Positions 1-64,000 of a DNA stretch of 64,000 nt are shown here, piece after piece. Position 1 is the first letter of the stretch. The number at the start of each line of letters is the position of its first letter. A program made the translations under genes and the position numbers. The stretch comes from a virus. The notes beneath the pieces were generated by a model, which worked only from the letters and a program-made list of their open reading frames with translations, ran no database searches and had not been told where the DNA came from. The stretch spans positions 1 to 64,000 of the IMG/VR virus record IMGVR_UViG_3300045988_146036. One strand, 5' to 3'.

Positions 1-39
1 ATTTTTTTTTCAAAATTTCAATGCGCCCCAGAACCACAA

Positions 40-303
40 TTAGCATTTTTCACGTACTTTGAAGAATTTTTTCAGTGTAGGAATATCCTTAATTCCAAAA
101 TCTGAAAAGTCTTGCAAAAGCTTTAAAGCTTCTGCTTGCTTCAAGCGTTCTTGTTTGTCGGGAAATCCGTCAAAGTAGTGTGTTACACAGAAGTGTCCTC
201 CTGTATAAGTCATACTAACTTGCCATAAATTGAGGCCGTCCGCTAAGGTTAAGAAAATCTTCTTTCCTTGTGTTTTGTTCTTGCTGTTAATAGGTCTTGC
301 CAT
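40..303 (-). CDS. hypothetical protein (87 aa)
   Basis: ORF with GGAGG RBS 8 nt upstream; follows consensus promoter at 335-363. Confidence 0.4.
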   Translation of the reverse strand: MARPINSKNKTQGKKIFLTLADGLNLWQVSMTYTGGHFCVTHYFDGFPDKQERLKQAEALKLLQDFSDFGIKDIPTLKKFFKVREKC

Positions 304-334
304 GTTTTATACCTCCTAAAATGATTATATAATG

Positions 335-363
335 ATTATACAACACTTTTCACTATTTGTCAA
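335..363 (-). promoter_or_regulatory. sigma-A type promoter TTGACA-N17-TATAAT (minus strand)
   Basis: Minus strand reads TTGACAaatagtgaaaagtgttgTATAAT; -35 at 358-363, -10 at 335-340. Confidence 0.6.
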
Positions 364-512
364 TCCACAAAATCAAAATAATGGTTATATGCAGAAATAA
401 GATGCTTCCTGCCATCATTAAACTCCGCTATGTACATTAAGTTATCATTATCAAATTTAATAGATTTTAGCATAGATACTTTATAGCTGATTATAGCTTT
501 ATTGCCCTTCAT
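360..512 (-). CDS. small hypothetical ORF (50 aa, below tool cutoff)
   Basis: ATG at 512-510 reads MKGNKAIISY...; fills an otherwise empty gap; weak RBS. Confidence 0.25.
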   Translation of the reverse strand: MKGNKAIISYKVSMLKSIKFDNDNLMYIAEFNDGRKHLISAYNHYFDFVD

Positions 513-541
513 TAAAACTACTTTCACTTCTTATAACCCCC

Positions 542-703
542 TTAATAGCGGTATCCGTCTTTATAAAGCAACATACGCTTTACACCGCAAGCACCTGCTG
601 GGAGTCCCCAGCTATGACAATCATGTGTGTTCTTGCGCTCATAGTGTGCCAACTTTTTTGTAAGCTGTTTCATACTTGCTTTATGTTTTCTAATACTTTT
701 CAT
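542..703 (-). CDS. small hypothetical ORF (53 aa, below tool cutoff)
   Basis: GGAGG RBS then ATG at 703-701, reads MKSIRKHKAS...; Cys/His-containing. Confidence 0.3.
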   Translation of the reverse strand: MKSIRKHKASMKQLTKKLAHYERKNTHDCHSWGLPAGACGVKRMLLYKDGYRY

Positions 704-730
704 TTTCTGTACCTCCCAGGAATATTTTTG

Positions 731-928
731 TTATTCCGCAATGTTTTCAAGAATACAACGCAAATATTGCTCATCCTCTCCATATGGTAATTGCCACTTA
801 AAATCATAACTACCATTAGGCAATTCCTGCATTTCATAGTCAACGCCTGCCAGCTTGCAAGCGGCTATTGCTGCATAAATGTAACCACTGCTAATATTAA
901 GATATTCATATGTTTGTTCATATTTCAT
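731..928 (-). CDS. hypothetical protein (65 aa)
   Basis: ORF only. Confidence 0.35.
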   Translation of the reverse strand: MKYEQTYEYLNISSGYIYAAIAACKLAGVDYEMQELPNGSYDFKWQLPYGEDEQYLRCILENIAE

Positions 929-947
929 ATACCATTACCCCCCTAAT

Positions 948-1175
948 TTATTTATTATCCCATACTTCTCTATACCTTGACTGCGCATATGCAATATTGC
1001 CGCCATCAATAATGATATACTCTATTTTGCTTTCACGTCCTCTTACAATAATTACATTGTGTTTATCAATTAATACATAACTGTGCAATTCATTCTCAAT
1101 GAATGACTTAATTGGTATCATTCGTCTTTCACTCTGCACGTTTACAATATGCTTTTTATTCTGCTTCGCTTTCAT
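948..1175 (-). CDS. hypothetical protein (75 aa)
   Basis: ORF with AAGGAGG RBS; promoter at 1234-1262 upstream. Confidence 0.4.
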   Translation of the reverse strand: MKAKQNKKHIVNVQSERRMIPIKSFIENELHSYVLIDKHNVIIVRGRESKIEYIIIDGGNIAYAQSRYREVWDNK

Positions 1176-1233
1176 TTAATAGCCTCCTTATGTAATCAGT
1201 AGTACCTTCATTTCCTTTAACTACCTTGACTAT

Positions 1234-1262
1234 ATAATACCATAGTTCCTATATACTGTCAA
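1234..1262 (-). promoter_or_regulatory. sigma-A type promoter TTGACA-N17-TATTAT
   Basis: Minus strand reads TTGACAgtatataggaactatggTATTAT. Confidence 0.5.
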
Positions 1263-1316
1263 GCACTTTTTATAAATTTGCAAGAAAAAATGCAGTAAAT
1301 AATTACCGCATAAGCT

Positions 1317-1556
1317 CTAATCATTGTACATATCGTACAACAACTCCAAATGATTTTTAAGGTTTAAATCAAAAAGCTCCATTAAACACTCAACTTCAAT
1401 AAGCTTTCTAGTAATTACCTTTTCATTTCCTCTATAAAAGGGACTATTTGTCTTTCCAGATACTTTATACTCTCTACGTGTCTGATAAGCACGTTCTAAG
1501 GCAATCAAGCTATGATGAAGTTTCAAAAATGCTTTTTCTTTAACGTCGTTTTTCAA
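1317..1556 (-). CDS. hypothetical protein (79 aa)
   Basis: ORF only. Confidence 0.35.
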   Translation of the reverse strand: MKNDVKEKAFLKLHHSLIALERAYQTRREYKVSGKTNSPFYRGNEKVITRKLIEVECLMELFDLNLKNHLELLYDMYND

Positions 1557-1642
1557 TTTAATTCCTCCAGTTCTTTTACAAAATCATAAATACCAAAAAG
1601 GATAAAAGGATAAAAGGTATATAAAATGCTCCTACCAAATAC

Positions 1643-1669
1643 TCTCCGTGGTAAATCATCCACAGAGAG
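1643..1669 (-). terminator. possible hairpin terminator downstream of the 1718-2203 gene
   Basis: Inverted repeat ctctccgtgg/ccacagagag (9 of 10 bp) with 8-nt loop, then a modest T-rich stretch on the minus strand. Confidence 0.3.
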
Positions 1670-1717
1670 ATTTGGAAAGTCAGCAGTATAAACACAAAGT
1701 ATATAGCCAACAATAAT

Positions 1718-2203
1718 TTATTCAATATCAATGTACCCCCAAGGTGTTTCCTCTACCCCTTCGGAAATTTCATTATACACCTTATCATGCAAGCTTTTTG
1801 TAATTGCCTCATTGTCATAAACATATGAGATTAAATCTTTGCCATAAAACTTGCAATGTTTTACCTCGTAATCTAAGTCATTGCAGCTCCAACAAAGAAA
1901 GTTATAAGGTGTTGCATAAAACAATGCGTTGATAAGGTCTTTATCATAACTATCATAAGCATACTCCAAGAAGTTCATAGCGTTTTCAAGAGTTACACCG
2001 CCTCCCATATCACCGAAGGAAGTTTCTGTAATAACTCCTGCAACTCCGTCTACATTTTTAACATTAAAGATGTGTTTCAAGTCTACTTTCAACTCATCCC
2101 AATCTGCATAATTAAGCAAGTTAACATTATCTTCCTTGCCGTTAAGAGTAATGTTTACATTAATAAATGCGTCTGTTTTCATTGTTAAATACCTCGCTTT
2201 CAT
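1718..2203 (-). CDS. acidic hypothetical protein (161 aa; true start probably the second ATG, MKTDAF...)
   Basis: D/E-rich ORF; the first ATG lies only about 12 nt from the -10 of the promoter at 2215-2243, so the downstream ATG with a GAGGT RBS is the likelier start. Confidence 0.4.
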   Translation of the reverse strand: MKARYLTMKTDAFINVNITLNGKEDNVNLLNYADWDELKVDLKHIFNVKNVDGVAGVITETSFGDMGGGVTLENAMNFLEYAYDSYDKDLINALFYATPYNFLCWSCNDLDYEVKHCKFYGKDLISYVYDNEAITKSLHDKVYNEISEGVEETPWGYIDIE

Positions 2204-2385
2204 TTGATGTGTCTATTATAGCATCTTAAAAACCGTTTGTCAACACTTATTTTTGAAAAAGCTTCAAAAATTATTCGGTACAAACATATTGTTGCAAAAA
2301 CGCCGCTTATAAAAAGGTGCGCTTTGAATGTAAGAATCACAATAGCTGCCATACATAGAATTAAAATAAAAATAATATAATTCAT
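2200..2385 (-). CDS. small membrane protein (61 aa)
   Basis: N-terminal hydrophobic helix MNYIIFILILCMAAIVILTF; GGAGG RBS. Confidence 0.4.
   Translation of the reverse strand: MNYIIFILILCMAAIVILTFKAHLFISGVFATICLYRIIFEAFSKISVDKRFLRCYNRHIK
2215..2243 (-). promoter_or_regulatory. sigma-A type promoter TTGACA-N17-TATAAT
   Basis: -35 at 2238-2243 and -10 at 2215-2220 (minus strand). Confidence 0.55.
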
Positions 2386-2414
2386 TCTACCCTCCTATAA
2401 AAATTCCCCTTATC

Positions 2415-2443
2415 AGTCTAACACGTCAAAGGGGAATTGTCAA
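2415..2443 (-). promoter_or_regulatory. possible promoter with TTGACA -35 and weak -10 (TAGACT)
   Basis: TTGACAA at 2438-2443 on the minus strand; -10 is poor. Confidence 0.3.
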
Positions 2444-3172
2444 TTACAAATAGCTGTCTGTATCTAAACAATAAAATGCATCATATAATAAGTAGAAATC
2501 TCCTGCTTCCTTTGTAAATTCCCTGTCAAAATGATAATGTCCAAAGAACCATTTAAACTTATGATTTTTTGTACATAAATGTTTATATAGCTTTTCTAAT
2601 TGTTTCGTAGAAATTGTTGGCTGCACACTGTCAATACATCTTGCTACATATAAATCTGTAAGAATAGATGTAGGACAACAATGTGTTATAATGCAGTCTA
2701 CATTATCAGAATTTTTTATAGCGTTTTCAACTTCTACATCTTCAATCGTTTCCTGTTCCCACCAGGATAAGTTTGGCGTTCTAAGAAATTTATCATGTGA
2801 CTCCGCTCCACCTAAAGCAAGGAATTTTTTGCCGTCAATGAGGAAGCTTTCACCACGTACTAAATGATAACATTTATTACATAGTTTTTGTACCTTACCT
2901 CCCCAACGCTTTGTAATTGGAAATTCTTTGTAATCATTCAATCTTGCAAAGTTTTCGTGGTTTCCGTCGCAGAAAAGCACTGTACATTTTAGTTTCTGTA
3001 TAAAAGCACGTAATCTTTTCTTCTCATCTAAAACACCCTTCTTTAAAGAAGAATGTGTCCATACCCAACCAAAATCTCCGCATATAATTAGGAAATCTTC
3101 TGATTTAAAATCAACTCCGTCAAACTTCCAAGTATCAAAATTTTGGTGGATGTCGCCTGTAATATAAATCAA
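2444..3172 (-). CDS. calcineurin-like metallophosphoesterase
   Basis: Motifs GDIH...GDFG...GNHE typical of the MPE superfamily. Confidence 0.65.
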   Translation of the reverse strand: MIYITGDIHQNFDTWKFDGVDFKSEDFLIICGDFGWVWTHSSLKKGVLDEKKRLRAFIQKLKCTVLFCDGNHENFARLNDYKEFPITKRWGGKVQKLCNKCYHLVRGESFLIDGKKFLALGGAESHDKFLRTPNLSWWEQETIEDVEVENAIKNSDNVDCIITHCCPTSILTDLYVARCIDSVQPTISTKQLEKLYKHLCTKNHKFKWFFGHYHFDREFTKEAGDFYLLYDAFYCLDTDSYL

Positions 3173-3658
3173 TTAGCACCCCTCCATATTAAGCTTTTTC
3201 CACTTCTTAATAATTCCCTTCAAAGGAAATACACAGTATCCCATTTTTTCCAAGGAAATAAGAATGTGTCTTTTATCTCTTAAAGCAGGTTTATCATGTA
3301 AATGTCCATGAATATTTACATCTTGCGAAAAACGCTTTAATGGTTTATGTGTAAAAATAATATTAATTCCCATATAGTCCATTGTAAATGAATCACATGC
3401 AAAGTCAAAGACTTTCATAAAAGCCTCGCAGGAATGTTTATCGTGATTTCCTCTTACAAGAATCTTTCTTCCATGCAATTTTTCAAGAACACTATAATCA
3501 TTTCGCCAAGAAATATCCCCTAAGAGAATGACAATATCTTCATCCTTTACCTGCTTATTCCAATTTCTAATAAGCTTTCGTTCATAATCTTTTGGGCGCA
3601 AACCGCTCTCAATCATCATATCATGGTTGAAGTGCGTGTCAGCTACAAGATAAATCAT
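3173..3658 (-). CDS. calcineurin-like metallophosphoesterase (second, tandem)
   Basis: Motifs ADTHFNHD...LGDI...GNHD; start abuts the stop of the upstream gene. Confidence 0.65.
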   Translation of the reverse strand: MIYLVADTHFNHDMMIESGLRPKDYERKLIRNWNKQVKDEDIVILLGDISWRNDYSVLEKLHGRKILVRGNHDKHSCEAFMKVFDFACDSFTMDYMGINIIFTHKPLKRFSQDVNIHGHLHDKPALRDKRHILISLEKMGYCVFPLKGIIKKWKKLNMEGC

Positions 3659-3897
3659 AATATCCCCCTTATCTTCAAATAAAGCTCCACAGGCATATAA
3701 ATAGACTGATTGTATGGGAGTAGCGTCACAGCCGTTAGCTGCTTCTTTTCCTCCGTTTCAAGCTCATTCCTATGTAGCTCGAATAAACAGTTAATTAAGG
3801 AATATAGTTGTTTAGTAGTTGTTACTTTTACAGTAATCATGTTACTGCCTCCTTTCTTTGATATATTAAGTATAACGCAATCTTCACAGAATGTCAA
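3655..3897 (-). CDS. hypothetical protein (80 aa)
   Basis: ORF with 4-nt overlap coupling. Confidence 0.35.
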   Translation of the reverse strand: MTFCEDCVILNISKKGGSNMITVKVTTTKQLYSLINCLFELHRNELETEEKKQLTAVTLLPYNQSIYMPVELYLKIRGIL

Positions 3898-4388
3898 GCA
3901 TTAATATTATATCCCTCTATATGCGCCAGCTTACTTAAATCTAAGTTGTAATTATCTACAAAACCTTTTAACAAACTTTTCCTCAACTTTCTAGGAAATC
4001 TCATAAAATATTCATATGTATTCATATTTAACCAAGCATTTGTTAAAGCTTCTGTTGAGGCCAAGCTAAATACCATGCGTCTAAAAGCATCTTCATATTG
4101 TATTGGTATATCTTCTGTGTAAGACATTTTCCTATACTGCAAATTATGTTTAAAAAGTATATAAAAAGCTTTTTCCTTTAATGATGTGGGAAGTGCATTT
4201 AAAAACTTCTTATAAAAGGCACATACTCTTCTATACCCATAAGCTCTACGCTCAGCATAACTATAAGAAAGACTGTAATCAAAACTATCATACTGTTTAT
4301 AGCGTCTGGAACGCTTATGGTATCTGTTATAGGTACATGACCAATCAAACCAATCCCCACTTTCAAACATATAATCTTCTGCACTCAT
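3894..4388 (-). CDS. hypothetical protein (164 aa), Tyr/Arg-rich
   Basis: ORF with AAGGAGG RBS; promoter at 4411-4439. Confidence 0.4.
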   Translation of the reverse strand: MSAEDYMFESGDWFDWSCTYNRYHKRSRRYKQYDSFDYSLSYSYAERRAYGYRRVCAFYKKFLNALPTSLKEKAFYILFKHNLQYRKMSYTEDIPIQYEDAFRRMVFSLASTEALTNAWLNMNTYEYFMRFPRKLRKSLLKGFVDNYNLDLSKLAHIEGYNINA

Positions 4389-4410
4389 ATGAATACCTCC
4401 TTATGTGCTT

Positions 4411-4439
4411 ATTATAACAGAAAAAGCGCACCATGTCAA
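4411..4439 (-). promoter_or_regulatory. sigma-A type promoter TTGACA-N17-TATAAT (extended -10 TGt)
   Basis: Minus strand reads TTGACAtggtgcgctttttctgtTATAAT. Confidence 0.6.
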
Positions 4440-4449
4440 GTGCGCTTTT
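4422..4449 (-). terminator. rho-independent terminator hairpin overlapping the -35 of the next promoter
   Basis: Perfect 10-bp inverted repeat aaaagcgcac/gtgcgctttt followed by TTTTTCTGTT on the minus strand. Confidence 0.5.
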
Positions 4450-4450
4450 A

Positions 4451-4744
4451 TTATTTTACTTCTTCCCAAGCATGATAAACATATTCTACTTTCCGCACCT
4501 TGCATAATTTAATTGTAGAATTATTCTTATTTAAAGTTGCACCCCAAGTAGTATCTTTATAAACAAAGATAGTATAGCTAACATTACTTGCGTTTAAATG
4601 GGAACCTCCTTTTTCTAGCGCATGTGCTTGTACTGTGTTCCAAAATAAATTACCTTCAATATCCGTAATTAGAATAGTACTCCCATTCTGAATCTTATTA
4701 AATACAATATCAAAGTTATTATCATAGGGAAATTCTGTAATCAA
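4451..4744 (-). CDS. hypothetical protein (97 aa)
   Basis: ORF only. Confidence 0.35.
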   Translation of the reverse strand: MITEFPYDNNFDIVFNKIQNGSTILITDIEGNLFWNTVQAHALEKGGSHLNASNVSYTIFVYKDTTWGATLNKNNSTIKLCKVRKVEYVYHAWEEVK

Positions 4745-5187
4745 TTACACTTCACCACCTTCCACCAATATCGTAAAGCTTTTCCTTCGGGAACGTCTTT
4801 ATCATCAAGCCAAGCTTTTGCAATTTCAACAAATTTTACATCCTCTACAATACCTGCATAATCGCTTGCAATCATATTAAGTGTAAAATACCAATCAAAT
4901 TTATTATATTTTTCCCAACTTAAACCAAGTTTTTCAGCCGCAGCCACACAAGCAGGGAATGTATAAGTTTCCCCTTTAGTGCCGTTTATATTATCCATAC
5001 CTTGTACAGCTTCTGTTGCAAGCTCACTATTAAAATGCTCGCCATAAAGATATGTGTACATTGGATAAAAAGCTTTTTGCATAACAGGCTTTCCAACAAC
5101 TTCTTCAAATTTTTTAAAGAAATTCTCTTGTTCAGTTTTATTAGAAAATTCGTCCATAATAGTATTAAAAAGTTTTAAAGTTTCCAT
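4741..5187 (-). CDS. hypothetical protein (148 aa)
   Basis: ORF; GGAGG RBS. Confidence 0.4.
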   Translation of the reverse strand: METLKLFNTIMDEFSNKTEQENFFKKFEEVVGKPVMQKAFYPMYTYLYGEHFNSELATEAVQGMDNINGTKGETYTFPACVAAAEKLGLSWEKYNKFDWYFTLNMIASDYAGIVEDVKFVEIAKAWLDDKDVPEGKALRYWWKVVKCN

Positions 5188-5189
5188 AT

Positions 5190-5384
5190 TTATACCTCCT
5201 TACGTGTATAGGCTACACCTGCGTATAAATAAACGCTGTCTTTTTGCTCTAATAAGCACTCTAAGACATATTCTTTATTATCAATCACTACTAAAACAGG
5301 TGCGTTCTTTTTACTAATATCTTTAAAAAAATCTTGCACAGTTTTAACACTTAAAGTATCTGGCGTTTTAGTTGGAGTATACAT
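5190..5384 (-). CDS. hypothetical protein (64 aa)
   Basis: ORF; GAGGTGA RBS. Confidence 0.35.
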   Translation of the reverse strand: MYTPTKTPDTLSVKTVQDFFKDISKKNAPVLVVIDNKEYVLECLLEQKDSVYLYAGVAYTRKEV

Positions 5385-5484
5385 TAGTTATCACCTCTTT
5401 CCATTAAATACAGAAGATACAATGTGATACATGCAAAGGCGTAAGAACCAAACATGAAAAAGCAGAATACGTAATTTTCGTCCA

Positions 5485-5718
5485 TTATTTCACCTCAATA
5501 TAAGTCTTGCCAATTTTAAGTTCATTGCAAATTCTATTAAAGTCAAACACCGCTTCTTTATAGCTTGCATACTCTTTAGCTGTCGTAGTATAAAGCCCTG
5601 AAGTCCTAATTTTTAAAGCAGTGTTATTATTAGTGTCAGTGCTTAAAAATACACTTATAACATTCATAAAAATCGTATTATTACAACGAAATATAAACAT
5701 TTTAATTACCTCTTTCAT
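5485..5718 (-). CDS. hypothetical protein (77 aa)
   Basis: ORF only. Confidence 0.3.
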   Translation of the reverse strand: MKEVIKMFIFRCNNTIFMNVISVFLSTDTNNNTALKIRTSGLYTTTAKEYASYKEAVFDFNRICNELKIGKTYIEVK

Positions 5719-6094
5719 ATAAAGACTTGTTCATATTACAAAGTATTCCTTCTTTACGTGTTACCCATGCAGTAACGACATATCCACTCTTTGCAATAAC
5801 ATAAACATAAGACTTAAATCTATCAACTCTTATGCTTATGCAGGCTTTTTCAATTACGCCATTTTCAACATAAACCTCGAAAATATTACCCCTTGTTCTT
5901 GCAATAGCTGCATTTATTTGGGGAATTTTTGTTCTCCCCTTTTTGCCAAGTTGCTGCAAAAAGTGTTTTGAATACGTCAGTTGCGGCAAATTCTTCAAAA
6001 AGCCGTCTAAGTCTAAAAATACTGGAAAATATACATCTTTATGATACCGTTTCATAGTAACCTCCTTTTCTTTGTTACCTATATAGTACCACAT
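5702..6094 (-). CDS. hypothetical protein (130 aa)
   Basis: ORF with GGAGG RBS directly downstream of the promoter at 6083-6111. Confidence 0.4.
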   Translation of the reverse strand: MWYYIGNKEKEVTMKRYHKDVYFPVFLDLDGFLKNLPQLTYSKHFLQQLGKKGRTKIPQINAAIARTRGNIFEVYVENGVIEKACISIRVDRFKSYVYVIAKSGYVVTAWVTRKEGILCNMNKSLYERGN

Positions 6095-6111
6095 TTTCTA
6101 AACATTGTCAA
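6083..6111 (-). promoter_or_regulatory. sigma-A type promoter TTGACA-N17-TACTAT
   Basis: Minus strand reads TTGACAatgtttagaaaatgtggTACTAT, then GGAGG and ATG. Confidence 0.55.
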
Positions 6112-6191
6112 GCACTATTTTTAAATTTATAGGTATTTATACCTACATTCACTTTTGAACGCATACAAGCCAAATCTGCGTGCCTGGGATA

Positions 6192-6222
6192 TATAAATAA
6201 AGAGTGCTCCGTTAGGAGCACC
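6192..6222 (-). terminator. rho-independent terminator of the flotillin gene
   Basis: Hairpin gtgctcc-gtta-ggagcac followed by a T-run on the minus strand. Confidence 0.55.
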
Positions 6223-6230
6223 CTTGCTAA

Positions 6231-7676
6231 TTAAGACTTTTTAGCTGCATTTTTAACAGGAATTGCTCCTTTAATAGCAACATTCTTATTAACCTTTGCA
6301 TCAATGGTATTTGCGTCTGCAATAGCTTTCAAATCTACACCAGTAGCAGATTTCATGGTATCAAAAACTTGCGCCATAACAGTAGGGGTATTTCCTGCCA
6401 AAGTGCTAACATCACCATTGCCATACACTTTCATTTCCTTAATGTTGGAAAGCGGTGTTGCAATAGCCTTTGCAACTTCTGGGAGAACCTTAATAGCCAT
6501 TTCAGCCATAGCTGCCTTGCCATACTCTTTCATAGCCTCTGCTTTTTTCTGCAAAGCCTCTGCTTCTGCCAAGCCTTTTGCTTTAATAGCCTCTGCTTCT
6601 GCCAAACCTTTTAATCGAATAGCTTCTGCTTCCTTTTCAGCACTATATTTCAAAGCTTCTGCTTGTTTTTGCTGTTTAGCAAGTTCTGCCTCTGCATTTT
6701 GTTTAGTAACAAAAAGGTCTGCTTCTGCCTCTTTTTCACGGCGATACTTTTCAGCATCTGCTTGTCTGCGTACTGTTGCATCTAAGCTCTTTTCTTGTAC
6801 CTTTGCTTCCTGCTCTTGCAAAGCTACTTCTTTTTCACGCTGCGCAATTTCAGCTTCCACCATACGTGTTTTAAGAATCTTATCTTGTTCTGCTTCTTTA
6901 ATGTTGTAAGCTGCGTCTGCTTCTGCTTGCTTAATGTCTGCCTCTTGTTTAAGTTCAGACTTACGAATTGCAACTTCATTCTGTTTTTCTGCAATTTGTT
7001 TAGCACTGTTCATTTTTGCTTCATTAGCTCGTTTATCTGCTTCTGCTTGTGCAATTTGAACATCACGTTCAGCCTCTGCTTTAGCAATTTGAGCTTGCTT
7101 ACGAATTTGTGCGATATTGTCAATACCTAAATTGTTAATAGCATCACAATCATCTGTAATAGACTGAATATTGAAAGACAATACTTCAATACCAAGTTTT
7201 CCCAAATCTTCAACAGCACTGGACTGTACTTTATCAGCAAGCTTTTGGCGGTCATTTACCATTGCTTTTAATTCCATAGAACCTGCAATATCACGCAAAG
7301 AACCTTCCAAAATTTGACGTGCAGTAACTTCGATTGCATCTTCATCACGATTTAAGAAGTTGACACATGCAAGTTTAATGCTTTCAGTATCATTCTTAAT
7401 CTTTACAGTAGCAAAAGCATCCAAGTTGACGTTGATATAATCAGTTGTTGGTACAGAATCTGATGTATTAACATCAACATTTACCAAACCAAGATTAATA
7501 TAGTCAAGACGCTCCAAGAAGGGAATTTTAAAACCTGCTTTACCAATATAGATACGTGGCTCTTTAGAGAAGCCGCTTACAATACCTGCCATATCAGTAG
7601 GGATTTTAAAGTATCCCTTAGTAAAAATAATCATAAGTGCAAATAAGATAATAATTCCTGTAATAATAAGTACCAA
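6231..7676 (-). CDS. flotillin / SPFH (band-7) family membrane protein
   Basis: N-terminal TM helix, SPFH-like core (PFLERLDYINLGLVNVDVN...), and a long Ala/Glu/Lys coiled-coil with AEAEA repeats typical of flotillins; TTG start. Confidence 0.7.
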   Translation of the reverse strand: MVLIITGIIILFALMIIFTKGYFKIPTDMAGIVSGFSKEPRIYIGKAGFKIPFLERLDYINLGLVNVDVNTSDSVPTTDYINVNLDAFATVKIKNDTESIKLACVNFLNRDEDAIEVTARQILEGSLRDIAGSMELKAMVNDRQKLADKVQSSAVEDLGKLGIEVLSFNIQSITDDCDAINNLGIDNIAQIRKQAQIAKAEAERDVQIAQAEADKRANEAKMNSAKQIAEKQNEVAIRKSELKQEADIKQAEADAAYNIKEAEQDKILKTRMVEAEIAQREKEVALQEQEAKVQEKSLDATVRRQADAEKYRREKEAEADLFVTKQNAEAELAKQQKQAEALKYSAEKEAEAIRLKGLAEAEAIKAKGLAEAEALQKKAEAMKEYGKAAMAEMAIKVLPEVAKAIATPLSNIKEMKVYGNGDVSTLAGNTPTVMAQVFDTMKSATGVDLKAIADANTIDAKVNKNVAIKGAIPVKNAAKKS

Positions 7677-7761
7677 TTTAAATTCTCCTTTATTTTAAAA
7701 ATGTTTGTAGATTATAAGAGTTTTTAAATCGGCGGTGAACGAATTAACATAAAGACACCTC

Positions 7762-8187
7762 TTATTCCTTAATTTCATCCTCCATAAACCACTCAAATGT
7801 TAAATTGTACTCTGTCATAAGTAATGCACGTGCAATAGTATCAATAGGCTGGTGCATTACCGCTTCATAGACGCAGGCTTCGATACTTCTATCCATATTT
7901 TCCACAGCCATAATAGTACAGTGAAGTAATTCGTGAATTAAAACAAGTTCTTCACAATGTTTAAAAACAAGGTCTACATCTGTACAATGCGAGATTGTAA
8001 TTATGGCTGTTTTAGTTGAATGAGTAACATTATTAATGCCGTCACAAGTATCGTTACCCTCTTTAATAGCCTCATCTACAAGTTTTGTTTTAATCAGCCA
8101 ATCATTTAGCTGCAAAATTCCTTGCCATTTCCGAGTAGCTTGTTGCAACTCTTTCTCATCTTTAAAACACATAATTGGTTGCTTCAT
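7762..8187 (-). CDS. HExxH-motif protein, possible ImmA/IrrE-like metallopeptidase
   Basis: Motif LIHELLHCT (HExxH); 141 aa. Confidence 0.3.
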   Translation of the reverse strand: MKQPIMCFKDEKELQQATRKWQGILQLNDWLIKTKLVDEAIKEGNDTCDGINNVTHSTKTAIITISHCTDVDLVFKHCEELVLIHELLHCTIMAVENMDRSIEACVYEAVMHQPIDTIARALLMTEYNLTFEWFMEDEIKE

Positions 8188-8333
8188 TTTAAATTCTCCT
8201 TTTCGATTGTTGCACGAATATTAGCAATAGCTTTACGCAAGTAGTCAAGTTCACCACTACTACGCCACATATCTATACAGAAACTTACTGTCGCAGCCAA
8301 ATTTGCTTTCTCTACTTCGGTTTGCCATGTCAT
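8184..8333 (-). CDS. small ORF (49 aa) translationally coupled to the HExxH gene
   Basis: TAAGGAG RBS, ATG at 8333-8331, stop TGA overlaps the downstream ATG (ATGA). Confidence 0.35.
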   Translation of the reverse strand: MTWQTEVEKANLAATVSFCIDMWRSSGELDYLRKAIANIRATIEKENLK

Positions 8334-8345
8334 TTTTACCACTCC

Positions 8346-8699
8346 TTACTTACATAATGATTCTTTAATGTATATCTTGAATCTACATCCATTATAACAC
8401 AGCTTTGAAAAGCTGTCAACAGGAATTTTAAAGATTGATTGAAAATTTTCATTCTCAGAACTTGTATCAATACATATAAGAAATTCCTTTGAAATATAGA
8501 CTACAAAACCATAAGTAAAATCCTCACCCCCCTCATCAATAACAATGCGAACAGGATAATGATTTGAAGCATAAATACAACTTGCTAAGAATTTTAAATT
8601 GCCAGTATTTACTACCAATTTATCACTTGACTCTGTAAGTATGTATTTAGGGAACTCTTTTTTACGTTTAATTTCAGTTACCGAGATTTTCATTTTCAA
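8346..8699 (-). CDS. hypothetical protein (117 aa)
   Basis: ORF; promoter at 8735-8763. Confidence 0.4.
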   Translation of the reverse strand: MKMKISVTEIKRKKEFPKYILTESSDKLVVNTGNLKFLASCIYASNHYPVRIVIDEGGEDFTYGFVVYISKEFLICIDTSSENENFQSIFKIPVDSFSKLCYNGCRFKIYIKESLCK

Positions 8700-8734
8700 T
8701 CACCTATAAATAAAGCCTTTCTGAATGTGCTTTT

Positions 8735-8763
8735 ATTATAACACACCCAAAAAGGCTTGTCAA
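8735..8763 (-). promoter_or_regulatory. sigma-A type promoter TTGACA-N17-TATAAT (extended -10)
   Basis: Minus strand reads TTGACAagcctttttgggtgtgtTATAAT. Confidence 0.6.
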
Positions 8764-8769
8764 CTACTT

Positions 8770-9852
8770 TTATTCTTCTTTTAGCAAAAAAGTTGGGGAA
8801 ATCGCTTTAAAGGAAATTCCCTGCTCATAATTTCTGCAAACAATACCTTCACGCTCTTGTGTATCAAGTAATACACTTTTACCACTCGCAAGATTGTTTA
8901 AGGTCTGTAAATCACTTGGCACATTGATACGCTTATAAACTACTGGCACTGTTTTAATGCGAAATTCTTTAAGAAGCTCTTCCATTTTTACTTGTGAAAC
9001 TTTAATGCCGTCAAGAATTAAATTATAAGCATAAAAATCATACCCACTAATCTTATATTTATTAGCTTGGATATTTTGCCCAATAATCTCACCTTGTAAA
9101 ACAACTTTTCTAAAGCCAAAGCAATCTTGAATCTCCTTTAAAGCCTCCTCAATCTGAAAGCGTCTTGCAATTTCCCAATAGGGCGAATTATCTTCCTTAC
9201 GTAGCCAAATATTTCTACTGCAAACCCCAAAAGTGCCGCCGTCTAAAAAGAAAGTTGAACTGCAGCCGTCGATTTTCTCTGTACAAGTTAGCGGAACACT
9301 ATCAGAACGCCATTGTTCAAGCTTATCAGTAATATTTTGCCAGCGTTCTTCATCAGTCTTGCTTGCAATGTAAGTAGGGAACTTTTCATTCTGTACATGG
9401 AATTTTGCATATAAGCGTCTAAACCAACGGAAACGCATTAAAGGCTTCCATAAGAATGTGAATCTTCCTTTTGGGGCAGCAACTGCCATGATTTTATTCT
9501 CTGCTTCAAGTTGCGGGTCAAATTTCGTAATATTCAATACTTTAGTTACATCTTCACCAACAGCGTATTCTTTATTTGGCAAGTAACTTAAAGGCAGAAT
9601 CAAACCTTGTGAAATCTGTTTGCGCAATTTAATAGTCTTAATGCGGTACTTTCTGTCTTTAAGGAACGCAAATTCTGGTCTTGCAGGGAGTACAGAATCT
9701 ACTTCAATATACACTACTTTATCGCCTTGCTGAAAGTTGTCACTCTTACTTACAACACATTCCCAACCTTTTACAGTTGCTTTTAAAATTCTATCTGCAT
9801 TTGGAATAGGCTCTAATTTATCTATAATTTCTACACTTGCTAATTTTCTCAT
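8770..9852 (-). CDS. ATP-dependent RNA/DNA ligase, Rnl5/DraRnl-like (N-terminal OB domain plus nucleotidyltransferase)
   Basis: N-terminus MRKLASVEIIDKLEPIPNADRI (OB-like as in NgrRnl/DraRnl); motif I TEKIDGCS (KxDG); motif IV EGIV; motif V FKAISPTFLLK. Confidence 0.55.
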   Translation of the reverse strand: MRKLASVEIIDKLEPIPNADRILKATVKGWECVVSKSDNFQQGDKVVYIEVDSVLPARPEFAFLKDRKYRIKTIKLRKQISQGLILPLSYLPNKEYAVGEDVTKVLNITKFDPQLEAENKIMAVAAPKGRFTFLWKPLMRFRWFRRLYAKFHVQNEKFPTYIASKTDEERWQNITDKLEQWRSDSVPLTCTEKIDGCSSTFFLDGGTFGVCSRNIWLRKEDNSPYWEIARRFQIEEALKEIQDCFGFRKVVLQGEIIGQNIQANKYKISGYDFYAYNLILDGIKVSQVKMEELLKEFRIKTVPVVYKRINVPSDLQTLNNLASGKSVLLDTQEREGIVCRNYEQGISFKAISPTFLLKEE

Positions 9853-11741
9853 TTAACTACCTCCGCTTCTACTGTTTTTTCATCGTCTGTATCTTCCATA
9901 AAAATTCGTTCTAAAATGCCACCAGATTGGGGATTCGCACCATGAACAACAGTTTGCTCAATACTTCCACCTTTAATTTTTGTTTGTGAAACCATAACTG
10001 GTCGTCCTTTTACTTCGTCTTGCAAATCTTTTAACTTAGTTAAATACCCAAAAGCATCCTGCATTGCCTGTGAAGTAGCCTTTGTAGGTGTTCCACCCAT
10101 AGCTGTTTCAAGCATAAAGGCTTTTTGAGCACGTTCTATTGCTAAATCAGCAATAGCCGTCATTCCCTGTATAACATCTTCTTGTTCCCTGGTATTAAAT
10201 CTACGGAACATTTTATCATATGCACAAATATACCCTGCTTGGTACTCTGTACAGTTTGCTGCCATTACGCATCTATCACAAGAAAGTCTAGGTAAAGCTC
10301 TTGTGGAAAGCTTTTTCTGTCGCTTAACCTTTTTGATACCTTTTAAGATATTGCCATTTTTATCATAAATTGGTTTAATACCTTGTTCTATTAAAGCTTT
10401 TTCAACATCATCTTTATCATATCCAGAAGTTAATAATGCAGGTAGAAGTTCTCCACACTCTTCCCTACTCATTTCAACCTCTAAATACTCTTTTTCTGTA
10501 ATATAGTCCTCACGTTCAAGTGCTATACGCTGCCCCTCTTCTGGATTCTGCAAATTTGACAACTCGTTTCGCATACCGTCAACGTGTTCTTTGAAAGCTT
10601 CTTGCAAAAACTTTATACACTTATCTTTTGTATTATAGTTTGCACCTGTTGCACCAAACATTGCACATAAACCTACAAGGTCGTCAAGCTCATAGTTCTT
10701 GGCTTCTTTAGGCTCGTTTAGAAAAATATAAGCATCATGTAAAATTGTTTCACCCGCTGTTTGAGGAATGTTTGTATCAATTCCTGCTAGTTCTAAGCGT
10801 TCCTGCCAATCTTGCATATCCCCTTCAAACCATGCTGCATCTGGAATAGAGTATCTAGTGTTTGAACGTGCTTCCCAATATTTTTGTGGTCGCATAACAT
10901 TTTTAACGTATTCTTCAAACTTCTTATAGCTAATGGCGTTTGCTTTTATAAGCTCATAAGGAGATTCTATTTCAAGCAACTTCTCCTTTAACCCCAACGC
11001 CTTTAGCTTTTCCATGTATTCCGTTTTCCATTGCTGCTTTTCAAGGTGTTTCATTTGCCCTGCTTCAAAGTAGGTAATTGTACCAAATTGCGCACCTGTC
11101 AAATAAGTAGTAGAATCTGCGGAAAAGAATGGATAGCTCAATAATAGTTTATTGCCTGTAATTGCAAAACCATGAATAGCAGACTTATACCTTTTAGCTA
11201 TTTGGAATAATTGTGAAATGAGATTTTCCCTTTCCCCCATATCCTCAATAGTATGCTTTATCTCCATGTACGAAAATCCAACATATGGATGCTGTTTACA
11301 AAGCTTTTCAAAATGCGATAAATCTTTATCTAAATGATAAAGATAAATAACATTTATTCCTTCTCTTTCTAATGGATAGAAATACTTTTCACGCCAACCT
11401 TCTACAATATCCTCGCCAACAATACTATCAATATCAAGTTCCACGCAGGCAAAGATATAGTCACGATACTCACGTACAAAGTTAACATACTTTACTAAAT
11501 AATCTTCCCACCATTCAATGGTCTTATTATTAAACTCTTTATCATTAAAAAAAATATAAGCACCACTATCAATTAAGACTTTCATTCCTCTATGGGACTT
11601 TAAGCGTTTTACAATTTCATCTAATCCACGTTTACGAATATACTTATAGGAAAGTAGCACATTCTTTGTTACAGAAGATGCTACTTCCCAGTTTTCTTTA
11701 GGCTCAACGCCTGATAATAAAAGCGTAAAATCACCTTTCAT
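9849..11741 (-). CDS. tRNA-guanine transglycosylase superfamily protein, DpdA-like (candidate 7-deazaguanine DNA transglycosylase) with C-terminal extension
   Basis: VLIDSGAY matches the TGT substrate-Asp motif (L/I)(T/I)DSGG(Y/F); Cys cluster SCDRCVMAANC as a candidate Zn site; adjacent to queC. 630 aa is much larger than typical DpdA. Confidence 0.45.
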   Translation of the reverse strand: MKGDFTLLLSGVEPKENWEVASSVTKNVLLSYKYIRKRGLDEIVKRLKSHRGMKVLIDSGAYIFFNDKEFNNKTIEWWEDYLVKYVNFVREYRDYIFACVELDIDSIVGEDIVEGWREKYFYPLEREGINVIYLYHLDKDLSHFEKLCKQHPYVGFSYMEIKHTIEDMGERENLISQLFQIAKRYKSAIHGFAITGNKLLLSYPFFSADSTTYLTGAQFGTITYFEAGQMKHLEKQQWKTEYMEKLKALGLKEKLLEIESPYELIKANAISYKKFEEYVKNVMRPQKYWEARSNTRYSIPDAAWFEGDMQDWQERLELAGIDTNIPQTAGETILHDAYIFLNEPKEAKNYELDDLVGLCAMFGATGANYNTKDKCIKFLQEAFKEHVDGMRNELSNLQNPEEGQRIALEREDYITEKEYLEVEMSREECGELLPALLTSGYDKDDVEKALIEQGIKPIYDKNGNILKGIKKVKRQKKLSTRALPRLSCDRCVMAANCTEYQAGYICAYDKMFRRFNTREQEDVIQGMTAIADLAIERAQKAFMLETAMGGTPTKATSQAMQDAFGYLTKLKDLQDEVKGRPVMVSQTKIKGGSIEQTVVHGANPQSGGILERIFMEDTDDEKTVEAEVVK

Positions 11742-11743
11742 TT

Positions 11744-11968
11744 TTAATTACGCCCCCAAGGTGTGATTCCTTTTCTATTTTTAGTTTTCCAAGAAGTTCT
11801 ATTCATAAATCTATAATATGGATTCGTTTGTAAATTATTTGTGTCGCCTGTTCTTCCCTGCTTAACACTTAAAAATCCACCTTTAGTCTTTTCAACACTT
11901 CTTGCTGCAATTTTAATCTGCGGAACAGAATTTTTCTTCTCCGAATTAGATTTATTTGCCAATCTCAT
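11744..11968 (-). CDS. small basic protein (74 aa)
   Basis: Lys/Arg-rich ORF between queC and the DpdA-like gene. Confidence 0.3.
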   Translation of the reverse strand: MRLANKSNSEKKNSVPQIKIAARSVEKTKGGFLSVKQGRTGDTNNLQTNPYYRFMNRTSWKTKNRKGITPWGRN

Positions 11969-12548
11969 TCCCCTCCTTCAAAAAATAACTAGGGTACCTA
12001 TGTGCTACACGCCATTTACAATTCTCACAAACACCACAAGGCTCGCCATTATCAGAAAAGTTACATGAAAAAGTATCCTCTAATTTTACACCAAGCCTGC
12101 ATCCAATCTTGAAAACATCATCTTTTGTAAGGTCTATGAAGGGTGCTAAAACTTTAACATTTGGAAATTCAATACTTAAAAATGAATTAAGAGCATCTAA
12201 CCATTTATGTGTACAGTCTGGGTATCTAGGAAAATTCTTAATAATTCCTAAATAAATATTTAAAGACTCTCCAACATAAAGCTTTGCAATAATATCCATT
12301 ACAAATAGAGTGTTTCTGTTTGGGATGTAATCTTCACCTAATAAATGTAAGTTAAAGTGTGCTAAATAATCTACATCATTATTAAACTTTTGTGAAAGAC
12401 ATTTAAACTCGTTTAAATTATATGTGCCACCTTCAACTTTAGTATAAAGCGCATGATAAACCTTTAAATCTAAATGCTCATCTTTTTTCAGATAATCATA
12501 AAGTACGGTACTATCATACCCACCACTCATACATATAATATTAGTCAT
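11952..12548 (-). CDS. queC: 7-cyano-7-deazaguanine synthase QueC
   Basis: N-terminal PP-loop ICMSGGYDST (SGGxDS) and C-terminal zinc motif CGVCENCKWR, both QueC hallmarks. Confidence 0.7.
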   Translation of the reverse strand: MTNIICMSGGYDSTVLYDYLKKDEHLDLKVYHALYTKVEGGTYNLNEFKCLSQKFNNDVDYLAHFNLHLLGEDYIPNRNTLFVMDIIAKLYVGESLNIYLGIIKNFPRYPDCTHKWLDALNSFLSIEFPNVKVLAPFIDLTKDDVFKIGCRLGVKLEDTFSCNFSDNGEPCGVCENCKWRVAHRYPSYFLKEGNEIGK

Positions 12549-12549
12549 T

Positions 12550-12861
12550 TTATTCCTCTTTTATAATATAATATCTAAGACTTAATTCTAAGCTTTTCTT
12601 TAGAAGAAATGTATTACTGCCAAAGATAATGACTGAAATATCCCCAAAAAGCATATCTAAGTCTTTAAAATCGTCTTTAGTACACTGTACTAAATGTATA
12701 TCATTCTTACCTGCCCAATCCTTTAAAAATGGTTCTAAAATGGAGGGAATACCCCCCACGATAACGCAAGTTCCTTTAGAACCATTAAAATGAAAAGATA
12801 AAACATCTAGCACATGATAACTTGTTCCTTTAAAATTTTCAAAACTCGCGATGACGTACAT
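12550..12861 (-). CDS. hypothetical Rossmann-like protein (possible SLOG / nucleoside deoxyribosyltransferase-like)
   Basis: Likely start MYVIASF (12861); motif TCVIVGGIPS; weak family assignment. Confidence 0.3.
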   Translation of the reverse strand: MYVIASFENFKGTSYHVLDVLSFHFNGSKGTCVIVGGIPSILEPFLKDWAGKNDIHLVQCTKDDFKDLDMLFGDISVIIFGSNTFLLKKSLELSLRYYIIKEE

Positions 12862-13252
12862 TTTTATCCCTATCCTCACAAATCGGTACAACTGCTTTAT
12901 CATCAATATACACATCTGCATGGATTTTTCTTGCACGTCTTGAACCTTCCCACGATTTAAGTTCCTCTGGAAAACATTGCTTTACTTGTGGCAAATCATC
13001 ATTTACTGCATCAAAGATTAAGCCTCTATAAAGACACCAACGTAGTGCCTCTTGTAAAAACTTACCTTCCCTGCAAGTCCACAAAATAAGCTTATGCCCC
13101 CTACGTTGCAATTCCTTGCAAAATTCCGTGGCAGGAATAAACTTTCCAACTTCTGTCTTATCGAGCATAAGTGTAGAAAACTTTCGCTCTTCCCCAATGT
13201 AAGGATATTGACTATTAACCAATGTACCGTCAAAATCTATTGCATAAATCAT
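12839..13252 (-). CDS. HAD-superfamily phosphatase (probable 5'-deoxynucleotidase)
   Basis: Motif I IDFDGTL (DxDGT) immediately after the probable start MIYAIDFDGTL; downstream KIHADVYIDDK as a candidate motif IV. Confidence 0.5.
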   Translation of the reverse strand: MIYAIDFDGTLVNSQYPYIGEERKFSTLMLDKTEVGKFIPATEFCKELQRRGHKLILWTCREGKFLQEALRWCLYRGLIFDAVNDDLPQVKQCFPEELKSWEGSRRARKIHADVYIDDKAVVPICEDRDKNVRHREF

Positions 13253-13566
13253 TCTGTACACTCCACTGTACGGATACCATGCGCCCATGTATCTACAATT
13301 TCTTTAATACTATCATAGGTAATACCACCTAGGATTGTTAAAGCTGTAGAACATTCATCCTGCGCAACAGGGCATAATTTTTTATCATCCCAAGAATTAA
13401 AATGATAAAGATAGTAATAGTGCTCTTTCTCACCACCAAAAAACTCTAAAACATAAATTGGTTTACCACAAACGGGACATTTAAAATAACCAATAACTTC
13501 TTGCTCTCCCCAAGGAAACAAGATGTTCTCTTTTTCAAGATGTATAAATTCCATTGAATTACTCAT
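13249..13566 (-). CDS. hypothetical Cys-containing protein (105 aa)
   Basis: CPVCGKP motif; no QueD signature (CxxxHGH absent). Confidence 0.35.
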   Translation of the reverse strand: MSNSMEFIHLEKENILFPWGEQEVIGYFKCPVCGKPIYVLEFFGGEKEHYYYLYHFNSWDDKKLCPVAQDECSTALTILGGITYDSIKEIVDTWAHGIRTVECTE

Positions 13567-14186
13567 TGCGCAGTACCCCCTGTGATTAAATAGCTCATAG
13601 GCAACTTAGTTACACATTTGCAGAACCTCTGCCATTCTCTAGACTTGTGATGCTGTCTTTGTGCATACATCGTTTTAAGCTGCAAATAGTTTGTTGTCAT
13701 TCTTGCGGTTAAATGCAAGCCCATAGGAACATTACACATCATGGTGTCAAAATCAATCTTGCCCTCAGTGTAATCTTGAATTGCTCCAACTAAATTAAGC
13801 TTTGCTGTTTCAGTAACAGTAGTATCACACATTTTATCAATATCCATTTTTGTAAGGCAATGTACTTTACTCATTGAGCTTACGAAATCAAACCAGTGAT
13901 AACGCTGTGCCTGCTGCCACCAATATTGAGGTGCATTAACATCCATTTGCACAATAATCCCCTTTAAAAAGTTATTATGCCCAGTTCCTGCAGCCGTACT
14001 ACCAAGCTTTAAAGCTCTTCTAACATGCGCACCTGCTTCTACAGTTCCACGCATAAAAATGTCTGCTGCTACATCAGATACTCCACTTTCAAATTCTTTT
14101 TCGGTAGGAGGCTTTGAAAGCATTGGATAGCCGCTTGCATAAATAGACTCTTCCAATCCATAAAGTTTAACATTAGTAATTAGCAC
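13563..14186 (-). CDS. ThyX-like (flavin-dependent thymidylate synthase family) protein with a divergent active-site motif
   Basis: GHNNFLKGIIVQMDVNAPQYWWQQAQRYHW aligns to ThyX [29 protein letters not shown], but the RHR motif is replaced by RYHW; GTG start. Confidence 0.4.
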   Translation of the reverse strand: MLITNVKLYGLEESIYASGYPMLSKPPTEKEFESGVSDVAADIFMRGTVEAGAHVRRALKLGSTAAGTGHNNFLKGIIVQMDVNAPQYWWQQAQRYHWFDFVSSMSKVHCLTKMDIDKMCDTTVTETAKLNLVGAIQDYTEGKIDFDTMMCNVPMGLHLTARMTTNYLQLKTMYAQRQHHKSREWQRFCKCVTKLPMSYLITGGTAQ

Positions 14187-14308
14187 TTTTTAGAACCCCC
14201 GATAAATGCTTTCTGAAATTGTCTTAAATTAAAAGCTTGAAAAATAGCAGGCAATTCTCTCTTTTTAGGTTTAGTGTTCCAATTTTTAGTGTGTAATCTT
14301 TTTTGCAT
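14180..14308 (-). CDS. small ORF (42 aa, basic), translationally coupled
   Basis: GGAGA RBS, ATG at 14308-14306 placed directly after the upstream stop; its stop overlaps the GTG start of the ThyX-like gene. Confidence 0.3.
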   Translation of the reverse strand: MQKRLHTKNWNTKPKKRELPAIFQAFNLRQFQKAFIGGSKKC

Positions 14309-14310
14309 TT

Positions 14311-14709
14311 TTAAATCTCCTTTTTAAATAAATCATTAAGCACTCTAGGAACGTAGACACGCTCGCTTTGTGTTTTAACCAACGCTTTTTTCATGTTATT
14401 AGTTGTTTTGCCTAAATTTACCTTTAAATTATGTGAGCCAGAAAGAAATTCTGCCAAAGGCTGTGTAACATCTAGGAAGTCTTTATCCTCTCGTCTTTTT
14501 TTGCTAATATCACGCATTAATTGACAAATTTTAGTGCGCGTACTGCGCTCCGTAGGATAGTTCAACTCACAAAAATGTCGAATATCCCCCAAAGCGCAAT
14601 CATTCTCATGTACAGCATCATATCGGATTCTACGCTCCGCTTCAATGGCTACAATTAGGTCTTTAAAATCTTCTACAATTTTTACTACGTTTTCTTTAGT
14701 GTATTCCAT
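14311..14709 (-). CDS. hypothetical protein (132 aa)
   Basis: ORF with AAGGAGG RBS downstream of the promoter at 14731-14759. Confidence 0.4.
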   Translation of the reverse strand: MEYTKENVVKIVEDFKDLIVAIEAERRIRYDAVHENDCALGDIRHFCELNYPTERSTRTKICQLMRDISKKRREDKDFLDVTQPLAEFLSGSHNLKVNLGKTTNNMKKALVKTQSERVYVPRVLNDLFKKEI

Positions 14710-14730
14710 AGCTTACCTCCTTATGTGTAT

Positions 14731-14759
14731 ATTATAGCACACCTTAAAGGTATTGTCAA
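14731..14759 (-). promoter_or_regulatory. sigma-A type promoter TTGACA-N17-TATAAT
   Basis: Minus strand reads TTGACAatacctttaaggtgtgcTATAAT. Confidence 0.6.
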
Positions 14760-14766
14760 CACTTTT

Positions 14767-15351
14767 CTAAAGCAATTTATGTAACTTTAAACCTGCTCTT
14801 GCATTTAAACGGTTTTTGGTTAAGAAAGTTTCTATCCTTTTAAAAATGTTTAAATCGTTTTTAAAAGGATAAAGTGTAACCATAGCAGATGTTGGATACT
14901 TCTTTAAAACCTTCTTTACATAATCAAAGTCAGAATCATCTTTTATTACGAATTTAACTTCATCATTACTATGTAATAATCTTAAATTATTTAAGATATT
15001 TTCATTGGCACAGTTTATAATTACACTATAAGCATAAGTTCTGTCATATAAACAATCTTCTAAAGGGATTCTACAAGACGTTTCCATAGTTACAATATAT
15101 GAGTATGCTAACAACTCATATACAAGTGTATAACTATCTTCCTGCAAAAGCGTTTCACCTTTTATACAAACATGCCTGTTTCCTAATTTATTTACTTTTG
15201 AGAGAATTCTATCTATTGACCAATCTGTGCCTTTGGCTAAATCAATAGGCTCTTGTATAAAAGTCGTTGCATATCCTGTGTACCTGCCCTCCCCCTGTAA
15301 AGCCGAATAAATTTCACATACTTTCACTTCGCCCAAAACCTCCCCAGTCAA
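14767..15351 (-). CDS. QueE-like (7-carboxy-7-deazaguanine synthase family) protein lacking the radical-SAM Cys triad
   Basis: EIYSALQGEGRYTG matches QueE EIFxxxQGEG; KGETLLQ matches GGEPLLQ; C-terminus KFVIKDDSDFDYVKKVLKKYP matches B. subtilis QueE VVIFNDEDLEFAKTVHKRYP; but no CxxxCxxC follows the FIQ segment. Confidence 0.5.
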   Translation of the reverse strand: MTGEVLGEVKVCEIYSALQGEGRYTGYATTFIQEPIDLAKGTDWSIDRILSKVNKLGNRHVCIKGETLLQEDSYTLVYELLAYSYIVTMETSCRIPLEDCLYDRTYAYSVIINCANENILNNLRLLHSNDEVKFVIKDDSDFDYVKKVLKKYPTSAMVTLYPFKNDLNIFKRIETFLTKNRLNARAGLKLHKLL

Positions 15352-15712
15352 GCTTAACTATCCTACCGTTTTTAGTACCAAAGTTTTCCAAGGTGCTATC
15401 CTCCAATAAAAAAGCAAGCTCATCACCTGTAACTTTATTCTTAAAATAATCTCTTACTAGATTGGCGCAATCAACACTGCTTAAAGACTTAGCTAAGGGC
15501 TGCACCCTCTCCATTACATTGCACCAACCAAAAGGGAATGAAATATATAATTTAGCTAAATGCTTGCTTTTATTCCTGTATTCCCACTCCTTTAAGTTTT
15601 GCTTACGTCCGTGGTATGGAAAACGTAAGTATGGAAATTTAATAGCAAGATTTCCTATTAAAATTACATACCTTGAACCACCACGTACAGTAGTAAAAAA
15701 ATTATCGTACAT
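15314..15712 (-). CDS. hypothetical protein (132 aa)
   Basis: ORF with GGAGG RBS. Confidence 0.35.
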   Translation of the reverse strand: MYDNFFTTVRGGSRYVILIGNLAIKFPYLRFPYHGRKQNLKEWEYRNKSKHLAKLYISFPFGWCNVMERVQPLAKSLSSVDCANLVRDYFKNKVTGDELAFLLEDSTLENFGTKNGRIVKLDWGGFGRSESM

Positions 15713-15755
15713 CTGACTCCTCCTAATAAAAATAGCCCCTATATAGGGGCTATAA

Positions 15756-16037
15756 TCAATTCAAACTTATAAAAAGTTTGATAACTGTTCTTTCTTCACC
15801 CTCTATAAAAGCGGTATCGAACCCTGGCCTTACAACCAAATCCCTACCATTAGAGGCTAAAAATCCACGAGCAACTGCAACTGCTTTAACTGCTTGACTT
15901 ACTGCTGATGCACCACAGCAATTAAGTACAACATTTGCTGCTACGGTTTCTCCGTCACCCTTTACAGTGTGTGCAATACTTCCTGCAAGCTTTTTAACAT
16001 TGCTAGTGCTGCTTACTCTGAAAATTACTTCCTTCAT
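15756..16037 (-). CDS. spoVS: stage V sporulation protein S (SpoVS) homologue
   Basis: 93 aa; AVSQAVKAVAVARGFLASNGRDLVVRPGF...EGEERTVIKL closely matches the SpoVS consensus NQAVKAVAIARGF...GEERTAIKL. Confidence 0.7.
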   Translation of the reverse strand: MKEVIFRVSSTSNVKKLAGSIAHTVKGDGETVAANVVLNCCGASAVSQAVKAVAVARGFLASNGRDLVVRPGFDTAFIEGEERTVIKLFISLN

Positions 16038-16129
16038 AACTAAAATTCCTTCCCATAATTTCTACACGTTTATACAATGATTTTTCTAAGATTATAGCCG
16101 TAATTATTCAATTATAGTTCTACTTTATT

Positions 16130-16158
16130 ATTATATCACAAAATTCTTGTTTTGTCAA
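16130..16158 (-). promoter_or_regulatory. sigma-A type promoter TTGACA-N17-TATAAT upstream of spoVS
   Basis: Minus strand reads TTGACAaaacaagaattttgtgaTATAAT; about 85-nt leader. Confidence 0.55.
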
Positions 16159-16688
16159 TACCCCCTTACTAAAAGTTTTTTATCCACAAGATTAAAAAAG
16201 TCTTTTAGTTTCAACATAATAAAGTCCTCGGACTTATATTTTCCCTTCTCTTGCGCTTGGTGCATTACTAAGCAAGGGTATTTACCGCTGATACAATCAT
16301 CTTCTGCCTGCTTAAACCAATCTTGCACCACTTTCCAACCTGCTTTCCTATTTTTAAGTTCTAAATGAAGTGCAAAATCTACATTATCATCTAAACACAC
16401 AACGTCACCACGCAATGTATTGCTTTCTAATTCCTTTTTATATCCACCACTTGAAGGTGTGCGCCCAAAAGTTAGGGCAGGGAATTGTTCCTTTAAAAAT
16501 TTTACTATCTTACGTTCATAAGTAGCACCTTTTGTTTTGGAACTTCTTCCCCGCTTACTGTACCCTAACTTCTTTTTTAGAAGCGCAATTTCCTCACTCT
16601 GCGGAGCGTGTTCTTCAAGGAAAGCAATTTTATCCCTTAATAAATCACTGTTACGCATTAAATCGCCCATTTCTACTATTATCTTCAA
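16155..16688 (-). CDS. putative PD-(D/E)xK nuclease / resolvase-like protein
   Basis: GATYERKIVKFL...GDVVCLDDNVDFALHLELKNRK fits a D...ExK nuclease core. Confidence 0.35.
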   Translation of the reverse strand: MKIIVEMGDLMRNSDLLRDKIAFLEEHAPQSEEIALLKKKLGYSKRGRSSKTKGATYERKIVKFLKEQFPALTFGRTPSSGGYKKELESNTLRGDVVCLDDNVDFALHLELKNRKAGWKVVQDWFKQAEDDCISGKYPCLVMHQAQEKGKYKSEDFIMLKLKDFFNLVDKKLLVRGY

Positions 16689-17130
16689 AATCTTTTAAAC
16701 GACGTGTAAGTTCTCTGCTTACAAGGAAAGTGCCATCATCTAAACTATCCATAATATCTTTTAAAAAGTCAAAGCGTTCTAAGGAATACTCCATAGTTGC
16801 ACGAATTTCACTCGCCTGCTCATCTTGATAAACACGCAGTTCTTTTTCTGTAACACTCATCTTTGCTGGGGCAAGTGAGAAAACTCTACATTTTTCTCTA
16901 TCATATGCGGACTTTGCTTCCCTATAAATTGCTCTAGCTTGACTTGCTAAGGTGCGCACATACATTCTCTGCTGCGTAATTGCATTTAAGTATTTGCTAA
17001 TCTCATTAGTTGGCAATTCTGTTAAATCTTTAGGAAGCTTTAAATACTCTGCATCTACATTCTGATTGTCAAAAGTGTTTACTCCTGTTTCTTTTAAAAA
17101 TTCTTTAATTCTATCTAAGTTTGTTTCCAT
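16651..17130 (-). CDS. hypothetical protein (159 aa)
   Basis: ORF with GGAGG RBS. Confidence 0.35.
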   Translation of the reverse strand: METNLDRIKEFLKETGVNTFDNQNVDAEYLKLPKDLTELPTNEISKYLNAITQQRMYVRTLASQARAIYREAKSAYDREKCRVFSLAPAKMSVTEKELRVYQDEQASEIRATMEYSLERFDFLKDIMDSLDDGTFLVSRELTRRLKDFEDNSRNGRFNA

Positions 17131-17145
17131 ATTTGAGTATCCTCC

Positions 17146-17664
17146 TTAATGATAATTCGTGCTGAACATTACACCTGCGGCATGTGTTTTTCCGTCAGAC
17201 ATTACCCATACATGAGCGGGTGTTTTCTTTACACGTACTTGAAAAAATCCCGCAGGTTTGTTATTACTTGTGTACCCCATGCCTACCCCCCATGCAGGTT
17301 CAAGAGCTTTAGTTTTTACATCCAAAGTATACAGGCTCTTCTGGTTAAACTCTAAATAATCTTTACCATACTCATATTTAGAACTTGTTTTTGGCTTAAT
17401 TTCTGCCTCTTTACCATTAATACTGACCTTTACGGTATCTTTAGTATTTACAACCAAGTCTGCGTCTTTAGGGCTGACTTTTTCTTTTGCAGTAACTGTA
17501 TTAATCGTTTCTTTCTGTACAACCTCATGTATGACGGGCTTCTCTATAACCTTTTCAACCTCTTTTATTTTGGGATGTGTGTAGAAATATACACATCCCC
17601 CAAATAGGGCTAAAATCAACAAACTAATTAGAAACTCTTTTACTGATAAATGTGGAAATACCAT
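17146..17664 (-). CDS. membrane-anchored hypothetical protein (172 aa)
   Basis: N-terminal TM helix LISLLILALFGGCVYFY. Confidence 0.4.
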   Translation of the reverse strand: MVFPHLSVKEFLISLLILALFGGCVYFYTHPKIKEVEKVIEKPVIHEVVQKETINTVTAKEKVSPKDADLVVNTKDTVKVSINGKEAEIKPKTSSKYEYGKDYLEFNQKSLYTLDVKTKALEPAWGVGMGYTSNNKPAGFFQVRVKKTPAHVWVMSDGKTHAAGVMFSTNYH

Positions 17665-17932
17665 TTAAAGCACCTGCTGTAACAAATGTCCATAATACCC
17701 AAAAAACAACATTAGCAAAACCCGTGAAGAAAGAAGCTCCCCAAGCCCCAATATATATCAAACTTACAATAAAGACTAATGCACCCAATACTGTGGTCAA
17801 AACAATAATAAGAACTGCAAAAACATCTAGTAACTTTTCAATCATAATTAGCACACACCTTTCTATAATGACAACCATTGCACATAAACGTCTTTTCTGC
17901 TGCTGGGACTTTTCGCTCCCTAACAGCGTCAT
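17624..17932 (-). CDS. small integral membrane protein (102 aa)
   Basis: Two or three predicted TM helices. Confidence 0.35.
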   Translation of the reverse strand: MTLLGSEKSQQQKRRLCAMVVIIERCVLIMIEKLLDVFAVLIIVLTTVLGALVFIVSLIYIGAWGASFFTGFANVVFWVLWTFVTAGALNGISTFISKRVSN

Positions 17933-18731
17933 TTATAGCTGAGAACTTTTTAAGAGCTTTAGTAGTAGCTGCCTTATCTGTATAAGCAAACTCTTTCAAC
18001 TCTTGTGTATCCTTATTCTCATAAAGAAATATAACTTTTTTTACAGGTTTTGGGTATTTTTCTAAAAAATCAAGAGTGTTCTTAAAATCTTTAAACCTGC
18101 TATTTACCTTATCCTTTTTAAAATGCACTTTTCCGTCTAAAGAGGTAGTATCTTCCAAAAAAGAATCTAGTTTGTATAAATACTCTTGTTCTAACTCTTT
18201 GCGCTTTCCTAATAAGATTAAATTACGCATAGTATTTAAACAATACATGTAGATACTTGCTTGCATCTTGTGTTCTGGCTTTGCATCTTTAAGGCCTGCA
18301 AATCCCATAGAATTAATACTCTTAATTTCGAGCACTGCAATAGACCTATCTTTATCTAAAAGCAAGCCATCTGTTGTTCCCATAATTTGATAAGCTTTAT
18401 CATATAAAGGGGCTTCATCTGCTAAAAGAACACCACTTTGCAGAAGATAATTCTGTAAACGAATATGTGTATAAGTACCATTATCAAAGATTCGCTGTAA
18501 ACGTGGTTCGTTACTAGGAAAATCTGGTGGTAAACCTATACGACCAAAGTAGACACTTCTACTACAATAACCAACACTACTAGGACTGTTCCAACCATGC
18601 CCCCTATCAACACCTGCTTTTAAATTACGCAAAGTTTCTTCAATAGCAGGGATAAGTAACTTGTCCGCTGTATCATTGGAAATTTTATTAATATTTTTTA
18701 AGCTTCCTTTTATCTTCATCTGTACCTCCAT
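17838..18731 (-). CDS. Cas4-like / RecB-family PD-(D/E)xK exonuclease with C-terminal Cys cluster
   Basis: DKDRSIAVLEIKS (D..ExK) and C-terminal FMCNGCHYRKVC Cys cluster typical of Cas4-like Fe-S nucleases. Confidence 0.5.
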   Translation of the reverse strand: MEVQMKIKGSLKNINKISNDTADKLLIPAIEETLRNLKAGVDRGHGWNSPSSVGYCSRSVYFGRIGLPPDFPSNEPRLQRIFDNGTYTHIRLQNYLLQSGVLLADEAPLYDKAYQIMGTTDGLLLDKDRSIAVLEIKSINSMGFAGLKDAKPEHKMQASIYMYCLNTMRNLILLGKRKELEQEYLYKLDSFLEDTTSLDGKVHFKKDKVNSRFKDFKNTLDFLEKYPKPVKKVIFLYENKDTQELKEFAYTDKAATTKALKKFSAINDAVRERKVPAAEKTFMCNGCHYRKVCANYD

Positions 18732-19308
18732 CTATATAAAATTGAAAATCTGTTAACCTTATTAAACCCCAAGCATTACCATTTACATCAATTTCTCTAA
18801 AACCTTCAAATAAACCCTCAAAAATATCCTGTGTAATCTTTAAAGAGCTACTACACTTTAAAGATGTTTCCGTAATTTCTGTAAAGAAATCATAAACCCT
18901 AAAAAGTATAAAGTCACCAAGAGAACACCGAATAGCGAGTAAAGGAATCCTACCACTTTTCAATGCCTCCCCTCTAATCTTCTCTACAATCTTTGATTTT
19001 AAGATGTAGTAATTTTTCCTAGTAGCTTTGCACTCTATCTGATAAAGAGAAGTAACTACATCTGATTTTGCCATCCAAAGTGCTCCACTAGCAATCGTGG
19101 TTTTGCCATTGAGAGATTCTGCAATGAATCTCTCATGGGCTTCACTCATCTTCTTATTTTCAGTTTGTACCATCTTCGGGACTCCATAAAAGACAGAAAT
19201 GTCTGTCACCCTCGGTAACAAGGTCAAACTCTGTAACATTACAATTTGTGCAACTCTTAAACTCATCATAATATTTACAGCTTTCACACCTTGCAATAAA
19301 TTTAGCAC
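18688..19308 (-). CDS. hypothetical protein, possible PD-(D/E)xK nuclease
   Basis: SGALWMAKSDVVTSLYQIECKAT resembles a D...ExK core; the true start is probably an internal Met. Confidence 0.3.
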   Translation of the reverse strand: MLNLLQGVKAVNIMMSLRVAQIVMLQSLTLLPRVTDISVFYGVPKMVQTENKKMSEAHERFIAESLNGKTTIASGALWMAKSDVVTSLYQIECKATRKNYYILKSKIVEKIRGEALKSGRIPLLAIRCSLGDFILFRVYDFFTEITETSLKCSSSLKITQDIFEGLFEGFREIDVNGNAWGLIRLTDFQFYIDGGTDEDKRKLKKY

Positions 19309-19366
19309 CTTTTTTTATTCTTTGTGCCAATTCTTTAGTATATCCCCTCTTAAAAATATTAATCAA
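19160..19366 (-). CDS. small zinc-finger protein (68 aa)
   Basis: CESCKYYDEFKSCTNCNV, four Cys in a CxxC...CxxC arrangement. Confidence 0.35.
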   Translation of the reverse strand: MINIFKRGYTKELAQRIKKGAKFIARCESCKYYDEFKSCTNCNVTEFDLVTEGDRHFCLLWSPEDGTN

Positions 19367-19369
19367 CTC

Positions 19370-20440
19370 CTATAACTTCTCAACAATCTCCATAAACAGT
19401 TCTTGGTTCTCTCTTAATTTAGCAACTACATTGTCCTGTCCTTGCCCCAACTGCTCACCATTATAATAGAACCAACCACCACGGCGCTCAATCAAGCCTT
19501 TAGACATTGCAAGAATAACTAACTCTTTGCCTGTATCAATGCTTCCTCTTGGAAGTAGTGCATCATCTACATAAAGGTCATATTCTCCGTCACTAAAAGC
19601 CTTACCTGTTTTATTTTTCTCAATCTTCCATTTAATAACCCTTCCTACGGTTCTAGCATTTACGCCAGTACCCTCACGAATAATATCACCTACACGTGTA
19701 CGAATCTCAATAGCATTGGTGAATTTTTGGCTACTACCTCCAGGTGCGTACAATGGATTACCATAAGCACCAATCTTTTCACGTAACTGATTAATTGCCA
19801 ATAAAGTAGTAGGCAATTTACCATTTCTTTCTAAGGAGTTGTTAATACTTTGAAACTTGCCATGAAAAACATTTAAAGCCTTTGCCCTAAGTCCCATCTG
19901 TACAGTGTCCTCTTGGTCTGTTTCAATCTCTTTAGTAGGTAGCATTGCTGCAATACTATCAATGACAATAAATTCAACCCCAGCACGTTGGAGAGCACAA
20001 GCAAGGTCTAAAGCCTGTTCCATACCCTCTGGCTGTACAAAGATTAATCTGTCATTATCAATGCCGTGGACTTCGCCCCAGTCTGGGGAATAACTACCAC
20101 ATTCAAGCTGAATAAGTGCTGCGGTTAAAGGAGTGTCACCGTCGTCTGCAACAACCTCATAAGCATCTACACCTTCCCCAACCAATTTTTTGCGCAGATT
20201 CTGCACAGCAGCAATAGCTTTATAAGCAAGTAAGCTTTTACCACTGCTTTCCTGTCCAGCAAGTGTGATATAACGCCCACTCGGAAGTCCACCACCCAAT
20301 GCGTCATTTAAACCAACACTGCCTAATGGAATTTTAAAATTCATATCTTCTCTAATATTTCGTCCTAATCTTATTGCATTTGTACCAAACTTCTTATTAA
20401 TATCTTTAACTAATTTATCAATTTCTACCACTATTTTCAC
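19370..20440 (-). CDS. recA: RecA/UvsX-family recombinase
   Basis: LPSGRYITLAGQESSGKSLLAY Walker A in a RecA-like context (RecA has GPESSGKT). Confidence 0.7.
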   Translation of the reverse strand: MKIVVEIDKLVKDINKKFGTNAIRLGRNIREDMNFKIPLGSVGLNDALGGGLPSGRYITLAGQESSGKSLLAYKAIAAVQNLRKKLVGEGVDAYEVVADDGDTPLTAALIQLECGSYSPDWGEVHGIDNDRLIFVQPEGMEQALDLACALQRAGVEFIVIDSIAAMLPTKEIETDQEDTVQMGLRAKALNVFHGKFQSINNSLERNGKLPTTLLAINQLREKIGAYGNPLYAPGGSSQKFTNAIEIRTRVGDIIREGTGVNARTVGRVIKWKIEKNKTGKAFSDGEYDLYVDDALLPRGSIDTGKELVILAMSKGLIERRGGWFYYNGEQLGQGQDNVVAKLRENQELFMEIVEKL

Positions 20441-20443
20441 CTC

Positions 20444-20956
20444 TTATTTTGCATCATAATAACTATGCCCATAATCTGGGACTGCCTCCAAAGGAATTGT
20501 CAGATTTATGCCACGTTCCTGTAAACAATGTTCCATATGATATTGTAAACGCTCCATTCCAAGTTCCACGTATTTGGTTGGACACATTAAGCCTAACTCA
20601 TCGTGTACATTTAAGAATAAGTATGCACCTATTGCTTTAAGCACTGGGTCGCGGTCAACATCTAAGGTAGCAAACATTGCTACGTCCCCACCTGCACCCT
20701 GGCTCATTACATTTACCGCCACACGTTCTAAGTAGGAAGCTACTCTCTTATCACTGCTGTTAATATCCCATAAATGCCTTTTATGCCCACCAAGAGTCTT
20801 TACAAACCCATTTGACTGTGCAAAACGTATTACAGCTTTATCATAAGTATGCAAACCATAGAAACCTTCAAAATAACGGTCAATGTATTTCTGTGCTGTC
20901 TTTTGGTCTACATCCAAATTCTTACTTACTGCAACAGAAGTGCCGCCATAATCTAC
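20444..20956 (-). CDS. DNA polymerase I (family A), exon 2 (C-terminal; motif B tail and motif C)
   Basis: VDYGGTSVAVSKNLDVDQKTAQKYIDRYF aligns to Taq VLYGMSAHRLSQ...IERYF; VHDEL is motif C; the frame is open upstream of the tool start back to 20956. Confidence 0.7.
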   Translation of the reverse strand, partial: VDYGGTSVAVSKNLDVDQKTAQKYIDRYFEGFYGLHTYDKAVIRFAQSNGFVKTLGGHKRHLWDINSSDKRVASYLERVAVNVMSQGAGGDVAMFATLDVDRDPVLKAIGAYLFLNVHDELGLMCPTKYVELGMERLQYHMEHCLQERGINLTIPLEAVPDYGHSYYDAK

Positions 20957-21699
20957 CAGTCCGTTGTCCAGTATTACTACTGGTGTCAGACTATGCCTTT
21001 AGAACTCGCTGCCAGTAAAAACCATATATTTTAGTTTTATTTCTAATAGCCACTCTAATACCACTTGTATCTTTAGGAAAGTAACCAAGGCTATTTAAAA
21101 ACTTTAACACACTCTCTTTACTAACCAACGTATGTAATACATTACCATCACAATCACAAAGTAAATAGGTAACTGCATGATGCTCTTTTTGATGGCACTT
21201 CTTACATAATACTTGCAAGTTTGTATCTTCATTATTTTGCCTATTACCATCCCTATGATGTACCACTAAGTTCTTTATACTACCGCAAATCTCACATTTT
21301 GCCCCGTCAATTTTTGCCTTTAGAGGATAGCCCTTTATTCCATTCTTATAGAATGGCGAATCCTTACCTTTAGGCTGGGCATTATGTAAAAACCCACGGC
21401 TTTCACGGTCTTTAAAACGTGCATATCTTAACTTAGCTTCATATTTACAGTATACACAAAATTTTTGATTACGTCCAGTAGGAATATAATAATTCCCACA
21501 ATATTCACAAACTCTTTCTTTCATAGTTCATGTTCCCCATTAAATGTATTCGTAAGATTTATACTTAAAGTATAGCGATACATTATAAGTCGTTACACCG
21601 TCTTTTTACAAAGAAATTCGGCACGGCGTTGACCATTAAGTTATGGCAATCTTAATGGCTTTCACCGTTATGAGAGGAATTTTACTTCACCATACCTTT
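20957..21699 (-). mobile_element. group I intron (743 nt) carrying an HNH homing endonuclease, splitting the polA gene
   Basis: Exon 1 ends GGC TTC GCT (5' splice site after U, followed immediately by an in-frame stop KGMVK*); exon 2 starts GTA GAT TAT GGC after ...CTG (3' splice site after G). The predicted spliced junction KKIGFA|VDYGG restores pol I motif B. Confidence 0.65.
20991..21524 (-). CDS. HNH homing endonuclease (intron-encoded)
   Basis: N-terminal zinc ribbon CEYCG...CVYC; HNH motif LVVHHRDGNRQNN...CKKCHQKEHH. Confidence 0.75.
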   Translation of the reverse strand: MKERVCEYCGNYYIPTGRNQKFCVYCKYEAKLRYARFKDRESRGFLHNAQPKGKDSPFYKNGIKGYPLKAKIDGAKCEICGSIKNLVVHHRDGNRQNNEDTNLQVLCKKCHQKEHHAVTYLLCDCDGNVLHTLVSKESVLKFLNSLGYFPKDTSGIRVAIRNKTKIYGFYWQRVLKA

Positions 21700-23442
21700 A
21701 GCGAAGCCTATTTTTTTTGCAATTTGCCTTTTAGCAGGCTCACGCTTCTTTACATCATTCGGATTCATGTTTGCAAGCTCTGGAAAAACGATAGTTGCAA
21801 CTGTACCATGCGGGTCTAAGTTCTCTCTCAACATCTTTAAAAGCATCTTATCTTGTGACAAATGCGCCGTTAAGTATTTCTCCAAAGCATGATAATCACA
21901 AGCTATTACACTATAACCCTCATCAGCTATAAACAGCTTTCTTATTTCAAACCGTTCCCAAAAGTCAAAGTAGGTTCTATCTTCACCCGCTTTCGGCTCT
22001 TCTAGTGGGTGCGGCAGCTGCTGGAGGTTTGGGTATTGACTACTTAATCTATAAGAATCCGTGCCACAAATATTGAAGCTACAATGGACTTTACCATCAC
22101 TATAAATATTCTCCCTTAACCCTATCATAAATGCACTAATAAGTTTAGAAAGTTTTTTATAAGTTACAAGCTCTGTAATAAAATCATGTGCTTTTGCATC
22201 AACATTCTTCTGCTTTAAAAGAGCTTTTAAAATATCCCCACCTGTTTTCGGCGTTTGTAACTCTTCATAACCATATTTACCACCTGTTGTAAACTCTATT
22301 GGTTTAAAACCAAAGTTTACGTCTACTAAATTATTATTGCAAGATTCTACAAACATTACCTGTGAAGGCTCATTCATATACAAGTTTTTAAGCTTAGTTT
22401 TTTCAGTCGTAGTGTATCCAACACTTTCCATTTCAAAGGCATTTTGTGCGCTTGGAGTAAGCCTCATAACTTTCTTTTTAAAGCCAAAAAGGATTTCATA
22501 AAGATGTTGTCCACTATCGGGATTAAACTCTACCCCTGTCAAAGAAAACATTTTATATTTAGAGTTTTCTAATTCTTTCTCTGCAAGTTCCTGCATCTTA
22601 TCAAGGGCAGCAATATCTACACTTACACCTTTTCTTTCCATTTTCCAAAGTGCTTTCATAAAAGGCATACGGCACTTAATATACATATCATAAGAATCAT
22701 CTTCTCTTAGACCTTTTTCAAGCATTGGATACATTTGCTTCATAAACCAAACGTCCTCGGCTGAATACTGCGCTCCGATTGGAATTTGAACATGCTGAAA
22801 GCTTGCATTATTAGTAGCCTTTAAACCCTGTGAAAGCTTTTCTTCTTTAGTAACAGTTTTAATGGTATCACTATAATGTGACTTTTCAACTTTAAAAATC
22901 ATCTTAGTAACACTTTCAAGATTCTTTTCTACATTCTCATCTAGTGTATGCACCATTATTTGTGTATCTTGAAAAGTGTTTACATCAAAGACTTTATAAA
23001 TATCAATTCCTTCATTAGCTAGTAAATGTAAATCATAATCTTGATTATGCGCAATGTATTCTTTACCACCGCACTCCATAATAGATTTAAGTTCTGCTGC
23101 AAACTTAAAAGAGTCTACGTTATAATAAGTTCCTTCAAATTTTTCTGGACAAAAATCTAGGAACTTTTCAAGCTGTGCTTTCTTCAAGAAAGAGAATCTG
23201 CCATTATCCTCATATTTTCCCTCGAACACGTGTCTTACAGGAACATAAAAAACATCTTTAGATGTAGCATCATCAAAAGCAAATGTAAAGCCTACTGTAT
23301 AATCTTTACCCACAGCACGTACATTTAACCCGGATGTTTCAGTATCCCAAAAGACTTGTCTTGCACTTTTAAATAGATTTAAAAAGGCACTTAGAGTACC
23401 TTCTTGAACAATATTTAATTTAAAATACTTTTGGTGATACAT
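21700..23442 (-). CDS. DNA polymerase I (family A), exon 1 (3'-5' exonuclease domain through motif B start)
   Basis: Exo I motif VFWDTETSGL; ends RQIAKKIGFA (motif B RxxAKxxNFG). Confidence 0.7.
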
Positions 23443-23725
23443 TTTGTGCCTCCAAAATACGTTTACGTAACTTAGAATAAGGCTTTACTTTTCCACGCAC
23501 AACCTGTCGCTCAACAGTTTCTTGGCGAACTAAATCCATTCCCTTAGCCTTATAAGCTTTAAACTCGATTCTAAAATAGTTTATAAAGTCAAAGGTGTCG
23601 CATCCCTCAGACACTGTTTCTGAAAAAGCTGTCATAAAAGCTTTGTAAATGCGCCAACCTTCTTTGATAGAAACATTATTAACCCTTGCGATATGCCTTG
23701 CGAATATTTCACCGTTTACTCTCAT
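23420..23725 (-). CDS. hypothetical protein (101 aa)
   Basis: ORF overlapping the pol start by 23 nt. Confidence 0.35.
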   Translation of the reverse strand: MRVNGEIFARHIARVNNVSIKEGWRIYKAFMTAFSETVSEGCDTFDFINYFRIEFKAYKAKGMDLVRQETVERQVVRGKVKPYSKLRKRILEAQNVSPKVF

Positions 23726-23739
23726 ATTTATTTCTCCTT

Positions 23740-23769
23740 AAAAAGAAAGGGAGCTAATGCCCCCTCCCT
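23740..23769 (-). terminator. possible hairpin terminator after the SSB gene
   Basis: Stem agggag/ctccct with 10-nt loop, followed by TTCTTTTT on the minus strand. Confidence 0.4.
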
Positions 23770-23775
23770 AATAAA

Positions 23776-24528
23776 TTACATTCTATTCAAGCTCTGTGGT
23801 TCTTCTACTGACGTAGCAGAGGGAATTTCCTCGGAATCACTAGAAACACCATAAGGTGTAAACAATGCTTCGATTACATTATAGAAGCCGCCTTCTTGAC
23901 GCGCCAAATCTCTGTACTTTTCTGGAAGCTTCTCAATAAGCTTTTCAATAGCCTCAGCAGAAAGTTCGTGCTGTCCCCAAAATTCTTCTTCTTTACCATG
24001 TGGGCAACCATCTGCACGGTCAAAAGCATAAGGATTCTTTTTACCATTTTTACTTACATAATAAGCACGCCCCAGCAAGCCGTATTTTTCTTTACAACGC
24101 TCAATAGCTGCAATATCACTTGTACCACGTACCATTACCTTAATTTGGTCAGTGTATTGTACCTTTTTGCCAGTAGGCTTTCCGTCCTGCATTTCATCCT
24201 TTTCAGTAACAGTGCCGTCCAATACAAGATATGCTGCACGTACAACAGGCTTATTAGGTTTAGTTGGGTCGAAACTATCTGCTTGCTTACAACCCTGACA
24301 ATCTGCGTCACCAGTACAAACAAAGGTTCTCGGTGCTTTGCCTACCTTAATATTATGAGCCATAAAAGAAACAGGTTCATCTGTTAAGAAACGCATGAGT
24401 GCTTCTTGTCCGTCTTTTACATAGAAATCATAAATACCATTACTTGAAAAAGATGCTTTATGTGCATCTGCCAATTTTTGTGTTGCTTCAATACCTCTGT
24501 TAAAAAATCCCATTTTCATTATTATCAT
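23776..24528 (-). CDS. gp32-like single-stranded DNA-binding protein
   Basis: SFSSNG...ALMRFL...HNIKVGK...CTGDADCQGC resembles the T4 gp32 N-terminal and Zn-binding region; acidic C-terminus. Confidence 0.45.
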   Translation of the reverse strand: MIIMKMGFFNRGIEATQKLADAHKASFSSNGIYDFYVKDGQEALMRFLTDEPVSFMAHNIKVGKAPRTFVCTGDADCQGCKQADSFDPTKPNKPVVRAAYLVLDGTVTEKDEMQDGKPTGKKVQYTDQIKVMVRGTSDIAAIERCKEKYGLLGRAYYVSKNGKKNPYAFDRADGCPHGKEEEFWGQHELSAEAIEKLIEKLPEKYRDLARQEGGFYNVIEALFTPYGVSSDSEEIPSATSVEEPQSLNRM

Positions 24529-25499
24529 TCTCCTTCATAAAACTTAAAATTTCTCACTGGATAATTAATCAAATTCTTAAACATAAAATCCAATTCTTCT
24601 TTTGTACATTCTTGAACGTCTTTTTTACCTTCTGGAAAAATTACCTTCTTAAATACAAAGTTGCCTTTTAAATTGTCATATAGCTTTTTACAACCTGCTT
24701 CCCCATACTTATCATTGTCAAGACAAAGAATAATTGTTTTAACGTCTAGTGATTTTAAAATCTCTAGTTGCGCCCTACTTATCTGTGCGCTTATAACGGA
24801 AAGCGTATTAGTAAACTGCATCTTATGCAGCCACAAGGCATCTAACAAGCCCTCAACTAAAATAAGCGTGTCTGACTTTTTGTATAAATTTAAGGGAAAC
24901 AATGTGTCTTTAGCTTTAAAGTTATTATAAATTAAATACTTCGGGGAATTACCATAAACAACTTCATAACTCGTATTAGATTCATTCAGAACCGCTCTAC
25001 CGCTAAAACCTAGTAAATTCCCCTTAGTATCGTAGAAAGGAATTGTAATACGCTTTAAATTACTATCCCACCCTAACTTAAAATTTATAAAATCCTGCTC
25101 ACTAAAGCCACGCTTTATCAAGTATGGGTGCGAAATTTCGCCACTCCGAAAAGGGGCAAGTGCTGTGTGCGGAAGAAAGCTTGAAATGCTTGTCTTATCC
25201 TCACTATAAAGTGGGAACTTCCCTGCACAATCAACTTTACGAAAATCGCGGTTAAAATAACTGTTGAGATATTCAATAGCTTCCCATTCTTGAATCTGCT
25301 TACAAAAAGCTACTAACTGAATTAAATTGAAGTGCCATCCACAAGCAAAACAACCTCCAATTTCTTTTGTAATAGAGATTCCACAGGAAGGATTACTCTC
25401 GCCATGTGAAGGACAACAAAACATAACATTATCTCCACGTACTTTGATTTTTTCCAAACCTAGTTCCCTACACAGAGAAACCATTTCGTCTGCTAACAT
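24525..25499 (-). CDS. DNA primase (CHC2 zinc finger plus Toprim)
   Basis: CCPSHGESNPSCGI...CFACGWH zinc finger; Toprim LILVEGLLD and LCLDNDKYGEAG. Confidence 0.7.
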   Translation of the reverse strand: MLADEMVSLCRELGLEKIKVRGDNVMFCCPSHGESNPSCGISITKEIGGCFACGWHFNLIQLVAFCKQIQEWEAIEYLNSYFNRDFRKVDCAGKFPLYSEDKTSISSFLPHTALAPFRSGEISHPYLIKRGFSEQDFINFKLGWDSNLKRITIPFYDTKGNLLGFSGRAVLNESNTSYEVVYGNSPKYLIYNNFKAKDTLFPLNLYKKSDTLILVEGLLDALWLHKMQFTNTLSVISAQISRAQLEILKSLDVKTIILCLDNDKYGEAGCKKLYDNLKGNFVFKKVIFPEGKKDVQECTKEELDFMFKNLINYPVRNFKFYEGE

Positions 25500-25520
25500 T
25501 TCTTAACACCTCATGTATCT

Positions 25521-25549
25521 ATTATAACACACTTTTATAAGCGTGTCAA
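25521..25549 (-). promoter_or_regulatory. sigma-A type promoter TTGACA-N17-TATAAT upstream of the primase gene
   Basis: Minus strand reads TTGACAcgcttataaaagtgtgtTATAAT. Confidence 0.6.
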
Positions 25550-25710
25550 TACCCACCTACTAAATTAAAAAAATCTTTTAAAAACTCACCAGAAGTTCTA
25601 GGCTCAAAACAAGGCTTGTCAACTGTTTCATTAGCGACTATCTTCTTAAACTTATGGCACATACACATACTATTAAACTTTTGACAATATTTACATTTAT
25701 CACAATTCAT
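25546..25710 (-). CDS. small Cys-rich zinc-ribbon-like ORF (54 aa)
   Basis: AAGGTGG RBS, ATG at 25710-25708; MNCDKCKYCQKFNSMCMCHK; fills the DnaB-primase gap. Confidence 0.35.
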   Translation of the reverse strand: MNCDKCKYCQKFNSMCMCHKFKKIVANETVDKPCFEPRTSGEFLKDFFNLVGGY

Positions 25711-26967
25711 CTATTCCACCTTCTTTAAGCTTATTGGCTCATCTTTCACTAAAAAGCCTTTATTTGTTTCAGAGTTATATGCTTGATGCACTACTTCATA
25801 ATTCATTGGTGAGCTTGAAAAGTCCCAAGACATTGTAAAGGGTAATAAATGTTCACCATCACGAATCTTAATATTCTCTATTTGAATCTCTTTGGCTGCC
25901 CTTTGTACATCGTCCTGCTTCATAGCCCAAATACCATCACAATACTGTTTTAAACCAGTTGAATATGCAACAGTATTCTTATCTGTTAATTGTGTTGTAA
26001 GAATTACTGGTATTTTTCTGCTTAAAGCAAATACTTTGAAAGCTTTCCATACACCAATAACTGCTTTCCAATCTTCAGGGTCTGCGCCCTCACTCAACAG
26101 ATAACCACCATCTACCAAAGCAATGTCTGGTTGAAAGTTATCTATTTTACTGATAGCTTCATCAACGCCATTTGTAACAAGCTCAATACTAAGTTTGTTC
26201 TCGTATTTAGGAGCATATTGTTCTAAGTATGTTTTGTACTGTGCTTCTTCATTTGCAGGTAATTTGCCGTTTTTCAAAGCATTATAGCTCACACACGCCA
26301 TGATAGCATCCATACGCTTTAAGAGCTGTTTAGGGGACATTTCTTTAGTAAGTAGCATTACTTTATAACCTGCTTTAATAAGATTAGCAGCTAAAATACA
26401 AAGCATCCAGCTCTTGCCAGAACCAGACTTTCCGAGGAAAGTATACAAGTCCATATCCTTTACACCGCCAGTTTGTTTATCTATCGGCAAAATACCTAAC
26501 GGAATACCTGTCATACCACCTGTTATCTTATTAAGCTCGTACTCTTTAAAGCGTTCCTCAGTTTGTCTACCAATATCCACCTTCTCTGCAAAAGTGAACT
26601 CTGTGTTGACTTCCATGAGTAACTTCGTTAAATCTGTATAGACAGAATCTACATTACCTGCATTTATTTTATCGGCAGCCCCCTCTAATACAGATACTAA
26701 CTTATTCTGCCTAATCTTCTTACGAACCTCGTCACAATAGTAAGCGGTACATTCTCTAGCATCTACTAAGAGATTTACTTCGGGGAAGTGCTTCTTAAAA
26801 GTATCTAAGTCTGGTAATGTACCATAGTTAAGTTTGAAGTTGCTTATCCACTTAAAGGCACGTTTGTTAGAGCCTGTAAAGTAATTCTGTGTAATACCTT
26901 TATCGACTACAACGTCCCAATCTTTACTCTCTAGGAGTTTTAAAATTAACTTGTTTTCTACTGACAT
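25711..26967 (-). CDS. DnaB-family replicative helicase
   Basis: Walker A FLGKSGSGKSWML; DnaB-like C-terminal RecA fold; 418 aa. Confidence 0.7.
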   Translation of the reverse strand: MSVENKLILKLLESKDWDVVVDKGITQNYFTGSNKRAFKWISNFKLNYGTLPDLDTFKKHFPEVNLLVDARECTAYYCDEVRKKIRQNKLVSVLEGAADKINAGNVDSVYTDLTKLLMEVNTEFTFAEKVDIGRQTEERFKEYELNKITGGMTGIPLGILPIDKQTGGVKDMDLYTFLGKSGSGKSWMLCILAANLIKAGYKVMLLTKEMSPKQLLKRMDAIMACVSYNALKNGKLPANEEAQYKTYLEQYAPKYENKLSIELVTNGVDEAISKIDNFQPDIALVDGGYLLSEGADPEDWKAVIGVWKAFKVFALSRKIPVILTTQLTDKNTVAYSTGLKQYCDGIWAMKQDDVQRAAKEIQIENIKIRDGEHLLPFTMSWDFSSSPMNYEVVHQAYNSETNKGFLVKDEPISLKKVE

Positions 26968-27362
26968 TATAACAACTCCTTGAAAGACTCTAAGGAATAC
27001 ACATTATCTAAAAACGCACCTTTTGGAGTTTCACAAATAAAATATTTAAAAAGTGACCTACAATCTACTGCTAAATCATTTAGATTCTCATACTGTATAA
27101 AGTCTGTATAGAATAGATACCTACCAAAATACAAGTCGTCAAGCTCTGATTTTGTCCTTTTTAAATCTTTACTTATAATATAAATACTAAACCCAGCGGA
27201 ATATAACTTTAATGTTAAATCCCTATATTCCTGCTTAAAGGTGCGTTGTAACTTACTTTTAGTAAAAAAATCTTTTAAAGAAGGTTTTTTACTAAAAATT
27301 GTATCATAGTCAATAGCTATGATGGTTGCTACTCTATTAGAAAGTTCACCTTTTCTGTTCAT
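26967..27362 (-). CDS. hypothetical protein (131 aa)
   Basis: ORF. Confidence 0.35.
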   Translation of the reverse strand: MNRKGELSNRVATIIAIDYDTIFSKKPSLKDFFTKSKLQRTFKQEYRDLTLKLYSAGFSIYIISKDLKRTKSELDDLYFGRYLFYTDFIQYENLNDLAVDCRSLFKYFICETPKGAFLDNVYSLESFKELL

Positions 27363-27507
27363 TTAGCTTATTCTCCAAAGATTCTAATGTCAATTCTTTA
27401 GCCAAAAGCTTTTGCCAACAAGCTGTGCATAAAGGAAATTCTTGTTTTCCTGCAAAACCTGTAACATCATTGCTTCCGCAATTAAAGCACTCATCTTTTT
27501 TAATCAT
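27346..27507 (-). CDS. small zinc-ribbon ORF (53 aa)
   Basis: AAGGAAG RBS; CFNCGS...CTACW (CxxC...CxxC); overlaps the downstream start. Confidence 0.35.
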   Translation of the reverse strand: MIKKDECFNCGSNDVTGFAGKQEFPLCTACWQKLLAKELTLESLENKLNEQKR

Positions 27508-27519
27508 CTAATCACTTCC

Positions 27520-28131
27520 TTACTTTAAAAACTCCAAGGCTTTTTTATTACGAAAAGCCTGTTTTCTGCCATCCTCGCCTAAAAGCTTAACCTTAACAAA
27601 TTCTGAAAGCATGGAATAGAAAGTATTTCCATAACGCTCTTTTAACTGCACAGTATCTAAATTACTACAAATAATCGTTGGGTATCCTTTCGTAAATCTC
27701 TGCTTTAGAATATCCTCTAAAAGTGACTTTTCAGCATCAGACTTCAAACTTACTTCTGCTCCAAGTTCATCAATTACTAAGAACTCTGCCCCAAGAAACT
27801 CGTTATAGGAATCATCCTTACTGAAAGCCTTTGAAATAAGCTCTTTAAAAGTTGTCATTCTACATGTATGGTAGTAAGAGTAGCAATATTGCAGTATAAT
27901 ACTAGATACAAATGATTTACCGCAACCATTCTGCCCTATAAAAAGAAGCCCAACACAATCCCGCAACATTTCATCACAATGCGTTGTATAACCACGTAAC
28001 AGATGTTCCATTTGTTCGTTGGGAAACCGATAATCTTTCCAAGAAAGACCTTGATACATAATAGGAATACCCATTAAAGATAAAGCTTCTCTGCTTAAAA
28101 ATGTTCTCCTAGAACTCAATTTCGGCAACAT
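27520..28131 (-). CDS. DnaC/IstB-like helicase-loader ATPase
   Basis: Walker A GQNGCGKS, Walker B FLVIDELG; probable start MLPKLSS at 28131 with GAGGTGA RBS (the tool's longer ORF adds an unlikely N-terminus). Confidence 0.6.
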   Translation of the reverse strand: MLPKLSSRRTFLSREALSLMGIPIMYQGLSWKDYRFPNEQMEHLLRGYTTHCDEMLRDCVGLLFIGQNGCGKSFVSSIILQYCYSYYHTCRMTTFKELISKAFSKDDSYNEFLGAEFLVIDELGAEVSLKSDAEKSLLEDILKQRFTKGYPTIICSNLDTVQLKERYGNTFYSMLSEFVKVKLLGEDGRKQAFRNKKALEFLK

Positions 28132-28600
28132 TCTCACCTCTTGTATTTTCCCAACCGCGCAATTCCTTATCTTTAAAGTGCTTCTTCCAAAAGTTAGCAC
28201 GATTATAAATGGAATTTGCCCAACCAGACGAAAGTAAGTAAATACCATAATCTGTATAGGGGATTTCTTTATCACCACTAGAAATACGTTCTCCGCTATC
28301 CCAAAGATAGTCTATCATCAATTTAACTTCTGTATTAGTATAAGACTTCATTACTGACTTCAAAATGGCATTATCCTTGTATTGAACTGTGACATACTTT
28401 ATGTCACGCTGTTTCGCTTTATCCTTCCAATAACGCAGAAAATCAGTAGGGGTAAAAACAGAAACATCTACATCTGATTTAATAATACCTTTTGCCTTTG
28501 GTGTGACTACTGCCCTACCAAAGAGGGCAGCACTCATTGCTTTATTAATGTGCATTGTCAGAAACCAAATCTGTAATTTCAGAGTTGATAAATTCATCAA
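28109..28600 (-). CDS. hypothetical protein (163 aa)
   Basis: ORF. Confidence 0.35.
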   Translation of the reverse strand: MMNLSTLKLQIWFLTMHINKAMSAALFGRAVVTPKAKGIIKSDVDVSVFTPTDFLRYWKDKAKQRDIKYVTVQYKDNAILKSVMKSYTNTEVKLMIDYLWDSGERISSGDKEIPYTDYGIYLLSSGWANSIYNRANFWKKHFKDKELRGWENTRGENVAEIEF

Positions 28601-28748
28601 TTTCTGCGCTTAATTGTTGTTTAGTAAATTCAATTTTAGAATCCTCTACAGTCCTCTCCATACCAAGCTCAACCCTAGCACTCTCATAGTTACCTAAATT
28701 TTTTGTAAAGCTTTTAACAACTCTAACTAAAGTTTCACCCTTTTCCAT
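28545..28748 (-). CDS. hypothetical protein (67 aa)
   Basis: ORF. Confidence 0.3.
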   Translation of the reverse strand: MEKGETLVRVVKSFTKNLGNYESARVELGMERTVEDSKIEFTKQQLSAEIDEFINSEITDLVSDNAH

Positions 28749-29161
28749 TACATTAACTCCTTTCTAACTACTTTATCAAATTCTTCAAACCAACGTACTT
28801 TCATAAATTCCATATTAGGTGTAGTCTTTGTCATACCACATTCAAGGGCTGTCATTGCAAGACATTCAATCATACCTCTAGTGTACCACGACCTATTCTT
28901 TGTTTTAATTGGGGACTCTGGCATATAACCATTCTTAATCCACAAATGAAAGCACATATAAGTTCTAGGTATTCCCACATTAGCAAATGCTTCTACCAAT
29001 TTACCACTTGTATAAACAGTCATTTCTTTTCCGTTTATAATCATCTTCCTGCCGTTTGTCGCCCATTCTTTAAAATGAGCAGAACATCTGCGCTTATTCG
29101 GAAACTTCTTCCGCTTTCTTCCCTTTTTGCGTGGTAAGGGCATATGTAATCTTCCTTTCAA
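28748..29161 (-). CDS. basic hypothetical protein (137 aa)
   Basis: KKGRKRKKFPNKRR-rich N-terminus. Confidence 0.35.
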   Translation of the reverse strand: MKGRLHMPLPRKKGRKRKKFPNKRRCSAHFKEWATNGRKMIINGKEMTVYTSGKLVEAFANVGIPRTYMCFHLWIKNGYMPESPIKTKNRSWYTRGMIECLAMTALECGMTKTTPNMEFMKVRWFEEFDKVVRKELM

Positions 29162-29612
29162 ATATCTTATTCATATCTTCATCGGAAATAACGCCGTCTG
29201 CAATAAATCCTTGAATCGCATCTACATCAAAGACTGGTTCATATGAAACAACCTTATCAAATAAATCTAAGCGTCTTAATACCTGTGTTGCAAGTTCTTC
29301 ATTAATTCCAAGAGATACCCTTTGCTGCTTTTTAAAGCTTCCATTCGGTGTGTTAAGCCAAACATTACCCATAGTATCTTTAACACCTTGCGTGTCAAAA
29401 TATTCATCTAACTGCTTCTTAATCTCTGCCTTTTTCTTTTTAGCATCATTTTCTACTTTACTGAATAAGGCATACGCATCATAAAGCTCAGTCAATGTCG
29501 TTTCTTTAGGGGCTTCATTTAAATCAACAATCTGTTTCTCTTTGGTTGGAATATTAATTTTCATTCTTATTCTCCTTGCGCATCTTTGTCCACAAACGAC
29601 GTTCTGCTGCAT
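29094..29612 (-). CDS. hypothetical protein (true start probably MKINIPT near 29564; a 46-aa ORF lies upstream at about 29553-29691)
   Basis: AAGGAG RBS before the internal ATG; promoter at 29742-29770. Confidence 0.35.
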   Translation of the reverse strand: MQQNVVCGQRCARRIRMKINIPTKEKQIVDLNEAPKETTLTELYDAYALFSKVENDAKKKKAEIKKQLDEYFDTQGVKDTMGNVWLNTPNGSFKKQQRVSLGINEELATQVLRRLDLFDKVVSYEPVFDVDAIQGFIADGVISDEDMNKIFERKITYALTTQKGKKAEEVSE

Positions 29613-29741
29613 TATCAGGCAGCCATTTACGGCTCTTTGTACACATTGGAATACGTCTTTTAAAATCCTTAAATTGTTTTTCGTCCATTCTTAAAACCTC
29701 CAAATAATCTTTAAATAAACATTTCTCAATGTCTGTAACTA

Positions 29742-29770
29742 ATTATACCATATACTTTAAAAGTTGTCAA
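29742..29770 (-). promoter_or_regulatory. sigma-A type promoter TTGACA-N17-TATAAT
   Basis: Minus strand reads TTGACAacttttaaagtatatggTATAAT. Confidence 0.55.
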
Positions 29771-31244
29771 TAGGTATTCCGAGAGATTTATAACATTCTA
29801 CACGCTTAGACCAATGATTTTTAATAGCTACCATTAAAGGATGCTGGTAATCAAAAATATAAACATCAGTCTTTCCCTCAACTGTTCTCCGCAACCTTCC
29901 AAGTGCTTGTATCAAGTCTTTGTCATTTGCAATATCTGCCACCAAAAACCCATATTCCCAAGCCTTAACATTTGTACCCTCACACGCAATGGAAAGCGTT
30001 GCTAATGTTACAAGAACTTCCTTACTTTCAGCGCGTGCTTTAATATCTGCCTTTGAATCTGACATATTCCCATAAAATTTCTGAATCTTAGGGCAAGTAG
30101 GAATTAACTTATTATAAAGAATTTCTAGCTGCTCAATAGTTTTACAGAAAACTATGCAAGACTTGTTCTGCATATAAGCATTTTTAATATCCTCACAAAC
30201 TAAGTTATTAAATTCCTCATCTGTTGCAATTTTATCGTAAGCATCATGCAAACGTAATGGATACGGCTTCACAAGACCTTCCGATACAAGCTCTTCCATT
30301 TTTAATACCCATTCAATAGTACCACGTTTATAAGTTTTATAATTGCAGACATAATCTTCTATGGTTCTCTTTGTGCGTACACCATAATACGCCTTTTTAG
30401 GCCGCCAAAAAATATTGCTTTTCCTGCTTATGACATGAATGTTCTCAGCAGGAATTATTGCATCTGTTTCACACATTGTCCCATCAAATAAGGTTTTACC
30501 ACAGAGTAAGTCAATAACATCTACTAAGCCATCATTACGCATTTTAGTAGCTGTCAGACCTAGTCTAAGATATGCAGGGAACTCATTAAGAACTTGATAA
30601 CTAACTGCACCTGCACGATGTACCTCATCAATAATCAGCATGGAAATTTCCTTATGCAATTTTTTAAGTTTATCTGCACCTAAACGAGAAAGTGTTTGTA
30701 TTGTAGTAAGTGTAATATGCTCACCAATTTTGAATACTTTACCTTTAACCAAACCAATATCCAAAGCATCATTATAGGCTAATTTTGCATCTTGAATCCA
30801 GCCATCTACTAAATCATCTTTATTTACCACAATTAAAGTTTTTTTACCCAATTTACCTGCCAAATAAAGACCACAAATACTCTTTCCAGTACCTGTCGGT
30901 AAAACAAGCGTTCCTAACCCCCTAAAAGTAGAAACTGCTTTCTTTTGAATATCGCGTAATTCTAATTGAAAAGGAGGGTATTCAACATCATCATCCTTTG
31001 CATCACTCTTAACAAAAACCGCAAAGGGACATGCTTCGTAGCCCAAAGGTACTAAAATATCGTTTGAAATTAGCTTATAATATCTTAACTTTGAAGGAAT
31101 ACGCACACTTCCCCACTTACTGTAACGAATAGCACTCTGATAGGCAGGATTATCGAAAGTTAAATCTTCTTTAATCTTAGAGAGCTGTTCAAGAGTTAAT
31201 CCCTTAAACAACTTCTGCCCCTGTTTTTCTTCATAAGTTATCAT
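29757..31244 (-). CDS. superfamily-2 DEAD/DEAH-box helicase
   Basis: Motif I LPTGTGKS, motif II LIIDEVH, motif III TATKMR, C-terminal helicase domain. Confidence 0.65.
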   Translation of the reverse strand: MITYEEKQGQKLFKGLTLEQLSKIKEDLTFDNPAYQSAIRYSKWGSVRIPSKLRYYKLISNDILVPLGYEACPFAVFVKSDAKDDDVEYPPFQLELRDIQKKAVSTFRGLGTLVLPTGTGKSICGLYLAGKLGKKTLIVVNKDDLVDGWIQDAKLAYNDALDIGLVKGKVFKIGEHITLTTIQTLSRLGADKLKKLHKEISMLIIDEVHRAGAVSYQVLNEFPAYLRLGLTATKMRNDGLVDVIDLLCGKTLFDGTMCETDAIIPAENIHVISRKSNIFWRPKKAYYGVRTKRTIEDYVCNYKTYKRGTIEWVLKMEELVSEGLVKPYPLRLHDAYDKIATDEEFNNLVCEDIKNAYMQNKSCIVFCKTIEQLEILYNKLIPTCPKIQKFYGNMSDSKADIKARAESKEVLVTLATLSIACEGTNVKAWEYGFLVADIANDKDLIQALGRLRRTVEGKTDVYIFDYQHPLMVAIKNHWSKRVECYKSLGIPIDNF

Positions 31245-31440
31245 TTATATCTCCCCTAAATTTATTAACCAACTCCCAAAACGCCTGTACTTCTTTACTG
31301 TTTAACTTAAAAAAATTTAATGTAATATGTGGGATTCCTGCATCATCTAAATAAGCAATTTCAATATGATTATCCTTCTTAATGACAATTCTCTCATCTG
31401 AATTAACACCTACTAACATTTTAATATCCCTCCAAATCAC
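31231..31440 (-). CDS. hypothetical protein (probable start MLVGVN at 31416)
   Basis: GGAGGG RBS before the internal ATG. Confidence 0.3.
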   Translation of the reverse strand: MIWRDIKMLVGVNSDERIVIKKDNHIEIAYLDDAGIPHITLNFFKLNSKEVQAFWELVNKFRGDINDNL

Positions 31441-31600
31441 CGTCTAAGGCAATTATTAGCCTATCCGTATTTGCTCCGAAAACTTTACGGTAAATTTCAC
31501 AATCCTCAGCCTCGGATAAGCCGTTTGTATCTGTTACAAACACTAATTCACAATCTGCACCGTGTTTTAATAGGTTATCGCAAAAATCTTTGACTTTCAT
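31421..31600 (-). CDS. small ORF (59 aa, just below tool cutoff)
   Basis: AAGGAGGAG RBS; ATG at 31600-31598; fills the whole gap with its stop adjacent to the next start. Confidence 0.4.
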   Translation of the reverse strand: MKVKDFCDNLLKHGADCELVFVTDTNGLSEAEDCEIYRKVFGANTDRLIIALDGDLEGY

Positions 31601-31601
31601 T

Positions 31602-31937
31602 TTACTCCTCCTTACAATTCTGTTCCACTTTTTTCAAGTCCCACGCATAAGGTAAAACTACTCTTAAAATACATTTACCAGCACCATTCAATAAAACACA
31701 TTCAGAGCATTTTGTACACTCACATGTATTATGTAATAAATTCACTGCATCTAAAACCGCAGCCTTCTCCTCTTTAGATAAAGAAGATTTTTTACTTACA
31801 GTATCCTCTAAAGATACAAGATAAACACCACCACCATTAGGCTCAACTGTTTCCACCCTAAGCTTACCTTCCTCAATGAAAACCTTAGCACCTATTGGAT
31901 ATATCCGTAATTTTTCAATTAAATCTACTACTTTCAT
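31602..31937 (-). CDS. Cys-containing hypothetical protein (112 aa from MKVVDLIEKL)
   Basis: The promoter at 31971-31999 lies inside the tool's longer ORF, so the start is the ATG at 31937 with AAAGGAG RBS; CECTKCSEC motif. Confidence 0.4.
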   Translation of the reverse strand: MKVVDLIEKLRIYPIGAKVFIEEGKLRVETVEPNGGGVYLVSLEDTVSKKSSLSKEEKAAVLDAVNLLHNTCECTKCSECVLLNGAGKCILRVVLPYAWDLKKVEQNCKEE

Positions 31938-31970
31938 TATTAGAACTCCTTTCATCTTTAAACTATGGTT

Positions 31971-31999
31971 ATTATACCATACCTCACCATATATGTCAA
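31971..31999 (-). promoter_or_regulatory. sigma-A type promoter TTGACA-N17-TATAAT
   Basis: Minus strand reads TTGACAtatatggtgaggtatggTATAAT. Confidence 0.55.
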
Positions 32000-32033
32000 G
32001 CATAAAAATAAGGGGTACTTTTGTACCCCTAAA

Positions 32034-32462
32034 TTACCATCTTGATGTATAACCTCTTGTATCTAAGTGAATCCAATCACCATAATATCCAATACCTAGC
32101 TTATCTTTTAAGCCCCAAGCATCCGCAGCTACCAGCACTGTATCCGCTAATGCTGTATCTGTATCATCTTGTCCTGCAATATGTATGTCAGCAGCACAGC
32201 CTTGTGTATGCAAACTTCCTTCTGCACCACCAACTAAGGCATTAATATATTTTGTACGATAACCGCTTTTATATCCTGCATTTGTAGTATTAACTACCCA
32301 ATTTGGATTCCAGTCCCTTAACATATCCAATATCTTAAAGAGATTTGCAGTTCTCTCATCATCTGTACAAAGTCTACCATCTTCTGTCCAAGCAAATGGA
32401 TTTTCACTGCGTTGTAAGCAGTCCCATTCATTTACTGTCCAATGTTTACTTTTATACATCAC
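32034..32462 (-). CDS. endolysin, peptidase M15 (D-Ala-D-Ala carboxypeptidase/VanY-like) family
   Basis: SGYRTKYINALVGGAEGSLHTQGCAADI matches the M15 zinc-binding signature SGYR...S.H..G.A.D. Confidence 0.6.
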   Translation of the reverse strand: MMYKSKHWTVNEWDCLQRSENPFAWTEDGRLCTDDERTANLFKILDMLRDWNPNWVVNTTNAGYKSGYRTKYINALVGGAEGSLHTQGCAADIHIAGQDDTDTALADTVLVAADAWGLKDKLGIGYYGDWIHLDTRGYTSRW

Positions 32463-32715
32463 GTTTCACTTCCTTGCCTAAGCAACCTTCTGGCGTATTG
32501 TAGCGAGAATTAATGTATTTATTACCAAGCTGTGCAAGTACCGCACCACCAGTAGCTAATGCAAATTCTGAATAATTACCCCAAAAATGTCCTGTTAATG
32601 CAAGAATACAAGAGAGCACTAAAAATGTTACATAACCAAGTGTTATTAATATCCTTGTTAAACTGAGGATTCCACCCTCTTTAAAAACTTCTAGCCAACT
32701 TTTCATAAAATGCAC
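32452..32715 (-). CDS. holin
   Basis: 87 aa, two TM helices, charged C-terminus, overlaps the endolysin start by 11 nt. Confidence 0.5.
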   Translation of the reverse strand: MHFMKSWLEVFKEGGILSLTRILITLGYVTFLVLSCILALTGHFWGNYSEFALATGGAVLAQLGNKYINSRYNTPEGCLGKEVKRDV

Positions 32716-32718
32716 TCC

Positions 32719-33048
32719 TCACTTTGAAAAGAAATTATGAATTAAACTTATAACTAAAGATATTACAGCAGTAAGAATAGACACCCCTTTGTACAGAGTG
32801 CCTATCTTATCTTCCAATAATTTTGAAAAATCCAACTGTCTATCTCTATTAAGTTTACGTTCTTGGTCTAAGGACTCCCCTAAACCTTTCAAAGAGGCTT
32901 CAAGAAAGGCAATATTTTTGCCTTGCAGTTCGAGCTTTTCCCTGACTGTGTCTATCTCTTTCATATCCCTTTCTTGACTATGCTTAATCTCAGCACAGTT
33001 GCTAGTGGACTCTAATAAAGCTTCTAGTAACTTATCCTCTTTATCCAT
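32719..33048 (-). CDS. coiled-coil protein with C-terminal TM anchor (109 aa)
   Basis: Coiled-coil N-terminus; C-terminal helix VSILTAVISLVISLI. Confidence 0.35.
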   Translation of the reverse strand: MDKEDKLLEALLESTSNCAEIKHSQERDMKEIDTVREKLELQGKNIAFLEASLKGLGESLDQERKLNRDRQLDFSKLLEDKIGTLYKGVSILTAVISLVISLIHNFFSK

Positions 33049-33060
33049 TCAATCACCCTT

Positions 33061-33486
33061 CTACGCAATTTTTACAGCGGTGAAAGAAGTGCTTGTTACC
33101 GTTCCTGCAGCTGTCAACTGTACTTGTAGTGAAGCTACATTATTGATAGCTTTGCAAGAAGGTAGAACCGTAATCAAAGTGGTAAAACTTGCAGGGAATG
33201 TAGTAGCTACCACACCTGTCGCAGTAGCACTAGCACCAGGGACTGCTACACCGTTCTTAACCAGTTGCAGGGAAATATCCCCTGCCGCAGTAGGTGTAAC
33301 ATTTGCATTAACAGTGACTAAGTAAGTTCCTGCTTTACGTAAAGTAACTGTATTACTGCCTGCTGTAAATAAAATTCCTTGATTGCAACAACTGTTGCAA
33401 CCACTTACAGCTTTTGTGTCATATACTAAATACCCATCAGCTACCACTGTCTGAGTGACAGAGTTAGTAGCATTTAAATAAGCCAT
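33061..33486 (-). CDS. BclA C-terminal-domain-like (C1q/TNF-like) protein
   Basis: Thr/Val/Ala/Asn-rich beta-rich sequence (VTVNANVTPTAAGDISLQLVKNG...) resembling the Bacillus collagen-like protein BclA C-terminal domain. Confidence 0.4.
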   Translation of the reverse strand: MAYLNATNSVTQTVVADGYLVYDTKAVSGCNSCCNQGILFTAGSNTVTLRKAGTYLVTVNANVTPTAAGDISLQLVKNGVAVPGASATATGVVATTFPASFTTLITVLPSCKAINNVASLQVQLTAAGTVTSTSFTAVKIA

Positions 33487-33534
33487 TCCTTATCCCTCCT
33501 TTAAATAAAGGGGTGAACTAACACCCCAAGTTAT

Positions 33535-34242
33535 TTAAACACAACCACAAACATTATTTGCTGCGCTCTGATAAGGAGAGCAGGTTATAAATGCAGGTTG
33601 TGGGAAAGGTCTAAGTGTACCAATTAAGGCTGCACTTTGAGCTTGTTGACTCAGCTGGAAATTAGCAGTCTGCAATTCTCTATCTCTGTCAGCAAGTTTA
33701 TCACGCAGTTCTTGAACGGTATTAGCTACCATTACTGCACGTGTCTTTTCACCATCCGCATTAATTGCGTTCACAATTTCACAAGTATTCTTATAGTTTT
33801 CAGCTCTTACAGAATCAATGTTTCTATTGGTTTCACAACCTACATTTGCGATACCTTTCTGAGTTTCACAGCAGCATTGCTGTGCGGCAAAGCGATTTTC
33901 TGCAATTTGATTACCTAATTGATAACCATTAGACATTAAATCACGTTGTACTCCATTGAAACCGTTTAACATAGTTGTGTTCTGTGCATAAAAACCATCA
34001 CACAAACCATTTTGAATACCTGCTATACCTCTTTGAATAGATTGGTTGTCAAAACCAGATTGCAAGTCGCTTCTAGTTAAGGCTTCGTTTAAACCCCTGT
34101 TATTTCCGAAACCATTTCCCCAACCGCCCATTAAGGCAAAAATAACAATAATCCACATGAACCACATACCACAACCATTACCCCAATCGTTGTCATATCC
34201 ATGATTCATATTCATTACAGGAACAACACCAGTACCTTCCAT
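33535..34242 (-). CDS. membrane-anchored Gly/Asn-rich coiled-coil protein (235 aa)
   Basis: TM helix WFMWIIVIFALMGGW then GWGNGFGNNRG low-complexity and coiled coil. Confidence 0.35.
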   Translation of the reverse strand: MEGTGVVPVMNMNHGYDNDWGNGCGMWFMWIIVIFALMGGWGNGFGNNRGLNEALTRSDLQSGFDNQSIQRGIAGIQNGLCDGFYAQNTTMLNGFNGVQRDLMSNGYQLGNQIAENRFAAQQCCCETQKGIANVGCETNRNIDSVRAENYKNTCEIVNAINADGEKTRAVMVANTVQELRDKLADRDRELQTANFQLSQQAQSAALIGTLRPFPQPAFITCSPYQSAANNVCGCV

Positions 34243-34300
34243 AGTAAGTACCTCCTATATTGATTTATTTTTCAGCCTAATCTTCTAGCCCGCGCGTCTG

Positions 34301-34528
34301 CTAAAATCTTAGGTTAAATTGTGAAAGAAAATTATTTAAATCATTATCGCTCATACCTTTTGTATGTGCAATGTTTCTAACTATTTGTTGCAGCTGTTCG
34401 GGACTTTTCCCCTGCCCCATTTGCATAGCTTGGTTAAATAGGGGATTGCCACCAAACATTTGTTGCATTAACTGCATGGGATTTTGTGACCCCTGTACCA
34501 TTCCCATTAACTGCATCGGATTCATCAT
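34301..34528 (-). CDS. Met/Gln-rich low-complexity protein (75 aa)
   Basis: Repeated NPMQLM motifs. Confidence 0.35.
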   Translation of the reverse strand: MMNPMQLMGMVQGSQNPMQLMQQMFGGNPLFNQAMQMGQGKSPEQLQQIVRNIAHTKGMSDNDLNNFLSQFNLRF

Positions 34529-34950
34529 TTAGTAGCTCCCCCTTCCAACCTATTCAAGCTATCCTTTAATTCTGCAACTTCACTTAGCAACACCTCTAAG
34601 TCGTCTTTAGTTGCAAAATTTGCAGGGCTTATTTCCCTTGGTTCATCCTTACTTAAAATAAATACTTTATAATCAACTTTACCTTCATTTGTAAACTGTT
34701 TTGTATAAATTCTGTCCTGCTGTGTATCTACAAAAACATTAAGGCTTCCATCATAATCTACAGCGGCAGATTTAACTTCATCAAAACTTGCTACAAATGC
34801 GGTTTTTGGCATTTGAGGTTTATTTGGGGGCATTACTTGTTGTCCCTGCTGAAAACCTTGCTGCCCAGATTGATTCATATTAAAATATGGGTAATTCATA
34901 TAACCTTGCCCAAAGTAATTATTAGGATACATTTCACACCCCCTCCTCAA
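34525..34950 (-). CDS. protein with N-terminal Q/N/Y-rich prion-like domain (141 aa)
   Basis: YPNNYFGQGYMNYPYFNMNQSGQQGFQQGQQ followed by a globular C-terminus. Confidence 0.35.
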   Translation of the reverse strand: MRRGCEMYPNNYFGQGYMNYPYFNMNQSGQQGFQQGQQVMPPNKPQMPKTAFVASFDEVKSAAVDYDGSLNVFVDTQQDRIYTKQFTNEGKVDYKVFILSKDEPREISPANFATKDDLEVLLSEVAELKDSLNRLEGGATK

Positions 34951-34998
34951 CTTACATTTTAATTATAGCATATATTTTAAAGGGTGAATAACTAACTT

Positions 34999-35289
34999 TT
35001 AACAGTCTGATAATACAATGTTAACTAATTTTTTAATATCGTCTGGTAATATTTCAAAATCTCGTTGCATCGTAGAAAGCATTTCATGTCTTGCAAAACT
35101 AAGATAATTATTAAGGGAGTCAAAGGACATTCCTACATCCTCTGCTATATCATAAATACTTTGTTCTTCAATGTACCTCAAATACAGTACCCTTTCAACA
35201 CGTTTATGTAAACCAAGTGCAGGTATTAAAGGTTTAAGTACATTCTTTGACATTTTATTTAATCTATTTGCAAAATTTCTTCCATCCAT
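34999..35289 (-). CDS. sigma-70 region-4-like transcriptional regulator (ArpU/late-regulator-like)
   Basis: LYLRYIEEQSIYDIAEDVGMS resembles the sigma region 4 HTH. Confidence 0.35.
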   Translation of the reverse strand: MDGRNFANRLNKMSKNVLKPLIPALGLHKRVERVLYLRYIEEQSIYDIAEDVGMSFDSLNNYLSFARHEMLSTMQRDFEILPDDIKKLVNIVLSDC

Positions 35290-35307
35290 TAGTCCACCCT
35301 CTCAATA

Positions 35308-35808
35308 TTATATATTTAATACTATAGCTTCAATTTCTTCTTTATTCTGCGCTGCTTCAACCTGTTCTCTTGCCTTGCGGTACGCCATATGCAAAGCATT
35401 GCTACGCACAGCAACAGTAGCAATAACCATGCGCAAGTCATTGGCAGTAACCTTTGTGTCTTGATTGTCTGCTGTCGTCCAGTCAATAGACGCATCAGTG
35501 CCTTGCAAAGACAAGGCAATGATGGCTGCGTTAATTCTATCTCTCGCTTTATCGTCATAGTCAAAGCTATGTCCACTGTATTCAATAGGCTCTGCCTCTG
35601 CTTTATCACGCTGATATTTAAGCTCTGCAATCTTACGTTGCTTAATCACTTCTAAGGGTTCTTCCTCATGCGTAACAGTAACATTTAATTCTGCCAAGGC
35701 TTCCTCGGAGATAGAAAGAGGTATAAAGATACCTTCCTGCCCTAAGGCTTCTGAAAGTAGGTAAATGTTAGAATAGGTTTGGTCTTTATATTTATATTTT
35801 GTTTGCAT
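35308..35808 (-). CDS. hypothetical protein (166 aa)
   Basis: ORF. Confidence 0.35.
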   Translation of the reverse strand: MQTKYKYKDQTYSNIYLLSEALGQEGIFIPLSISEEALAELNVTVTHEEEPLEVIKQRKIAELKYQRDKAEAEPIEYSGHSFDYDDKARDRINAAIIALSLQGTDASIDWTTADNQDTKVTANDLRMVIATVAVRSNALHMAYRKAREQVEAAQNKEEIEAIVLNI

Positions 35809-35824
35809 TTTGTTTCACCTTTAC

Positions 35825-36229
35825 TTAATAATCTTCAACTGTGGGCTTCATGTCATTTATTGCTTTACCCCATGAAAAAGTTACACCATCTGTTGTATAA
35901 TAACAGTCAAAATGCAATGTATAGGTTTTATTTGGGGTTACACCTACAATAGAATCAATATCTACGTGGTTTATATTTTCAAGCATCTCACATTCTGAAA
36001 TGCCTTCACCCCAAATTTCATTATTTATTGTATTTTTAATCTTTGCATAAAAACTTGAATAATCTTCGGCATCTTCAGCATAGTCAACTACTGCAACCAC
36101 TTTGATTCTTTTAATCCCCTTTGGAACAGTAAAAGCTATTGTTTTATCATCTGCTTCCCTATAAGTCCAATGCTTGCTACCATCTTCAACCTTTACTCCG
36201 CTATTCATCATCATTCTATTAAGTCCCAT
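35825..36229 (-). CDS. hypothetical structural protein (134 aa)
   Basis: ORF in the fibre module. Confidence 0.35.
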   Translation of the reverse strand: MGLNRMMMNSGVKVEDGSKHWTYREADDKTIAFTVPKGIKRIKVVAVVDYAEDAEDYSSFYAKIKNTINNEIWGEGISECEMLENINHVDIDSIVGVTPNKTYTLHFDCYYTTDGVTFSWGKAINDMKPTVEDY

Positions 36230-36241
36230 TATGCAGCACCT

Positions 36242-37609
36242 CTACGATAACTTACTAGCTTGCACAATGCTAGTAACATTGCCATCTTCATCTTTCATCA
36301 TCAAAATGTTTAATAACAGACCTGCACTTGTAATGGCCAGGTCGGATGCTGAACCAATGTATTTAATAGTACCAGCGTCGGTGATAGTCAAAGTGTAAGC
36401 ACCAGAGGATTTGATGAACGCCGTGAACACAGTGGATTCATCAAATTCTAAATTAGCCAAAAAGGTTTTAAGGCTAAGGTTAAAATCTCCCGTTGCTATA
36501 TAATGCATTAGGGATATTGAGGGAATATCGCCCTTACCGCGTTTCGTATGAGAAAGGTATTTTTCATATCCCAACTTTACTTCCTCAAAGTCTTGTAGAG
36601 AAACCCATGAGTTACTAAAAAGCCTGTTAGCATAAACTTTAGAAATTTCATTACCCTTACCATCACTCGTTGCTGCAGCCGCCATGCCAGAATAAAATTT
36701 AGCATTGATTGACCCTACTTCCTGTGAGCCTTGCCGCCAATTTATTGTAGTAAGTTCACCATTTAAAGAAAAACCAGAAAAAATATCAGTCCCGACCTTA
36801 TCTAGCAACGCACTATAGATAGCTTTATTTTGGACAGGGTTTGTGCTTGTACCACTTAATTCAGTATCAACAATTACACTATTAACATCAATCGTTACAT
36901 TGCCATTTTCATCCGCAACAGAATTATTTATGGAACGTACTATATTTTTGTTATTCCATTTAAGTAGTCCAACGGGACTGCCTAAAAGAGTTGCTGAATG
37001 TGTAGAATCTGCTGCTTTTAATAAAAATTGTCCTGTGTTTTCTGCATAATTACCACCACAAAGTTGAAGATTTGCACCACTATCAACTGCGTTACCTCCT
37101 GTTAAGCGCAAGTACGACGTATTAATATTTCTTTTAAGAATGTCTGCCACACTTACGCTGTTTGTGGCACTCTTGCCCATACCGTCTGTTATTCCGTACC
37201 CTGCTAAAGTAGTAGCTGTATAAGACATTTGCTGCCATTTAGACCACGTGCCTTGCACACCGTCCGAAATATAATAACTTCTTCTCCAACAGTTATTATA
37301 TTCTAGATTATTGGTGCTTCTATTATATTCCCGCACTTCTTGATAAACTATCTCACCTTTACCCCATACCATTAAGCCAAAAGCATAATTAGTAGGGCAA
37401 TTTAAAATAGTTTCAGCGCGAGAATTAATGTTACAGCAGTAGAACCCCTCATCCTTAAAATTATTTAAGTCTGAGGCTTCCGCTATCTCCAAGGATTTGT
37501 TAAATTTAGTATCTAGTTTCTCCAGTGTTGCTGTATTATCTTCATTTAAAAACTGTGGGACTTGTGTATCAATTTCTTCATCACCTGTCCAGTTATGAAA
37601 GCTTGCCAT
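36242..37609 (-). CDS. tail fibre / receptor-binding-like protein (455 aa)
   Basis: Ser/Thr/Asn/Gly-rich beta-rich protein; start abuts the radical-SAM stop. Confidence 0.4.
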   Translation of the reverse strand: MASFHNWTGDEEIDTQVPQFLNEDNTATLEKLDTKFNKSLEIAEASDLNNFKDEGFYCCNINSRAETILNCPTNYAFGLMVWGKGEIVYQEVREYNRSTNNLEYNNCWRRSYYISDGVQGTWSKWQQMSYTATTLAGYGITDGMGKSATNSVSVADILKRNINTSYLRLTGGNAVDSGANLQLCGGNYAENTGQFLLKAADSTHSATLLGSPVGLLKWNNKNIVRSINNSVADENGNVTIDVNSVIVDTELSGTSTNPVQNKAIYSALLDKVGTDIFSGFSLNGELTTINWRQGSQEVGSINAKFYSGMAAAATSDGKGNEISKVYANRLFSNSWVSLQDFEEVKLGYEKYLSHTKRGKGDIPSISLMHYIATGDFNLSLKTFLANLEFDESTVFTAFIKSSGAYTLTITDAGTIKYIGSASDLAITSAGLLLNILMMKDEDGNVTSIVQASKLS

Positions 37610-38833
37610 TTACATTCCACCTTCCATTCTCCAAAACTCATCAGCACATTCCTGCACCGCGCTAAAAAACTCCCTTATATAATCGCATTGTACAAATTCT
37701 TCTTTGTTTTCTTTCTTATAGGCTATTGGACAAATTGACCTGCATAAAGGTAGACATTCACATTCTGCGCAATTTCGTGGCAATAACTTTAACCACTCCA
37801 TTTCATGTGCTTTTAATATATCTGAATAATCATCTTTAATATTTGCAACCACTTTATTATCATTGTGGCATCTTATTATATTACCTGCAAAATCTATAGA
37901 TAAAGAGATACGTCCAGGTGCGCAAGGTGGAAATGGGGAAAGCATAAAACTTTCTTTAGAGAAGTAAGTCCCTCTTCTAAGTTTAGTTTCAAACCACCTA
38001 TGTACATTTGAATCCCTTGTTTCTTTATAATATTCAAATAAATCTTTTACTGCTTTTCTTACTTCGCCCTTCTCAAAAGCGTATAAATCTTTTGGTATAT
38101 CCCATAGTACATTTATAAAACCTAGAGTTACCTCAGTATTGGGGAATTTTGACTCCAAGTATTTAAAAGCAGTTACCATATCACAATTTAAGGCATTGTA
38201 TACCCCATTTACCGTTCTTTTTTCTGCCAACAAAAAAGCTTCTATATTTCTCTCTAGCGGCATGGCGTTTCTTGCAGCTAGAGGGTTGGGTGCATCATAA
38301 CTCATAATTACCCATATATTATGTTTGTTACAAAAGTCTACAATGGAATTTGAAAGTAATAGACCATTGGTGAAAATGCGATAAGAAATATTTCTCATAC
38401 CCATTTTTTCAAACTCTTCTATAAGTTTCTTTATTGTAGTCCAATAAAGTAAAGGTTCACCACCCCAAAAATAGAGCCTACCTCCACCTGCTTTATCCCA
38501 TTTTACTATAAAGTCTAGTACATCCTTGCTTAACTCAGTAGTGGGAAAAGCAACATCACATTTAATAGGAGTTTGTGTACAATGTCTGCAAGACATATTA
38601 CATGCACTGCCTAGCATCAGATAAAGTGCTTTTACACCTTCCGTGGATACCGAATCCCCTTCACAGTGAATAACATCCCCATTAACAAATTTGTCACCCT
38701 CTTGAATGTCGACCCCTGTAATATCCACATAATCTCCATCCCCAACTAAATCTTTAAACTCTTTTAATGTATTATTTGTTATAAATTTTGCCACCAATAC
38801 ATCATCTATTAATTTTCCAATTTGTAATACCAT
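37610..38833 (-). CDS. radical SAM / SPASM-domain maturase
   Basis: CNMSCRHC (CxxxCxxC) near the N-terminal third; C-terminal SPASM-type cluster NCAECECLPLCRSICP. Confidence 0.6.
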   Translation of the reverse strand: MVLQIGKLIDDVLVAKFITNNTLKEFKDLVGDGDYVDITGVDIQEGDKFVNGDVIHCEGDSVSTEGVKALYLMLGSACNMSCRHCTQTPIKCDVAFPTTELSKDVLDFIVKWDKAGGGRLYFWGGEPLLYWTTIKKLIEEFEKMGMRNISYRIFTNGLLLSNSIVDFCNKHNIWVIMSYDAPNPLAARNAMPLERNIEAFLLAEKRTVNGVYNALNCDMVTAFKYLESKFPNTEVTLGFINVLWDIPKDLYAFEKGEVRKAVKDLFEYYKETRDSNVHRWFETKLRRGTYFSKESFMLSPFPPCAPGRISLSIDFAGNIIRCHNDNKVVANIKDDYSDILKAHEMEWLKLLPRNCAECECLPLCRSICPIAYKKENKEEFVQCDYIREFFSAVQECADEFWRMEGGM

Positions 38834-39303
38834 AATGCTACCGCTCCTGCACTTCCCGCTAAACCAATACCGCCACCTGCACCTGCGCTTCCAACAGTGA
38901 TTTGTATCCTATCCCCTTCCTTAACAGGAATGGTGACAATATTAATGCCACCACTACCTCCTGATACAGGGTAGACAACTTTGTCCGTGTTTGAACAGCC
39001 TCCACCACTACCATAAACACCTTTAGTAACTTCGGGACGAACATCGTATCCTTTAGTACCTGCCACTGAATAATCACCGTCTACACCTTCTGGAACGCCA
39101 CCTTTACCAACTTGCTTTTCCTCAGTTTCGGTGTAGCTTCGCCTATTAGCATATGTACAAACTCTTTTATACTTTGCACCACCGCCCCCAGATGCAATGA
39201 TTACATCTGCTCCATTTAAAGAAACTTTAGAAGTTCCACCATCTGTTCCTTTAGCGTCTGCAATAACTTGTGTATGGGGGTATTGAATCCATCTTGTACT
39301 CAT
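38809..39303 (-). CDS. glycine-rich tail-fibre-associated protein (164 aa)
   Basis: SGGGGA, GSGGGC, VGSAGAGGGIG; paralogous segment VTIPVKEGDRIQITVGSAGAGGG; ATGA overlap with the upstream gene. Confidence 0.45.
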   Translation of the reverse strand: MSTRWIQYPHTQVIADAKGTDGGTSKVSLNGADVIIASGGGGAKYKRVCTYANRRSYTETEEKQVGKGGVPEGVDGDYSVAGTKGYDVRPEVTKGVYGSGGGCSNTDKVVYPVSGGSGGINIVTIPVKEGDRIQITVGSAGAGGGIGLAGSAGAVALWYYKLEN

Positions 39304-40106
39304 GCTCCTTCACCTCCGCTACCTTCTCCTTGGCTCGGGCCGCTATCATCGGTATCTTCTTTAGGAGTGTATCCATATCCTGCACCACCGCCGCCGCCAC
39401 CAACAGTCACGATGGTAATGTTTTCCACACCTTTAGGAACTGTGAAATCATAAGTACCTGGACTTGAATATTGGACAAATTGCTGTCCAGACATTAACAA
39501 ATCATTGTTCCAAGCATAACAAACAGTTAAATGGCTATCTTTACTAGAGCCTTGCCCCAAAAGCCAAAGCTCCATTCGATGCGTTCCTGCGTCTAATTCA
39601 ATGTCCCCATCATATAAAGTTTTCCAATTAATGCCTGCACTGCGCCTGAAAGTTTTCTTAACAAGCAAGTTTCCATCTAAATTTATCCATATATCACTAC
39701 GTTGCCACTTATCAGAGCTGTATCCCCAACCAGTTTGTCCATAATTAACCATACTTTTATAATGAAACTTGGTTCTTCTTGGTGCTACAAAATAAAAAGT
39801 ATCATATTTAGCTGTGCGCTCACCACTACCACCAAATTCTATCTTTACAGTCTTATCAAAATTTACGCCTTGGATGCCTTGCACACTTTGCTCAACCACT
39901 CTATAAGACATTCCGTCAATTTCTACCCAAAGTTGTGTTCCATACAAATCATCTGTAACACCTAGAGGTGCATACACAGTTGAACCATTTGCTAATTTAA
40001 TTGGTAAAGACCTTCCTGTATAGCTACAAGTAGGTGTATCATATAAAGGAACTATTTTTTTATTATTACTGCTTTGTATGTTTAAAACATGCTCTGTTAC
40101 ACCCAT
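39300..40106 (-). CDS. glycine-rich tail fibre protein (268 aa)
   Basis: C-terminus FTVPKGVENITIVTVGGGGGGAGYGY, paralogous to the 164-aa protein. Confidence 0.45.
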   Translation of the reverse strand: MGVTEHVLNIQSSNNKKIVPLYDTPTCSYTGRSLPIKLANGSTVYAPLGVTDDLYGTQLWVEIDGMSYRVVEQSVQGIQGVNFDKTVKIEFGGSGERTAKYDTFYFVAPRRTKFHYKSMVNYGQTGWGYSSDKWQRSDIWINLDGNLLVKKTFRRSAGINWKTLYDGDIELDAGTHRMELWLLGQGSSKDSHLTVCYAWNNDLLMSGQQFVQYSSPGTYDFTVPKGVENITIVTVGGGGGGAGYGYTPKEDTDDSGPSQGEGSGGEGA

Positions 40107-40107
40107 A

Positions 40108-40713
40108 TTATTTCACCCACATTTTCGTACCATTAGGAAATACTATTTGCCCGCTTTCATTAAAACGTGCTAAATTACTTGGCAAAATGGTATCTGGGAT
40201 AAGTGCTTTATCATTCAATATAGGTATCTCTTCCCTACCATAACCTATATTTAAAATACCATTAGGTATTTTACCATCTGCGTTCACCATCACAATCTGC
40301 CCTGCCTTAACCCCAGTATCAATAAGGCTTGTTGCTATCTTATCATTATCCCCTGTCATTACCAGTTGCCCATTCTGTGTCCCTGTATACATTAGGCTCA
40401 TCTTAATCTTATTTGTGGCAACATCTATTATATCGTCCACCCTACTAAGAGGAATATGAAATGTATCCACATACTCCTTATTAACAAGTGTTAATGTTAA
40501 GTCTGCTATCCTTATCCATAAATTATACTCCACATTAGATAAGATATAAAGACTCATTGTATCTGTTCTAAAACAAGGCTGCCCCAAAACTAAATTATCT
40601 TGGGGAAAACTTGTACCACTATGCTGTGACTGCACACTTTCAAAATTCTTATTTATAGGTTCTAAAGAATTTGCAAGTGTTTCAGTTTCTTTTATTTTTC
40701 TTAATTTCTGCAT
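40108..40713 (-). CDS. tail/baseplate-associated protein (201 aa)
   Basis: Position within the tail module. Confidence 0.35.
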   Translation of the reverse strand: MQKLRKIKETETLANSLEPINKNFESVQSQHSGTSFPQDNLVLGQPCFRTDTMSLYILSNVEYNLWIRIADLTLTLVNKEYVDTFHIPLSRVDDIIDVATNKIKMSLMYTGTQNGQLVMTGDNDKIATSLIDTGVKAGQIVMVNADGKIPNGILNIGYGREEIPILNDKALIPDTILPSNLARFNESGQIVFPNGTKMWVK

Positions 40714-40722
40714 TATTTCACC

Positions 40723-41637
40723 TCAATATCCGCGGGCTGCATAAGTTATTGTCCCCTCAACATAGCCGCCATCCTCATTTTTCATTACTACCATAAACCC
40801 TTTTGTAGTAACATCATATGCTAATACTAACGGCGGAGCACCTGTGCCACTATAAGACTTAATAGTAACATTCAATTCTGGTACAATGTGGAACTTCCTA
40901 TCACTATTAAAGTGCATTTCATGGGGTTGATTGGTAGTTGTAAGCACTACTGTACCTGTATCTACCACATCTGGTACATCTACTTTATGTATATACACCC
41001 TTGCATTAGGCCTAGCTGCATTAAGACTAGCTTGCATTACATATTTACATAATGCTTTTTGATATATATAATCGCCTGTAATCATTTTCTTCCACTTACT
41101 ATAACCAAAAGGCGTAAATGTTTCATCAAAATTCGTTTCGTTTAAAACCTTGTCATAGAAGCGTAAATCACTTAATACCTGTTGTGAATTATTTATTTTT
41201 AACACACCAATTCCAAGTGCCTCTTTAAAGGGTTTTGTAACTTTCTTATTAGGAGCTTCTTGTAACCCCAATGCTGTGCTAAATTTTCTGAAATAAGCAT
41301 TTACGGTTGTATAATCAGATGTAAAACCTAAACCTGCCTTAAAAGTTCTGTAAAAATCATTTTTAGTAACTGGGTCTACTTTAATCCCCAAAGTAGCACT
41401 AAATGCTTTGCTTGACTTTTTATTTATCTGTTGTTGTATTCCTAGACCTATATGATAGGAACGCTTATAATTACACTTGCTTGTAGCCTCTAAATTGAAA
41501 CTTAGTGTAGCTTTCCAGTCTGCAATGTAAACTGTTCCTCGCAAATCTTTTAAGCGTTTTCCTTTAAAATAGCTGAAAGGAAATGGGGCTTCTTTTAGTT
41601 TTAAGCCTCGAATTTCCTCTCTAACCGTAAAACTCAT
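40723..41637 (-). CDS. structural protein with about five tandem 25-aa xFxxxLGI repeats
   Basis: FSATLGIKV / FKAGLGFTS / FSTALGLQE / FKEALGIGV periodic repeats. Confidence 0.4.
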   Translation of the reverse strand: MSFTVREEIRGLKLKEAPFPFSYFKGKRLKDLRGTVYIADWKATLSFNLEATSKCNYKRSYHIGLGIQQQINKKSSKAFSATLGIKVDPVTKNDFYRTFKAGLGFTSDYTTVNAYFRKFSTALGLQEAPNKKVTKPFKEALGIGVLKINNSQQVLSDLRFYDKVLNETNFDETFTPFGYSKWKKMITGDYIYQKALCKYVMQASLNAARPNARVYIHKVDVPDVVDTGTVVLTTTNQPHEMHFNSDRKFHIVPELNVTIKSYSGTGAPPLVLAYDVTTKGFMVVMKNEDGGYVEGTITYAARGY

Positions 41638-42080
41638 ACTACTGATACTTCTTTCAAAATAATTTCAAAAGTCATTGCATAAGTATCTACAGCTTCTTTA
41701 TTAATTACTGGATATACAACTCTATCAAATAAAATATCATCCCCTGTAAAAATACCTGCTTCCACCAAAGCACCTGTTGCTTCTCCAGCACCAAAAACTG
41801 TCTGGAATACGAGAGAAGTAGTTCCCGCTGTATGAGTGTAGGTACAAGCCTTTTTAAGTTTAAGTGCTTTCAAGTTTGTATCTCCTAGAGCTGGGGCAGT
41901 ATTATTAGTTCCTACACCAATTTGACTAATAGGCTTTGGTCTTGTTGTTGAACCTAAGCAATTACTTACAAAGTCAAAACCTGCACTTGTAATCAAATTA
42001 TGTTTCACAAACTTTTGTTTAATGTTATTATTCTCGTCATACAGTACCCCTGTAACAACAACTGTCATTTCTGTATTCAT
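41634..42080 (-). CDS. tail-associated protein (148 aa)
   Basis: Position after the gpJ-like gene. Confidence 0.35.
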   Translation of the reverse strand: MNTEMTVVVTGVLYDENNNIKQKFVKHNLITSAGFDFVSNCLGSTTRPKPISQIGVGTNNTAPALGDTNLKALKLKKACTYTHTAGTTSLVFQTVFGAGEATGALVEAGIFTGDDILFDRVVYPVINKEAVDTYAMTFEIILKEVSVV

Positions 42081-42091
42081 TTAATCCTCTC

Positions 42092-45000
42092 CTATTCCCT
42101 ATTGAAATCGCCATACAAAGCTACCTGTGTGTATCGCTTCATCACAGAAATTTTCTTTCTATTTATAACATAGGAATCGCAACCTACGTCATATATAACA
42201 AATGTAAAATACCCTGAGCCTTGTGAAATTATAAAATGTAGATAATCACCTTTTCCAGAAAAATCTTTTAACTCATACTCTCTACCATCTGAAAAGGTAC
42301 ATACAAACATATCATCATCTTCTCTATAATGAAGCCATAAATAATCACCTAAGTCATTCCTTAAAGTAAGAATTGAATAATTATTTACACTGTCAAAAGG
42401 CACGTAAAGATTAAAGCTGAATGAAAAAGCATCATCAATCGGCAAATTTTTCCATTTTGGACGGCACTTTCCATCTAACACAAGCCCTTTTTCAAACCTT
42501 CCTACCCCATAAGTAGGAGTACCAACAATTCCTATGGGTTTTTTACCATTGTCTGAAACGAGTGTTTCGTTCAATGACATTCTCTCAATTACATCCTCTT
42601 TACTTGACTCATTATACACCGCAATTTCTGTCCATGAATTGTACATATCATCTATACCTAATGGAAACCAAGTTCTTCGTTTAGCGTTCTCACTCGCCCA
42701 TGTAAAATGAGCATCCTTCCACATAAGCTCTAACTCCGCGTTTACTGGCTTGATGGTTTTCTCTGTCCAGTTTCTTGCGCAATACTCTTGGTCTAACTCC
42801 ATAGGATATATATAATCCCCATAAACCTTGCCTGCATCTAATTGTATACCGCCTGCATTTACGTGCATATTATACTTCTTACCACTCCACTCATCTGCTA
42901 CTGCATCATATTCCAAAATCATGTTCCTGTTAGGTATAGATGCTACACTTAATTGGCAATATGCAGGATTTGTGCTAGGTACGCCATACGCAGTATATGC
43001 TTTCATCCAAAAAGTAGTGCTTGTGGCCTGTGCATATGGATAACTAAAGAAATGCCCAGAACTTGTTGCCAAAGTATTACCATATTCCCAGTTCTCACCC
43101 TCTTTAAGTACATAGTACGCAGCTCCTTCCACTAAATTCCAATGAAACTCTATGTTGCGCTCATTCTGTACACAATCAAAGCCGTTTACGTCTGAGGGAC
43201 ATAAAATCTCTAAAAGTAGTCTTGCAGGAGTGGAGCGATTACCTGCTGTATCAACAGCTACTAAATAAAAAGTATATTCGCCAACATTTGCAGGATAGTA
43301 ATAAGATGTTCCATATACTTGTGCTATTTTATCTTCTTCTGATACAGAACCTAAATATAGCAAATAATAATCTACATCCTTTTCCCCCTCATCCCAATAA
43401 AGTTTAAAGCCTCCTGTCACCTCTTCACCATGAAAATTAGAAGGCATAGTAGGAGCTGCATTTTTACCTGTAATGTAAATCTCTGGGGAATAAGTATATG
43501 CTGAAAATTTGCCGTACTTACTCATATTCTGAAATCTGAAAATGTAGGTTTCATATATTTCCATATTCTCTATGACAGCCCTATAAGTGCCGTCGTCAAA
43601 TGTCCCACCGAAAAGCCACTTATCTGAATCCTTCTTACGATACGAAACATTAAAACTCTTATTATAAGTCCAATCTGTATAAATTACATCTAACATTATA
43701 TTACTAACTACCGTTTTATCAGGCAATATATAATATTCCTGCTCATTTCCTACGTATACTATTTCTGGCGGCGTTTGTTGTGGGTCAGTAAGTTCTGTAA
43801 TATTTATTACAGGGTCACTTGCTCCACGTTGCTCACTGTAAATAGATTCGTTGTACTCTCTACACGTAAGTTTTATACTTTCATTTTGCTCATCTTCAAT
43901 TTTTATTATTCTAAATTTTTTCTTTTGAAATTCCGTTACATAATCTGTAACTTCTATTACATCACCAACAGTTCTATTTAAAGCGCGTCTATCTGTTTTA
44001 AAAGAAATGTAGGTCTGACAAGTCAGTGCTTGATTTAAGTAGAACCATGCTAATCTACTTGCCTGGTCAAAAGTTGTTACACCCATTAGCTCCAAAGTTT
44101 CAACCATTGGCTGTTTTCTTAAATAGCTATCAGGGCTTAAAGAAGCTTCTGCGTTTACTTTTACCCACTCATTTTTAGGGTCAATATAAGTAATTCTATA
44201 AATATCTGGGACTTCTGACAAAGGACTAAACCATATACTCAAATCGTGTATGTCATTCGGAGTATATGATTGAACTACTTCATCTGCCTTTTCTACAAAC
44301 AAGCTATATTTGCCTGCTCTATATATAAGTAAAGAACGGCAACAATTTAACATATACTGTATCCACTCTAAACGGCTTCTTTGTTCATCTAAAGCCAGAT
44401 TTAATGTATAATTCTTTTCTTTAAAGAATTTAGCTCCATCTATAAAACTTTGAACATCAATTTCATCAAGGCTCATTCCGCATCCATTATAGCGTGTCAT
44501 AAAGTCTAAAACACACCATGCAGGATTATCCGTCCACTCCTCTCGATACTGTGTCAAATCGTTTGCGTTCTCATATATCTTTACAATAGAGCCATCTACT
44601 AAGCAAGTAACATTAAAACTACTACTTAAATTTTCATTCGCCTTTGCCTGTAAAGCTATATATGCCAAATACTTTAAACCGCCAACTAGCATTGCTTTAT
44701 CTTTTTGTGTATCTCCGATTACACGGCTATCTATTTCTTGTACGCCATCACCGTAATAGTAATTATAGCTAACACCCTCATAACTACTACTATTTGCGTC
44801 TAAATCATCAAATTGCAAGTCCCTTATGCCCTTAATCTTACCATCCGCAACAGATACTAATTTATAGAGCACTTTTTTATCATTACTCAATCTAGAATAA
44901 ATCATATTTCCCGCAGTTTTTACAGTACCATATATAATAGGTACTGGGTCTGTGGTGCTCACGTTGGTAGTCAGTGCGCCCTCACCATATGTATAAGAAG

Positions 45001-45106
45001 CCTTTTTATTAGACAATTTCTTCTGCTGTCTAAGGCTTACAAACATACTAACAAGGGCAATACCAATACCTATCCAACCCCATGTTGCTGCTGAAATGTG
45101 TGACAC
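42092..45106 (-). CDS. central tail fibre / host specificity protein (gpJ-like, 1004 aa)
   Basis: Size and position after the gpM/L/K-like genes; N-terminal hydrophobic segment. Confidence 0.5.
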   Translation of the reverse strand: MSHISAATWGWIGIGIALVSMFVSLRQQKKLSNKKASYTYGEGALTTNVSTTDPVPIIYGTVKTAGNMIYSRLSNDKKVLYKLVSVADGKIKGIRDLQFDDLDANSSSYEGVSYNYYYGDGVQEIDSRVIGDTQKDKAMLVGGLKYLAYIALQAKANENLSSSFNVTCLVDGSIVKIYENANDLTQYREEWTDNPAWCVLDFMTRYNGCGMSLDEIDVQSFIDGAKFFKEKNYTLNLALDEQRSRLEWIQYMLNCCRSLLIYRAGKYSLFVEKADEVVQSYTPNDIHDLSIWFSPLSEVPDIYRITYIDPKNEWVKVNAEASLSPDSYLRKQPMVETLELMGVTTFDQASRLAWFYLNQALTCQTYISFKTDRRALNRTVGDVIEVTDYVTEFQKKKFRIIKIEDEQNESIKLTCREYNESIYSEQRGASDPVINITELTDPQQTPPEIVYVGNEQEYYILPDKTVVSNIMLDVIYTDWTYNKSFNVSYRKKDSDKWLFGGTFDDGTYRAVIENMEIYETYIFRFQNMSKYGKFSAYTYSPEIYITGKNAAPTMPSNFHGEEVTGGFKLYWDEGEKDVDYYLLYLGSVSEEDKIAQVYGTSYYYPANVGEYTFYLVAVDTAGNRSTPARLLLEILCPSDVNGFDCVQNERNIEFHWNLVEGAAYYVLKEGENWEYGNTLATSSGHFFSYPYAQATSTTFWMKAYTAYGVPSTNPAYCQLSVASIPNRNMILEYDAVADEWSGKKYNMHVNAGGIQLDAGKVYGDYIYPMELDQEYCARNWTEKTIKPVNAELELMWKDAHFTWASENAKRRTWFPLGIDDMYNSWTEIAVYNESSKEDVIERMSLNETLVSDNGKKPIGIVGTPTYGVGRFEKGLVLDGKCRPKWKNLPIDDAFSFSFNLYVPFDSVNNYSILTLRNDLGDYLWLHYREDDDMFVCTFSDGREYELKDFSGKGDYLHFIISQGSGYFTFVIYDVGCDSYVINRKKISVMKRYTQVALYGDFNRE

Positions 45107-45471
45107 CTAAATACCCCCTTTATTCTGCCGTGTGAAAAATTTTCAAGTCTTGTAATTTCTGTGTCTATATGTAAGGTACAGTGAATTAACTTACCGTCCC
45201 CTAAATACACTGCTAAATGCCATTGATTCATAGGTAATTTTATAACCAAAACATCCCCATAAACGGCATCTTCTAAGTCAACTTCTTTAAAATGACTTTT
45301 AAAATGCTTTAGCATATTAGCATCCTCACTTACAGGATACCTATATGCTTTGATATGCTCAAATTCTGGGTGAATTTGATAAAAAGGGGCAAGGCATCCC
45401 CAAGCGTACCCGTCCTTTTCCTGTACAAAAGGTAATCCTATGTAATCTTTTACATTTTCTCTAGGAATCAT
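45070..45471 (-). CDS. NlpC/P60-family tail-associated peptidase (gpK-like)
   Basis: GYAWGCLAP (Cys), HLAVYLGDGKLIHC (His, His) triad spacing. Confidence 0.5.
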   Translation of the reverse strand: MIPRENVKDYIGLPFVQEKDGYAWGCLAPFYQIHPEFEHIKAYRYPVSEDANMLKHFKSHFKEVDLEDAVYGDVLVIKLPMNQWHLAVYLGDGKLIHCTLHIDTEITRLENFSHGRIKGVFRCHTFQQQHGVG

Positions 45472-45484
45472 CCTGCCCCTCCTT

Positions 45485-46102
45485 TTAATGCTTAACTAGA
45501 TATTCTCTAGGTACAGCAACGTACCCACCGAAATTTAATACATTACCTCGCTGTATGCAGTCATTCAGCGTTTTACCACATGAATAGTAAATTGTATTTT
45601 TTGACTTACATCTAGCATCCTTATAAATAAACTGACAGTTCGGGTCATAGGTCATTAAAGGTGCTTCTTGGTCGTAGTCACCTAATACCCTAACAACTTC
45701 CATTTCAAAACTTGTAGCAGACATTTTAATCTCATCTAAAATACCGCTATACATAGGTACTGGCTCATCTTCTGGGTACTCTGGAAACCACTCATAAAGT
45801 GTACACCGTTTTCCCAAAAATTCATTACCATGATTCGCTACAATCGCTGCCCATTCTTGCCAATGATTAGAAAGTGTTAAAGAAACACTGTCAATAGAGT
45901 TATCAGCGTTCTCCTGCCTACTACCCCTCTCAATTTGTGTGGATAAGTAAGTATTTCCACAAATTTCAAAAGATTCTAAACTTTCATCTGCTATAAATCT
46001 ATATATGTTATCTTTATCATACTCAATAACCACTAATAGGCGCGTTTCTATCTCGCTTTGTGCTAAGTATTGAGCAATGTCTTGTTTAAAACCCACAGTC
46101 AT
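45485..46102 (-). CDS. minor tail protein gpL-like
   Basis: C-terminal Cys cluster RCKSKNTIYYSCGKTLNDC as in the lambda gpL Fe-S site; position. Confidence 0.45.
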   Translation of the reverse strand: MTVGFKQDIAQYLAQSEIETRLLVVIEYDKDNIYRFIADESLESFEICGNTYLSTQIERGSRQENADNSIDSVSLTLSNHWQEWAAIVANHGNEFLGKRCTLYEWFPEYPEDEPVPMYSGILDEIKMSATSFEMEVVRVLGDYDQEAPLMTYDPNCQFIYKDARCKSKNTIYYSCGKTLNDCIQRGNVLNFGGYVAVPREYLVKH

Positions 46103-46530
46103 TATGAACCATTCCTTACTTCTATTAAATTTATAGAAACTTCTCTGTACCCCATATAATTCATGGTAAATTGCATGGAGTCACTGTCAAATCTAACATA
46201 ATACCAATTATCGTCACCACCATTATCAGTACCATCATCTGCATAAATCCTTGCCCACTTAAATTTAAAAGCTCTATATTTACCTTTCACTTGCTTAAAA
46301 AATTCCTCCAACTTCCTGCCACCCGCAGGTGTCTTTTGGAATTTAAGTGTCCAAGTTCTTCTAGGCTCTGACCACTGCGCTCTACGCTGTTCGTTACCTG
46401 TCCACTTTTCATCAACAAGTGTATTAAATTCAAGAGTGTAGGAGTATAACTGTAAAGCAGTTATACCCCAAACTTCTAAATTGCCAGCATCTTTATAATC
46501 AGTATTTGTAGTTATATCTAAACCTAACAT
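46102..46530 (-). CDS. minor tail protein gpM-like
   Basis: Position immediately after the tape measure gene; 142 aa. Confidence 0.4.
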   Translation of the reverse strand: MLGLDITTNTDYKDAGNLEVWGITALQLYSYTLEFNTLVDEKWTGNEQRRAQWSEPRRTWTLKFQKTPAGGRKLEEFFKQVKGKYRAFKFKWARIYADDGTDNGGDDNWYYVRFDSDSMQFTMNYMGYREVSINLIEVRNGS

Positions 46531-49500
46531 TATGTAACACCTCTAATTGCTGTTCGCATACTTGTGCTTTTCTGAATATCATTTATTAGCTTACTCTTAA
46601 AGTTCTCGTATTGCTTATTAAATAGCTTCATATTAGCCTCTGGGTCAAGTGACTGGAATGTCATATTCAAAGTAACCCCTACTGTTGATGGCAATTCATT
46701 TGCCTGTTGCATAGGCGTTGTATTCTCTAGCTGACTATCCTCTGTTCTTACTTCGCCACCATCTGCGTATTTAAAACGTGGAAGTCTACCACTACGAATT
46801 GTTCTTCCATCACCAACGCTGTTTAAGCGGTCAAGGAAGTTTGTACCTAAAGCCTTAGCAGAACTTGCTTTTATTACATATTCCCCATTCGACAACCTAG
46901 CAGGAATACTATCACTCGTACCTGTACCTGCTCCACTAACAGCACCGCCATCTGCAAATGCCCAAAGCTTAGCTGCCTTACCAATTTGCATAATCATCAT
47001 CACAGTTTGTAAAACTATTCCGAATTTTCCAAGGCTACCACTTACAGCGGTTACGGCTGCCATTAAAGCAGGCATTGCGCTATTTCCTGTGGATTTAGTA
47101 ACACTGCTTAAATCATCAGTAGCACCAGTGCTTATCTTAGTAGCCGCTGTATCTTCTGTGATAGCACCTGTTGCAGAAATAACACCCTTATCAAATCTCT
47201 CTAGACCCTTAACAGAGCTAGATAAGTCTGGCATTGCTATGCCACTTCCAATAGTTGTGCTTTCAGTGTTATGCTGTCCTATGGCACTTCCTACTACATT
47301 TCCTACCACACCGCTGATACCTGTTGCACCACTAACACCAACACTTGTTACACCTGCTTTTGTCAAAATTTCCTGTATAACAGAATTTAAGGCTTGGAAA
47401 GAAGGTATTAACTGCCCATTAAGCTCCTGCTGTAAAGTAAGTCCTGCATCTGTAACATCTTGCTGGAACTTTGTCATATCAACTGTAACTCGTGATTCAA
47501 CATTTGTTACAACATCTGTATCCAAAGTATTTCTTCCAGAAATACTATCAAAGATATTGCCAAACAACTCATCAAAAGCTGTATCAAACATCTTCTTAGT
47601 AAAGGTCTGTAAGAAAGTATTTGCAAAATCTTGTAAAGCGTCTTTTGCTGATTTTTCTCCCCAGTAAATACTTTGAAAAGCATCTGATAAACCACTAACT
47701 AAGTTATCCTTAATTAAGGATTCTAATGGATGTACTTCGTCCATCAAATCTTTGATAGCTTGCTTAGCATCTACAATGTTTTGCAACATTTTACTTTTTG
47801 TTTCTTCGTCATTTGCGGCCTTTAATTCAGCAGTGTAATTAGCAATCGCAGTTCTATACTGGTCTATTACAGACTGCATATCAGAATGGCTTCTAATCCA
47901 TAGGTCGCTTTCTTTTTGGAAATCGCTATGAACCCCTGTTGAAAGCTGATAATCAAGATTTGCAGACTGTGCTTGTAATCCTACATTCTGAGCACGTGCA
48001 ATAGATTCTTGTGCATCACGCTCTAATTTTCGTAAGTATACTATCTGCTCTAATTGCTGTTTAGCAACTTGCATTTTGCTTATCAAGGTACTCCAAGCTT
48101 TTATATCGCTCGCGCTACCCTCTTTTTGCGCTTTTGCTAAACCTTTTTGCGCAGTTTCAAGCTCTGCGTATACCCTTGAAAAATCTGCTGCATACTCTTT
48201 GACTAAATTATTTTTAAAAGCTTCTTCTGATACGCCAACTATATCTTCATACTTGCCCTTTATATCATCTAATCTATCATACAGTTCTTTATACTTATCT
48301 TTTAAATCATTTACATATTCTATGTATTTTGTAATAGCAGATTCTTTAAGTTCATCTATCTTATTTGTGAATGATTCTACATCAGAATCTTGCCCTAAAG
48401 ATTTTGCAATCTCTCTGCGCTTTTCATAATTCTTAATTTCTGCCTCTATTATATCAGAATCGTATTTAAACTTGGTCTGCATATAATCTTGGGTAGAGGT
48501 TAAGTCAAATTTATAAGCACTTTCAAGCTGTAACTGCTGTTGCTTAATTGCTTCTTTTTCCGCTTTTAAAGCAGTTTCTAAAACTTTATAGGCGTTTTTA
48601 GCTTGATTTCTAGCTGCCTTATCTGCGGCAGCTTTTCCTTTAGCCCCTGTACCATTATCCGTAGGAATCTTAGGATTTTTTAATTGGAGATTTTTCTGTG
48701 CTTCTTTATAATTTTGTAAATCAAAATCTGGGATTATAGAATCATTTCCCTTTAAAACCTTTTGTGCATCTAATTGTATCTGCGCGCCATAATTCTTCTT
48801 AGCTTTATCCTCTGCGCTATCAAAGTATCTTCCCCATAAATCATCAAAATCTTTAACAGGATTCTTACCCCAAAGTTGGTTGGCTTCATAAGTAGCTGCG
48901 CCTACACCTAATGTTATTGCAGCTATAATGCCACCAGCTTTTGCAATATTGAATAAGTTCATTGCCTGTACTGCTTTCATTATGTTTGGAACTAAATCTT
49001 TAAAAGATGTAGCCAAACTTGCCAAAGAGGACATTATAACTCCCGCAGTTTCTATACCCTGTCCTAGAGAATGTATAAACCCATCACTCTCGTCCGTGGT
49101 AAGCCCAATAATTAAACCTATGCTTGTAAACACATCACCCATACCAGATAGGGCTTTTGTTGCAATATCTACCTTTCCAGTTAACTCGTCTGTGTTCTCT
49201 TTATTCTTTGACACTTGTTCATAATGTTGTTTTTCTGCCTGTGCTTTTCTTATCAAATCTTGAACTGTATTATCCACAGCTTTAGATTCTTTAACCAGCC
49301 CTTGTGAAGCTAATTCAGCAGCAGCATTTGCATATGTTGCAGCTTCATAAGCAGTTGCACCAAGCTTTTCATATTGTTTTTGTAATAATGTTAACTTACT
49401 GCTCCATTCAACAAGCTCTTTATTGCCAGAGGATTCTCCCAACATTTTTGATTGTCCTGCATAAGTTGCAGTGCCTTTAGTTAACTTTGAAGTTTCTGCT

Positions 49501-51341
49501 TTCTCATTATGCTGCTTAACTACGCTATTAACATAATCAGTAGCAGCATTTTTTGCCTTTTCATATGATAATCTAGACTGTTCAAGCTCTTTATTAAGTA
49601 ACCCTTGGCTTGTAGTTAACCCATCAGTACCACTCTTTAATGACCAAACATCTTTAGCCTTACTTGCGATATTCCAAGTTGCCCACATTATAACAACTTG
49701 TTCAAAGTTATTTGCAAGATACTCAAAAGCCTTAACAAGAGTCCCCCCAATAACTTCTACAACAGGTGCTAAAGCAGAGGCTACATTTTTAATTCCTTCC
49801 CAAAGTTTTACTACGTCGTCCCCAAATTCTTCCCAAGCCAAAATTATCTCAGGTTTTAATTGAAAATCATCCGTAAACAAAACTTTTCGCACGTCCATTA
49901 AGATACTTTTGGCAACATTCTGTAATGAATCCATTCCAGCTGCCTGTGCTAATGTATAACCCTCTTTTACTTGGTCAAACATGCCTTTTAAAGTATTGCC
50001 TGTTTCTAAGGAAGCATCCTTAAAACCTTCAATACGATTCATTAAGAACTTAAATAAGCCCTCGCTACTTTGTTTAGCTGCCTTAATATCACTATCGGTT
50101 AAGCCTAAAGCTGTTGCTAAGGTTGAACTTGAAGCTTGAATACCACCTTGAACTAAATCCCTTAATTCCTGTACTAGCTGCCTACCATCAAGTCCCATTG
50201 ATTTAACGGCATTTACACCTGTAACAGTAAATTGCTTAATTTCGTCAATATTCATTCCTGCACCTAAACCTGGGCCAAGCAAAGCTCTAAATGTAGTAAC
50301 AAGTTCCTCGCTTGTTGCAGAAGTTTTTGCAGCTTCTATGTTCAAATCTGCAATGATGGATTTTGAAATTCCCATTGCAGTGTTCCAATCCAAGCTTTTA
50401 TCATTAAGTTTTGTCATGGAACTTAGGATACCAGACATACCTACTTGTTCCGTTTCCATTTGCTGTGCAAACTGCCAACCAGGAGATACAATAGACTGCA
50501 TTAAGCTTACAATTCCTTGAATACCACTTTGCAGTACAAAAACTTTAAAGGAAATATCACTAAACATCTTCCAATTTTTTGAAAGACTGCCATATAAAGT
50601 ATTTGATTGTAGGGTTGCACCTGCAAGCCCACTTTCAAGCCCTTTAACTTGTGACATAGCAACATCAGTATTTATTGTGGGTGTATAGCTTAATTTATTT
50701 AACTGCTTATCTATTTTAGAAGTATCCGTTTTTACTGGCTTATATGACATTTTTAAAGTCTGCACACCAGAATTTAGTTGTGTTTGTTCAGCTTTTACTT
50801 TTAACTTCTCTAAATCCCCTGCCATCTGTACGGCTTGCTGTGATAATGTTTTTCTAGCATTTGTCATACTCTGTCCAGAACGTGTAGACATTCTTTCAAA
50901 AGCACGTGTCATTTGACTAAGTGCCTCTGAAACATTCTTATTCATTGACATTATACTAGCAGAAACTAAAGAAGTGTTTACCCCAACAGCAGTTGATAAC
51001 TTCTGTGTCGCCCTTATCTGCTGTTGCATGGAAGATTCAAGAGTTTTTGTCTGTGCATTTAAACTCTTGGTTAGCAAATTTCTTTGTGTTGCCATCTGCG
51101 CATTTATCTGATTTGTCTGCGCTCTAATTGTAGCGATAACATTTTTAGCAGTCATTGCTACTTTTGTGTCTATACTATTTAAAGATGAATTTACTTTTTT
51201 CTGCGATTTTTGGAATGAAGTAGAAAGCTGCTCTAATTGCTGGTCTGCCTTTGCCACGCCTTTTGTAAGATTACTAACATCTAAAGCTATACTAGCTGTT
51301 AGTTTACCTACATCTGCATTAGCCATCTTTTCTCCCTCCAA
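46530..51341 (-). CDS. tail tape measure protein (about 1600 aa; likely ATG start at 51326)
   Basis: Very long alpha-helical protein after the chaperone gene; GGAGGGAGAAAAG RBS then ATG. Confidence 0.75.
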   Translation of the reverse strand: MEGEKMANADVGKLTASIALDVSNLTKGVAKADQQLEQLSTSFQKSQKKVNSSLNSIDTKVAMTAKNVIATIRAQTNQINAQMATQRNLLTKSLNAQTKTLESSMQQQIRATQKLSTAVGVNTSLVSASIMSMNKNVSEALSQMTRAFERMSTRSGQSMTNARKTLSQQAVQMAGDLEKLKVKAEQTQLNSGVQTLKMSYKPVKTDTSKIDKQLNKLSYTPTINTDVAMSQVKGLESGLAGATLQSNTLYGSLSKNWKMFSDISFKVFVLQSGIQGIVSLMQSIVSPGWQFAQQMETEQVGMSGILSSMTKLNDKSLDWNTAMGISKSIIADLNIEAAKTSATSEELVTTFRALLGPGLGAGMNIDEIKQFTVTGVNAVKSMGLDGRQLVQELRDLVQGGIQASSSTLATALGLTDSDIKAAKQSSEGLFKFLMNRIEGFKDASLETGNTLKGMFDQVKEGYTLAQAAGMDSLQNVAKSILMDVRKVLFTDDFQLKPEIILAWEEFGDDVVKLWEGIKNVASALAPVVEVIGGTLVKAFEYLANNFEQVVIMWATWNIASKAKDVWSLKSGTDGLTTSQGLLNKELEQSRLSYEKAKNAATDYVNSVVKQHNEKAETSKLTKGTATYAGQSKMLGESSGNKELVEWSSKLTLLQKQYEKLGATAYEAATYANAAAELASQGLVKESKAVDNTVQDLIRKAQAEKQHYEQVSKNKENTDELTGKVDIATKALSGMGDVFTSIGLIIGLTTDESDGFIHSLGQGIETAGVIMSSLASLATSFKDLVPNIMKAVQAMNLFNIAKAGGIIAAITLGVGAATYEANQLWGKNPVKDFDDLWGRYFDSAEDKAKKNYGAQIQLDAQKVLKGNDSIIPDFDLQNYKEAQKNLQLKNPKIPTDNGTGAKGKAAADKAARNQAKNAYKVLETALKAEKEAIKQQQLQLESAYKFDLTSTQDYMQTKFKYDSDIIEAEIKNYEKRREIAKSLGQDSDVESFTNKIDELKESAITKYIEYVNDLKDKYKELYDRLDDIKGKYEDIVGVSEEAFKNNLVKEYAADFSRVYAELETAQKGLAKAQKEGSASDIKAWSTLISKMQVAKQQLEQIVYLRKLERDAQESIARAQNVGLQAQSANLDYQLSTGVHSDFQKESDLWIRSHSDMQSVIDQYRTAIANYTAELKAANDEETKSKMLQNIVDAKQAIKDLMDEVHPLESLIKDNLVSGLSDAFQSIYWGEKSAKDALQDFANTFLQTFTKKMFDTAFDELFGNIFDSISGRNTLDTDVVTNVESRVTVDMTKFQQDVTDAGLTLQQELNGQLIPSFQALNSVIQEILTKAGVTSVGVSGATGISGVVGNVVGSAIGQHNTESTTIGSGIAMPDLSSSVKGLERFDKGVISATGAITEDTAATKISTGATDDLSSVTKSTGNSAMPALMAAVTAVSGSLGKFGIVLQTVMMIMQIGKAAKLWAFADGGAVSGAGTGTSDSIPARLSNGEYVIKASSAKALGTNFLDRLNSVGDGRTIRSGRLPRFKYADGGEVRTEDSQLENTTPMQQANELPSTVGVTLNMTFQSLDPEANMKLFNKQYENFKSKLINDIQKSTSMRTAIRGVT

Positions 51342-51353
51342 TCAATTTTAGGG

Positions 51354-51602
51354 CTATTTTATATTACCGCCCCACTGTTTAAATAAATCTGGTGTCATTT
51401 TCGGCATATTCTTGACATCATTTTTTGCCTTATCTGGGTTCTCCACCTTTACATGATAATCCAATAAAGCAAATATTTTTGCAGGAGAGCTTTCCCAAAA
51501 TTCTGTATCGGACATTTTTAGAACTCTCTTTGCAAAATAGTAAAAAGCTACCCAATCCCACGAATCATCTTCTTCGTGGGAAAGGGCTTTCTTTAGTTTT
51601 TT
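51354..51602 (-). other. candidate -1 programmed ribosomal frameshift site (A AAA AAC) with 78-codon extension (gpGT-like)
   Basis: The chaperone ends ...AGT TCA AAA AAC TAA; the -1 frame is open for 78 codons from 51596 to the TAG at 51354-51356, 27 nt before the tape measure ATG. Confidence 0.6.
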
Positions 51603-51928
51603 GAACTCTTAGTTTCTTTAACTTCTGGCATTACCTTAGTTAAAGCTTCATTAACCAAACTAATCACATCTGGGATGTTTCTAGGAGTTAAATAACTTCC
51701 TAATTCTTTATCTGTCATTTTATCCTTACTTGACGCAAACCCTGCCTGTAAAATAGCTAAAACATCAGCAAATCTAGGTGTTCCAGTAAGTGCATCAAAA
51801 GCTTTTTGCACACTTCCAAATTTATCCTCTAACATTGCAAATGCGTTGAAATCATAAACTAATTCATAATCTTTTTCTCCAATTTGAAGAATAGTTCCTT
51901 GTGGTTTTAATAAGCTTAATTTTGACAT
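51593..51928 (-). CDS. tail assembly chaperone (gpG-like)
   Basis: Position between the major tail and tape measure genes; 111 aa; frameshift signal at its 3' end. Confidence 0.55.
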   Translation of the reverse strand: MSKLSLLKPQGTILQIGEKDYELVYDFNAFAMLEDKFGSVQKAFDALTGTPRFADVLAILQAGFASSKDKMTDKELGSYLTPRNIPDVISLVNEALTKVMPEVKETKSSKN

Positions 51929-51966
51929 ATTTATTACTCTCCTTTATGTATTAATAACCTAACTAT

Positions 51967-51995
51967 ATTATATCATATAATTAAGATTTTGTCAA
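51967..51995 (-). promoter_or_regulatory. sigma-A type promoter TTGACA-N17-TATAAT
   Basis: Minus strand reads TTGACAaaatcttaattatatgaTATAAT. Confidence 0.55.
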
Positions 51996-52002
51996 TACCC
52001 TT

Positions 52003-52037
52003 AAAAAAAATAAAATAAGGGTGTATAAAACACCCTT
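52003..52037 (-). terminator. rho-independent terminator after the major tail gene
   Basis: Hairpin aagggtgt-ataaa-acaccctt followed by TTATTTTATTTTTTTT on the minus strand. Confidence 0.55.
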
Positions 52038-52048
52038 AAAATTAATTA

Positions 52049-52633
52049 TTAAGCACCAATAGCTGATGCAGTAGCGTTAAGTGTCATATCCATCCACTTT
52101 CCTGCACCGTTTGTAGGCATTGCTACACCGCTGAAAGAGCAGTCACCAAAATCACCACTTGAATCGTTAATGGTGAAATCTGGAGCTTCACTTAATCTGC
52201 ACTTATAAAGCACTACATGGGCATCTTTTACAGTGCCGTCTGTACTTGCATAATCCCATTTACCCTCTAGTTTAAAGTAACCTGGGGTAGCATTTGCTGC
52301 TGTTATGCTATAAGTAACTTTTTCAGTCGCCTCTGTGCCATCAGTAGTTACCTTACCACCTAAGATACACTGTAATCCACTATAACTTATTACACTGTTA
52401 GTAACAGTAAAGTTAATACTTGTAGTACGTGCATAGTTATCCATTACAGTTGAATCACCATAAAGTGTTTTAGAAACCATTTCTGGTGAAACCTGTAAAG
52501 AAAGGACACCTGCTAAATCTACGAACTCACCATAAGTAGTTTCACCATCTGTTGGGTCGGTTAATAGAGGTGCAACTTTTACGTCACTTAACTCCATTAA
52601 AACTACTCTTGTGTCAAGAATCTTTCCTGCCAT
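52049..52633 (-). CDS. major tail protein
   Basis: 194 aa, Thr/Ser/Gly-rich beta-rich protein upstream of chaperone and tape measure; terminator downstream. Confidence 0.55.
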   Translation of the reverse strand: MAGKILDTRVVLMELSDVKVAPLLTDPTDGETTYGEFVDLAGVLSLQVSPEMVSKTLYGDSTVMDNYARTTSINFTVTNSVISYSGLQCILGGKVTTDGTEATEKVTYSITAANATPGYFKLEGKWDYASTDGTVKDAHVVLYKCRLSEAPDFTINDSSGDFGDCSFSGVAMPTNGAGKWMDMTLNATASAIGA

Positions 52634-52649
52634 ATGCTTTCAATCCTTT

Positions 52650-53045
52650 CTAATAATTCAATGAAAGCCCTGTTACATTAAGTACCCAATTCGCCCTGCC
52701 CCCAGTATCCGTTGTAAGATACGTTGGTGGGTTCATTGGCCTTACTGTAAAACGCTTTCCGTTAGCGTCAACCATAAAACCATCTTTATTTAAAAGATTA
52801 TATATATTTAATGCAATTTCTTGCGCTTTAGAACTAAGCCTATTCCTTATTCTTATCTGGCAATTAAAGTTCACACTATTACGTGCGCGCCCTTTAATGC
52901 TAAAAGCCTGCAATTCTGTTACACATATTGCATCTGGTATTTCTGTCCTTTGAGGAAAAAGGTTTACAAAAATATTCTTATCCACTATGCCATATTCATT
53001 TGTTTCCAAAAAGCCTGCCATACTTTCCGCGAACATTTTCCACAC
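52650..53045 (-). CDS. tail completion / head-tail joining protein
   Basis: Position. Confidence 0.35.
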   Translation of the reverse strand: MWKMFAESMAGFLETNEYGIVDKNIFVNLFPQRTEIPDAICVTELQAFSIKGRARNSVNFNCQIRIRNRLSSKAQEIALNIYNLLNKDGFMVDANGKRFTVRPMNPPTYLTTDTGGRANWVLNVTGLSLNY

Positions 53046-53561
53046 CTACTTCATACGCTTACGTACAAGCTTCGCAGCCTTACGTATGCTTCTTTTTCCT
53101 CTAACAGATTTACTACTTTCAACATTTATAGGAACATCTTCAAGAACTGCTTCTCTTACAGATTCTTTCATAAGCTCCATATATGTCTGCTTATTTGCAT
53201 TATATGGGTCACTTAAATAATGGTCTTTACCGCCATTTGGATGTTTAAACCAGGTGGCTTCATGCTGAATAAGCGCATAATTAAAATCTGGGTTGCTTCC
53301 CAAAGGCTTTGAGGGGTCTAATAAATGCCTATCTCTTTGTGTTGCAGAATAGACAACATCAAAGGAAGTACCTTTATCTACGACCTCACCACTTAAAACC
53401 AATGCACCTGTATCAACAGGTACTTGCATTTCTGAATCCCTCAATAAATCCTCTGCACACAGCTTAGCAGCTTCCCTTAAAGCCCCCTCCATTCGGAGAG
53501 ATTTATTTATAAGTTTACTACTAATTTGCTGAAATACATTAGAGTTGTAACTCATAATCAT
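53046..53561 (-). CDS. head-tail adaptor / neck protein
   Basis: Position. Confidence 0.35.
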   Translation of the reverse strand: MIMSYNSNVFQQISSKLINKSLRMEGALREAAKLCAEDLLRDSEMQVPVDTGALVLSGEVVDKGTSFDVVYSATQRDRHLLDPSKPLGSNPDFNYALIQHEATWFKHPNGGKDHYLSDPYNANKQTYMELMKESVREAVLEDVPINVESSKSVRGKRSIRKAAKLVRKRMK

Positions 53562-54027
53562 TTGGAATTACCCCATTATTAGTCCACTGAAAATTTGTAA
53601 TTACACCATCCATCTTAAAAACACGCACACTTACATAAATACCCTGTAATAAAACGCCATCATCTATGCCCACAATTAAATAATTGGCTGTCTTTCCATT
53701 TGGGTACTCTATATAAATGCGGTCTAATTTATTAGGAATATGTGGTCTAATACTTGTTAAAGCAAACTGTATTGTTGCTGACTCCTGCGTAACTGTTAAA
53801 TAATCCTTAGCCCGCTCTAAATCTACATCACTGGCTAAATCAGAATTTAAGGTTGCATTTATACGTATTTTATTTTCAAAATCATAGTCTATAAAGTCCT
53901 TACTTTCAAGGTATTTTCTTTCAAGAACAGGTACATAATAGAATTTCATTTCCCTATTCCCTATAATACCATAAACTTGGTCGATTGAACTACTTAAATA
54001 CCTACTAATATTATCCATTTTCAGCAT
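53539..54027 (-). CDS. head-tail connector protein
   Basis: Position. Confidence 0.35.
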   Translation of the reverse strand: MLKMDNISRYLSSSIDQVYGIIGNREMKFYYVPVLERKYLESKDFIDYDFENKIRINATLNSDLASDVDLERAKDYLTVTQESATIQFALTSIRPHIPNKLDRIYIEYPNGKTANYLIVGIDDGVLLQGIYVSVRVFKMDGVITNFQWTNNGVIPNDYELQL

Positions 54028-54760
54028 CCCCAGTCATTACCTCAACCTGCTCAATAGATTTATGACCATCCCTATTATAAAATACCATTACTATATAATA
54101 TGTTGTATTTGGACTTAAATTCATTAAACGATATTTAGTCCTCTTAATGTCCCAAAAAGAAATTATTTCTACATCATTCTCCTGCCGTAAGATTGGCACA
54201 GAGTATTCATCATAGATAGACTTAGTGCTATACATTAAAGCATATTTACAAAACTCTCCATAACCTAGATTAAACATATTCCAACTTAACTCAGCAGATG
54301 TTGGACTTACTGTACCAACTTGTAAGTTTACCTTCTGCCCTTTAGATAAGTTATAGTTACGAATAGTCCCATTACGTATACTTATAGTAATATCTGCACA
54401 TTCTATATCACTCTGCTCTGCCTTCTCAATATCTGCTTGTGCTTTTTCAGCTAAGGAAGTGTAATGGAAGAACCTATCGCCTTTCTTAAAGCTTACTTGC
54501 TCTGCACTTACATCAAATTCTGGGGCAGAAGCTGTTGCAAGCCTCATATATAATACATAAAGACTTTTTAACACAACTAGATATTTTTCTTTTGGGGTTA
54601 GTTCATCAACTGATTTTCCCATACCCATCAAAGACATTTCTATGATGGATGGAATATTATCCTTTATCTGCTGATACGAGGGGTCGTTCTCAATTAAAGG
54701 CGTAGAAAGAACTAAACTATCTTCTAAATATTTAATTAGGTCTTGTAGTTTATCTTCCAT
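54011..54760 (-). CDS. head-associated protein with C-terminal fibronectin-III-like domain
   Basis: SPTSAELSWN...NTTYYIVMVFYNRDG resembles an FN3 fold. Confidence 0.35.
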   Translation of the reverse strand: MEDKLQDLIKYLEDSLVLSTPLIENDPSYQQIKDNIPSIIEMSLMGMGKSVDELTPKEKYLVVLKSLYVLYMRLATASAPEFDVSAEQVSFKKGDRFFHYTSLAEKAQADIEKAEQSDIECADITISIRNGTIRNYNLSKGQKVNLQVGTVSPTSAELSWNMFNLGYGEFCKYALMYSTKSIYDEYSVPILRQENDVEIISFWDIKRTKYRLMNLSPNTTYYIVMVFYNRDGHKSIEQVEVMTGDAENG

Positions 54761-54778
54761 GCGCTCACCCTCCTAAAT

Positions 54779-55015
54779 TTAAACTACTGCCAACGCTCCT
54801 TGCGCTTTCAGATATGCTTTTAATTCCTCAGAAACTTCCAATTCAGTTCCCTCAGAAAAATAGTACCATTTATTCCCATAAACCATTTTAAAAGTTTGAT
54901 TAGGAACTATCTTTACTTTTTTATTAGTAGCTTTTGCAACTTCTTTTTTAGCTTCTGGGATAGTTACACTTACATTTACTTCGGGTGTAACTTCCGTTTT
55001 CTTTGTTACTGCCAT
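54779..55015 (-). CDS. hypothetical head protein (78 aa)
   Basis: ORF. Confidence 0.3.
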   Translation of the reverse strand: MAVTKKTEVTPEVNVSVTIPEAKKEVAKATNKKVKIVPNQTFKMVYGNKWYYFSEGTELEVSEELKAYLKAQGALAVV

Positions 55016-55056
55016 TTGTAACCTCCATTTAAGAAAAAGGGAGAATAAAATCTCCC

Positions 55057-55335
55057 TTATTTTTGACCTTCTTCACTAGACTGTGTATCACTACTAACAG
55101 GCGGTGGTGATGTAGCTAATGCCGCGTTTACTGCACTAGCAAATTCAACACTTCCTGCTTCTGAGTTAAGCACAATATCTTTACTTATTCCTACTTTATC
55201 AGCAACAGCTTGCGGATTTTGCTTCATGTAGAATACATCATCCGCAGTTACACCCTTGCCAATCAGACTTGCTAACTTGGCAGGGGCTTGCTGTGCATAT
55301 AAAGCATCACTAGCGGTAATAGCCATTAGTGACAC
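55057..55335 (-). CDS. possible head decoration/fibre protein (92 aa)
   Basis: Ala-rich, immediately downstream of the capsid gene. Confidence 0.3.
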   Translation of the reverse strand: MSLMAITASDALYAQQAPAKLASLIGKGVTADDVFYMKQNPQAVADKVGISKDIVLNSEAGSVEFASAVNAALATSPPPVSSDTQSSEEGQK

Positions 55336-55341
55336 CTCCCA

Positions 55342-56358
55342 TTAAGCAGTTTGAATAACTACTCCGTGAGTCGGATTCAGTACATCTGTACCCCAAATTC
55401 CGTACCATGCAATTTTCATTTCACGTCCGAAATCTTCGGTAGCATCTGTTCTAATTTCTGGTGCTAAGTTTTCAGCTAGGCAATAGTAATCTTCACCGAA
55501 AATTATAGCGGTATATACATCTTCTTGATTTTTACCTTTTGCTTTTAAGTCAGCATCATATCCTAATTCACTCTCTGCTGCTGCACCGTTAGGCATCATA
55601 GTTGTAACAACGAAACGAACGTCGTCAATACGTCCAATCTCACCATTAAACAGTTGTTCTGGTGCGCCATAGTTACTAGCATTTATCCATGCGGCATCGT
55701 CCCTTAAAGTACGTGCTTGGTGCGGATGAATTATAGCTACATAATATCCGTTGATTTTCGGAACATTGTTAGTAGTCAGTACCTCTACTGCATCTTTAAC
55801 AGTTGTTACTGAGAAATCATTTTTACCTGCTTCAATTTCGCCAATAGCATCAATTTTAGCAGCACCCTTTTCTCTACCAAAAAGTTTAGAGGTTCCAGTA
55901 CCACCTTTTACAGCAGCACTGCACAATTCTTTCTCAATAGTCTGCACATAGTTACGTGACAGTTGACGCATAGCTACTTCTAATTCGTCTACAAAAGAGA
56001 AGCGAATTGCTGCTTCGGTAATCATCACAGCAGTACCATGTTCAACAACTTTAATACTCTTTGTGCTAGAGCTTAAAGTTTGTGTCTTGATGTGTTTACC
56101 TTCTTCTAATGGTTCAGAAAGTTTTAAGTTGTTGTAAGTCAACATCTTAATTTCATTACCTGGGTTTGTAGTCAGCTCGGTTTTACGTGCTGCAAACTCA
56201 TAGAAGGTATATACAGGTTCTGCCATAAACAGAATTTCTTTGCTTAATACTGGGATTAAAGAATTAACCAGTTGAACAGCAGTACCACTATCTAATTCAG
56301 TTTCAGTAGTTTGAATGATAGTATTAATTTCATTTCCTAGCGGCCATCTTGTTGCCAT
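55342..56358 (-). CDS. major capsid protein (HK97-like fold)
   Basis: 338 aa after the scaffold gene; typical size and composition. Confidence 0.65.
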   Translation of the reverse strand: MATRWPLGNEINTIIQTTETELDSGTAVQLVNSLIPVLSKEILFMAEPVYTFYEFAARKTELTTNPGNEIKMLTYNNLKLSEPLEEGKHIKTQTLSSSTKSIKVVEHGTAVMITEAAIRFSFVDELEVAMRQLSRNYVQTIEKELCSAAVKGGTGTSKLFGREKGAAKIDAIGEIEAGKNDFSVTTVKDAVEVLTTNNVPKINGYYVAIIHPHQARTLRDDAAWINASNYGAPEQLFNGEIGRIDDVRFVVTTMMPNGAAAESELGYDADLKAKGKNQEDVYTAIIFGEDYYCLAENLAPEIRTDATEDFGREMKIAWYGIWGTDVLNPTHGVVIQTA

Positions 56359-56374
56359 TTATTCATCACTCCTA

Positions 56375-57019
56375 TTATTGCTTAAAGCCTTTAGCTCTTA
56401 TTGCTTTATATTCATCAAAAGACATATTATTAAGCTTTTCAATTAGGCTCTCTGTTTTTTCAGGCGCTTTAGGGCTAGATTTTGGTGTGGGCAACGGCGG
56501 TTTAGCAGCCTGTTTAGAATACTTCTCCTTAACCGTATTTTGTAAAGCCTTTACCTGTTCATAGGAAGCATCAATTTCTTCTTGTGTGTTTCCCTTTACA
56601 AGAGGTCTAAAATCTTCGTCAATGTCTTTGATTTTACCTGTTAAATATTTATTCAATTCTTCCGCAGCCTTGTATGCAGAAAAATCTTTCTCAGATTTTG
56701 CAAGCTTTGCTTTATACTCTTCTAGTTCTTTTTGCAATGCTTCAATGTCTTTACTACCTTCCAATTTTCCATCCTCCTTAGCTTTATTAATTCTAGCTTC
56801 TACTTCCTGTAAATCTTTATCACGCTTTGCAACATCTTTTTGCAAATTGCTTATAGTTAAGAAGTTTTCATTGCAAGCCTTAACCTTTTCAGCTAACTGT
56901 GACTTTAAATCTTCTAGGTTAGCATGTAACTTATCGCGCTCTTGTTTACGCGCTTTCTCGATTTCCGCTTGAATATCAATACTTGGGTCTACATTTGGAT
57001 TCGTATTTGGTTCTGCCAT
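56375..57019 (-). CDS. scaffolding protein
   Basis: Lys/Glu-rich coiled-coil, 214 aa between portal and capsid genes. Confidence 0.55.
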   Translation of the reverse strand: MAEPNTNPNVDPSIDIQAEIEKARKQERDKLHANLEDLKSQLAEKVKACNENFLTISNLQKDVAKRDKDLQEVEARINKAKEDGKLEGSKDIEALQKELEEYKAKLAKSEKDFSAYKAAEELNKYLTGKIKDIDEDFRPLVKGNTQEEIDASYEQVKALQNTVKEKYSKQAAKPPLPTPKSSPKAPEKTESLIEKLNNMSFDEYKAIRAKGFKQ

Positions 57020-57171
57020 TTTTTCTAATCTCCTTTAAACTAATTATTTAGAATATTTTAGTTTCTTCTCTGCGGGTGGTACAGGTGAGTTTTTCTTAAA
57101 AGACTGCACTTTAGGCGCAGATACTTTCTCACTAGAACCCTTCACTTTAGTATAACTCATTAAAAAACCTC

Positions 57172-58767
57172 CTATTCCTTTGGGGGATTAATGTTTCCAA
57201 GTCCATTGTTTATCTTAGAATCTTTACCCTCACGTGTTCTTCCAACAGTGCCTTTTAAGTCTACCTGTGGACTAGCAGTCGACGTTGTTTGCGGCTGCTC
57301 TTTTTCTTTCACAATAACTTTGCCATCAAAAGTGCTAACAAGCCTGTTACCACTAGGCAAACTTACTGGCTGTATTCCATAGAATTGCGGATTATCTGCA
57401 ACATCTTGTTTAATGTTGGAGATTAAATTAGAAACATCATCTTTATAAAGTCTTGTCATAGCATCTTCCCTTGTTGTTAGACCTGCTTTTAACTCAGACT
57501 GTATCATTTCCAATTCTTTCGCCCTATCCCTTGGTAGAATATCTCCCCACCAAACTCTATGGTTATAGAAAATAAAGTTATCTGCTCTCTTTGGAACTTT
57601 AATCATTCCCTCTACAATACCTATTTTCATAATAACTTTATTTATCTGTACTATTGATTTTGCGCTTTGAACGCGCTTCTGATTTATTAAATCTGTTAGA
57701 GGCATAAAAGCAATTTCTAAAGCTACACCACTCAAATTGCTTGGCGCGCTTTCACCACCTATTGCAAGTTTTGGCATACTACCTACATTATAAATAGTAT
57801 CCATTACCCTATCAATGTAGTTATTAGAAGCTACTAAATCACCATCTAAACCTAAATTATATACCTTTGCTTTCTCTGGAACGCACCACATCTTATTAGC
57901 ACCACGCTCCAAATTATGCGGCTTTGCACCCTGTACAATCGTCGTAGGGGCAGCATTATAATCTAGAATTTGCGAAATATCACTTGTTTTCAGATTATAT
58001 TCAGTATTCAGATAAATTAAATCCTTTAAATCCGAACGACCAAACATTGAACCAGACTGTACTAAATTTCTGAAAGGTATAATGGGAATTACACCATACT
58101 TATTCGGATAAATCGCAACCTCATTGCTATTCTCAAAAATCGTTATTGACGAATTTGTGTAAACATAACGCATTATCTTCTGCTTATTCTTGCCTAAGAG
58201 TCCTGTATCATCCACAGCATACATAACTGTAACAGACTCTAAAGCATCAAAATCATCATTATAACCATCCTTATATTTTGGGAATACAAGGCTTGAAGGA
58301 ATTGCATAAAGACGTATACGTCCTTTCGGATACATACCAAAGGGGTCATTCATATCTTCGGCTTCCTCAAAAGCTACATGCACATAAGCATCCCCAGTTA
58401 CAGATTTTATCTGTCCAACCTTAGACATTAAATCAGAACCATTATTATCATCCCAAACATTATTTAAGAATGGTAACACAATTTCTTCTACCTTCTTATC
58501 GAACTTGAAAAGAAAGCCACTATTAAATTCTGTTGCAACATATTTATCTACAAAGCGTCCGCACCAGTTTGTTGTTACTTCTGGTCTATCATCTGATACT
58601 ATGCCTTCCCAGTGGTATCCATTATAAAAGTTCCAGTAGTCTGAATAGTCCCTAAGTCGTTGCTTATCTTCCTCATTCATATAAAGGCTCATCCTATCTG
58701 CTACTGCAAAAGGCGCAAATAACTTCTGCATGACCAATTTTCCTAAATTACTAATATTACTCACCAC
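57172..58767 (-). CDS. portal protein
   Basis: 531 aa directly downstream of the terminase large subunit (7-nt overlap). Confidence 0.6.
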   Translation of the reverse strand: MVSNISNLGKLVMQKLFAPFAVADRMSLYMNEEDKQRLRDYSDYWNFYNGYHWEGIVSDDRPEVTTNWCGRFVDKYVATEFNSGFLFKFDKKVEEIVLPFLNNVWDDNNGSDLMSKVGQIKSVTGDAYVHVAFEEAEDMNDPFGMYPKGRIRLYAIPSSLVFPKYKDGYNDDFDALESVTVMYAVDDTGLLGKNKQKIMRYVYTNSSITIFENSNEVAIYPNKYGVIPIIPFRNLVQSGSMFGRSDLKDLIYLNTEYNLKTSDISQILDYNAAPTTIVQGAKPHNLERGANKMWCVPEKAKVYNLGLDGDLVASNNYIDRVMDTIYNVGSMPKLAIGGESAPSNLSGVALEIAFMPLTDLINQKRVQSAKSIVQINKVIMKIGIVEGMIKVPKRADNFIFYNHRVWWGDILPRDRAKELEMIQSELKAGLTTREDAMTRLYKDDVSNLISNIKQDVADNPQFYGIQPVSLPSGNRLVSTFDGKVIVKEKEQPQTTSTASPQVDLKGTVGRTREGKDSKINNGLGNINPPKE

Positions 58768-60389
58768 CTATTGCGCATATAACGCCTTGTCCTTCCTCTT
58801 CTTGCACCCATAAGAGTATTAGAAGATGATTCTATAAATTTATTAGTAGAAATTTCTTCCACATCGCCTACTTGATGTTTCATGCTCCATACCATTAAAG
58901 CTGCACTAAATGGGTAATCATCATGTTTATTTCGCTCTTTAGGGGCAGCAACTACTAAATTGTTTCCCCTATAATCCTTTGTAAGTTCTACACACTGCTC
59001 TTGGAATTTCTTATACTCAATCGTGCTTTGTGTTTCCTCATTAGAAGGATAATGAAAACAGTTTGCATTAATGTAGGCATTAAAGTATTTCATTAACATA
59101 GATTTACTAGGAGGTGTGAAAACAAAAGGTATTACAGGGAAACTTACGTTAGCTGCTAACCTATCTGCAACAGGGCTTCCAACACCAGTGCCATCTATGA
59201 TGCACACTTTTACATTAAAATTCTTTAGATAGTCCATTATCTCATAAAATTGTTGTTCATAGTTATCACCAACAATTTCAAGCCAATCTATTATCTTTAC
59301 ATCATATATAACATAATCCTCTGCCCCAATCTCTTTGGATTTCTCTATAATTATTGGGTGGCTCTTATCTGCTATACCCACAGTAACAACAGTGCTATCA
59401 TTTGCCTTTCCAACATCTATTCCTACATAGCAGGGTTGGTCACAAGAATGTTGCCTACCTACCTTACTCATTGCAATAGGTTCTGCTAAGAATTTCTCAC
59501 TATTAATAAACATACCATAGCTAAATAGCCATTTTAGTTTATAGTTCATTAAAAATTCCTCACTGCCCTCACCCATCAATTCAATGGCTGCTTGGACAGT
59601 TTTAGCATAATAAGGATTATACTTTATAATAGTATCACTATCGTACTCTAAATGGTTTCTAAATGCAATTTTTCTTCCTTTCCATTTTGCCTTGTTTAAT
59701 TGAATAGCATCATAAAAGAAATTCTTCTTTATAGTTGGAGTACCAATTAAAATCTTTGTTCCGTTAAAATGGGAAGTAGTAGGAAAGATTGATTTCCTGT
59801 ACTTATAATTACTTATATCTTGGGATTCATCACAAATACATAAATGATATGTACCACCTTCGACATTTGCTCCATCACTAGCAGACTTACAAACGATTGA
59901 AGATTTTATATCTAAATTATTAAATATCAAGGTAATCTTATTTCCATTAAAAGTACCAAAACTAATATTAAATTCTGGACTTTCTAGTATCTCACGTGCT
60001 CTTGCACTTGAAAAGAAGTCCTTAACATTATCAAAGATAATCTGTGACTGGTCTTTACATGGGGCGAAAATACCTACCTTCATACCATCCCTAAACAACC
60101 TCAGCCGAGGGTCGTCTAAGAACATTGGCATATTTGCCAATATGGGAAGTATTATCATTACTGCTGCCGTTGTTAAAGATACTGTATAACTCTTACCACA
60201 CTGACGCGCCATAAGACCTGTAATAGTATCTTGGTCGTTCTCTAAAATAGCCCTAAAGATGCGTTGTGCAAACTCTACCTGATAAGCATAAAATCTTTTA
60301 CCGCATAATGTTTCTGCGAAAATTGTTATTTTTCTGACTAATTTAGTCGTAGAAAGTCGCTCACCTATACAGCTCATTTTATCCTCCAA
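58761..60389 (-). CDS. terminase large subunit
   Basis: Walker A LMARQCGKSYTV; terminase-type nuclease C-terminal half; likely start MSCIG with GGAGG RBS. Confidence 0.7.
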   Translation of the reverse strand: MEDKMSCIGERLSTTKLVRKITIFAETLCGKRFYAYQVEFAQRIFRAILENDQDTITGLMARQCGKSYTVSLTTAAVMIILPILANMPMFLDDPRLRLFRDGMKVGIFAPCKDQSQIIFDNVKDFFSSARAREILESPEFNISFGTFNGNKITLIFNNLDIKSSIVCKSASDGANVEGGTYHLCICDESQDISNYKYRKSIFPTTSHFNGTKILIGTPTIKKNFFYDAIQLNKAKWKGRKIAFRNHLEYDSDTIIKYNPYYAKTVQAAIELMGEGSEEFLMNYKLKWLFSYGMFINSEKFLAEPIAMSKVGRQHSCDQPCYVGIDVGKANDSTVVTVGIADKSHPIIIEKSKEIGAEDYVIYDVKIIDWLEIVGDNYEQQFYEIMDYLKNFNVKVCIIDGTGVGSPVADRLAANVSFPVIPFVFTPPSKSMLMKYFNAYINANCFHYPSNEETQSTIEYKKFQEQCVELTKDYRGNNLVVAAPKERNKHDDYPFSAALMVWSMKHQVGDVEEISTNKFIESSSNTLMGARRGRTRRYMRNRW

Positions 60390-60552
60390 TACAACGGAAA
60401 ATAGCCCTTGACAGGCTATTTAACTATTCTACAAAATAGAATCCGTATTTTACTCTAATTAATCTATTTTTATATTTTGGAATTTTCAAATAATTATTAT
60501 ACTCATTCTTTGTAATTCTTCTCATTAGAATAACTCCTTACTTTATATTTAC

Positions 60553-60581
60553 ATTATATCATAAAATTAACAGTTTGTCAA
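60553..60581 (-). promoter_or_regulatory. sigma-A type promoter TTGACA-N17-TATAAT
   Basis: Minus strand reads TTGACAaactgttaattttatgaTATAAT; drives a 35-aa ORF and the terminase gene. Confidence 0.55.
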
Positions 60582-60598
60582 TAGATGTTAATTTATTA

Positions 60599-61408
60599 TT
60601 AAGATTTCATTATCTGCATAAATTCATCATCTGTCCACAAAAACAAATCTGTACTTTTATGTCTATTACCTTTGTTCATCTGTGCTATAAAGCAGCCAGG
60701 TACACCAACACGCATACCATGATATTTTGCATAATTAGGGTAAACTTGAAAAGTACCGCTCCATACCTCATAAACAATTCTAGGGCAGGGTGTCTTTTCA
60801 AATTTGTTATGCTCTATAATAACCTTTTCCTTTTTATAGCGTTGATGATGATGCTCTCTCCACGTAACATCCGCATTTACCCAATCCCAAACACCATCAC
60901 GTTTAGGGGATAAATGCTGAATAAAATGTACGAAACAATTCTTGCCTACATTAAAATAAAGAAAGCAAAACTCTTCTTTATAAATGTCGGGCTTGCCTAT
61001 TAAAGTAGCTAACATCTTCTCTGGAGTAAAATAAACATCATGCTTCAATCTTCCCGCCCAATGATTACCCTCTATAATATAGAGGATTCTATCTGCATAG
61101 GGCTTTAAAATCTCAGCTAATTGGTATACTTGGTCGTCGCCAACACTCCACTCTTCATGTAGGTCACTCTTACTTAATTTAGTTGCGCCGTTACCTGCAT
61201 CACCACCAATTCCCACGTATAGATTAGGAATACTCATTAAATACTTAAATGTTTTCTCGAAAAGTTCTTTATTACATAAACCCCAATGTATGTCGCCTAA
61301 ATTTACAAAGTAGGCGACATCTGCTTCTGTTCTAAAACGCACGATATGCTTTTTTAAATCTTGGTAAATATAATCTTCTTTTGCTTTCATATATTCTCCC
61401 ATAAGCAC
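60599..61408 (-). CDS. calcineurin-like metallophosphoesterase (third)
   Basis: NLGDIHWG...GGDAGNG...GNHW motifs. Confidence 0.55.
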   Translation of the reverse strand: MLMGEYMKAKEDYIYQDLKKHIVRFRTEADVAYFVNLGDIHWGLCNKELFEKTFKYLMSIPNLYVGIGGDAGNGATKLSKSDLHEEWSVGDDQVYQLAEILKPYADRILYIIEGNHWAGRLKHDVYFTPEKMLATLIGKPDIYKEEFCFLYFNVGKNCFVHFIQHLSPKRDGVWDWVNADVTWREHHHQRYKKEKVIIEHNKFEKTPCPRIVYEVWSGTFQVYPNYAKYHGMRVGVPGCFIAQMNKGNRHKSTDLFLWTDDEFMQIMKS

Positions 61409-62496
61409 TCTTTAGTGTCTTTATTAAATCTAAATTCCTTAACCCTTGGGTGTCGCAGACTCTTAGTATTTTGATTTATAACTTCTTGGTATTCTACCTC
61501 TACAACAATGTCGAACATTTTAGAAGTATGTGTCTTAATAAACTCTTGGTCTGCATCACTAAAACCTTTAGCGGTGGTTACATAAGTAAGTTCTCCATTC
61601 TTATAAGCACCTAACTTCAAGCCTGCGACCCAACCCTTTGCATAGGTTTTAGTTACAGGTTCATCACCTTCCCAATACTGCCAACCACGAACGCGCAGCT
61701 CATCAACTGTAAATTTTCCAGTATACTTCTTTATCGGTGGTTCAAACCCCATTACAACTAAGTCCGCGGTTTTCTTCGCTTTAAATTTTAACCATTCCTT
61801 AGAACGCTTATCCTGCTTATAAATAGATGTAGGGGACTTTAAGATAAGCCCTTCACCACCACAACGTCTTATAATATCAAAGCAGTTTTTAAAAGAATCT
61901 ACTAATATTAGATTCTTTCCTATCTTTGCAGCAAGTCTATTATCCAAAAGATTGTATAATTCCTTCTTAAAATAGAACCTTGTAACCTCGTAACAGCTAT
62001 TTAGTACATAATCACCCATTTTAGTAAGATAATCTTCTAAGAGCATAAGAAATGAAATGCGCGTTAATAAAGGTTCTTTCTCTAGGTCAAGCCCTTGGAA
62101 CTTAATTACATCAAAAATCTTGTATTGTAATCTAGTACCTTGTTCCCATAATTCTTCTGCTCTTTCTGGTGTAGAACCCAACAACTGCTGCACCTTTGAA
62201 GAGTTTGTGTTACCGCCTTGCATTACAAGCTCACCATCAAAAATGCTATCTTTAAAGTCTGAAAATGGAAACGCACACATCTTTTTAAGCCTGTCTGTAT
62301 TATCTTCTTTTTCACCAGTGACTTTACTTGTACGTCTACTGTAAAAATGAACAAAACCTTGTTGGTCAACATACATTATTGCTCTATGTCCATCAAATTT
62401 TTCCTGTGCTAAAAAGTTAGGACTCTCTAAGGCATCCATATCCCCCTCTGCACAAAGCATAGGTGCAATGTTTGGATTGATACAACTATTTAGCAA
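61387..62496 (-). CDS. ATP-dependent DNA ligase
   Basis: Motif I EKFDGHRAIMY (KxDGxR), motif IV GGEGLILK, motif V WLKFK. Confidence 0.7.
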   Translation of the reverse strand: MLNSCINPNIAPMLCAEGDMDALESPNFLAQEKFDGHRAIMYVDQQGFVHFYSRRTSKVTGEKEDNTDRLKKMCAFPFSDFKDSIFDGELVMQGGNTNSSKVQQLLGSTPERAEELWEQGTRLQYKIFDVIKFQGLDLEKEPLLTRISFLMLLEDYLTKMGDYVLNSCYEVTRFYFKKELYNLLDNRLAAKIGKNLILVDSFKNCFDIIRRCGGEGLILKSPTSIYKQDKRSKEWLKFKAKKTADLVVMGFEPPIKKYTGKFTVDELRVRGWQYWEGDEPVTKTYAKGWVAGLKLGAYKNGELTYVTTAKGFSDADQEFIKTHTSKMFDIVVEVEYQEVINQNTKSLRHPRVKEFRFNKDTKECLWENI

Positions 62497-63058
62497 TTCG
62501 CATTACCTCCAAAACATTTAACACTGCCCTTTCAAGAGCTTCTTTTGTAGAATCATTTACTATTTTAAAATCCCATAACTTCCAATCGTCTAAATCTACC
62601 TCACTAGAATTAGAACGCTGTTTTGAAGTTAGATGATTTTTATAATTAGGACGTTCAACTCGTATTGTGACAACTGGAACATCGTTATCTTCACCAAATT
62701 TTAAGACCTGCTCAATCTCATTTTTATAGCGCGTATCAGGAATAACTACTAATAAGCCATCTGTTTCGCTTTTAAGAGAATGATTACAAGCGCTTCTTAG
62801 ACTACGCAGCATTTCATTTACCCAAATGTTTGGGTTATAATTCCTGCCGCCATCCCCAATCATTTGTAATAACGCTCTTCCTGCTTTATCCTTTTTACCA
62901 TCCCAACCAAAAGAATGTGTAGCGATAAACTTTACAGGACTTGCAAAGTGCCAATTATATGCGTTTCCAAATTTTGCTTGCTTACCTAATATAATATTCG
63001 CTACGGTATCTTTTCCGCTTTCAGCTTTACCACTAATTAAAATTATCATTTTCTTCAT
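62486..63058 (-). CDS. deoxynucleoside monophosphate kinase (T4 gp1-like)
   Basis: MKKMIILISGKAESGKDTVANII aligns to the T4 dNMP kinase N-terminus MKLIFLSGVKRSGKDTTADFI. Confidence 0.6.
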   Translation of the reverse strand: MKKMIILISGKAESGKDTVANIILGKQAKFGNAYNWHFASPVKFIATHSFGWDGKKDKAGRALLQMIGDGGRNYNPNIWVNEMLRSLRSACNHSLKSETDGLLVVIPDTRYKNEIEQVLKFGEDNDVPVVTIRVERPNYKNHLTSKQRSNSSEVDLDDWKLWDFKIVNDSTKEALERAVLNVLEVMRIAK

Positions 63059-63074
63059 AATATCACCTAATAAT

Positions 63075-63103
63075 ATTATAACATAAAATTAAATATTTGT
63101 CAA
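63075..63103 (-). promoter_or_regulatory. sigma-A type promoter TTGACA-N17-TATAAT
   Basis: Minus strand reads TTGACAaatatttaattttatgtTATAAT. Confidence 0.55.
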
Positions 63104-63505
63104 TACCCCTTTAAGAAAAAGCCCATTTACAATACACATATCTAAAGATGTTTCTATAAAACTTGTGGCTTTTAATTGTTTCATTTCCTTAATTGATTGC
63201 TCCGACATTCTTAAAGGCTTCTGTGGTGCATCATAAGGTAAATCATCTAGGAAGTACCTTATTAATACATCCCCAACACCTAAATCTGCACTAGGCTTAA
63301 ACCCCCTAGAAGTCATAACTAATACTCCTAGAGGGATATTTAAGTCACCGTTAATACAAATATAATCTAGCGAATCATTAACTTCTTTAAAAGGGCATTT
63401 CACTATTAAAGTTGTTTCGTCACTATAAAAACGTCCCACAGGTTTTGTAAGTAACATATCACCACGTTTAGGACTTATTACTGTTGAATCATTTAAAAGT
63501 TTCAT
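63089..63505 (-). CDS. hypothetical protein (138 aa); not NrdG (no Cys cluster)
   Basis: ORF overlapping the NrdD stop by 4 nt. Confidence 0.3.
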   Translation of the reverse strand: MKLLNDSTVISPKRGDMLLTKPVGRFYSDETTLIVKCPFKEVNDSLDYICINGDLNIPLGVLVMTSRGFKPSADLGVGDVLIRYFLDDLPYDAPQKPLRMSEQSIKEMKQLKATSFIETSLDMCIVNGLFLKGVLTNI

Positions 63506-64000
63506 AATACGCTAAAATCCCCACCTAAATGTACAAATCTGTCACGAATTTCTTCGGTACGTCCTTGATTCCAAAACTGACTTCCAATGTAACCACACGT
63601 CCTACGCGCAACATTCATTTTTGTCTTGTCTTTATTTCCACAATTCGGACACTCCCACTCTAGTCTGCCGTGGTCAGTAACAATCTTAATCTCACCATCA
63701 TATCCACAGACTTGACAATAATCACTCTTAGTATTTAATTCAGCATACATAATATTATCATAAATAAACTGAATAACCGTGATAACAGCATCTAAATTCT
63801 TAGTCATATCAGCACATTCAATATAGCTAATAGCACCACCTGGACTAAGTAATTGAAATTCAGATTCAAATTTCAATTTTGTAAAAGCATCTATTGGCTC
63901 TCTCACATGAACATGGTAACTATTAGTGATATAATCATGGTCTGTAATGCCTTTAATCTCACCAAAACGACTCTTTAAACATTTCGCAAATTTATAAGTC
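63502..64000 (-). CDS. nrdD: anaerobic ribonucleoside-triphosphate reductase NrdD, C-terminal part (5' end beyond the window)
   Basis: Zn ribbon CQVCGY...CPNCGN and glycyl-radical motif RTCGYIGS; the frame stays open to the window edge. Confidence 0.7.
   Translation of the reverse strand, partial: TYKFAKCLKSRFGEIKGITDHDYITNSYHVHVREPIDAFTKLKFESEFQLLSPGGAISYIECADMTKNLDAVITVIQFIYDNIMYAELNTKSDYCQVCGYDGEIKIVTDHGRLEWECPNCGNKDKTKMNVARRTCGYIGSQFWNQGRTEEIRDRFVHLGGDFSVL

Follow-up and report, generated by a model that had tools for sequence, protein, structure and literature searches.

Gene callers divide a family A DNA polymerase gene of an uncultured phage lineage into pieces, and the question that this locus raises is whether those pieces are produced as separate polypeptides or whether they are joined, at the level of RNA, into a single enzyme. 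Three ORFs (586, 177 and 157 aa) are annotated in all assemblies that show the arrangement, which recurs on five or more independent assemblies, 54-105 kb in length, obtained from different samples; as relatives are either empty or carry shorter versions at the identical nucleotide, this organization is far beyond chance. In the window (the whole stretch of 64,000 nucleotides that was analysed), the gene occupies 23442..20444 on the minus strand and is interrupted by a 743-nt insertion, 21699..20957. We argue below that the insertion is very probably an IA-type group I intron that carries an HNH gene in its loop L8 and interrupts the pre-mRNA of the phage polA gene, a reading under which splicing, nuclease activity and specificity are predictions from sequence.

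The interrupted polymerase gene

The N-terminal polymerase ORF (23442..21682, 586 aa) has a GGAGG upstream of its ATG and ends ...KKIGFAKGMVK before its stop codon, while the second coding segment, which starts at 20956, begins VDYGGTSVAVSKNL... and is annotated only from an internal TTG (20917). A translation start proper to this segment was looked for, and neither an in-frame start codon nor a Shine-Dalgarno sequence precedes that TTG, which lies 13 codons in; initiation there would cost the O-helix motif half of its length. With the joins placed behind GCT (21700) and behind the G of CTG (20957), exactly the 743 nt are excised, which yields the predicted junction ...ATAGGCTTCGCT joined to GTAGATTATGGC..., with a predicted product of 751 aa that contains ...KKIGFAVDYGG...YIDRYF. 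The parts of the locus are the following.

21700..23442, minus strand: polA exon 1, codons 1-581, with the 3'-5' exonuclease domain and, as far as the O-helix (...KKIGFA), the polymerase domain; defined by ORF, translation and Pfam
20957..21699, minus strand: predicted group I intron, 743 nt, phase 0, starting AAAGGUAU and ending ...GGACUG (omega-G at 20957); defined by allele comparison, Rfam on a homolog, covariation and a custom model
20444..20956, minus strand: polA exon 2, codons 582-751 plus the stop codon, from VDYGG... to ...YYDAK; Pfam DNA_pol_A from profile position 219

Without splicing, Pfam DNA_pol_A recognizes two half matches of 112.5 and 106.1 bits, the former, in exon 1 (which also matches DNA_pol_A_exo1), ending at profile position 216 and the latter starting at 219; the protein spliced in silico gives instead a single stretch over profile positions 55-380 with 234.2 bits. 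The spliced protein aligns with Bst Pol I without gaps through motif B, its K576, F580 and Y584 falling on the O-helix, and Taq chains match it at about 7e-40. An earlier note, made from the letters of this DNA, had proposed the same ORF end, the same join, the same length of intervening sequence and the same spliced motif, and had aligned the latter with motif B of Taq polymerase; all of this holds. The reading frame is open in both exons, which share 96-99% identity with those of relatives, while the best polymerase match among deposited phages, that of Bacillus phage BCD7, is only 32% identical. At the nucleotide level, neither the gene nor the intron nor 24.5 kb of structural genes matched any deposited phage.

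Empty and occupied alleles

The relatives offer a direct view of the insertion site. Uninterrupted alleles (L029, L039) and interrupted ones (L003, L036) share identical 30-nt flanks, which fixes the boundaries to the nucleotide, after U on the one side and after the terminal G on the other; nor can the boundary slide, because the first and last bases of the intron differ from the adjoining exon bases. Across the insertion point, the intron-less sequence of L029 reads AGATAGGCTTCGCT followed directly by GTAGATTATGGGGGC. The proposal that the polymerase gene is split with a nucleotide-precise splice junction is thereby corroborated independently, the intron-less alleles fixing that same junction. 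L002 is another intron-less allele.

At this single nucleotide position the relatives carry either nothing, an intron devoid of any ORF (in a related phage, L003, an insertion of 234 nt), an intron with a full ORF or one whose ORF has suffered a 317-nt deletion, and loss of the ORF leaves the ribozyme in place. Taken as sequence states, these alleles appear to display all stages of a homing cycle, of which metagenomes would here provide an unusually complete snapshot. Lineages whose exons share 64-67% identity have intron cores that are 87% identical, a polymerase with only about 27% identity holds the same intron family at this O-helix position, and homologous HNH genes reside within the same intron in L045, L046 and L047.

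The proposed ribozyme

The non-coding segments of the insertion can be folded into proposed helices P3-P9, in canonical order and with a P3/P7 pseudoknot, that is, a predicted group I core is present. All of its elements lie on the minus strand.

21685..21706: P1 hairpin, read from the sequence; the exon sequence CUUCGCU (21706..21700) forms 7 bp with GGUGAAG (21691..21685), the internal guide
21530..21684: 5' ribozyme domain; match to model R1, with compensatory changes in P3, P5, P6, P6a, P7.1 and P7.2
21679..21674 and 21538..21533: P3, 5' and 3' strands, within the 5' ribozyme domain
21668..21663 and 21628..21623: P4, within the 5' ribozyme domain
21659..21651 and 21640..21632: P5, within the 5' ribozyme domain
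21622..21597: P6/P6a, within the 5' ribozyme domain
21591..21585: P7 5' strand, GACU-U-AU, within the 5' ribozyme domain
21583..21544: P7.1/P7.2, within the 5' ribozyme domain
21002..21529: P8 stem; GAACU (21529..21525) pairs with AGUUC (21006..21002) and closes the ORF-bearing loop; compensatory changes in 4/5 pairs
20957..21001: 3' ribozyme segment, with J8/7, P7 3', P9, tail and omega-G (20957); from the Rfam alignment of the homologous L003 and L001 segments
21001..20995: J8/7, UAAAGGC, in the 3' ribozyme segment
20994..20989: P7 3' strand, AUAGUC, which includes the UAG stop of the HNH ORF
20983..20968: P9 hairpin, CCAGUA-GUAA-UACUGG; compensatory changes in 5/6 pairs

Compensatory changes thus extend from the 5' domain to P8 and P9, with P4 showing one-sided changes only, while P7 can form in all copies and is invariant, as is P1 in 5/5 divergent copies, so that these two helices fit the model without covariation support. 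P1 carries a U.G wobble at the 5' splice site, and the terminal base of the intron is G in every copy. P10 can form between GUA of exon 2 and UAU (21694..21692) at the 3' end of L1. Its length ranges from 3 to 7 bp among the copies and it is weakest in that of the window, with 3 contiguous bp; in L047 a different exon 2 is matched by a changed L1, i.e. P10 changes with exon 2.

In an alignment of five divergent copies, all of which keep P1, P3-P9 and P10, 97.9% of the cells pair and 26 of the 74 pairs show compensatory changes, counts that are inflated by the alignment having been fitted by hand to the structure, its rows having been checked against the real sequences. None of 500 shuffles reached the observed value, and slid controls gave 1-5. 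An automatic MAFFT alignment of four copies pairs in 100% of its cells and contains 8 compensatory pairs; that of the five cores (A4) misaligned P5, P6a, P7.2 and P8 and was dropped in favor of the hand alignment. An unconstrained fold of the ORF-less copy L003 recovers P1, P3, P4, P5, P6, P7.1/7.2, P8 and P9 (z = -2.55), and in the copy of the window every core pair is intact. An alternative 3' helix, AGUCUG/CGGACU, competes with P7 in minimum-energy folds and was not adopted, given that, by reading, it cannot form in L045.

Searches with covariance models reflect the large size of the loop. Rfam RF00028 (Intron_gpI) matches the 234-nt L003 copy end to end (model positions 1-253) with 37.6 bits and E = 4e-8, and the 426-nt L001 copy, whose core is nearly identical to that of the window, with 21.9 bits and E = 0.003, both scores lying below the curated gathering cut-off of 50 bits with significant E-values. 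In the window the same database gave no match over 20300-22300 at E <= 1, nor over the whole window at either the gathering cut-off or E <= 0.05, and none was obtained on L032, which has the same ORF-bearing intron; the window's blank result is explained by the 534-nt ORF in L8, which the model does not tolerate. Rfam at default thresholds would hence miss this intron entirely. A custom model, R1, built from relatives without the sequence of the window, matches 21684..21530 over its full length with 145.8 bits and E = 2.5e-33, and this hit is unique in the 64 kb.

Searches by short sequence added little. The core 17-mer GTCAACGCCGTGCCGAA was found in 14 other IMG/VR contigs, all of them chance matches in GC-rich coding DNA, and a search with AAGGCATAGTCTGACAC recovered only the two relatives already known. 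A junction-spanning tblastn search of deposited phages returned 900 records; in 834 of them a single place accounts for at least 80% of the query, and among the best 60 of the 900 none is interrupted at this site.

As to subgroup, the P7.1/P7.2 extension at intron positions 117-156, both helices of which show compensatory changes, together with the lack of P2, points to an IA-like intron of the IA2-like phage type.

The intron-encoded protein

The loop closed by P8 contains the second of the three annotated ORFs.

20991..21524, minus strand: HNH endonuclease ORF, 177 aa, in loop L8; N-terminal CxxC...CxxC zinc ribbon, HNH core (CEICG...VVHHRDGNRQNNEDTNLQVLCKKCHQKEHH) and, at the C-terminus, a further domain of about 60 aa

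Its product matches a PHROG HNH endonuclease family at 3.8e-13 and scores slightly below the Pfam cut-offs for HNH_3 (23.3 versus 24.8) and HNH (19.2 versus 21.4). The catalytic and zinc residues, H89, H90, N102, H111 and H115 along with C77, C80, C107 and C110, are invariant among the HNH homologs; those at 47-57% identity all occupy the corresponding place in the intron of other polA genes. The ORF of the window differs from that of L032 by 7 synonymous and 4 non-synonymous codons. An AlphaFold2 model of the protein (pLDDT 75, pTM 0.40) retrieved nothing at E <= 0.001 in a Foldseek search of the PDB, where only weak matches to HNH nucleases appeared. A beta-beta-alpha-metal motif with its zinc site, in an element that is present in some alleles and absent from others, identifies the protein as a probable HNH homing endonuclease that would cleave DNA. 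A search of IMG/VR for HNH-based loci also returned distant HNH genes in unrelated contexts (L005-L011).

These results allow the remaining expectations of the earlier note to be revisited. The 5' splice site after U and the omega-G agree with the U.G-ended P1 and the terminal G of all copies, and the P3-P7 core, whose absence was to count against the intron, is supported by the full-length Rfam match of the ORF-less copy and by the compensatory changes across five copies. The suggested Rfam covariance search succeeded on the L003 relative, and model R1 on the window, where Rfam itself finds nothing; of the two subgroups offered, IA2 and IC, the IA-like features favor the former and IC does not apply. 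The HNH ORF is not free-standing, as had been stated, but embedded in L8, its last five codons and stop overlapping the 3' strand of P8, J8/7 and the 3' strand of P7.

Proposed splicing and homing, and competing explanations

We propose that the transcript would fold into P1 and P3-P9, with the P3/P7 pseudoknot and the P7.1/P7.2 extension, whereupon an external guanosine would attack after the U of the P1 U.G pair; the omega-G would then dock in P7 and the exons would be joined with the help of P10, resulting in an mRNA for the 751-aa polymerase with its O-helix intact (...KKIGFA-VDYGG...). When a relative with an uninterrupted polymerase gene co-infects the cell, the HNH enzyme may in turn nick or cut that allele close to the insertion site, and the intron would be copied in as the lesion is repaired on the intron-bearing template. 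For annotation, this implies that the three called ORFs really represent one polymerase and an intron endonuclease.

Genes of T4-related phages are known to be split by free-standing endonuclease genes, and the three ORFs called in every assembly, the middle one with its own start and stop, resemble such a case, in which the polymerase halves would be separate translation products that come together as an active enzyme. We regard a genuinely split polymerase as very improbable here: exon 2 lacks any start signal ahead of its internal TTG, a gene-splitting endonuclease leaves unexplained why a relative has an ORF-less insertion of 234 nt at the same nucleotide, and the non-coding flanks of the ORF fold as a covarying group I structure. 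A further explanation accepts the group I structure and takes it for a dead intron that no longer splices, in which case the polymerase would be a pseudogene and the genome either defective or an assembly chimera. The short P10 of the window's copy and the decay of the ORF in relatives would suit it; however, the core pairs of that copy are all intact, the exon frames are open and closely conserved, five independent assemblies share an identical arrangement, and the decay strikes the ORF rather than the ribozyme, such that we give this explanation the same very low probability as a split enzyme. Finally, an intein is indeed found at another place in this gene of relatives, after residue 460, yet the present insertion cannot be one because stop codons appear in the exon frame five codons into it; a group II intron is likewise contradicted by the lack of a reverse transcriptase ORF and of any group II match in Rfam and by an RNA that matches the group I model. 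The sequence refutes both, and their probability is close to nil.

Relation to known polymerase introns

The group I intron favored here belongs to a well-known kind of selfish phage element, the mobile group I intron with an HNH gene, and stands at a site that we have not found reported. The insertion lies inside the O-helix, between positions 763 and 764 of E. coli Pol I, whereas the sites reported for phage polA introns are 674, 676 and 881 in E. coli numbering (PMC3428280); site 763/764 would thus be a fourth beside the three that we found reported for family A polymerase genes. Our literature search found no intron at the O-helix or motif B, with incomplete coverage that does not amount to proof of novelty.

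For comparison of the spliced ORF, polA of SPO1 or Bastille-like phages had been suggested; the introns of SPO1 and Bastille sit at position 674 (PMC3428280). As in the present clade, they are polymorphic among related phages, but the likeness does not extend to the site or to the nuclease: I-HmuI (1U3E) matches the present protein, which has an N-terminal zinc ribbon, only along a stretch of ~30 residues in the HNH motif (E = 0.027). Other phage polA genes likewise contain group I introns with HNH endonucleases, which indicates that several conserved family A sites are intron targets; these include the subgroup IA2 intron of cyanophage Pf-WMP3 with I-PfoP3I, those of PhiI and W31 at site 881 and that of phiL7 at 676, all of which have been shown to splice, I-PfoP3I having been shown to nick (PMC3428280). 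The intron predicted here differs from them in insertion site and HNH lineage. In Bastillevirinae and the sister subfamily Twortvirinae, polymerase genes hold up to three introns with HNH, GIY-YIG or LAGLIDADG ORFs or none, and covariance models often recover no more than part of an intron that contains an ORF (PMC11878797). That hotspot pattern is matched by the polymerase of the present clade, which is a different phage lineage.

More speculatively, the O-helix itself may constitute an undescribed homing site, between the equivalents of E. coli F762-G763 and L764-Y766, at which the intron/HNH family has crossed phage lineages; as their polymerases are only ~27% identical, the endonuclease would have to recognize DNA encoding the near-universal F-(G/A)-x-x-Y-G motif. 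We put this forward tentatively, considering it possible but rather unlikely. Should it be true, the element could invade polA genes over a very broad range and, in the manner of the intron endonuclease of PhiPA3 (PMC11620839), could also be a weapon against intron-less phages that co-infect; were the HNH enzyme specific for O-helix-coding DNA, it could moreover be put to use as a new nicking tool. In some relatives of this phage site 674 is occupied by a different intron, and the polymerase of the clade as a whole bears one intein site and four intron sites, occupied in different combinations, so that competition among selfish elements, and between related gut phages, could be studied well in this natural system.

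Predicted splicing would restore a continuous polymerase

The family A DNA polymerase gene (polA) of the window is spread over several features of the minus strand:

23442..21682 (-), 586-aa ORF with the C-terminal end ...KKIGFAKGMVK*; exon 1 is 23442..21700
21699..20957 (-), 743-nt insertion
21524..20991 (-), 177-aa ORF downstream of the 586-aa ORF
20956..20444 (-), exon 2, an open frame reading VDYGGTSVAVSKNL... at 20956 and closed by a stop at 20444

The Pfam DNA_pol_A profile is matched at positions 55-216 by the first ORF and at positions 219-380 by the last piece, and removal of the 743 nt yields a 751-aa protein with a single DNA_pol_A stretch (positions 55-380, 234 bits) whose alignment with Bst Pol I runs unbroken across motif B (query segment RQIAKKIGFAVDYGGTSVAVSKNL). 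The coordinates and the junction that the earlier note had proposed are exact. The best polymerase match among deposited phages is that of Bacillus phage BCD7, at 32% identity.

The junction was examined in 15 polymerase loci (L numbers denote related loci) collected by protein-guided searches of IMG/VR and metagenome contigs, with site states mapped by tblastn and numbered on the predicted spliced product.

State of site 581|582 in related loci
Uninterrupted: L002, L029, L030, L033, L039
234-nt insertion without an ORF: L003, L036
426-nt insertion: L001 (4744-5169), L028 (4244-4669), L034 (5417-5842)
743-nt insertion with 15 differences from the window copy: L032

On both sides of the site the 30-nt flanks of two empty loci, L029 and L039, are identical to those of two filled ones, L003 and L036. 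Since the insertion begins with A where exon 2 begins with G, and ends with G where exon 1 ends with T, its boundary cannot slide; it falls after U at the 5' end and after G at the 3' end, and group I chemistry demands a 5' splice site after U and an intron end after G. The nucleotide-precise junction claimed from the sequence is in this way fixed independently by the empty and filled alleles.

A group I ribozyme of probable subgroup IA

An Rfam search, the check suggested in the earlier note, found no match in the window itself; the ORF-less 234-nt copy of L003 does match the entire RF00028 model, at 37.6 bits (E = 4e-8) and below the gathering score of 50, and the 426-nt copy, whose core differs from that of the window by one base, reaches 21.9 bits (E = 0.003). 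The fold was derived from the Rfam alignments of the relatives together with the sequence.

Predicted helices (intron position n = window coordinate 21700 - n)
P1: exon CUUCGCU with intron 9-15 GGUGAAG, terminal U.G
P2: absent
P3: 21-26 with 162-167
P4: 32-37 with 72-77
P5: 41-49 with 60-68
P6 and P6a: 78-103, GUAA loop
P7: 109-115 GACU-U-AU with 706-711 AUAGUC
P7.1/P7.2: 117-156
P8: 171-175 with 694-698
P9: 717-732, CCAGUA-GUAA-UACUGG
Omega-G: 743

In its general layout and its P7.1/P7.2 element the predicted fold is IA-like, subgroup IA being the usual type of phage group I intron, and folding of the L003 copy without constraints recovered all nested helices (z = -2.55). A custom covariance model of the intron 5' domain (R1), trained solely on the 5' domains of L003, L045, L046 and L047, with the window sequence left out against circularity, found one full-length match in the 64-kb window (21684..21530 (-), 145.8 bits, E = 2.5e-33), the second-best scoring 12.8 bits. 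The relatives' introns at other sites score only about 19 bits with R1 and are therefore different introns.

In a plain MAFFT alignment of four copies at site 581, pairing is kept in every one of the 272 cells, with 8 pairs altered on both sides; no shuffle out of 500 does as well, and slid controls give 0-1. A search with the HNH protein of the 177-aa ORF added homologs at 57, 55 and 47% identity, every one of them between two polA halves: in L046 and L045 the polymerase is 52-60% identical and the junction reads ...VGFA|VDYGG, and in L047 and L048 it is about 27% identical and the junction reads ...GNFA|KVYGQ, the Pfam stretch extending across the inferred L047 junction. Five divergent cores give 74 pairs with 97.9% of cells paired, 26 of these pairs being compensatory and covering 37 cells (0 of 500 shuffles as good; slid controls 1-5), figures from an alignment that is fitted to structure, with each row verified against the real sequence, and whose five sequences amount to few independent events. 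P3, P5, P6, P6a, P7.1, P7.2, P8 and P9 all contain compensatory changes; P4 has one-sided changes only and one mismatch, in L046, while P1 and P7 are invariant. The group I reading is upheld both by this covariation of core helices and by the relatives-only model. In L047, exon 2 reads AAAGUUUA and L1 UAAACUU; in the remaining copies exon 2 reads GUAGAU and L1 ends in AUCUAU or AUUUAU. This tracking of the 3' exon by L1 is the predicted P10 pairing.

Other explanations of the interruption fare less well. It is unlikely that the two polymerase halves are translated separately, given that the first in-frame start available to exon 2 is a TTG 13 codons in, with no Shine-Dalgarno sequence ahead of that point, and an endonuclease gene splitting the polymerase cannot account for the ORF-less insertion in L003. 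It is also improbable that the intron is dead or an assembly artefact, every core pair being intact and five independent contigs of 54-105 kb sharing the exact arrangement. In-frame stops in the insertion exclude an intein, and a group II intron is excluded by the lack of a reverse transcriptase ORF and by an RNA that matches the group I model.

The putative endonuclease ORF and probable mobility

The 177-aa ORF occupies L8 of the group I intron, its AUG following directly on the P8 5' strand (the two together at window 21522-21529) and its final codons (...QRVLKA*) overlapping the P8 3' strand and J8/7, with the UAG stop inside P7 3'; the P8 5' strand itself includes the AUG in L045 and L046. 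Because GGGGAA (window 21533-21538), in this frame the sole purine-rich run upstream of the AUG, doubles as the 3' strand of P3, and the AUG itself borders P8, ribozyme folding may, speculatively, limit endonuclease translation.

That the intervening sequence holds an HNH ORF, as first noticed, is supported by PHROG HNH endonuclease families (3.8e-13), scores against Pfam HNH models lying slightly below the cut-offs; an N-terminal CxxC...CxxC zinc ribbon, a second zinc site and the H-N-H residues are invariant in homologs. The top PDB sequence match, I-HmuI (1U3E; E = 0.027), is restricted to the motif, its nearest matches among deposited phages come from HNH genes of Enterobacterales phages (about 37% identical), and the predicted structure of the HNH protein gave no informative fold match; the HNH belongs to a lineage distinct from I-HmuI. 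The window and L032 ORFs differ by 7 synonymous and 4 non-synonymous codons. In L001, L028 and L034 a 317-nt deletion places TAA right after the ATG, destroying the ORF with the ribozyme core unchanged, a clear example of endonuclease decay in an intron that has itself been kept.

At a single nucleotide position the window and its relatives show four states: no insertion, an intron lacking any ORF, an intron whose ORF is intact, and one whose ORF has decayed. The window and L003 lineages share 87% identity in the intron core against 64-67% in the exons, and a polymerase only about 27% identical carries a member of this intron family at the same point of the O-helix. The pattern is that expected of a homing element, from which we infer homing. 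In L047 this very divergent polymerase (781-3669) hosts the intron with a shorter HNH (137 aa); compared with the Pfam profile, its exon 2 has about 60 extra aa downstream of the O-helix, and the first called gene of the locus has a Pam3_Gp34 Pfam match.

The insertion site

The family A polymerase genes of phages, SPO1 being the first, are known to carry HNH-bearing group I introns, and the present one would belong to that familiar class: mobile, of IA type and equipped with an HNH endonuclease. Residues R465, F580, Y584, Q667 and H699 are taken to be R668, F762, Y766, Q849 and H881 of E. coli Pol I, and with these landmarks the intron position is put at E. coli 763|764, within the O-helix.

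Phage polymerase introns are reported at 674 (SPO1, SP82, Bastille, Pf-WMP3), 676 (phiL7) and 881 (PhiI, W31) (PMC3428280), and Bastillevirinae polymerases have up to three (PMC11878797). An incomplete literature search found no report of an intron at 763|764. A junction-spanning query of 50,697 deposited phage records, also an incomplete check, gave no interruption at the site among the 60 matches listed of 900; 834 of the 900 matching records cover 80% or more of the query at a single location.

Other elements in the relatives and genome context

Several relatives carry a polA in-frame insertion of about 386-391 aa after ...SFNICG (L031:3881-5053, L032:3881-5050, L034:3881-5050, L037:3878-5035, L038:3878-~5040), which starts CLEGNTLIP..., has a YYADGC block and ends ...SHN before T; it resembles an intein carrying a LAGLIDADG-type endonuclease, positioned at E. 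coli 663|664. The window lacks it at the equivalent point (codons 460/461, about 22063|22062). A distinct group I-like intron follows residue 471 (...SQYP|NLQQLP) in L035 (3914-5011), with a LAGLIDADG-like ORF (YYYAGLIATDGY), in L038 (~5052-5298), ORF-less and with 38.4 bits (E = 2e-6) against Rfam, and in L041 (~1398-2414); this is E. coli 674, the classic SPO1/SP82/Bastille/Pf-WMP3 site. Group I-like insertions after ...MSQG (residue 668, E. coli 850) contain a GIY-YIG-like ORF in L031, L034, L041 and L043 and are ORF-less in L037, and another ORF-less one sits beside HD in the VHDE motif (about E. coli 881/882), close to the PhiI/W31 site; insertions at these two places score 25.9-32.8 bits with Rfam.

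Approximate boundaries of these group I-like insertions
L031:5678-~6512, L034:6104-~6938, L041 and L043 ~3830-4664
L037:5717-6030 and L037:6148-6478

The recA-like gene adjoining the polymerase in L041 (4959-6534+) has a product of 705 aa rather than 353-356, and its Pfam matches to Intein_splicing and LAGLIDADG_2 point to an intein in RecA; the window RecA (19370..20440) is uninterrupted.

The window belongs to a tailed-phage genome whose size, judged from the lengths of related contigs, is roughly 100 kb, and no nucleotide relative was found among deposited phages. It encodes terminase, portal, capsid and tail proteins, a DnaB-like helicase, a DnaG-like primase, RecA, a Cas4-like nuclease and ligases, and at 6231-7676 (-) a 481-aa protein with SPFH/Band 7 and flotillin domains (Pfam 2.4e-26 and 4e-9).

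Follow-up and report, generated by a model that had tools for sequence, protein, structure and literature searches.

PapB, a ranthipeptide (freyrasin) maturase, and QhpD, which matures the gamma-subunit of quinohemoprotein amine dehydrogenase, are radical-SAM/SPASM enzymes whose targets are short repeated motifs. They connect a donor residue either to the carbon beside the carboxylate of an Asp or Glu a few positions closer to the C-terminus, or to the C-terminal residue itself (PMC12373016). PapB is the best full-length NCBIfam match (E 1.6e-18) of a 407-aa enzyme encoded in the window, the whole 64,000-nucleotide stretch of viral DNA analysed here, and the Cys-type C-terminal tails found at related loci (CGSE, CGGE, CSVD and CGAE) fit the same linkage logic. 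The systems differ, however, in several respects: the enzyme scores 67 versus 340 bits for PapB and 52 versus 453 for QhpD, the tail in the window has Ser where those substrates have Cys, its spacing is x2 rather than x3, and what would be modified here is the C-terminal end of a virion fibre protein of 268 aa. QhpD modifies a protein and not a leader-dependent peptide.

Anaerobic sulfatase-maturating enzymes (anSMEcpe and AtsB) provide the closest solved fold. Like the phage enzyme they lack an RRE, they act on a full-length protein, and their target residue may be Ser or Cys, much as the tails come in a Ser and a Cys type. On the other hand, the window has no sulfatase, the enzyme reaches 44.7 bits against a TIGR03942 cut-off of 349, and it has only seven conserved SPASM-region Cys where anSME has eight cluster ligands. 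The best PDB profile matches are the solved RiPP radical-SAM/SPASM enzymes TigE (cyclopropylglycine synthase, E 7.6e-33) and CteB (SCIFF maturase, 3.3e-28), with anSME at 5e-17. TigE also acts on a repeating motif, TIGSVS, but the phage enzymes lack the N-terminal RRE of these maturases and the tail contains neither Val nor Ile; the GYW motif that defines cyclopropyl synthases was present in none of 21 family members.

On the fibre side, the nearest comparison is with Gly_rich_2 (PF21722) domains, Gly-rich distal domains that are probably receptor-binding tips and are carried on a separate small polypeptide at the fibre end. The polyglycine-rich gp38 adhesins of T2/S16-type phages may be a comparable case. 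What differs here is that the domain comes in two or three pieces, with a break after profile position ~43, that the upstream pieces each end in an [S/C]xxE tail, and that the pieces have a radical-SAM gene between them or behind them. Phage genes that share the enzyme's PHROG, phrog_1802, are found in Ralstonia RSP15 (ORF045), RP12, Achromobacter JWF (gp030) and the Campylobacter CP220 group. In both RSP15 and JWF it is part of the tail-fibre module, and the side tail fibre ORF048 of RSP15, encoded three genes ahead of the enzyme, ends in NTNCQCGN-stop. These published genes are at most 27% identical to the window enzyme, and their tails are of the Cys/Asn type. The literature searched proposes no function or substrate for the phrog_1802 phage enzymes and holds no description of an enzyme-fibre tail pairing.

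The cassette and its enzyme

The cassette has the following features, ordered by coordinate:

35308..35808, minus strand: 166-aa DUF4376 tail-fibre protein, end of the cassette (PF14301, E 5.9e-18)
35825..36229, minus strand: 134-aa homologue of the C-terminal domain that Gly-rich fibre proteins of related cassettes carry
36242..37609, minus strand: 455-aa fibre protein downstream of the enzyme, a cassette member in the window's lineage only
37610..38833, minus strand: 407-aa radical-SAM/SPASM enzyme, proposed fibre-tail maturase (Pfam, TIGR04085, phrog_1802, AF2, Foldseek)
37685..37924, minus strand: SPASM region, residues 304-383, C304-x12-G317-x4-C322 ... C355-x2-C358-x5-C364-x3-C368 ... 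C383 (alignment, TIGR04085)
38579..38602, minus strand: CX3CX2C motif CNMSCRHC, residues 78-85, which binds the radical-SAM [4Fe-4S] cluster (translation)
38639..38833, minus strand: N-terminal extension of the enzyme, residues 1-65, a small beta-rich domain plus one helix (AF2 model)
38809..39303, minus strand: 164-aa protein, C-piece of the split Gly-rich domain
39300..40106, minus strand: 268-aa fibre protein; residues 1-205 adaptor domain, 206-268 split Gly_rich_2 N-piece plus tail
39303..39344, minus strand: C-terminal tail SGPSQGEGSGGEGA of the 268-aa protein, residues 255-268, two S-x-x-E copies, proposed modification site, unique among the window's minus-strand ORFs
40108..40713, minus strand: 201-aa proximal fibre protein with the N-terminal motif HSGTSFPQDNLVLGQPCFRTD

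The four ORFs of the initial annotation (268, 164, 407 and 455 aa) are real, match its coordinates and lie on the minus strand. The enzyme gene does belong to a tail module, which includes genes for a 1603-aa tape measure, a 1004-aa Phage-tail_3 protein and the DUF4376 fibre protein. The overlap that it described with both neighbours exists at the enzyme start, which runs 25 nt into the 164-aa ORF, but not at the stop, where the TAA merely abuts the 455-aa ATG. The start of the 164-aa ORF in turn overlaps the 268-aa stop (ATGA). Within the window, the 164-aa ORF separates the tail gene from the enzyme gene.

The N-terminal 73 aa of the 201-aa protein are ~40% identical to fibre proteins at distant loci, which lie beside radical-SAM genes and carry (CN)n tail ends of their own. 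The 455-aa protein found no match in Pfam or the PDB; it is 77% identical to the 373-aa protein of locus L293 and, over its C-terminal 123-247 aa, 47-56% identical to proteins of myovirus contigs in which a radical-SAM gene and a tail are also present. The 134-aa protein shares 38-44% identity with the C-termini of 587-598-aa Gly_rich_2 proteins (L001, L013, L106), and the DUF4376 protein 63-78% with proteins of myovirus contigs L097-L117.

The 407-aa ORF is a genuine radical-SAM/SPASM enzyme, as first annotated. It exceeds the cut-offs of Pfam Radical_SAM PF04055 (35.4 bits, cut-off 29.5) and NCBIfam SPASM TIGR04085 (31.2 bits, cut-off 27, residues 304-378), and matches phrog_1802 (E 2e-31); no other protein of the window has a CX3CX2C motif. 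In a family alignment of 21 sequences C78, C82 and C85 are invariant, and the seven auxiliary SPASM Cys (C304, C322, C355, C358, C364, C368 and C383) are all present and, together with G317, invariant or at least 90% conserved. The enzyme lies far under the cut-off of every curated maturase or subfamily profile. The AF2 model (pLDDT 91) has anSMEcpe, CteB, ChlB, TigE and SuiB as its top Foldseek matches, the best being anSMEcpe (E 8.7e-15, TM 0.59-0.66). The earlier expectation of peptide- or protein-modifying relatives is borne out by the best sequence and fold matches (TigE, CteB, anSME, ChlB and SuiB), which support assignment to that branch of the radical-SAM/SPASM enzymes.

The N-terminal extension is confined to the window's lineage (homologues of at least 60% identity) and is modelled, at pLDDT ~88, as strands 3-9, 12-19, 34-37, 48-50 and 53-55 with a helix at 23-30. 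These strands and single helix do not correspond to the three-helix pattern of an RRE, and the extension was rejected as such. No RRE was detected in the enzyme; that the N-terminal RRE is missing follows from the phage enzymes starting where the CteB core starts (CteB residue 94).

The glycine-rich proteins

The 268-aa and 164-aa proteins had been described as paralogues, a reading that we abandon: BLASTP between them gives E = 0.41, in low-complexity Gly runs only, and they align as successive parts of one Gly_rich_2-type domain. Residues 206-248 of the 268-aa protein have weak Gly_rich_2 and tail-PHROG matches, and the 164-aa protein aligns to what follows the break in intact Gly_rich_2 domains. 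The two pieces of relatives cover profile positions 3-43 and 41-128 and, when joined, give a single match of 46.6 bits; the enzyme gene is located between them. At L293 the counterpart of the 164-aa protein is split further, into 55 and 107 aa, and a second tail is present. A single Gly_rich_2 domain is split here, its N-piece on the 268-aa and its C-piece on the 164-aa protein. The joined pieces gave a pLDDT of 37 in single-sequence AF2.

The conserved TVP/ITVG-GGG segments noted as common to both proteins are real, but they are the two strand-plus-Gly-loop motifs that every Gly_rich_2-type domain repeats. A role of TVP-K-G-I-ITVG-GGG as the modified segment finds no support: it is an ordinary Gly_rich_2 motif, found also where the radical-SAM gene is absent.

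The C-terminal tail and the enzyme

The 268-aa protein terminates in ...SQGEGSGGEGA, and it is the only one of 132 minus-strand ORFs in the window with such a tail; the 164-aa protein has no [S/C]-x-x-E tail. IMG/VR contains 481 stretches that encode relatives of the enzyme. Homologues of 36-54% identity lie in the fibre modules of phages whose tails are sipho-, myo- or P2-like, and the enzyme is a conserved member of the tail-fibre cassettes of many phages that are not related to one another. Clustering at 80% identity gave 11 clusters, spanning 36-100% identity; the loci are phylogenetically clustered and amount to ~11 independent lineages. An upstream ORF with a tail occurs in all 11 clusters, with at least one and usually two to four copies of [S/C]xx[E/D]. 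Recurrence of the enzyme beside Gly-rich fibre genes had been raised in the initial annotation; the enzyme does recur in tail-fibre cassettes, and the partner that tracks it is the fibre protein with the [S/C]-x-x-E tail.

Tail and enzyme co-occur strictly. A composition test found the tail at 34 of 35 loci, the remaining locus having a Cys variant. The tail is present on 21 of 108 genes at the upstream position versus 0 of 901 other genes of related loci (Fisher p = 6e-22, for loci that are not independent). In the converse test, a scan of all of IMG/VR for EG-x-GGEG-x-stop, 30 stretches matched, seven of them ends of real Gly-rich ORFs; the enzyme lay <400 nt away in all six of these with downstream sequence, and within 400 nt of none of the other 23. 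A natural knockout is provided by L290, a syntenic phage (1003-aa tail protein 72% identical) that has no radical-SAM gene and whose 268-aa homologue ends before the Gly-rich piece and the tail. Such shortened homologues, 204-212 aa long and 41-43% identical, end at ~residue 205.

An NJ tree drawn without support values puts the enzymes that go with Ser-type, Cys-xx-Glu-type and (CN)n-type tails into separate clades. The repeat is 10-25 residues long. The proteins that bear it vary in length from 55 to 672 aa and have unrelated N-terminal domains, which leaves the tail as the element that they share. Its codons vary (AGC, AGT, TCC and TCG for Ser; GGA, GGC and GGT for Gly), and selection on the tail acts at the peptide level.

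Proposed modification and alternatives

An enzyme of the peptide/protein-modifying branch that is conserved in tail-fibre cassettes has, therefore, a structural fibre protein as its best candidate substrate. We infer that the tail is the substrate, and consider it rather probable that the 407-aa protein is a phage radical-SAM/SPASM maturase acting, most likely, on the 268-aa C-terminus (...SQGEGSGGEGA-COOH). Radical modification of a fibre protein, as originally put forward, gains support from comparative genomics, but the likely substrate moves to this tail. The most likely role of the enzyme would be to modify or crosslink the fibre tail, whether through a link of the PapB/QhpD kind or through oxidation as by anSME. 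The pairing suggests that phages use radical chemistry of the peptide-antibiotic type on their own receptor-binding fibres.

The 268-aa protein joins its adaptor domain (1-205) to the first ~60 residues of a Gly_rich_2 domain, and the remainder comes from the 164-aa protein, a polypeptide of its own whose translation is coupled. In the scheme we propose, the enzyme would split SAM and take hydrogen from the tail inside the infected cell, either ahead of fibre assembly or while it proceeds. One outcome, patterned on the Cys-to-Asp/Glu links of PapB and QhpD, would bond the Ser oxygen (Cys sulphur in related phages) to the carbon beside the carboxylate of the Glu that follows three residues later and so close small (thio)ether rings; the other would oxidise the Ser/Cys beta-carbon to formylglycine, as anSME does. 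The tail in the window has no Cys, so thioether formation, the best-precedented reaction, is impossible within it. We know of no direct precedent for a Ser-Glu ether; the nearest is the link from Thr-O to Gln C-alpha made by TqqB. Once modified, the tail would make the distal receptor-binding tip stiffer, shield it or lock it covalently.

The alternative that survives best, although we think it unlikely, is that the enzyme acts on another Gly-rich or fibre region (Gly C-alpha positions, for example, or the Cys of the 164-aa piece), or on a small molecule or glycan for fibre decoration, the tail being a flexible linker or assembly element of the same exchangeable cassette. The cassette moves as a unit, DUF4376 being 63-78% identical between sipho- and myovirus contigs, so the co-occurrence of enzyme and tail could partly reflect linkage; the enzyme also lacks an RRE and a subfamily assignment, and the tail and enzyme genes of the window are non-adjacent. 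This reading sits poorly, however, with a tail that is the sole element common to all 11 lineages, on unrelated N-terminal domains, and whose Ser, Cys or CN type changes with the enzyme clade. Several cassettes (L004, L107, L113, L011, L012) lack a Gly_rich_2 piece altogether, and all the nearest sequence and fold neighbours of the enzyme act on peptides or proteins.

Modification of the fibre tail must also be weighed against a standard RiPP gene pair that the phage would carry as a moron, an improbable reading under which the 55-69-aa tail ORFs would be precursors (leader plus Gly/Glu/Ser core) of a released peptide (toxin, signal or anti-defence), not a virion component. Such ORFs stand free directly before the enzyme gene in L009, L010, L092 and L293, the classic precursor-maturase layout, and SPASM maturases typically use repeat-motif substrates (PapA, TigB). 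Yet the supposed leader is Gly_rich_2 positions 3-43, the remainder of the domain (41-128) being encoded right after the enzyme gene, and in the window, L004, L008, L011, L012, L294 and L295 the tail ends fibre-type proteins of 171-672 aa. The gene position is always within the fibre module, and no cassette contains a protease or exporter.

It is very improbable that the tail is functionless, either the coding imprint of a strong Shine-Dalgarno/translational-coupling signal or a conserved recombination linker at cassette borders, with only an incidental link to the enzyme. The tail DNA does contain GGAGGTGA, the extended Shine-Dalgarno core of Firmicutes, 9 nt ahead of the following ATG, and ATGA stop/start overlaps occur in the window, L010 and L293. 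Many versions, however, use GGC GGC GAA GGC or TCC/TCG Ser, which are not Shine-Dalgarno-like, and still keep the SGGEG peptide; the repeat is far longer than a ribosome-binding site, the 901 tail-less genes belong to the same densely coupled loci, and the cassette border between the window and L290 falls at residue 205, not at the tail.

Maturation of a phage or host sulfatase that would degrade a sulfated receptor or mucin is effectively refuted for the window by the sub-threshold TIGR03942 score, by the absence of the signature [CS]x[PA]xR from all its ORFs and by the lack of a sulfatase domain among Pfam-annotated neighbours at any locus, even though anSMEcpe is the top structural neighbour and one GenBank record so annotates the distant homologue in Achromobacter phage JWF.

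Part of the tail DNA, GGAGGTGAAGG, doubles as a Shine-Dalgarno-like sequence for the next gene.

Class and setting of the enzyme

The 407-aa protein is a radical-SAM/SPASM enzyme of the peptide- or protein-modifying branch. It scores above the Pfam Radical_SAM cut-off (PF04055, 35.4 bits vs 29.5), carries the CX3CX2C motif as CNMSCRHC at residues 78-85, with all three cysteines invariant in a 21-member family alignment, and exceeds the cut-off for the SPASM domain (TIGR04085/PF13186, 31.2 bits vs 27). The seven-cysteine SPASM motif (Cx9-15Gx4C ... Cx2Cx5Cx3C ... C) denotes two auxiliary [4Fe-4S] clusters, and is present here as C304-x12-G317-x4-C322, C355-x2-C358-x5-C364-x3-C368 and C383, with the pattern invariant or at least 90% conserved across the alignment. 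The radical-SAM call and the SPASM cysteine cluster of the initial annotation were both correct. In CteB, auxiliary cluster I has one coordination site open; with seven rather than eight conserved cysteines in the SPASM region, we infer that auxiliary cluster I of the window enzyme would have one open site.

An AlphaFold model built from the family alignment has a mean pLDDT of 91, exceeding 90 in the alternating strand-helix core, and its nearest solved folds are anSMEcpe, CteB, ChlB, TigE and SuiB; sequence profiles rank TigE and CteB on top. The phage radical-SAM family phrog_1802 matches residues 68-394 (E 2e-31, 110.5 bits), while the first 65 residues, for which the model shows five strands and one helix, make up a small beta-rich domain restricted to the closest relatives. 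No curated NCBIfam subfamily threshold (PapB, SCIFF, QhpD, anSME) was reached: the enzyme scores 67 bits against an equivalog cut-off of 340 for PapB (NF047865), 61 against 425 for SCIFF/CteB (TIGR03974) and 52 against 453 for QhpD. The N-terminal RRE of CteB, a PqqD-like winged helix that binds the leader, is missing, the profile alignment beginning at CteB residue 94. In cyclopropyl synthases of the TigE family a Gly-Tyr-Trp motif supplies a tyrosyl ligand to auxiliary cluster I (PMC10878394). This motif was found neither in the window enzyme nor in any of 20 homologues.

The genome around it encodes, among others, a large terminase, portal, major head protein, 1603-aa tape measure, DNA polymerase, helicases and a UvsX-like recombinase. 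All credible genes of positions 1-64000 lie on the minus strand, and the GC skew is negative in each 2-kb bin (-0.17 to -0.30) without a switch point, at a GC content of 32-39%; a search for tRNA genes in the window returned none. No near relative of the DNA was found among 50,697 deposited phage records, nor near-identical DNA in cultured phages (top tblastn identity 27%). Elsewhere in the window, a 630-aa protein (9849-11741, minus strand) matches phrog_887, queuine tRNA-ribosyltransferase (E 2.5e-65), and is of the DpdA/TGT type that serves phages in 7-deazaguanine DNA modification. Downstream of the tape measure the genes run as follows.

Gene order in the tail-fibre region of the window
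Downstream of the tape measure, minus strand: 1004-aa Phage-tail_3 protein
After the Phage-tail_3 protein, minus strand: ORFs of 148 and 304 aa
After these and before the 268-aa ORF, minus strand: 201-aa fibre protein
39300-40106, minus strand: 268-aa ORF
38809-39303, minus strand: 164-aa ORF
37610-38833, minus strand: 407-aa radical-SAM ORF
36242-37609, minus strand: 455-aa ORF
After the 455-aa ORF and before the DUF4376 gene, minus strand: 134-aa ORF
35308-35808, minus strand, after the 134-aa ORF: 166-aa DUF4376 fibre protein

The ORF coordinates and lengths first assigned here hold. An overlap of the enzyme gene with both neighbours had also been described; it does share 25 nt with the 164-aa ORF at its start, but at its other end the stop codon and the following ATG are adjacent without overlap. 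A PDB sequence search with the 455-aa and 201-aa proteins gave no significant match.

Strict co-occurrence of the enzyme with a C-terminal tail

The protein search yielded 98 homologue clusters, and 481 IMG/VR stretches encode relatives of the enzyme. Homologues of 36-54% identity occupy fibre modules of widely differing tail types, adjoining DUF4376 proteins and proteins with the fibre domain Gly_rich_2 (PF21722). Among these related loci (designated by L-numbers), L001 has a contractile tail with Sheath_initiator and wedge genes, L004 and L009 are P2-like prophages with Baseplate_J and Tail_P2_I, and L113 and L295 are siphovirus-like modules; prophage copies of the gene are found in Succiniclasticum and Phascolarctobacterium assemblies. 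The database names of the homologues are uninformative. When the neighbouring genes of the relatives were inspected, the protein encoded immediately upstream of the enzyme was seen to end in a low-complexity tail. In the window this tail, SQGE-G-SGGE-GA (tail peptide YTPKEDTDDSGPSQGEGSGGEGA), is at the very end of the 268-aa protein, 467 nt upstream of the enzyme start.

C-terminal tails upstream of the enzyme gene, each ending at the stop codon
Window, 268-aa protein: ...SGPSQGEGSGGEGA
L004: ...STGSGGEGSGGEGG
L010: ...SSGEGSSGEGGSGGEGSGGEG
L009 and L092: ...SAGEGSGGEGN
L012: ...EGSSGEGSGGEGSGGE
L011: ...SQGEGSFSEGEGGGF
L294: ...GSGGSGGEGSGGEGADSGGDGGHGGGGGDF
L295: ...SYQSGGEG
L107, Cys version: ...SSCGSEGGCGGGEA
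L113, Cys version: ...SCSVDSSGCGGEGG
L008, Cys version: ...GCGAEGCGGESSS

For a proposed class of fibre-tail maturases paired with an [S/C]xxE-tailed fibre protein, we require a tail-module protein whose last 25 residues or so include one or more copies of [S/C]-x-x-[E/D] and whose gene lies no more than 1.5 kb upstream of the enzyme gene; the window tail fits this description. All 20 distinct tails contain at least one [S/C]-x-x-[E/D], and most contain at least two copies, counting the [S/C]-x-x-x-[E/D] of L107 and L108. The last Glu lies 0-4 residues from the C-terminus in most tails, and an aromatic residue is found 2-12 positions N-terminal in 12 of 14, the thirteenth (L008) having a Tyr near its Cys copies.

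The co-occurrence of the enzyme with an [S/C]xxE tail on a fibre-module protein is strict and clade-matched. A tail ORF ends within 1.5 kb upstream in 11/11 enzyme clusters (80% identity), and a composition test found the tail in 34 of 35 loci, the remaining one being a Cys variant. Tails were counted in 21 of 108 genes at the upstream position vs 0 of 901 genes elsewhere in these loci (Fisher p = 6e-22, with loci that are not independent of one another), and a single one of 132 minus-strand window ORFs, that of the 268-aa protein, has two [SC]xxE copies within its last 14 residues. A degenerate DNA scan for the internal motif returned largely high-GC contig noise, and a stop-anchored pattern was cleaner: EG-x-GGEG-x-stop occurs in 30 stretches in the whole of IMG/VR, seven of which end real Gly-rich ORFs on low-GC contigs. 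All six of these seven with downstream sequence have the enzyme (E <=1e-150) within 400 nt, and none of the other 23 stretches has it alongside. In a neighbour-joining tree (computed without support values), the enzymes with Ser-type tails form one clade whose sister comprises the Cys-xx-Glu enzymes of L107 and L113, followed by four L008 paralogues and, as outgroup, enzymes adjoining (CN)n tails. Locus L290 amounts to a natural knockout. Its tail genes are as in the window (1003-aa protein 72% and 201-aa protein 57% identical), and a 208-aa protein homologous to the first 205 residues of the 268-aa protein stops short of the last ~63; neither the enzyme nor the genes for the 164-, 455- and 134-aa proteins are present, other fibre genes taking their place.

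A split Gly_rich_2 domain in relatives and, probably, in the window

The 268- and 164-aa proteins had been described as paralogues, a reading we abandon (BLASTP E = 0.41). As judged by homology, the C-terminal piece of the former and the whole of the latter are instead probably one split Gly_rich_2 domain. The last ~63 residues of the 268-aa protein (YSSPGTYDFTVPKGVENITIVTVGGGGGG... to the tail) are the counterpart of free-standing 62-69-aa ORFs of L009, L010 and L092. In L009 this short ORF covers positions 3-43 of the Gly_rich_2 profile (25.0 bits), and the product of the gene directly following that of the enzyme covers 41-128 (36.6 bits); joined, they give a single uninterrupted match of 46.6 bits (E 5.5e-12), and the joined pieces of L010 score 29.5 bits (cut-off 24.3). 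The precursor-like short ORFs of the relatives are thus fragments of a fibre domain. In the window, Gly_rich_2 scores fall short of the cut-off of 24.3 (15.5 bits for the 268-aa protein on its own; 14.7 bits with the pieces joined, where stretch 215-370 aligns to profile 2-168), and a single-sequence AF2 prediction of the joined pieces, made without an alignment, was unusable (pLDDT 37), so the split-domain reading there rests on the Pfam profile coordinates of the relatives and on alignment to intact domains.

In L009-type phages the radical-SAM gene sits inside the split domain, with spacers of only 10 nt and 2 nt, and an intron or intein bearing the radical-SAM ORF is excluded by such short non-coding flanks. 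The window has its two pieces side by side, joined by an ATGA overlap, and the enzyme gene follows. A programmed frameshift fusing the two ORFs can also be dismissed, as the -1 frame closes three codons upstream of the ATG, there is no slippery site, and the stop-start geometry is not conserved among loci (ATGA, TAA+4 nt, TAA+10 nt). At L293 (6657-8010), whose enzyme is 84% identical, the Gly-rich domain is spread over three consecutive ORFs of 288, 55 and 107 aa; SSGEGSGGEG(A/S) ends both upstream pieces, and the tail DNAs share nearly the same 23 nt (GGTAGTGGAGGTGAAGG core).

Substrate, chemistry and the wider pattern

The tail is probably the substrate of the enzyme. Since several lineages (L004, L107, L113, L011, L012) carry it on Ig-like or other fibre proteins without a Gly_rich_2 piece, the constant partner of the enzyme is the tail and not the Gly-rich fold, and it is unlikely that the enzyme acts on some other target, the tail being an assembly element of the same cassette. 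The short ORFs of the relatives look like precursors, yet release of a RiPP is quite improbable: a canonical cluster has a short precursor with a protease or exporter, whereas the window tail sits on a 268-aa fibre protein, and no leader protease or transporter domains were found among the Pfam- and PHROG-annotated cassette genes of the window and its relatives. A Shine-Dalgarno or recombination imprint is a very improbable origin of the tail. Although GGAGGTGA occurs in some tail DNAs, others encode the identical peptide as GGC GGC GAA GGC, with Ser codons of both families, and on this codon evidence, together with the background of no tail in 901 genes, the Shine-Dalgarno version is rejected. 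A sulfatase maturase is hardly conceivable: the fold similarity to anSME is real, but the enzyme scores 44.7 bits against a cut-off of 349.45 (TIGR03942), and the sulfatase signature (C/S)x(P/A)xR is present in no minus-strand ORF of the window.

If the tail is indeed the substrate, two chemistries may be considered, each of them doubtful when taken singly. The first would be a link of the PapB/QhpD type. The PapB substrate is a repeated Cys-x3-Asp with the acidic acceptor C-terminal of the Cys; the Cys-type tails, with CGSE, CGGE, CSVD and CGAE, match a link of this type, those of L107, L113 and L008 being Cys-x2/3-Glu/Asp, unlike the Ser-x2-Glu of the window tail, which is without Cys and for which the analogue would be an ether. 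The second would be an anSME-type oxidation of the Ser or Cys beta-carbon to formylglycine, consistent with anSME as nearest fold, the absence of an RRE and the interchange of Ser and Cys. Either product, link or formylglycine, would change the mass by -2 Da per site, and the tail of 11-25 residues offers a small, concrete target for mass spectrometry.

Loci with enzymes of 25-31% identity encode bona fide fibre proteins with Cys/Asn or Cys/Asp ends (...NCNCNCGDSDE, ...SDCNCDCNCNCDCGDSDSDGA and ...DSNCNCNCNCNCGG), followed by one to six radical-SAM genes; these proteins share an N-terminal motif, FSGxxFPTxNLxxGMxCxRTD, with the 201-aa protein of the window. In the cultured Ralstonia phage RSP15 (L297, NC_030948: 39516-43426) the side tail fibre ORF048 ends ...SNTNCQCGN and is followed by ORF047, ORF046 and the radical-SAM ORF045, which makes this phage a tractable system for the hypothesis of fibre-tail modification. 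The enzyme gene of Achromobacter phage JWF follows a gp36-like fibre gene. Tentatively, these loci and the window may belong to a widespread and as yet undescribed maturation of receptor-binding fibres in tailed phages, in which radical-SAM/SPASM enzymes would introduce RiPP-type crosslinks or oxidations on short C-terminal repeat tails, [S/C]xxE here and (CN)n/(CD)n, with one to six tandem enzymes, in distant phages including RSP15. The Ser-type tail of the window would then call for chemistry new to this enzyme class, such as a Ser-O to Glu-C-gamma ether ring or a virion formylglycine, and the modification might covalently stitch together the Gly-rich adhesin domain, encoded in two or three pieces.

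The known substrates of radical-SAM/SPASM maturases are peptide natural products and a few cellular proteins (sulfatases, QHNDH). Phage radical-SAM genes of phrog_1802 are annotated in published genomes without explanation, and in open-access full text we found no link between such genes and fibre-protein tails, a report in a subscription journal being possible. The enzyme class is already known, as are protein substrates as an idea (anSME, QhpD); as far as can be told, novelty lies in the substrate class, the tail rule, the Ser-type variant and the split-domain arrangement. Were the substrate a virion receptor-binding protein, this chemistry would gain a new biological use and the unannotated radical-SAM genes in the tail modules of RSP15 and JWF a function; an ether or aldehyde from the Ser-type reaction would be a new reaction for the enzymatic toolbox. 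C-terminal [S/C]xxE repeats adjoining an enzyme gene provide a simple rule for finding further cases, and in host-range engineering such fibre cassettes would probably fail if moved without the enzyme.

The DUF4376 protein of the window (35308-35808, minus strand) is 63-78% identical to those of the myovirus contigs L097-L117, which have the enzyme and tail as well; identity is 47-56% for the C-terminal domain of the 455-aa protein, 38-44% for the 134-aa protein and 40-51% for the enzyme. As the fibre-protein identities match or exceed those of the enzyme, sequence comparison suggests that the distal fibre cassette has recently been exchanged between the siphovirus-type window genome and the myovirus-type contigs.

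Several further arrangements were seen. In L114-L169 (e.g. L124:1596-2711, L162:8034-9098, L142:8869-9066), (CN)n, (CD)n or poly-Cys ends occur on fibre proteins or 61-85-aa ORFs, with a conserved ~295-aa protein (C-terminus ...G.HWF....F.I.K..) between the tail ORFs and the gene for the radical-SAM enzyme, an arrangement suggestive of a sister system. L007:8001-12297 and L008:8001-12297 have four tandem radical-SAM paralogues after a 593-672-aa fibre-like protein, which in L008 ends in GCGAEGCGGESSS, and L296:3810-10974 has six radical-SAM genes around a 99-aa Cys/Tyr/Asn-rich ORF with a twin-arginine-like N-terminus.

Directly 3' of the window's fibre genes lie a 96-aa protein (34999-35289, minus strand) with a likeness to sigma-70 region 4 (24.7 bits, cut-off 25.7), kept in L292, and a 75-aa Met/Gln-rich low-complexity ORF (MMNPMQLMGMVQGSQNPMQLMQQMFGG...; 34301-34528, minus strand). 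Also kept in L292, 3' of the fibre cassette, is a pair (33061-33486 and 33535-34242, minus strand) comprising a 141-aa protein with a sub-threshold match to the BclA C-terminal (C1q/TNF-like) domain (29.4 bits, cut-off 38) and a 235-aa Gly/Asn/Gln-rich protein of phrog_16490, with a CCC motif and the C-terminus ...NNVCGCV. L292 (2327-5598) has the 268/164/radical-SAM order of the window, and after the enzyme come a 64-aa ORF, a DUF6273 protein, a 166-aa protein and a 404-aa reverse-transcriptase-like protein with a faint RVT_1 match; a diversity-generating retroelement may act there on the same fibre cassette.

Follow-up and report, generated by a model that had tools for sequence, protein, structure and literature searches.

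A probable lambda G/GT-type -1 frameshift at A_AAA_AAC in the putative tail assembly chaperone gene of a metagenomic phage

Known tail chaperone frameshifts and the layout of the locus

The G/GT frameshift, by which a minority of ribosomes extend a tail assembly chaperone into a second reading frame, has been known since 1993. For the dsDNA tailed phages it was described by Levin et al. (1993) and by Xu, Hendrix and Duda (2004), and this work is covered in a later review (PMC5009743). The locus analyzed here lies in a 64,000-nt stretch of viral DNA (IMG/VR record IMGVR_UViG_3300045988_146036, positions 1 to 64,000; hereafter the window) and resembles the lambda gpG/gpGT system in several respects. 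Two overlapping ORFs are found between the major tail and the tape-measure genes, the second of these uses the -1 frame and lacks a start of its own, and an X_XXY_YYZ heptamer is located near the end of G, with a short and a long product predicted. However, the heptamer is G_GGA_AAG in lambda and A_AAA_AAC here, and the heptamer of the window adjoins the stop codon and is followed by a strong hairpin, in which it also differs from lambda. The G and T of the window had no detectable sequence similarity to those of lambda, the likeness being one of organization and, weakly, of fold.

As judged by sequence comparison, the closest annotated case is the chaperone of Paenibacillus phages, which carries the same heptamer in the overlap. 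In Paenibacillus larvae phage Bob (OP503972, Gochnauervirinae) the 'tail assembly chaperone' is annotated as a two-piece CDS whose length, the only property checked, fits a -1 slip anywhere in the overlap. The G of this phage ends GGA AAA AAC CAG TAA, with an in-register A_AAA_AAC in the overlap, its T domain is homologous (VDWDVLYYF...FWKST...; tblastn alone gave E 0.6, and the motifs align), and a hairpin of -18.6 kcal/mol, the 3' arm of which falls on Trp-Asp codons, begins 4-6 nt past the heptamer. In contrast to the window, where heptamer and stop abut, the heptamer of phage Bob is placed 3 nt (one codon) before the stop; the Paenibacillus phages also differ in size (~44 kb vs ~100 kb), and the sequence identity is low. 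In two Clostridium phages, CWou-2020b and HM T, the predicted fusion is matched by two pieces in two frames, with TGGGGGAATAG in common at the junction, and their T part is either unannotated or called as a separate small ORF.

The heptamer A_AAA_AAC itself has been described in two further settings. In IS1 it mediates the insA-insB' shift (Sekine and Ohtsubo, 1989; Escoubas et al., 1991) and is listed as cluster A_AAA_AAC_1 in PMC4066793, according to which it is a proven -1 site of low efficiency; in this element bacterial ribosomes use A_AAA_AAC to produce a fusion in low abundance. However, the IS1 product is a transposase and its proteins are unrelated to phage chaperones, and the IS1 site is treated in the account of this cluster in PMC4066793 as one without an established downstream stimulator, whereas the window has a hairpin. 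In the haloarchaeal tailed virus HCTV-2, A_AAA_AAC is used for the g-t shift in tail chaperone expression (Sencilo et al., 2013, as reported in PMC5009743). This virus differs in its archaeal host and translation apparatus, and is likened to the present case by its heptamer and the role of the site.

In the window, all genes of this region are encoded on the minus strand in the order major tail protein, G, T and tape measure, and the following features were located.

52049..52633, minus strand: major tail (tube) protein gene, the upstream neighbour of the chaperone gene (PHROG 4971 'major tail protein', E 8.5e-20)
52016..52038, minus strand: intrinsic-terminator-like hairpin and T-run after the major tail gene (9-pair stem TAAGGGTG...CACCCTTA, then TTTTATTTTT)
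51967..51995, minus strand: sigma-70-type promoter-like site just upstream of G (TTGACA, 17 nt, TATAAT; a TG precedes the -10 hexamer)
51593..51928, minus strand: G, putative tail assembly chaperone ORF (111 aa and a TAA stop)
51596..51602, minus strand: slippery heptamer A_AAA_AAC (zero-frame codons AAA = Lys110 and AAC = Asn111)
51593..51595, minus strand: TAA stop of G, directly abutting the heptamer (the -1 frame reads CUA-AAG, Leu-Lys)
51550..51587, minus strand: putative stimulatory hairpin, which begins 8 nt past the heptamer
51354..51596, minus strand: T, the -1-frame extension (80 codons and a TAG stop at 51356..51354)
51453..51560, minus strand: core of T (WDWVAFYYFAKRVLKMSDTEFWESSPAKIFALLDYH), better conserved than any other part of the G-T region
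51513..51515, minus strand: first start codon of the T frame (ATG, T residue 28), where gene callers begin a 53-aa ORF (51354..51515)
46530..51326, minus strand: tape measure protein gene, the downstream neighbour (~1598 aa from the ATG at 51326)

The hexamers of the promoter-like site upstream of G agree with the consensus at 12 of 12 positions, and this site, which was recognized by its match to the consensus only, may function as a promoter of the chaperone gene. At the other end of the region, the ATG at 51326 is most plausibly the start of the tape-measure gene. It is preceded by the ribosome-binding motif GGAGGGAG, and genes of 1391-1602 aa follow at the tape-measure position in the relatives. 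This start is 27 nt past the T stop, a distance that had been given in the initial annotation and that agrees with the positions of the TAG (51356..51354) and the ATG. The site probably belongs to a phage of the long-tailed (siphovirus) type.

The protein families of G and T were assessed by profile searches. G matched PHROG 2115 'tail protein' with an E value of 9e-18 and, weakly, PHROG 183 'tail chaperone protein'. When compared to Pfam, the G of the window reached 19.8 bits (E 8.3e-4) with PF11836 Phage_TAC_11 ('GTA-gp10'), which is below the gathering cut-off of 27.8, and its T reached 12.7 bits (E 0.18) with PF09550 Phage_TAC_6, below the cut-off of 23.4. Phage_TAC_11 was matched by 12 of the 13 members of the G family (best E 3.2e-8), precomputed PF11836 matches are available for five relatives (P0002-P0005 and P0008), and Phage_TAC_6 was matched at E <= 1 by seven of eight T sequences (best E 5.8e-4). 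Since the G and T of the window remain under the Pfam cut-offs while their relatives reach or approach them, the two proteins are, on the strength of these profiles, best described as distant members of the Phage_TAC_11 and Phage_TAC_6 families, respectively. An AlphaFold2 model of G (pLDDT 70, pTM 0.62) consists of a beta-hairpin followed by five helices, and the likeness of G to tail assembly chaperones is seen both in the Pfam profile and in the top fold matches, which are both weak. When PDB sequences were searched with a profile of G, no meaningful match was obtained.

The predicted slip site, the -1 frame and their conservation

The 3' end of G reads ...AAA GAA ACT AAG AGT TCA AAA AAC TAA, and the encoded protein ends in ...KETKSSKN. 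The heptamer (51602..51596) stands directly before the chaperone stop (TAA at 51595..51593), as the initial annotation had proposed, and it is in the zero-frame register and fills most of the 13-nt overlap of G and T. Because the -1 frame is closed by a TAA at 51611..51609, opens at 51608 and remains open until the TAG at 51356..51354, the two frames can be joined within this 13-nt overlap only. A slip on the heptamer would add 80 sense codons (LKKALSHEEDDSWDWVAFYYFAKRVLKMSDTEFW...QWGGNIK), beginning with LKKALSHEEDD; the open -1 frame had been recognized correctly before, but its length had been given as 78 codons, the only error in the earlier description. The predicted GT fusion comprises 191 aa, with a predicted mass of ~21-22 kDa as opposed to the 12.3 kDa class for G, and the predicted junction peptide after Glu-C digestion is TKSSKNLKKALSHE. 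Two other ways of decoding past the stop were considered and rejected. Upon readthrough of the UAA the zero frame shuts again 15 codons past the G stop, and the +1 frame ends after just 18 codons in a locus nearly identical to that of the window (L001) and after 18-29 codons in the relatives, with translations that have no visible similarity to each other.

Slippery heptamers are not rare in an AT-rich genome, and we asked how far the arrangement might be expected by chance. Within the 72 gene-like minus-strand ORFs of the window, heptamers of the type X_XXY_YYZ occupy 0.94% of the in-frame positions, a rate at which ~4% of four-codon overlaps would contain one by chance. Moreover, the -1 frame stays open for long past the stop in 19 of the 72 cases, mostly where the next gene starts there. 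Both frequencies would be in favor of a coincidence, that is, of an accidental heptamer next to an accidentally open, non-coding frame. The heptamer of G is the sole in-frame A_AAA_AAC among the 18,381 in-frame heptamer positions of these ORFs, and AAAAAAC is depleted in the window, with 14 copies compared to 39.6 +/- 5.4 expected from dinucleotide-preserving shuffles. What is unusual at this locus is the combination of a heptamer in the overlap, a -1 ORF without a 5' start codon and the comparative evidence described below.

Relatives of the locus were collected by protein searches and contig look-ups, which resulted in ~25 metagenome loci representing 11 diverged lineages. Where sources were named they were human gut or faecal samples, and many of the contigs are 82-104 kb long. 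G is 53-58% identical to that of the window in the lineages where identity was measured. In all 11 lineages G ends with ...AAA AAC TAA, keeping both the A_AAA_AAC register and the adjacency of stop and heptamer, while the bases before the heptamer vary (TC, GG, AC, GC, GA, CA and others). The aligned G proteins vary in their C-terminal tails except at Lys110 and Asn111, which do not change. Likewise, the -1 frame is open for 82-101 codons in 11 of 11 lineages and encodes a homologous T. The comparison with homologues that the initial annotation had suggested therefore found the open -1 frame kept throughout these diverged lineages, and the expected G/GT-type architecture is borne out by the gene order, the register, the 13-nt overlap, the conservation over 11 lineages and the coding constraint in the -1 frame. 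The retention of motif, register and frame over this range of divergence, the purifying selection on T and the matches of both parts to TAC-family profiles speak against a coincidence, a reading that is effectively refuted by these comparative sequence data and to which we assign a negligible probability. At the DNA level, a blastn search of 51200..52700 against INPHARED gave no match to cultured phages, and a search for prophages and hosts, in which the G profile was run against 185,579 species genomes, revealed no relative. Bacillus phage BCD7, the nearest cultured relative by its capsid protein, was set aside as a reference for the tail region; its tail module is of the contractile kind, and a comparable G/T pair is missing at this position.

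The pattern of substitutions in T is that of a protein-coding sequence in the -1 frame. The T core follows the consensus WDWVAFYYFAKRVLKMSDxEFWxSxPAKIFALLDYH with pairwise amino acid identities of 0.74-0.97, and its nucleotide identity is 0.76-0.94 at codon positions 1 and 2 vs 0.58-0.75 at position 3. This pattern extends to the 27 T codons upstream of the first ATG, a stretch in which the T frame contains no ATG, GTG or TTG, and as read from these substitutions purifying selection acts on T in the -1 frame, beginning at the slip site. If T were instead an independent 53-aa gene started at the internal ATG (51515), with the heptamer being incidental and no frameshift taking place, one would expect gene callers to place short ORFs here, as they do in related loci (53-66 aa), and the 37 database homologues of T, all unnamed ORFs of 46-109 aa, together with the invariant Met at the internal ATG, could be seen in the same light. 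However, the 27 codons before this ATG carry an invariant W-x-W...YY motif in addition to the -1-frame coding pattern, the frame upstream of it is without a start codon, and the ATG lacks a conserved Shine-Dalgarno sequence. In the window, the anti-SD duplex energy is -4.9 kcal/mol at the T ATG compared to -9.6 at the G start and -10.9 at the tape-measure start; the T ATG has values of -1.5 to -4.9 kcal/mol in five of six lineages scored, while the G and tape-measure starts range from -7.4 to -11.1, and no conserved ribosome-binding site was found before the internal ATG in these six lineages. Further points against an independent T are the invariance of the heptamer and its register despite the depletion of AAAAAAC genome-wide, and the annotation of the homologous T of Paenibacillus phages within a joined CDS. 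Given the coding constraint upstream of ATG 51515 and the lack of a conserved ribosome-binding site before it, the conserved N-terminal part of T would be translatable only by ribosomes arriving from G, and we consider an independent T without frameshift very unlikely. Peptides from residues LKKALSHEEDDSWDWVAFYYFAK or the junction peptide would be incompatible with it. A short T' protein could also be initiated at the internal ATG in addition to the frameshift.

A more distant relative, found on a 40-kb viral contig (L010) with a G that is 34% identical, encodes the same motifs of T (WDWDFLYY...MSEEKF...LKALLDVH), likewise in the -1 frame. The overlap of its two frames contains GAG GGA AAA AAG, in which both G_GGA_AAA and A_AAA_AAG are in register, ~17 codons before the G stop. 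As indicated by these motifs, the function is kept in this phage and the slip site is different.

The downstream hairpin and the stop codon next to the heptamer

A search for a stem-loop downstream of the heptamer, another check that had been proposed, identified a hairpin at 51587..51550, separated from the heptamer by an 8-nt spacer and with a predicted energy of -24.2 kcal/mol (z -6.1 vs dinucleotide shuffles). It is composed of a 4-bp outer stem (GCCC/GGGU) and a 9-bp inner stem (UCCCACGAA/UUCGUGGGA), which are separated by an internal loop of 2 nt on each side, and of an 8-nt terminal loop. The RNAalifold consensus across lineages was weak (-5.5 kcal/mol, with one compensatory pair), and because the 3' arm is located on the conserved, indeed invariant, Trp-Asp-Trp codons, ordinary covariation analysis has low power at this position. 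Given this weak alignment consensus, a synonymous-codon test was applied to each lineage separately, comparing the 54 nt downstream of the heptamer to 300 resampled versions encoding the same peptide, with genomic segments as controls. The hairpin of the window had a z of -3.6 in this test. Nine of the 11 lineages folded better than the synonymous null (z between -1.7 and -5.1), and z averaged -2.5 when all 11 were included. For 81 controls taken from other genes in the window, z averaged -0.37 and was -2.56 at the lowest. The stems begin 6-9 nt past the heptamer and differ in sequence between lineages; in one of these (L024) the 3' arm is found in an inserted peptide segment, off the Trp codons. 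No notable structure was present in two of the 11 lineages (L002-type and L028), and the Rfam covariance models gave no match at E <= 1 within 51300..51750. Taken together, a stimulatory hairpin is likely, but it is not universal among the lineages. Upstream of the heptamer, nothing resembling the Shine-Dalgarno-like stimulator of dnaX is conserved within 12 nt across the lineages.

The position of the hairpin also bears on whether the slip takes place during translation or transcription. The run of A's at the slip site, which consists of six A's in the window and of seven in four lineages, might allow RNA polymerase to insert an extra A, placing a subset of the mRNAs in a single continuous frame, and the added A would yield a nearly identical fusion. 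However, runs of six or seven are too short, as productive transcriptional slippage in bacteria reportedly occurs at runs of about nine or more A or T (Baranov et al., 2005, as cited in PMC4066793). In addition, the codon register and the final C of the heptamer are invariant, for which polymerase slippage has no need, the hairpin is enriched 6-9 nt from the heptamer, the spacing that is canonical for ribosomal slips, and the distant relative on the 40-kb contig has A_AAA_AAG following GGG, a classic ribosomal heptamer. Transcriptional slippage is thus regarded as extremely improbable, and a slip of the ribosome is the reading retained here.

A question of mechanism that concerns the ribosome itself is raised by the stop codon. 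In a 'shifty stop', tRNA-Asn alone would be located in the P site on AAC with the UAA, which is decoded slowly, in the A site, and would re-pair to AAA, after which CUA would be read next. The slip would thus occur one step later than tandem slippage, and competition with the release factor would set the G:GT ratio. The UAA abuts the heptamer in 11 of 11 lineages, a candidate slip motif is found no more than one codon from the stop in Paenibacillus phage Bob and in the Clostridium phages CWou-2020b and HM T, and the predicted protein is the same as that from tandem slippage, all of which agree with a shifty stop. In contrast, the full heptamer is invariant, including the first A's that are required for tandem slippage alone, and the distant relative, in which the slip would take place ~17 codons ahead of the stop, implies that the stop is dispensable in the wider family. 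Moreover, the UAA may persist simply as part of CUA-AAR, the codons for a conserved Leu-Lys in T, or through several overlapping constraints on the same DNA. In our view a shifty stop is possible but not the probable course of events. Somewhat more doubtful still is the specific proposal that the adjacency of the UAA and the fixed spacing of the hairpin together represent a termination-coupled variant of it, in which the balance between release factor and tRNA-Asn slippage would set G:GT. If this proposal were true, a termination-coupled slip would tie the stoichiometry of tail assembly to the termination capacity of the host, and it would explain the preference of the clade for A_AAA_AAC, which is weak in bacteria, over A_AAA_AAG.

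Proposed mechanism and annotation in the clade

The locus very probably represents a programmed -1 frameshift of the lambda G/GT type, with the fusion protein itself predicted from the reading frames. This explanation is supported by all of the sequence-level expectations that could be tested, the assignment of G to a family being the weak part. According to this model, most ribosomes on the chaperone gene would terminate at the UAA and release the 111-aa G, while a minority would slip back by one nucleotide at A_AAA_AAC, with peptidyl-tRNA-Lys re-pairing from AAA to AAA and tRNA-Asn from AAC to AAA. The slipped ribosomes would then read CUA-AAG... in the -1 frame and append the 80-residue T, resulting in the 191-aa GT. 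The slip would probably be promoted by the hairpin 8 nt downstream and by the stop codon abutting the heptamer, roles that we infer for both elements from their placement. GT is predicted to be made at a low ratio to G. By analogy to lambda, many G and few GT molecules would coat the tape-measure protein, and the T domain would recruit the major tail protein, which would allow the tube to polymerize to the correct length; tape-measure protein and major tail protein are accordingly the binding partners presumed by this analogy for G/GT, and both G and GT would be absent from the finished virion.

The choice of heptamer can be considered in the same context. In E. coli, ribosomes shift poorly at A_AAA_AAC (PMC4066793, PMC5009743). 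In lambda a G:GT ratio of ~30:1 is required (PMC5009743), and the combination of a weak heptamer with a hairpin fits a product that is needed in small amounts.

All 37 database clusters homologous to T are unnamed. All except one are fragments of 46-71 aa, which start at the internal ATG or at starts further upstream. The exception (P0013; 109 aa), an apparent homologue with an AcrB Pfam match, was rejected because it is a chimera in which the T ORF has been assembled with unrelated sequence. Since no T-homologous cluster is named and T is called as short fragments, the frameshift is unannotated in this clade, and in the related contigs and entries that were examined T is given as an orphan 'hypothetical protein' of 46-71 aa and the fusion is absent. 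The locus is thus a previously unannotated example of a well-known mechanism; conceptually it adds nothing new and will not surprise a specialist. Its recognition corrects the annotation of the tail module in a clade of metagenomic phages of ~90-104 kb. In addition, as a well-conserved example in which A_AAA_AAC borders the stop and is followed by a hairpin, it can help to train frameshift predictors for low-GC phages, on which PRFect has been reported to perform worse (PMC10885494). Finally, the strong ribosome-binding sites of the GGAGG type, together with the relatives found in Clostridium and Paenibacillus phages, suggest a Firmicute as the host of the phage in the window.

Proposed slip sites at the chaperone junction

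The heptamer AAAAAAC is strongly depleted in the window, with 14 copies on both strands against 39.6 +/- 5.4 expected, and a single copy in the whole window, that at the stop codon of the tail assembly chaperone ORF (G), occupies the coding register A_AAA_AAC. This scarcity fits selection against accidental slippery sites. In a distant relative with 34% G identity (IMGVR_UViG_3300029822_000030, a 39.7-kb contig; locus L010, 2740..2830), the domain of T, the -1-frame extension of G, also lies in the -1 frame, and the predicted slip site, some 17 codons upstream of the stop of G, is GAG GGA AAA AAG (G_GGA_AAA / A_AAA_AAG). In L010 the domain pair is the same and the slip site differs. Two cultured phages likewise combine G with a homologous -1-frame T:

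CP063968, locus L029, 1485..1703: Clostridium phage CWou-2020b
KU517658, locus L030, 1470..1682: Clostridium phage HM T

The junction ...TGGGGGAATAG is common to both phages and lacks a canonical X_XXY_YYZ heptamer. T is without annotation in CWou-2020b; in HM T it is called on its own, as HMT_36, a hypothetical protein of 42 aa. Both phages probably use an unannotated frameshift on the G-run adjoining the stop codon. The database protein P0013 (109 aa; from an ENA contig of 1627 nt), a homologue of T, begins with residues 1-45 of the T ORF as called and continues into an AcrB-like fragment (Pfam PF00873) that has no relation to T. It looks like the product of a chimeric metagenome assembly.

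Candidate transcription signals and the tape-measure start

Two candidate signals lie between the tube gene, which encodes the major tail protein, and G, with the promoter-like site immediately 3' of the terminator-like hairpin and immediately 5' of G (window 51967..52038, minus):

52038..52016, minus strand: terminator-like hairpin and T-run, 3' of the major tail gene
51995..51967, minus strand: sigma-70-type promoter-like site with extended -10, 12/12 match (TTGACA, 17 nt, TGnTATAAT)

This arrangement of a hairpin and a perfect promoter match suggests that the chaperone and tape-measure genes may have their own promoter, apart from the highly expressed tube gene. Further downstream, the distance from the T stop to the tape-measure start is 56-57 nt in relatives (L002, about 2154..2215; L004, about 3606..3665), whose gap contains a terminator-like hairpin and T-run, e.g. 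GACAGTCGAG...CTCGACTTTTTTT, whereas the gap in the window is just 27 nt and is without such a hairpin. The tape-measure start in the mechanical ORF list is TTG 51341 (minus). A more probable start is ATG 51326 (minus), which has GGAGGGAG 7-8 nt before it; tape-measure homologues start at the equivalent Met/Leu-Ala-Asp, some of them with TTG.

Genome organisation and module relationships

In the window (1..64000), the minus strand carries nearly every ORF of 120 aa or more; each of the few plus-strand ORFs in that size class overlaps a longer minus-strand ORF, and no tRNA genes were found in the same interval. This organisation fits a phage of about 100 kb that is transcribed over a long distance in a single direction. 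The major capsid protein (55342..56358, minus) shares 51.6% identity with that of Bacillus phage BCD7 (L032; 93.8 kb). While the tail module of BCD7, as annotated, comprises a sheath and two tube proteins, the window shows no sheath, either annotated or PHROG-detected, in the stretch from the head genes to the tube gene. With a BCD7-like capsid protein and no sheath detected in this interval, the head and tail modules look mosaic.
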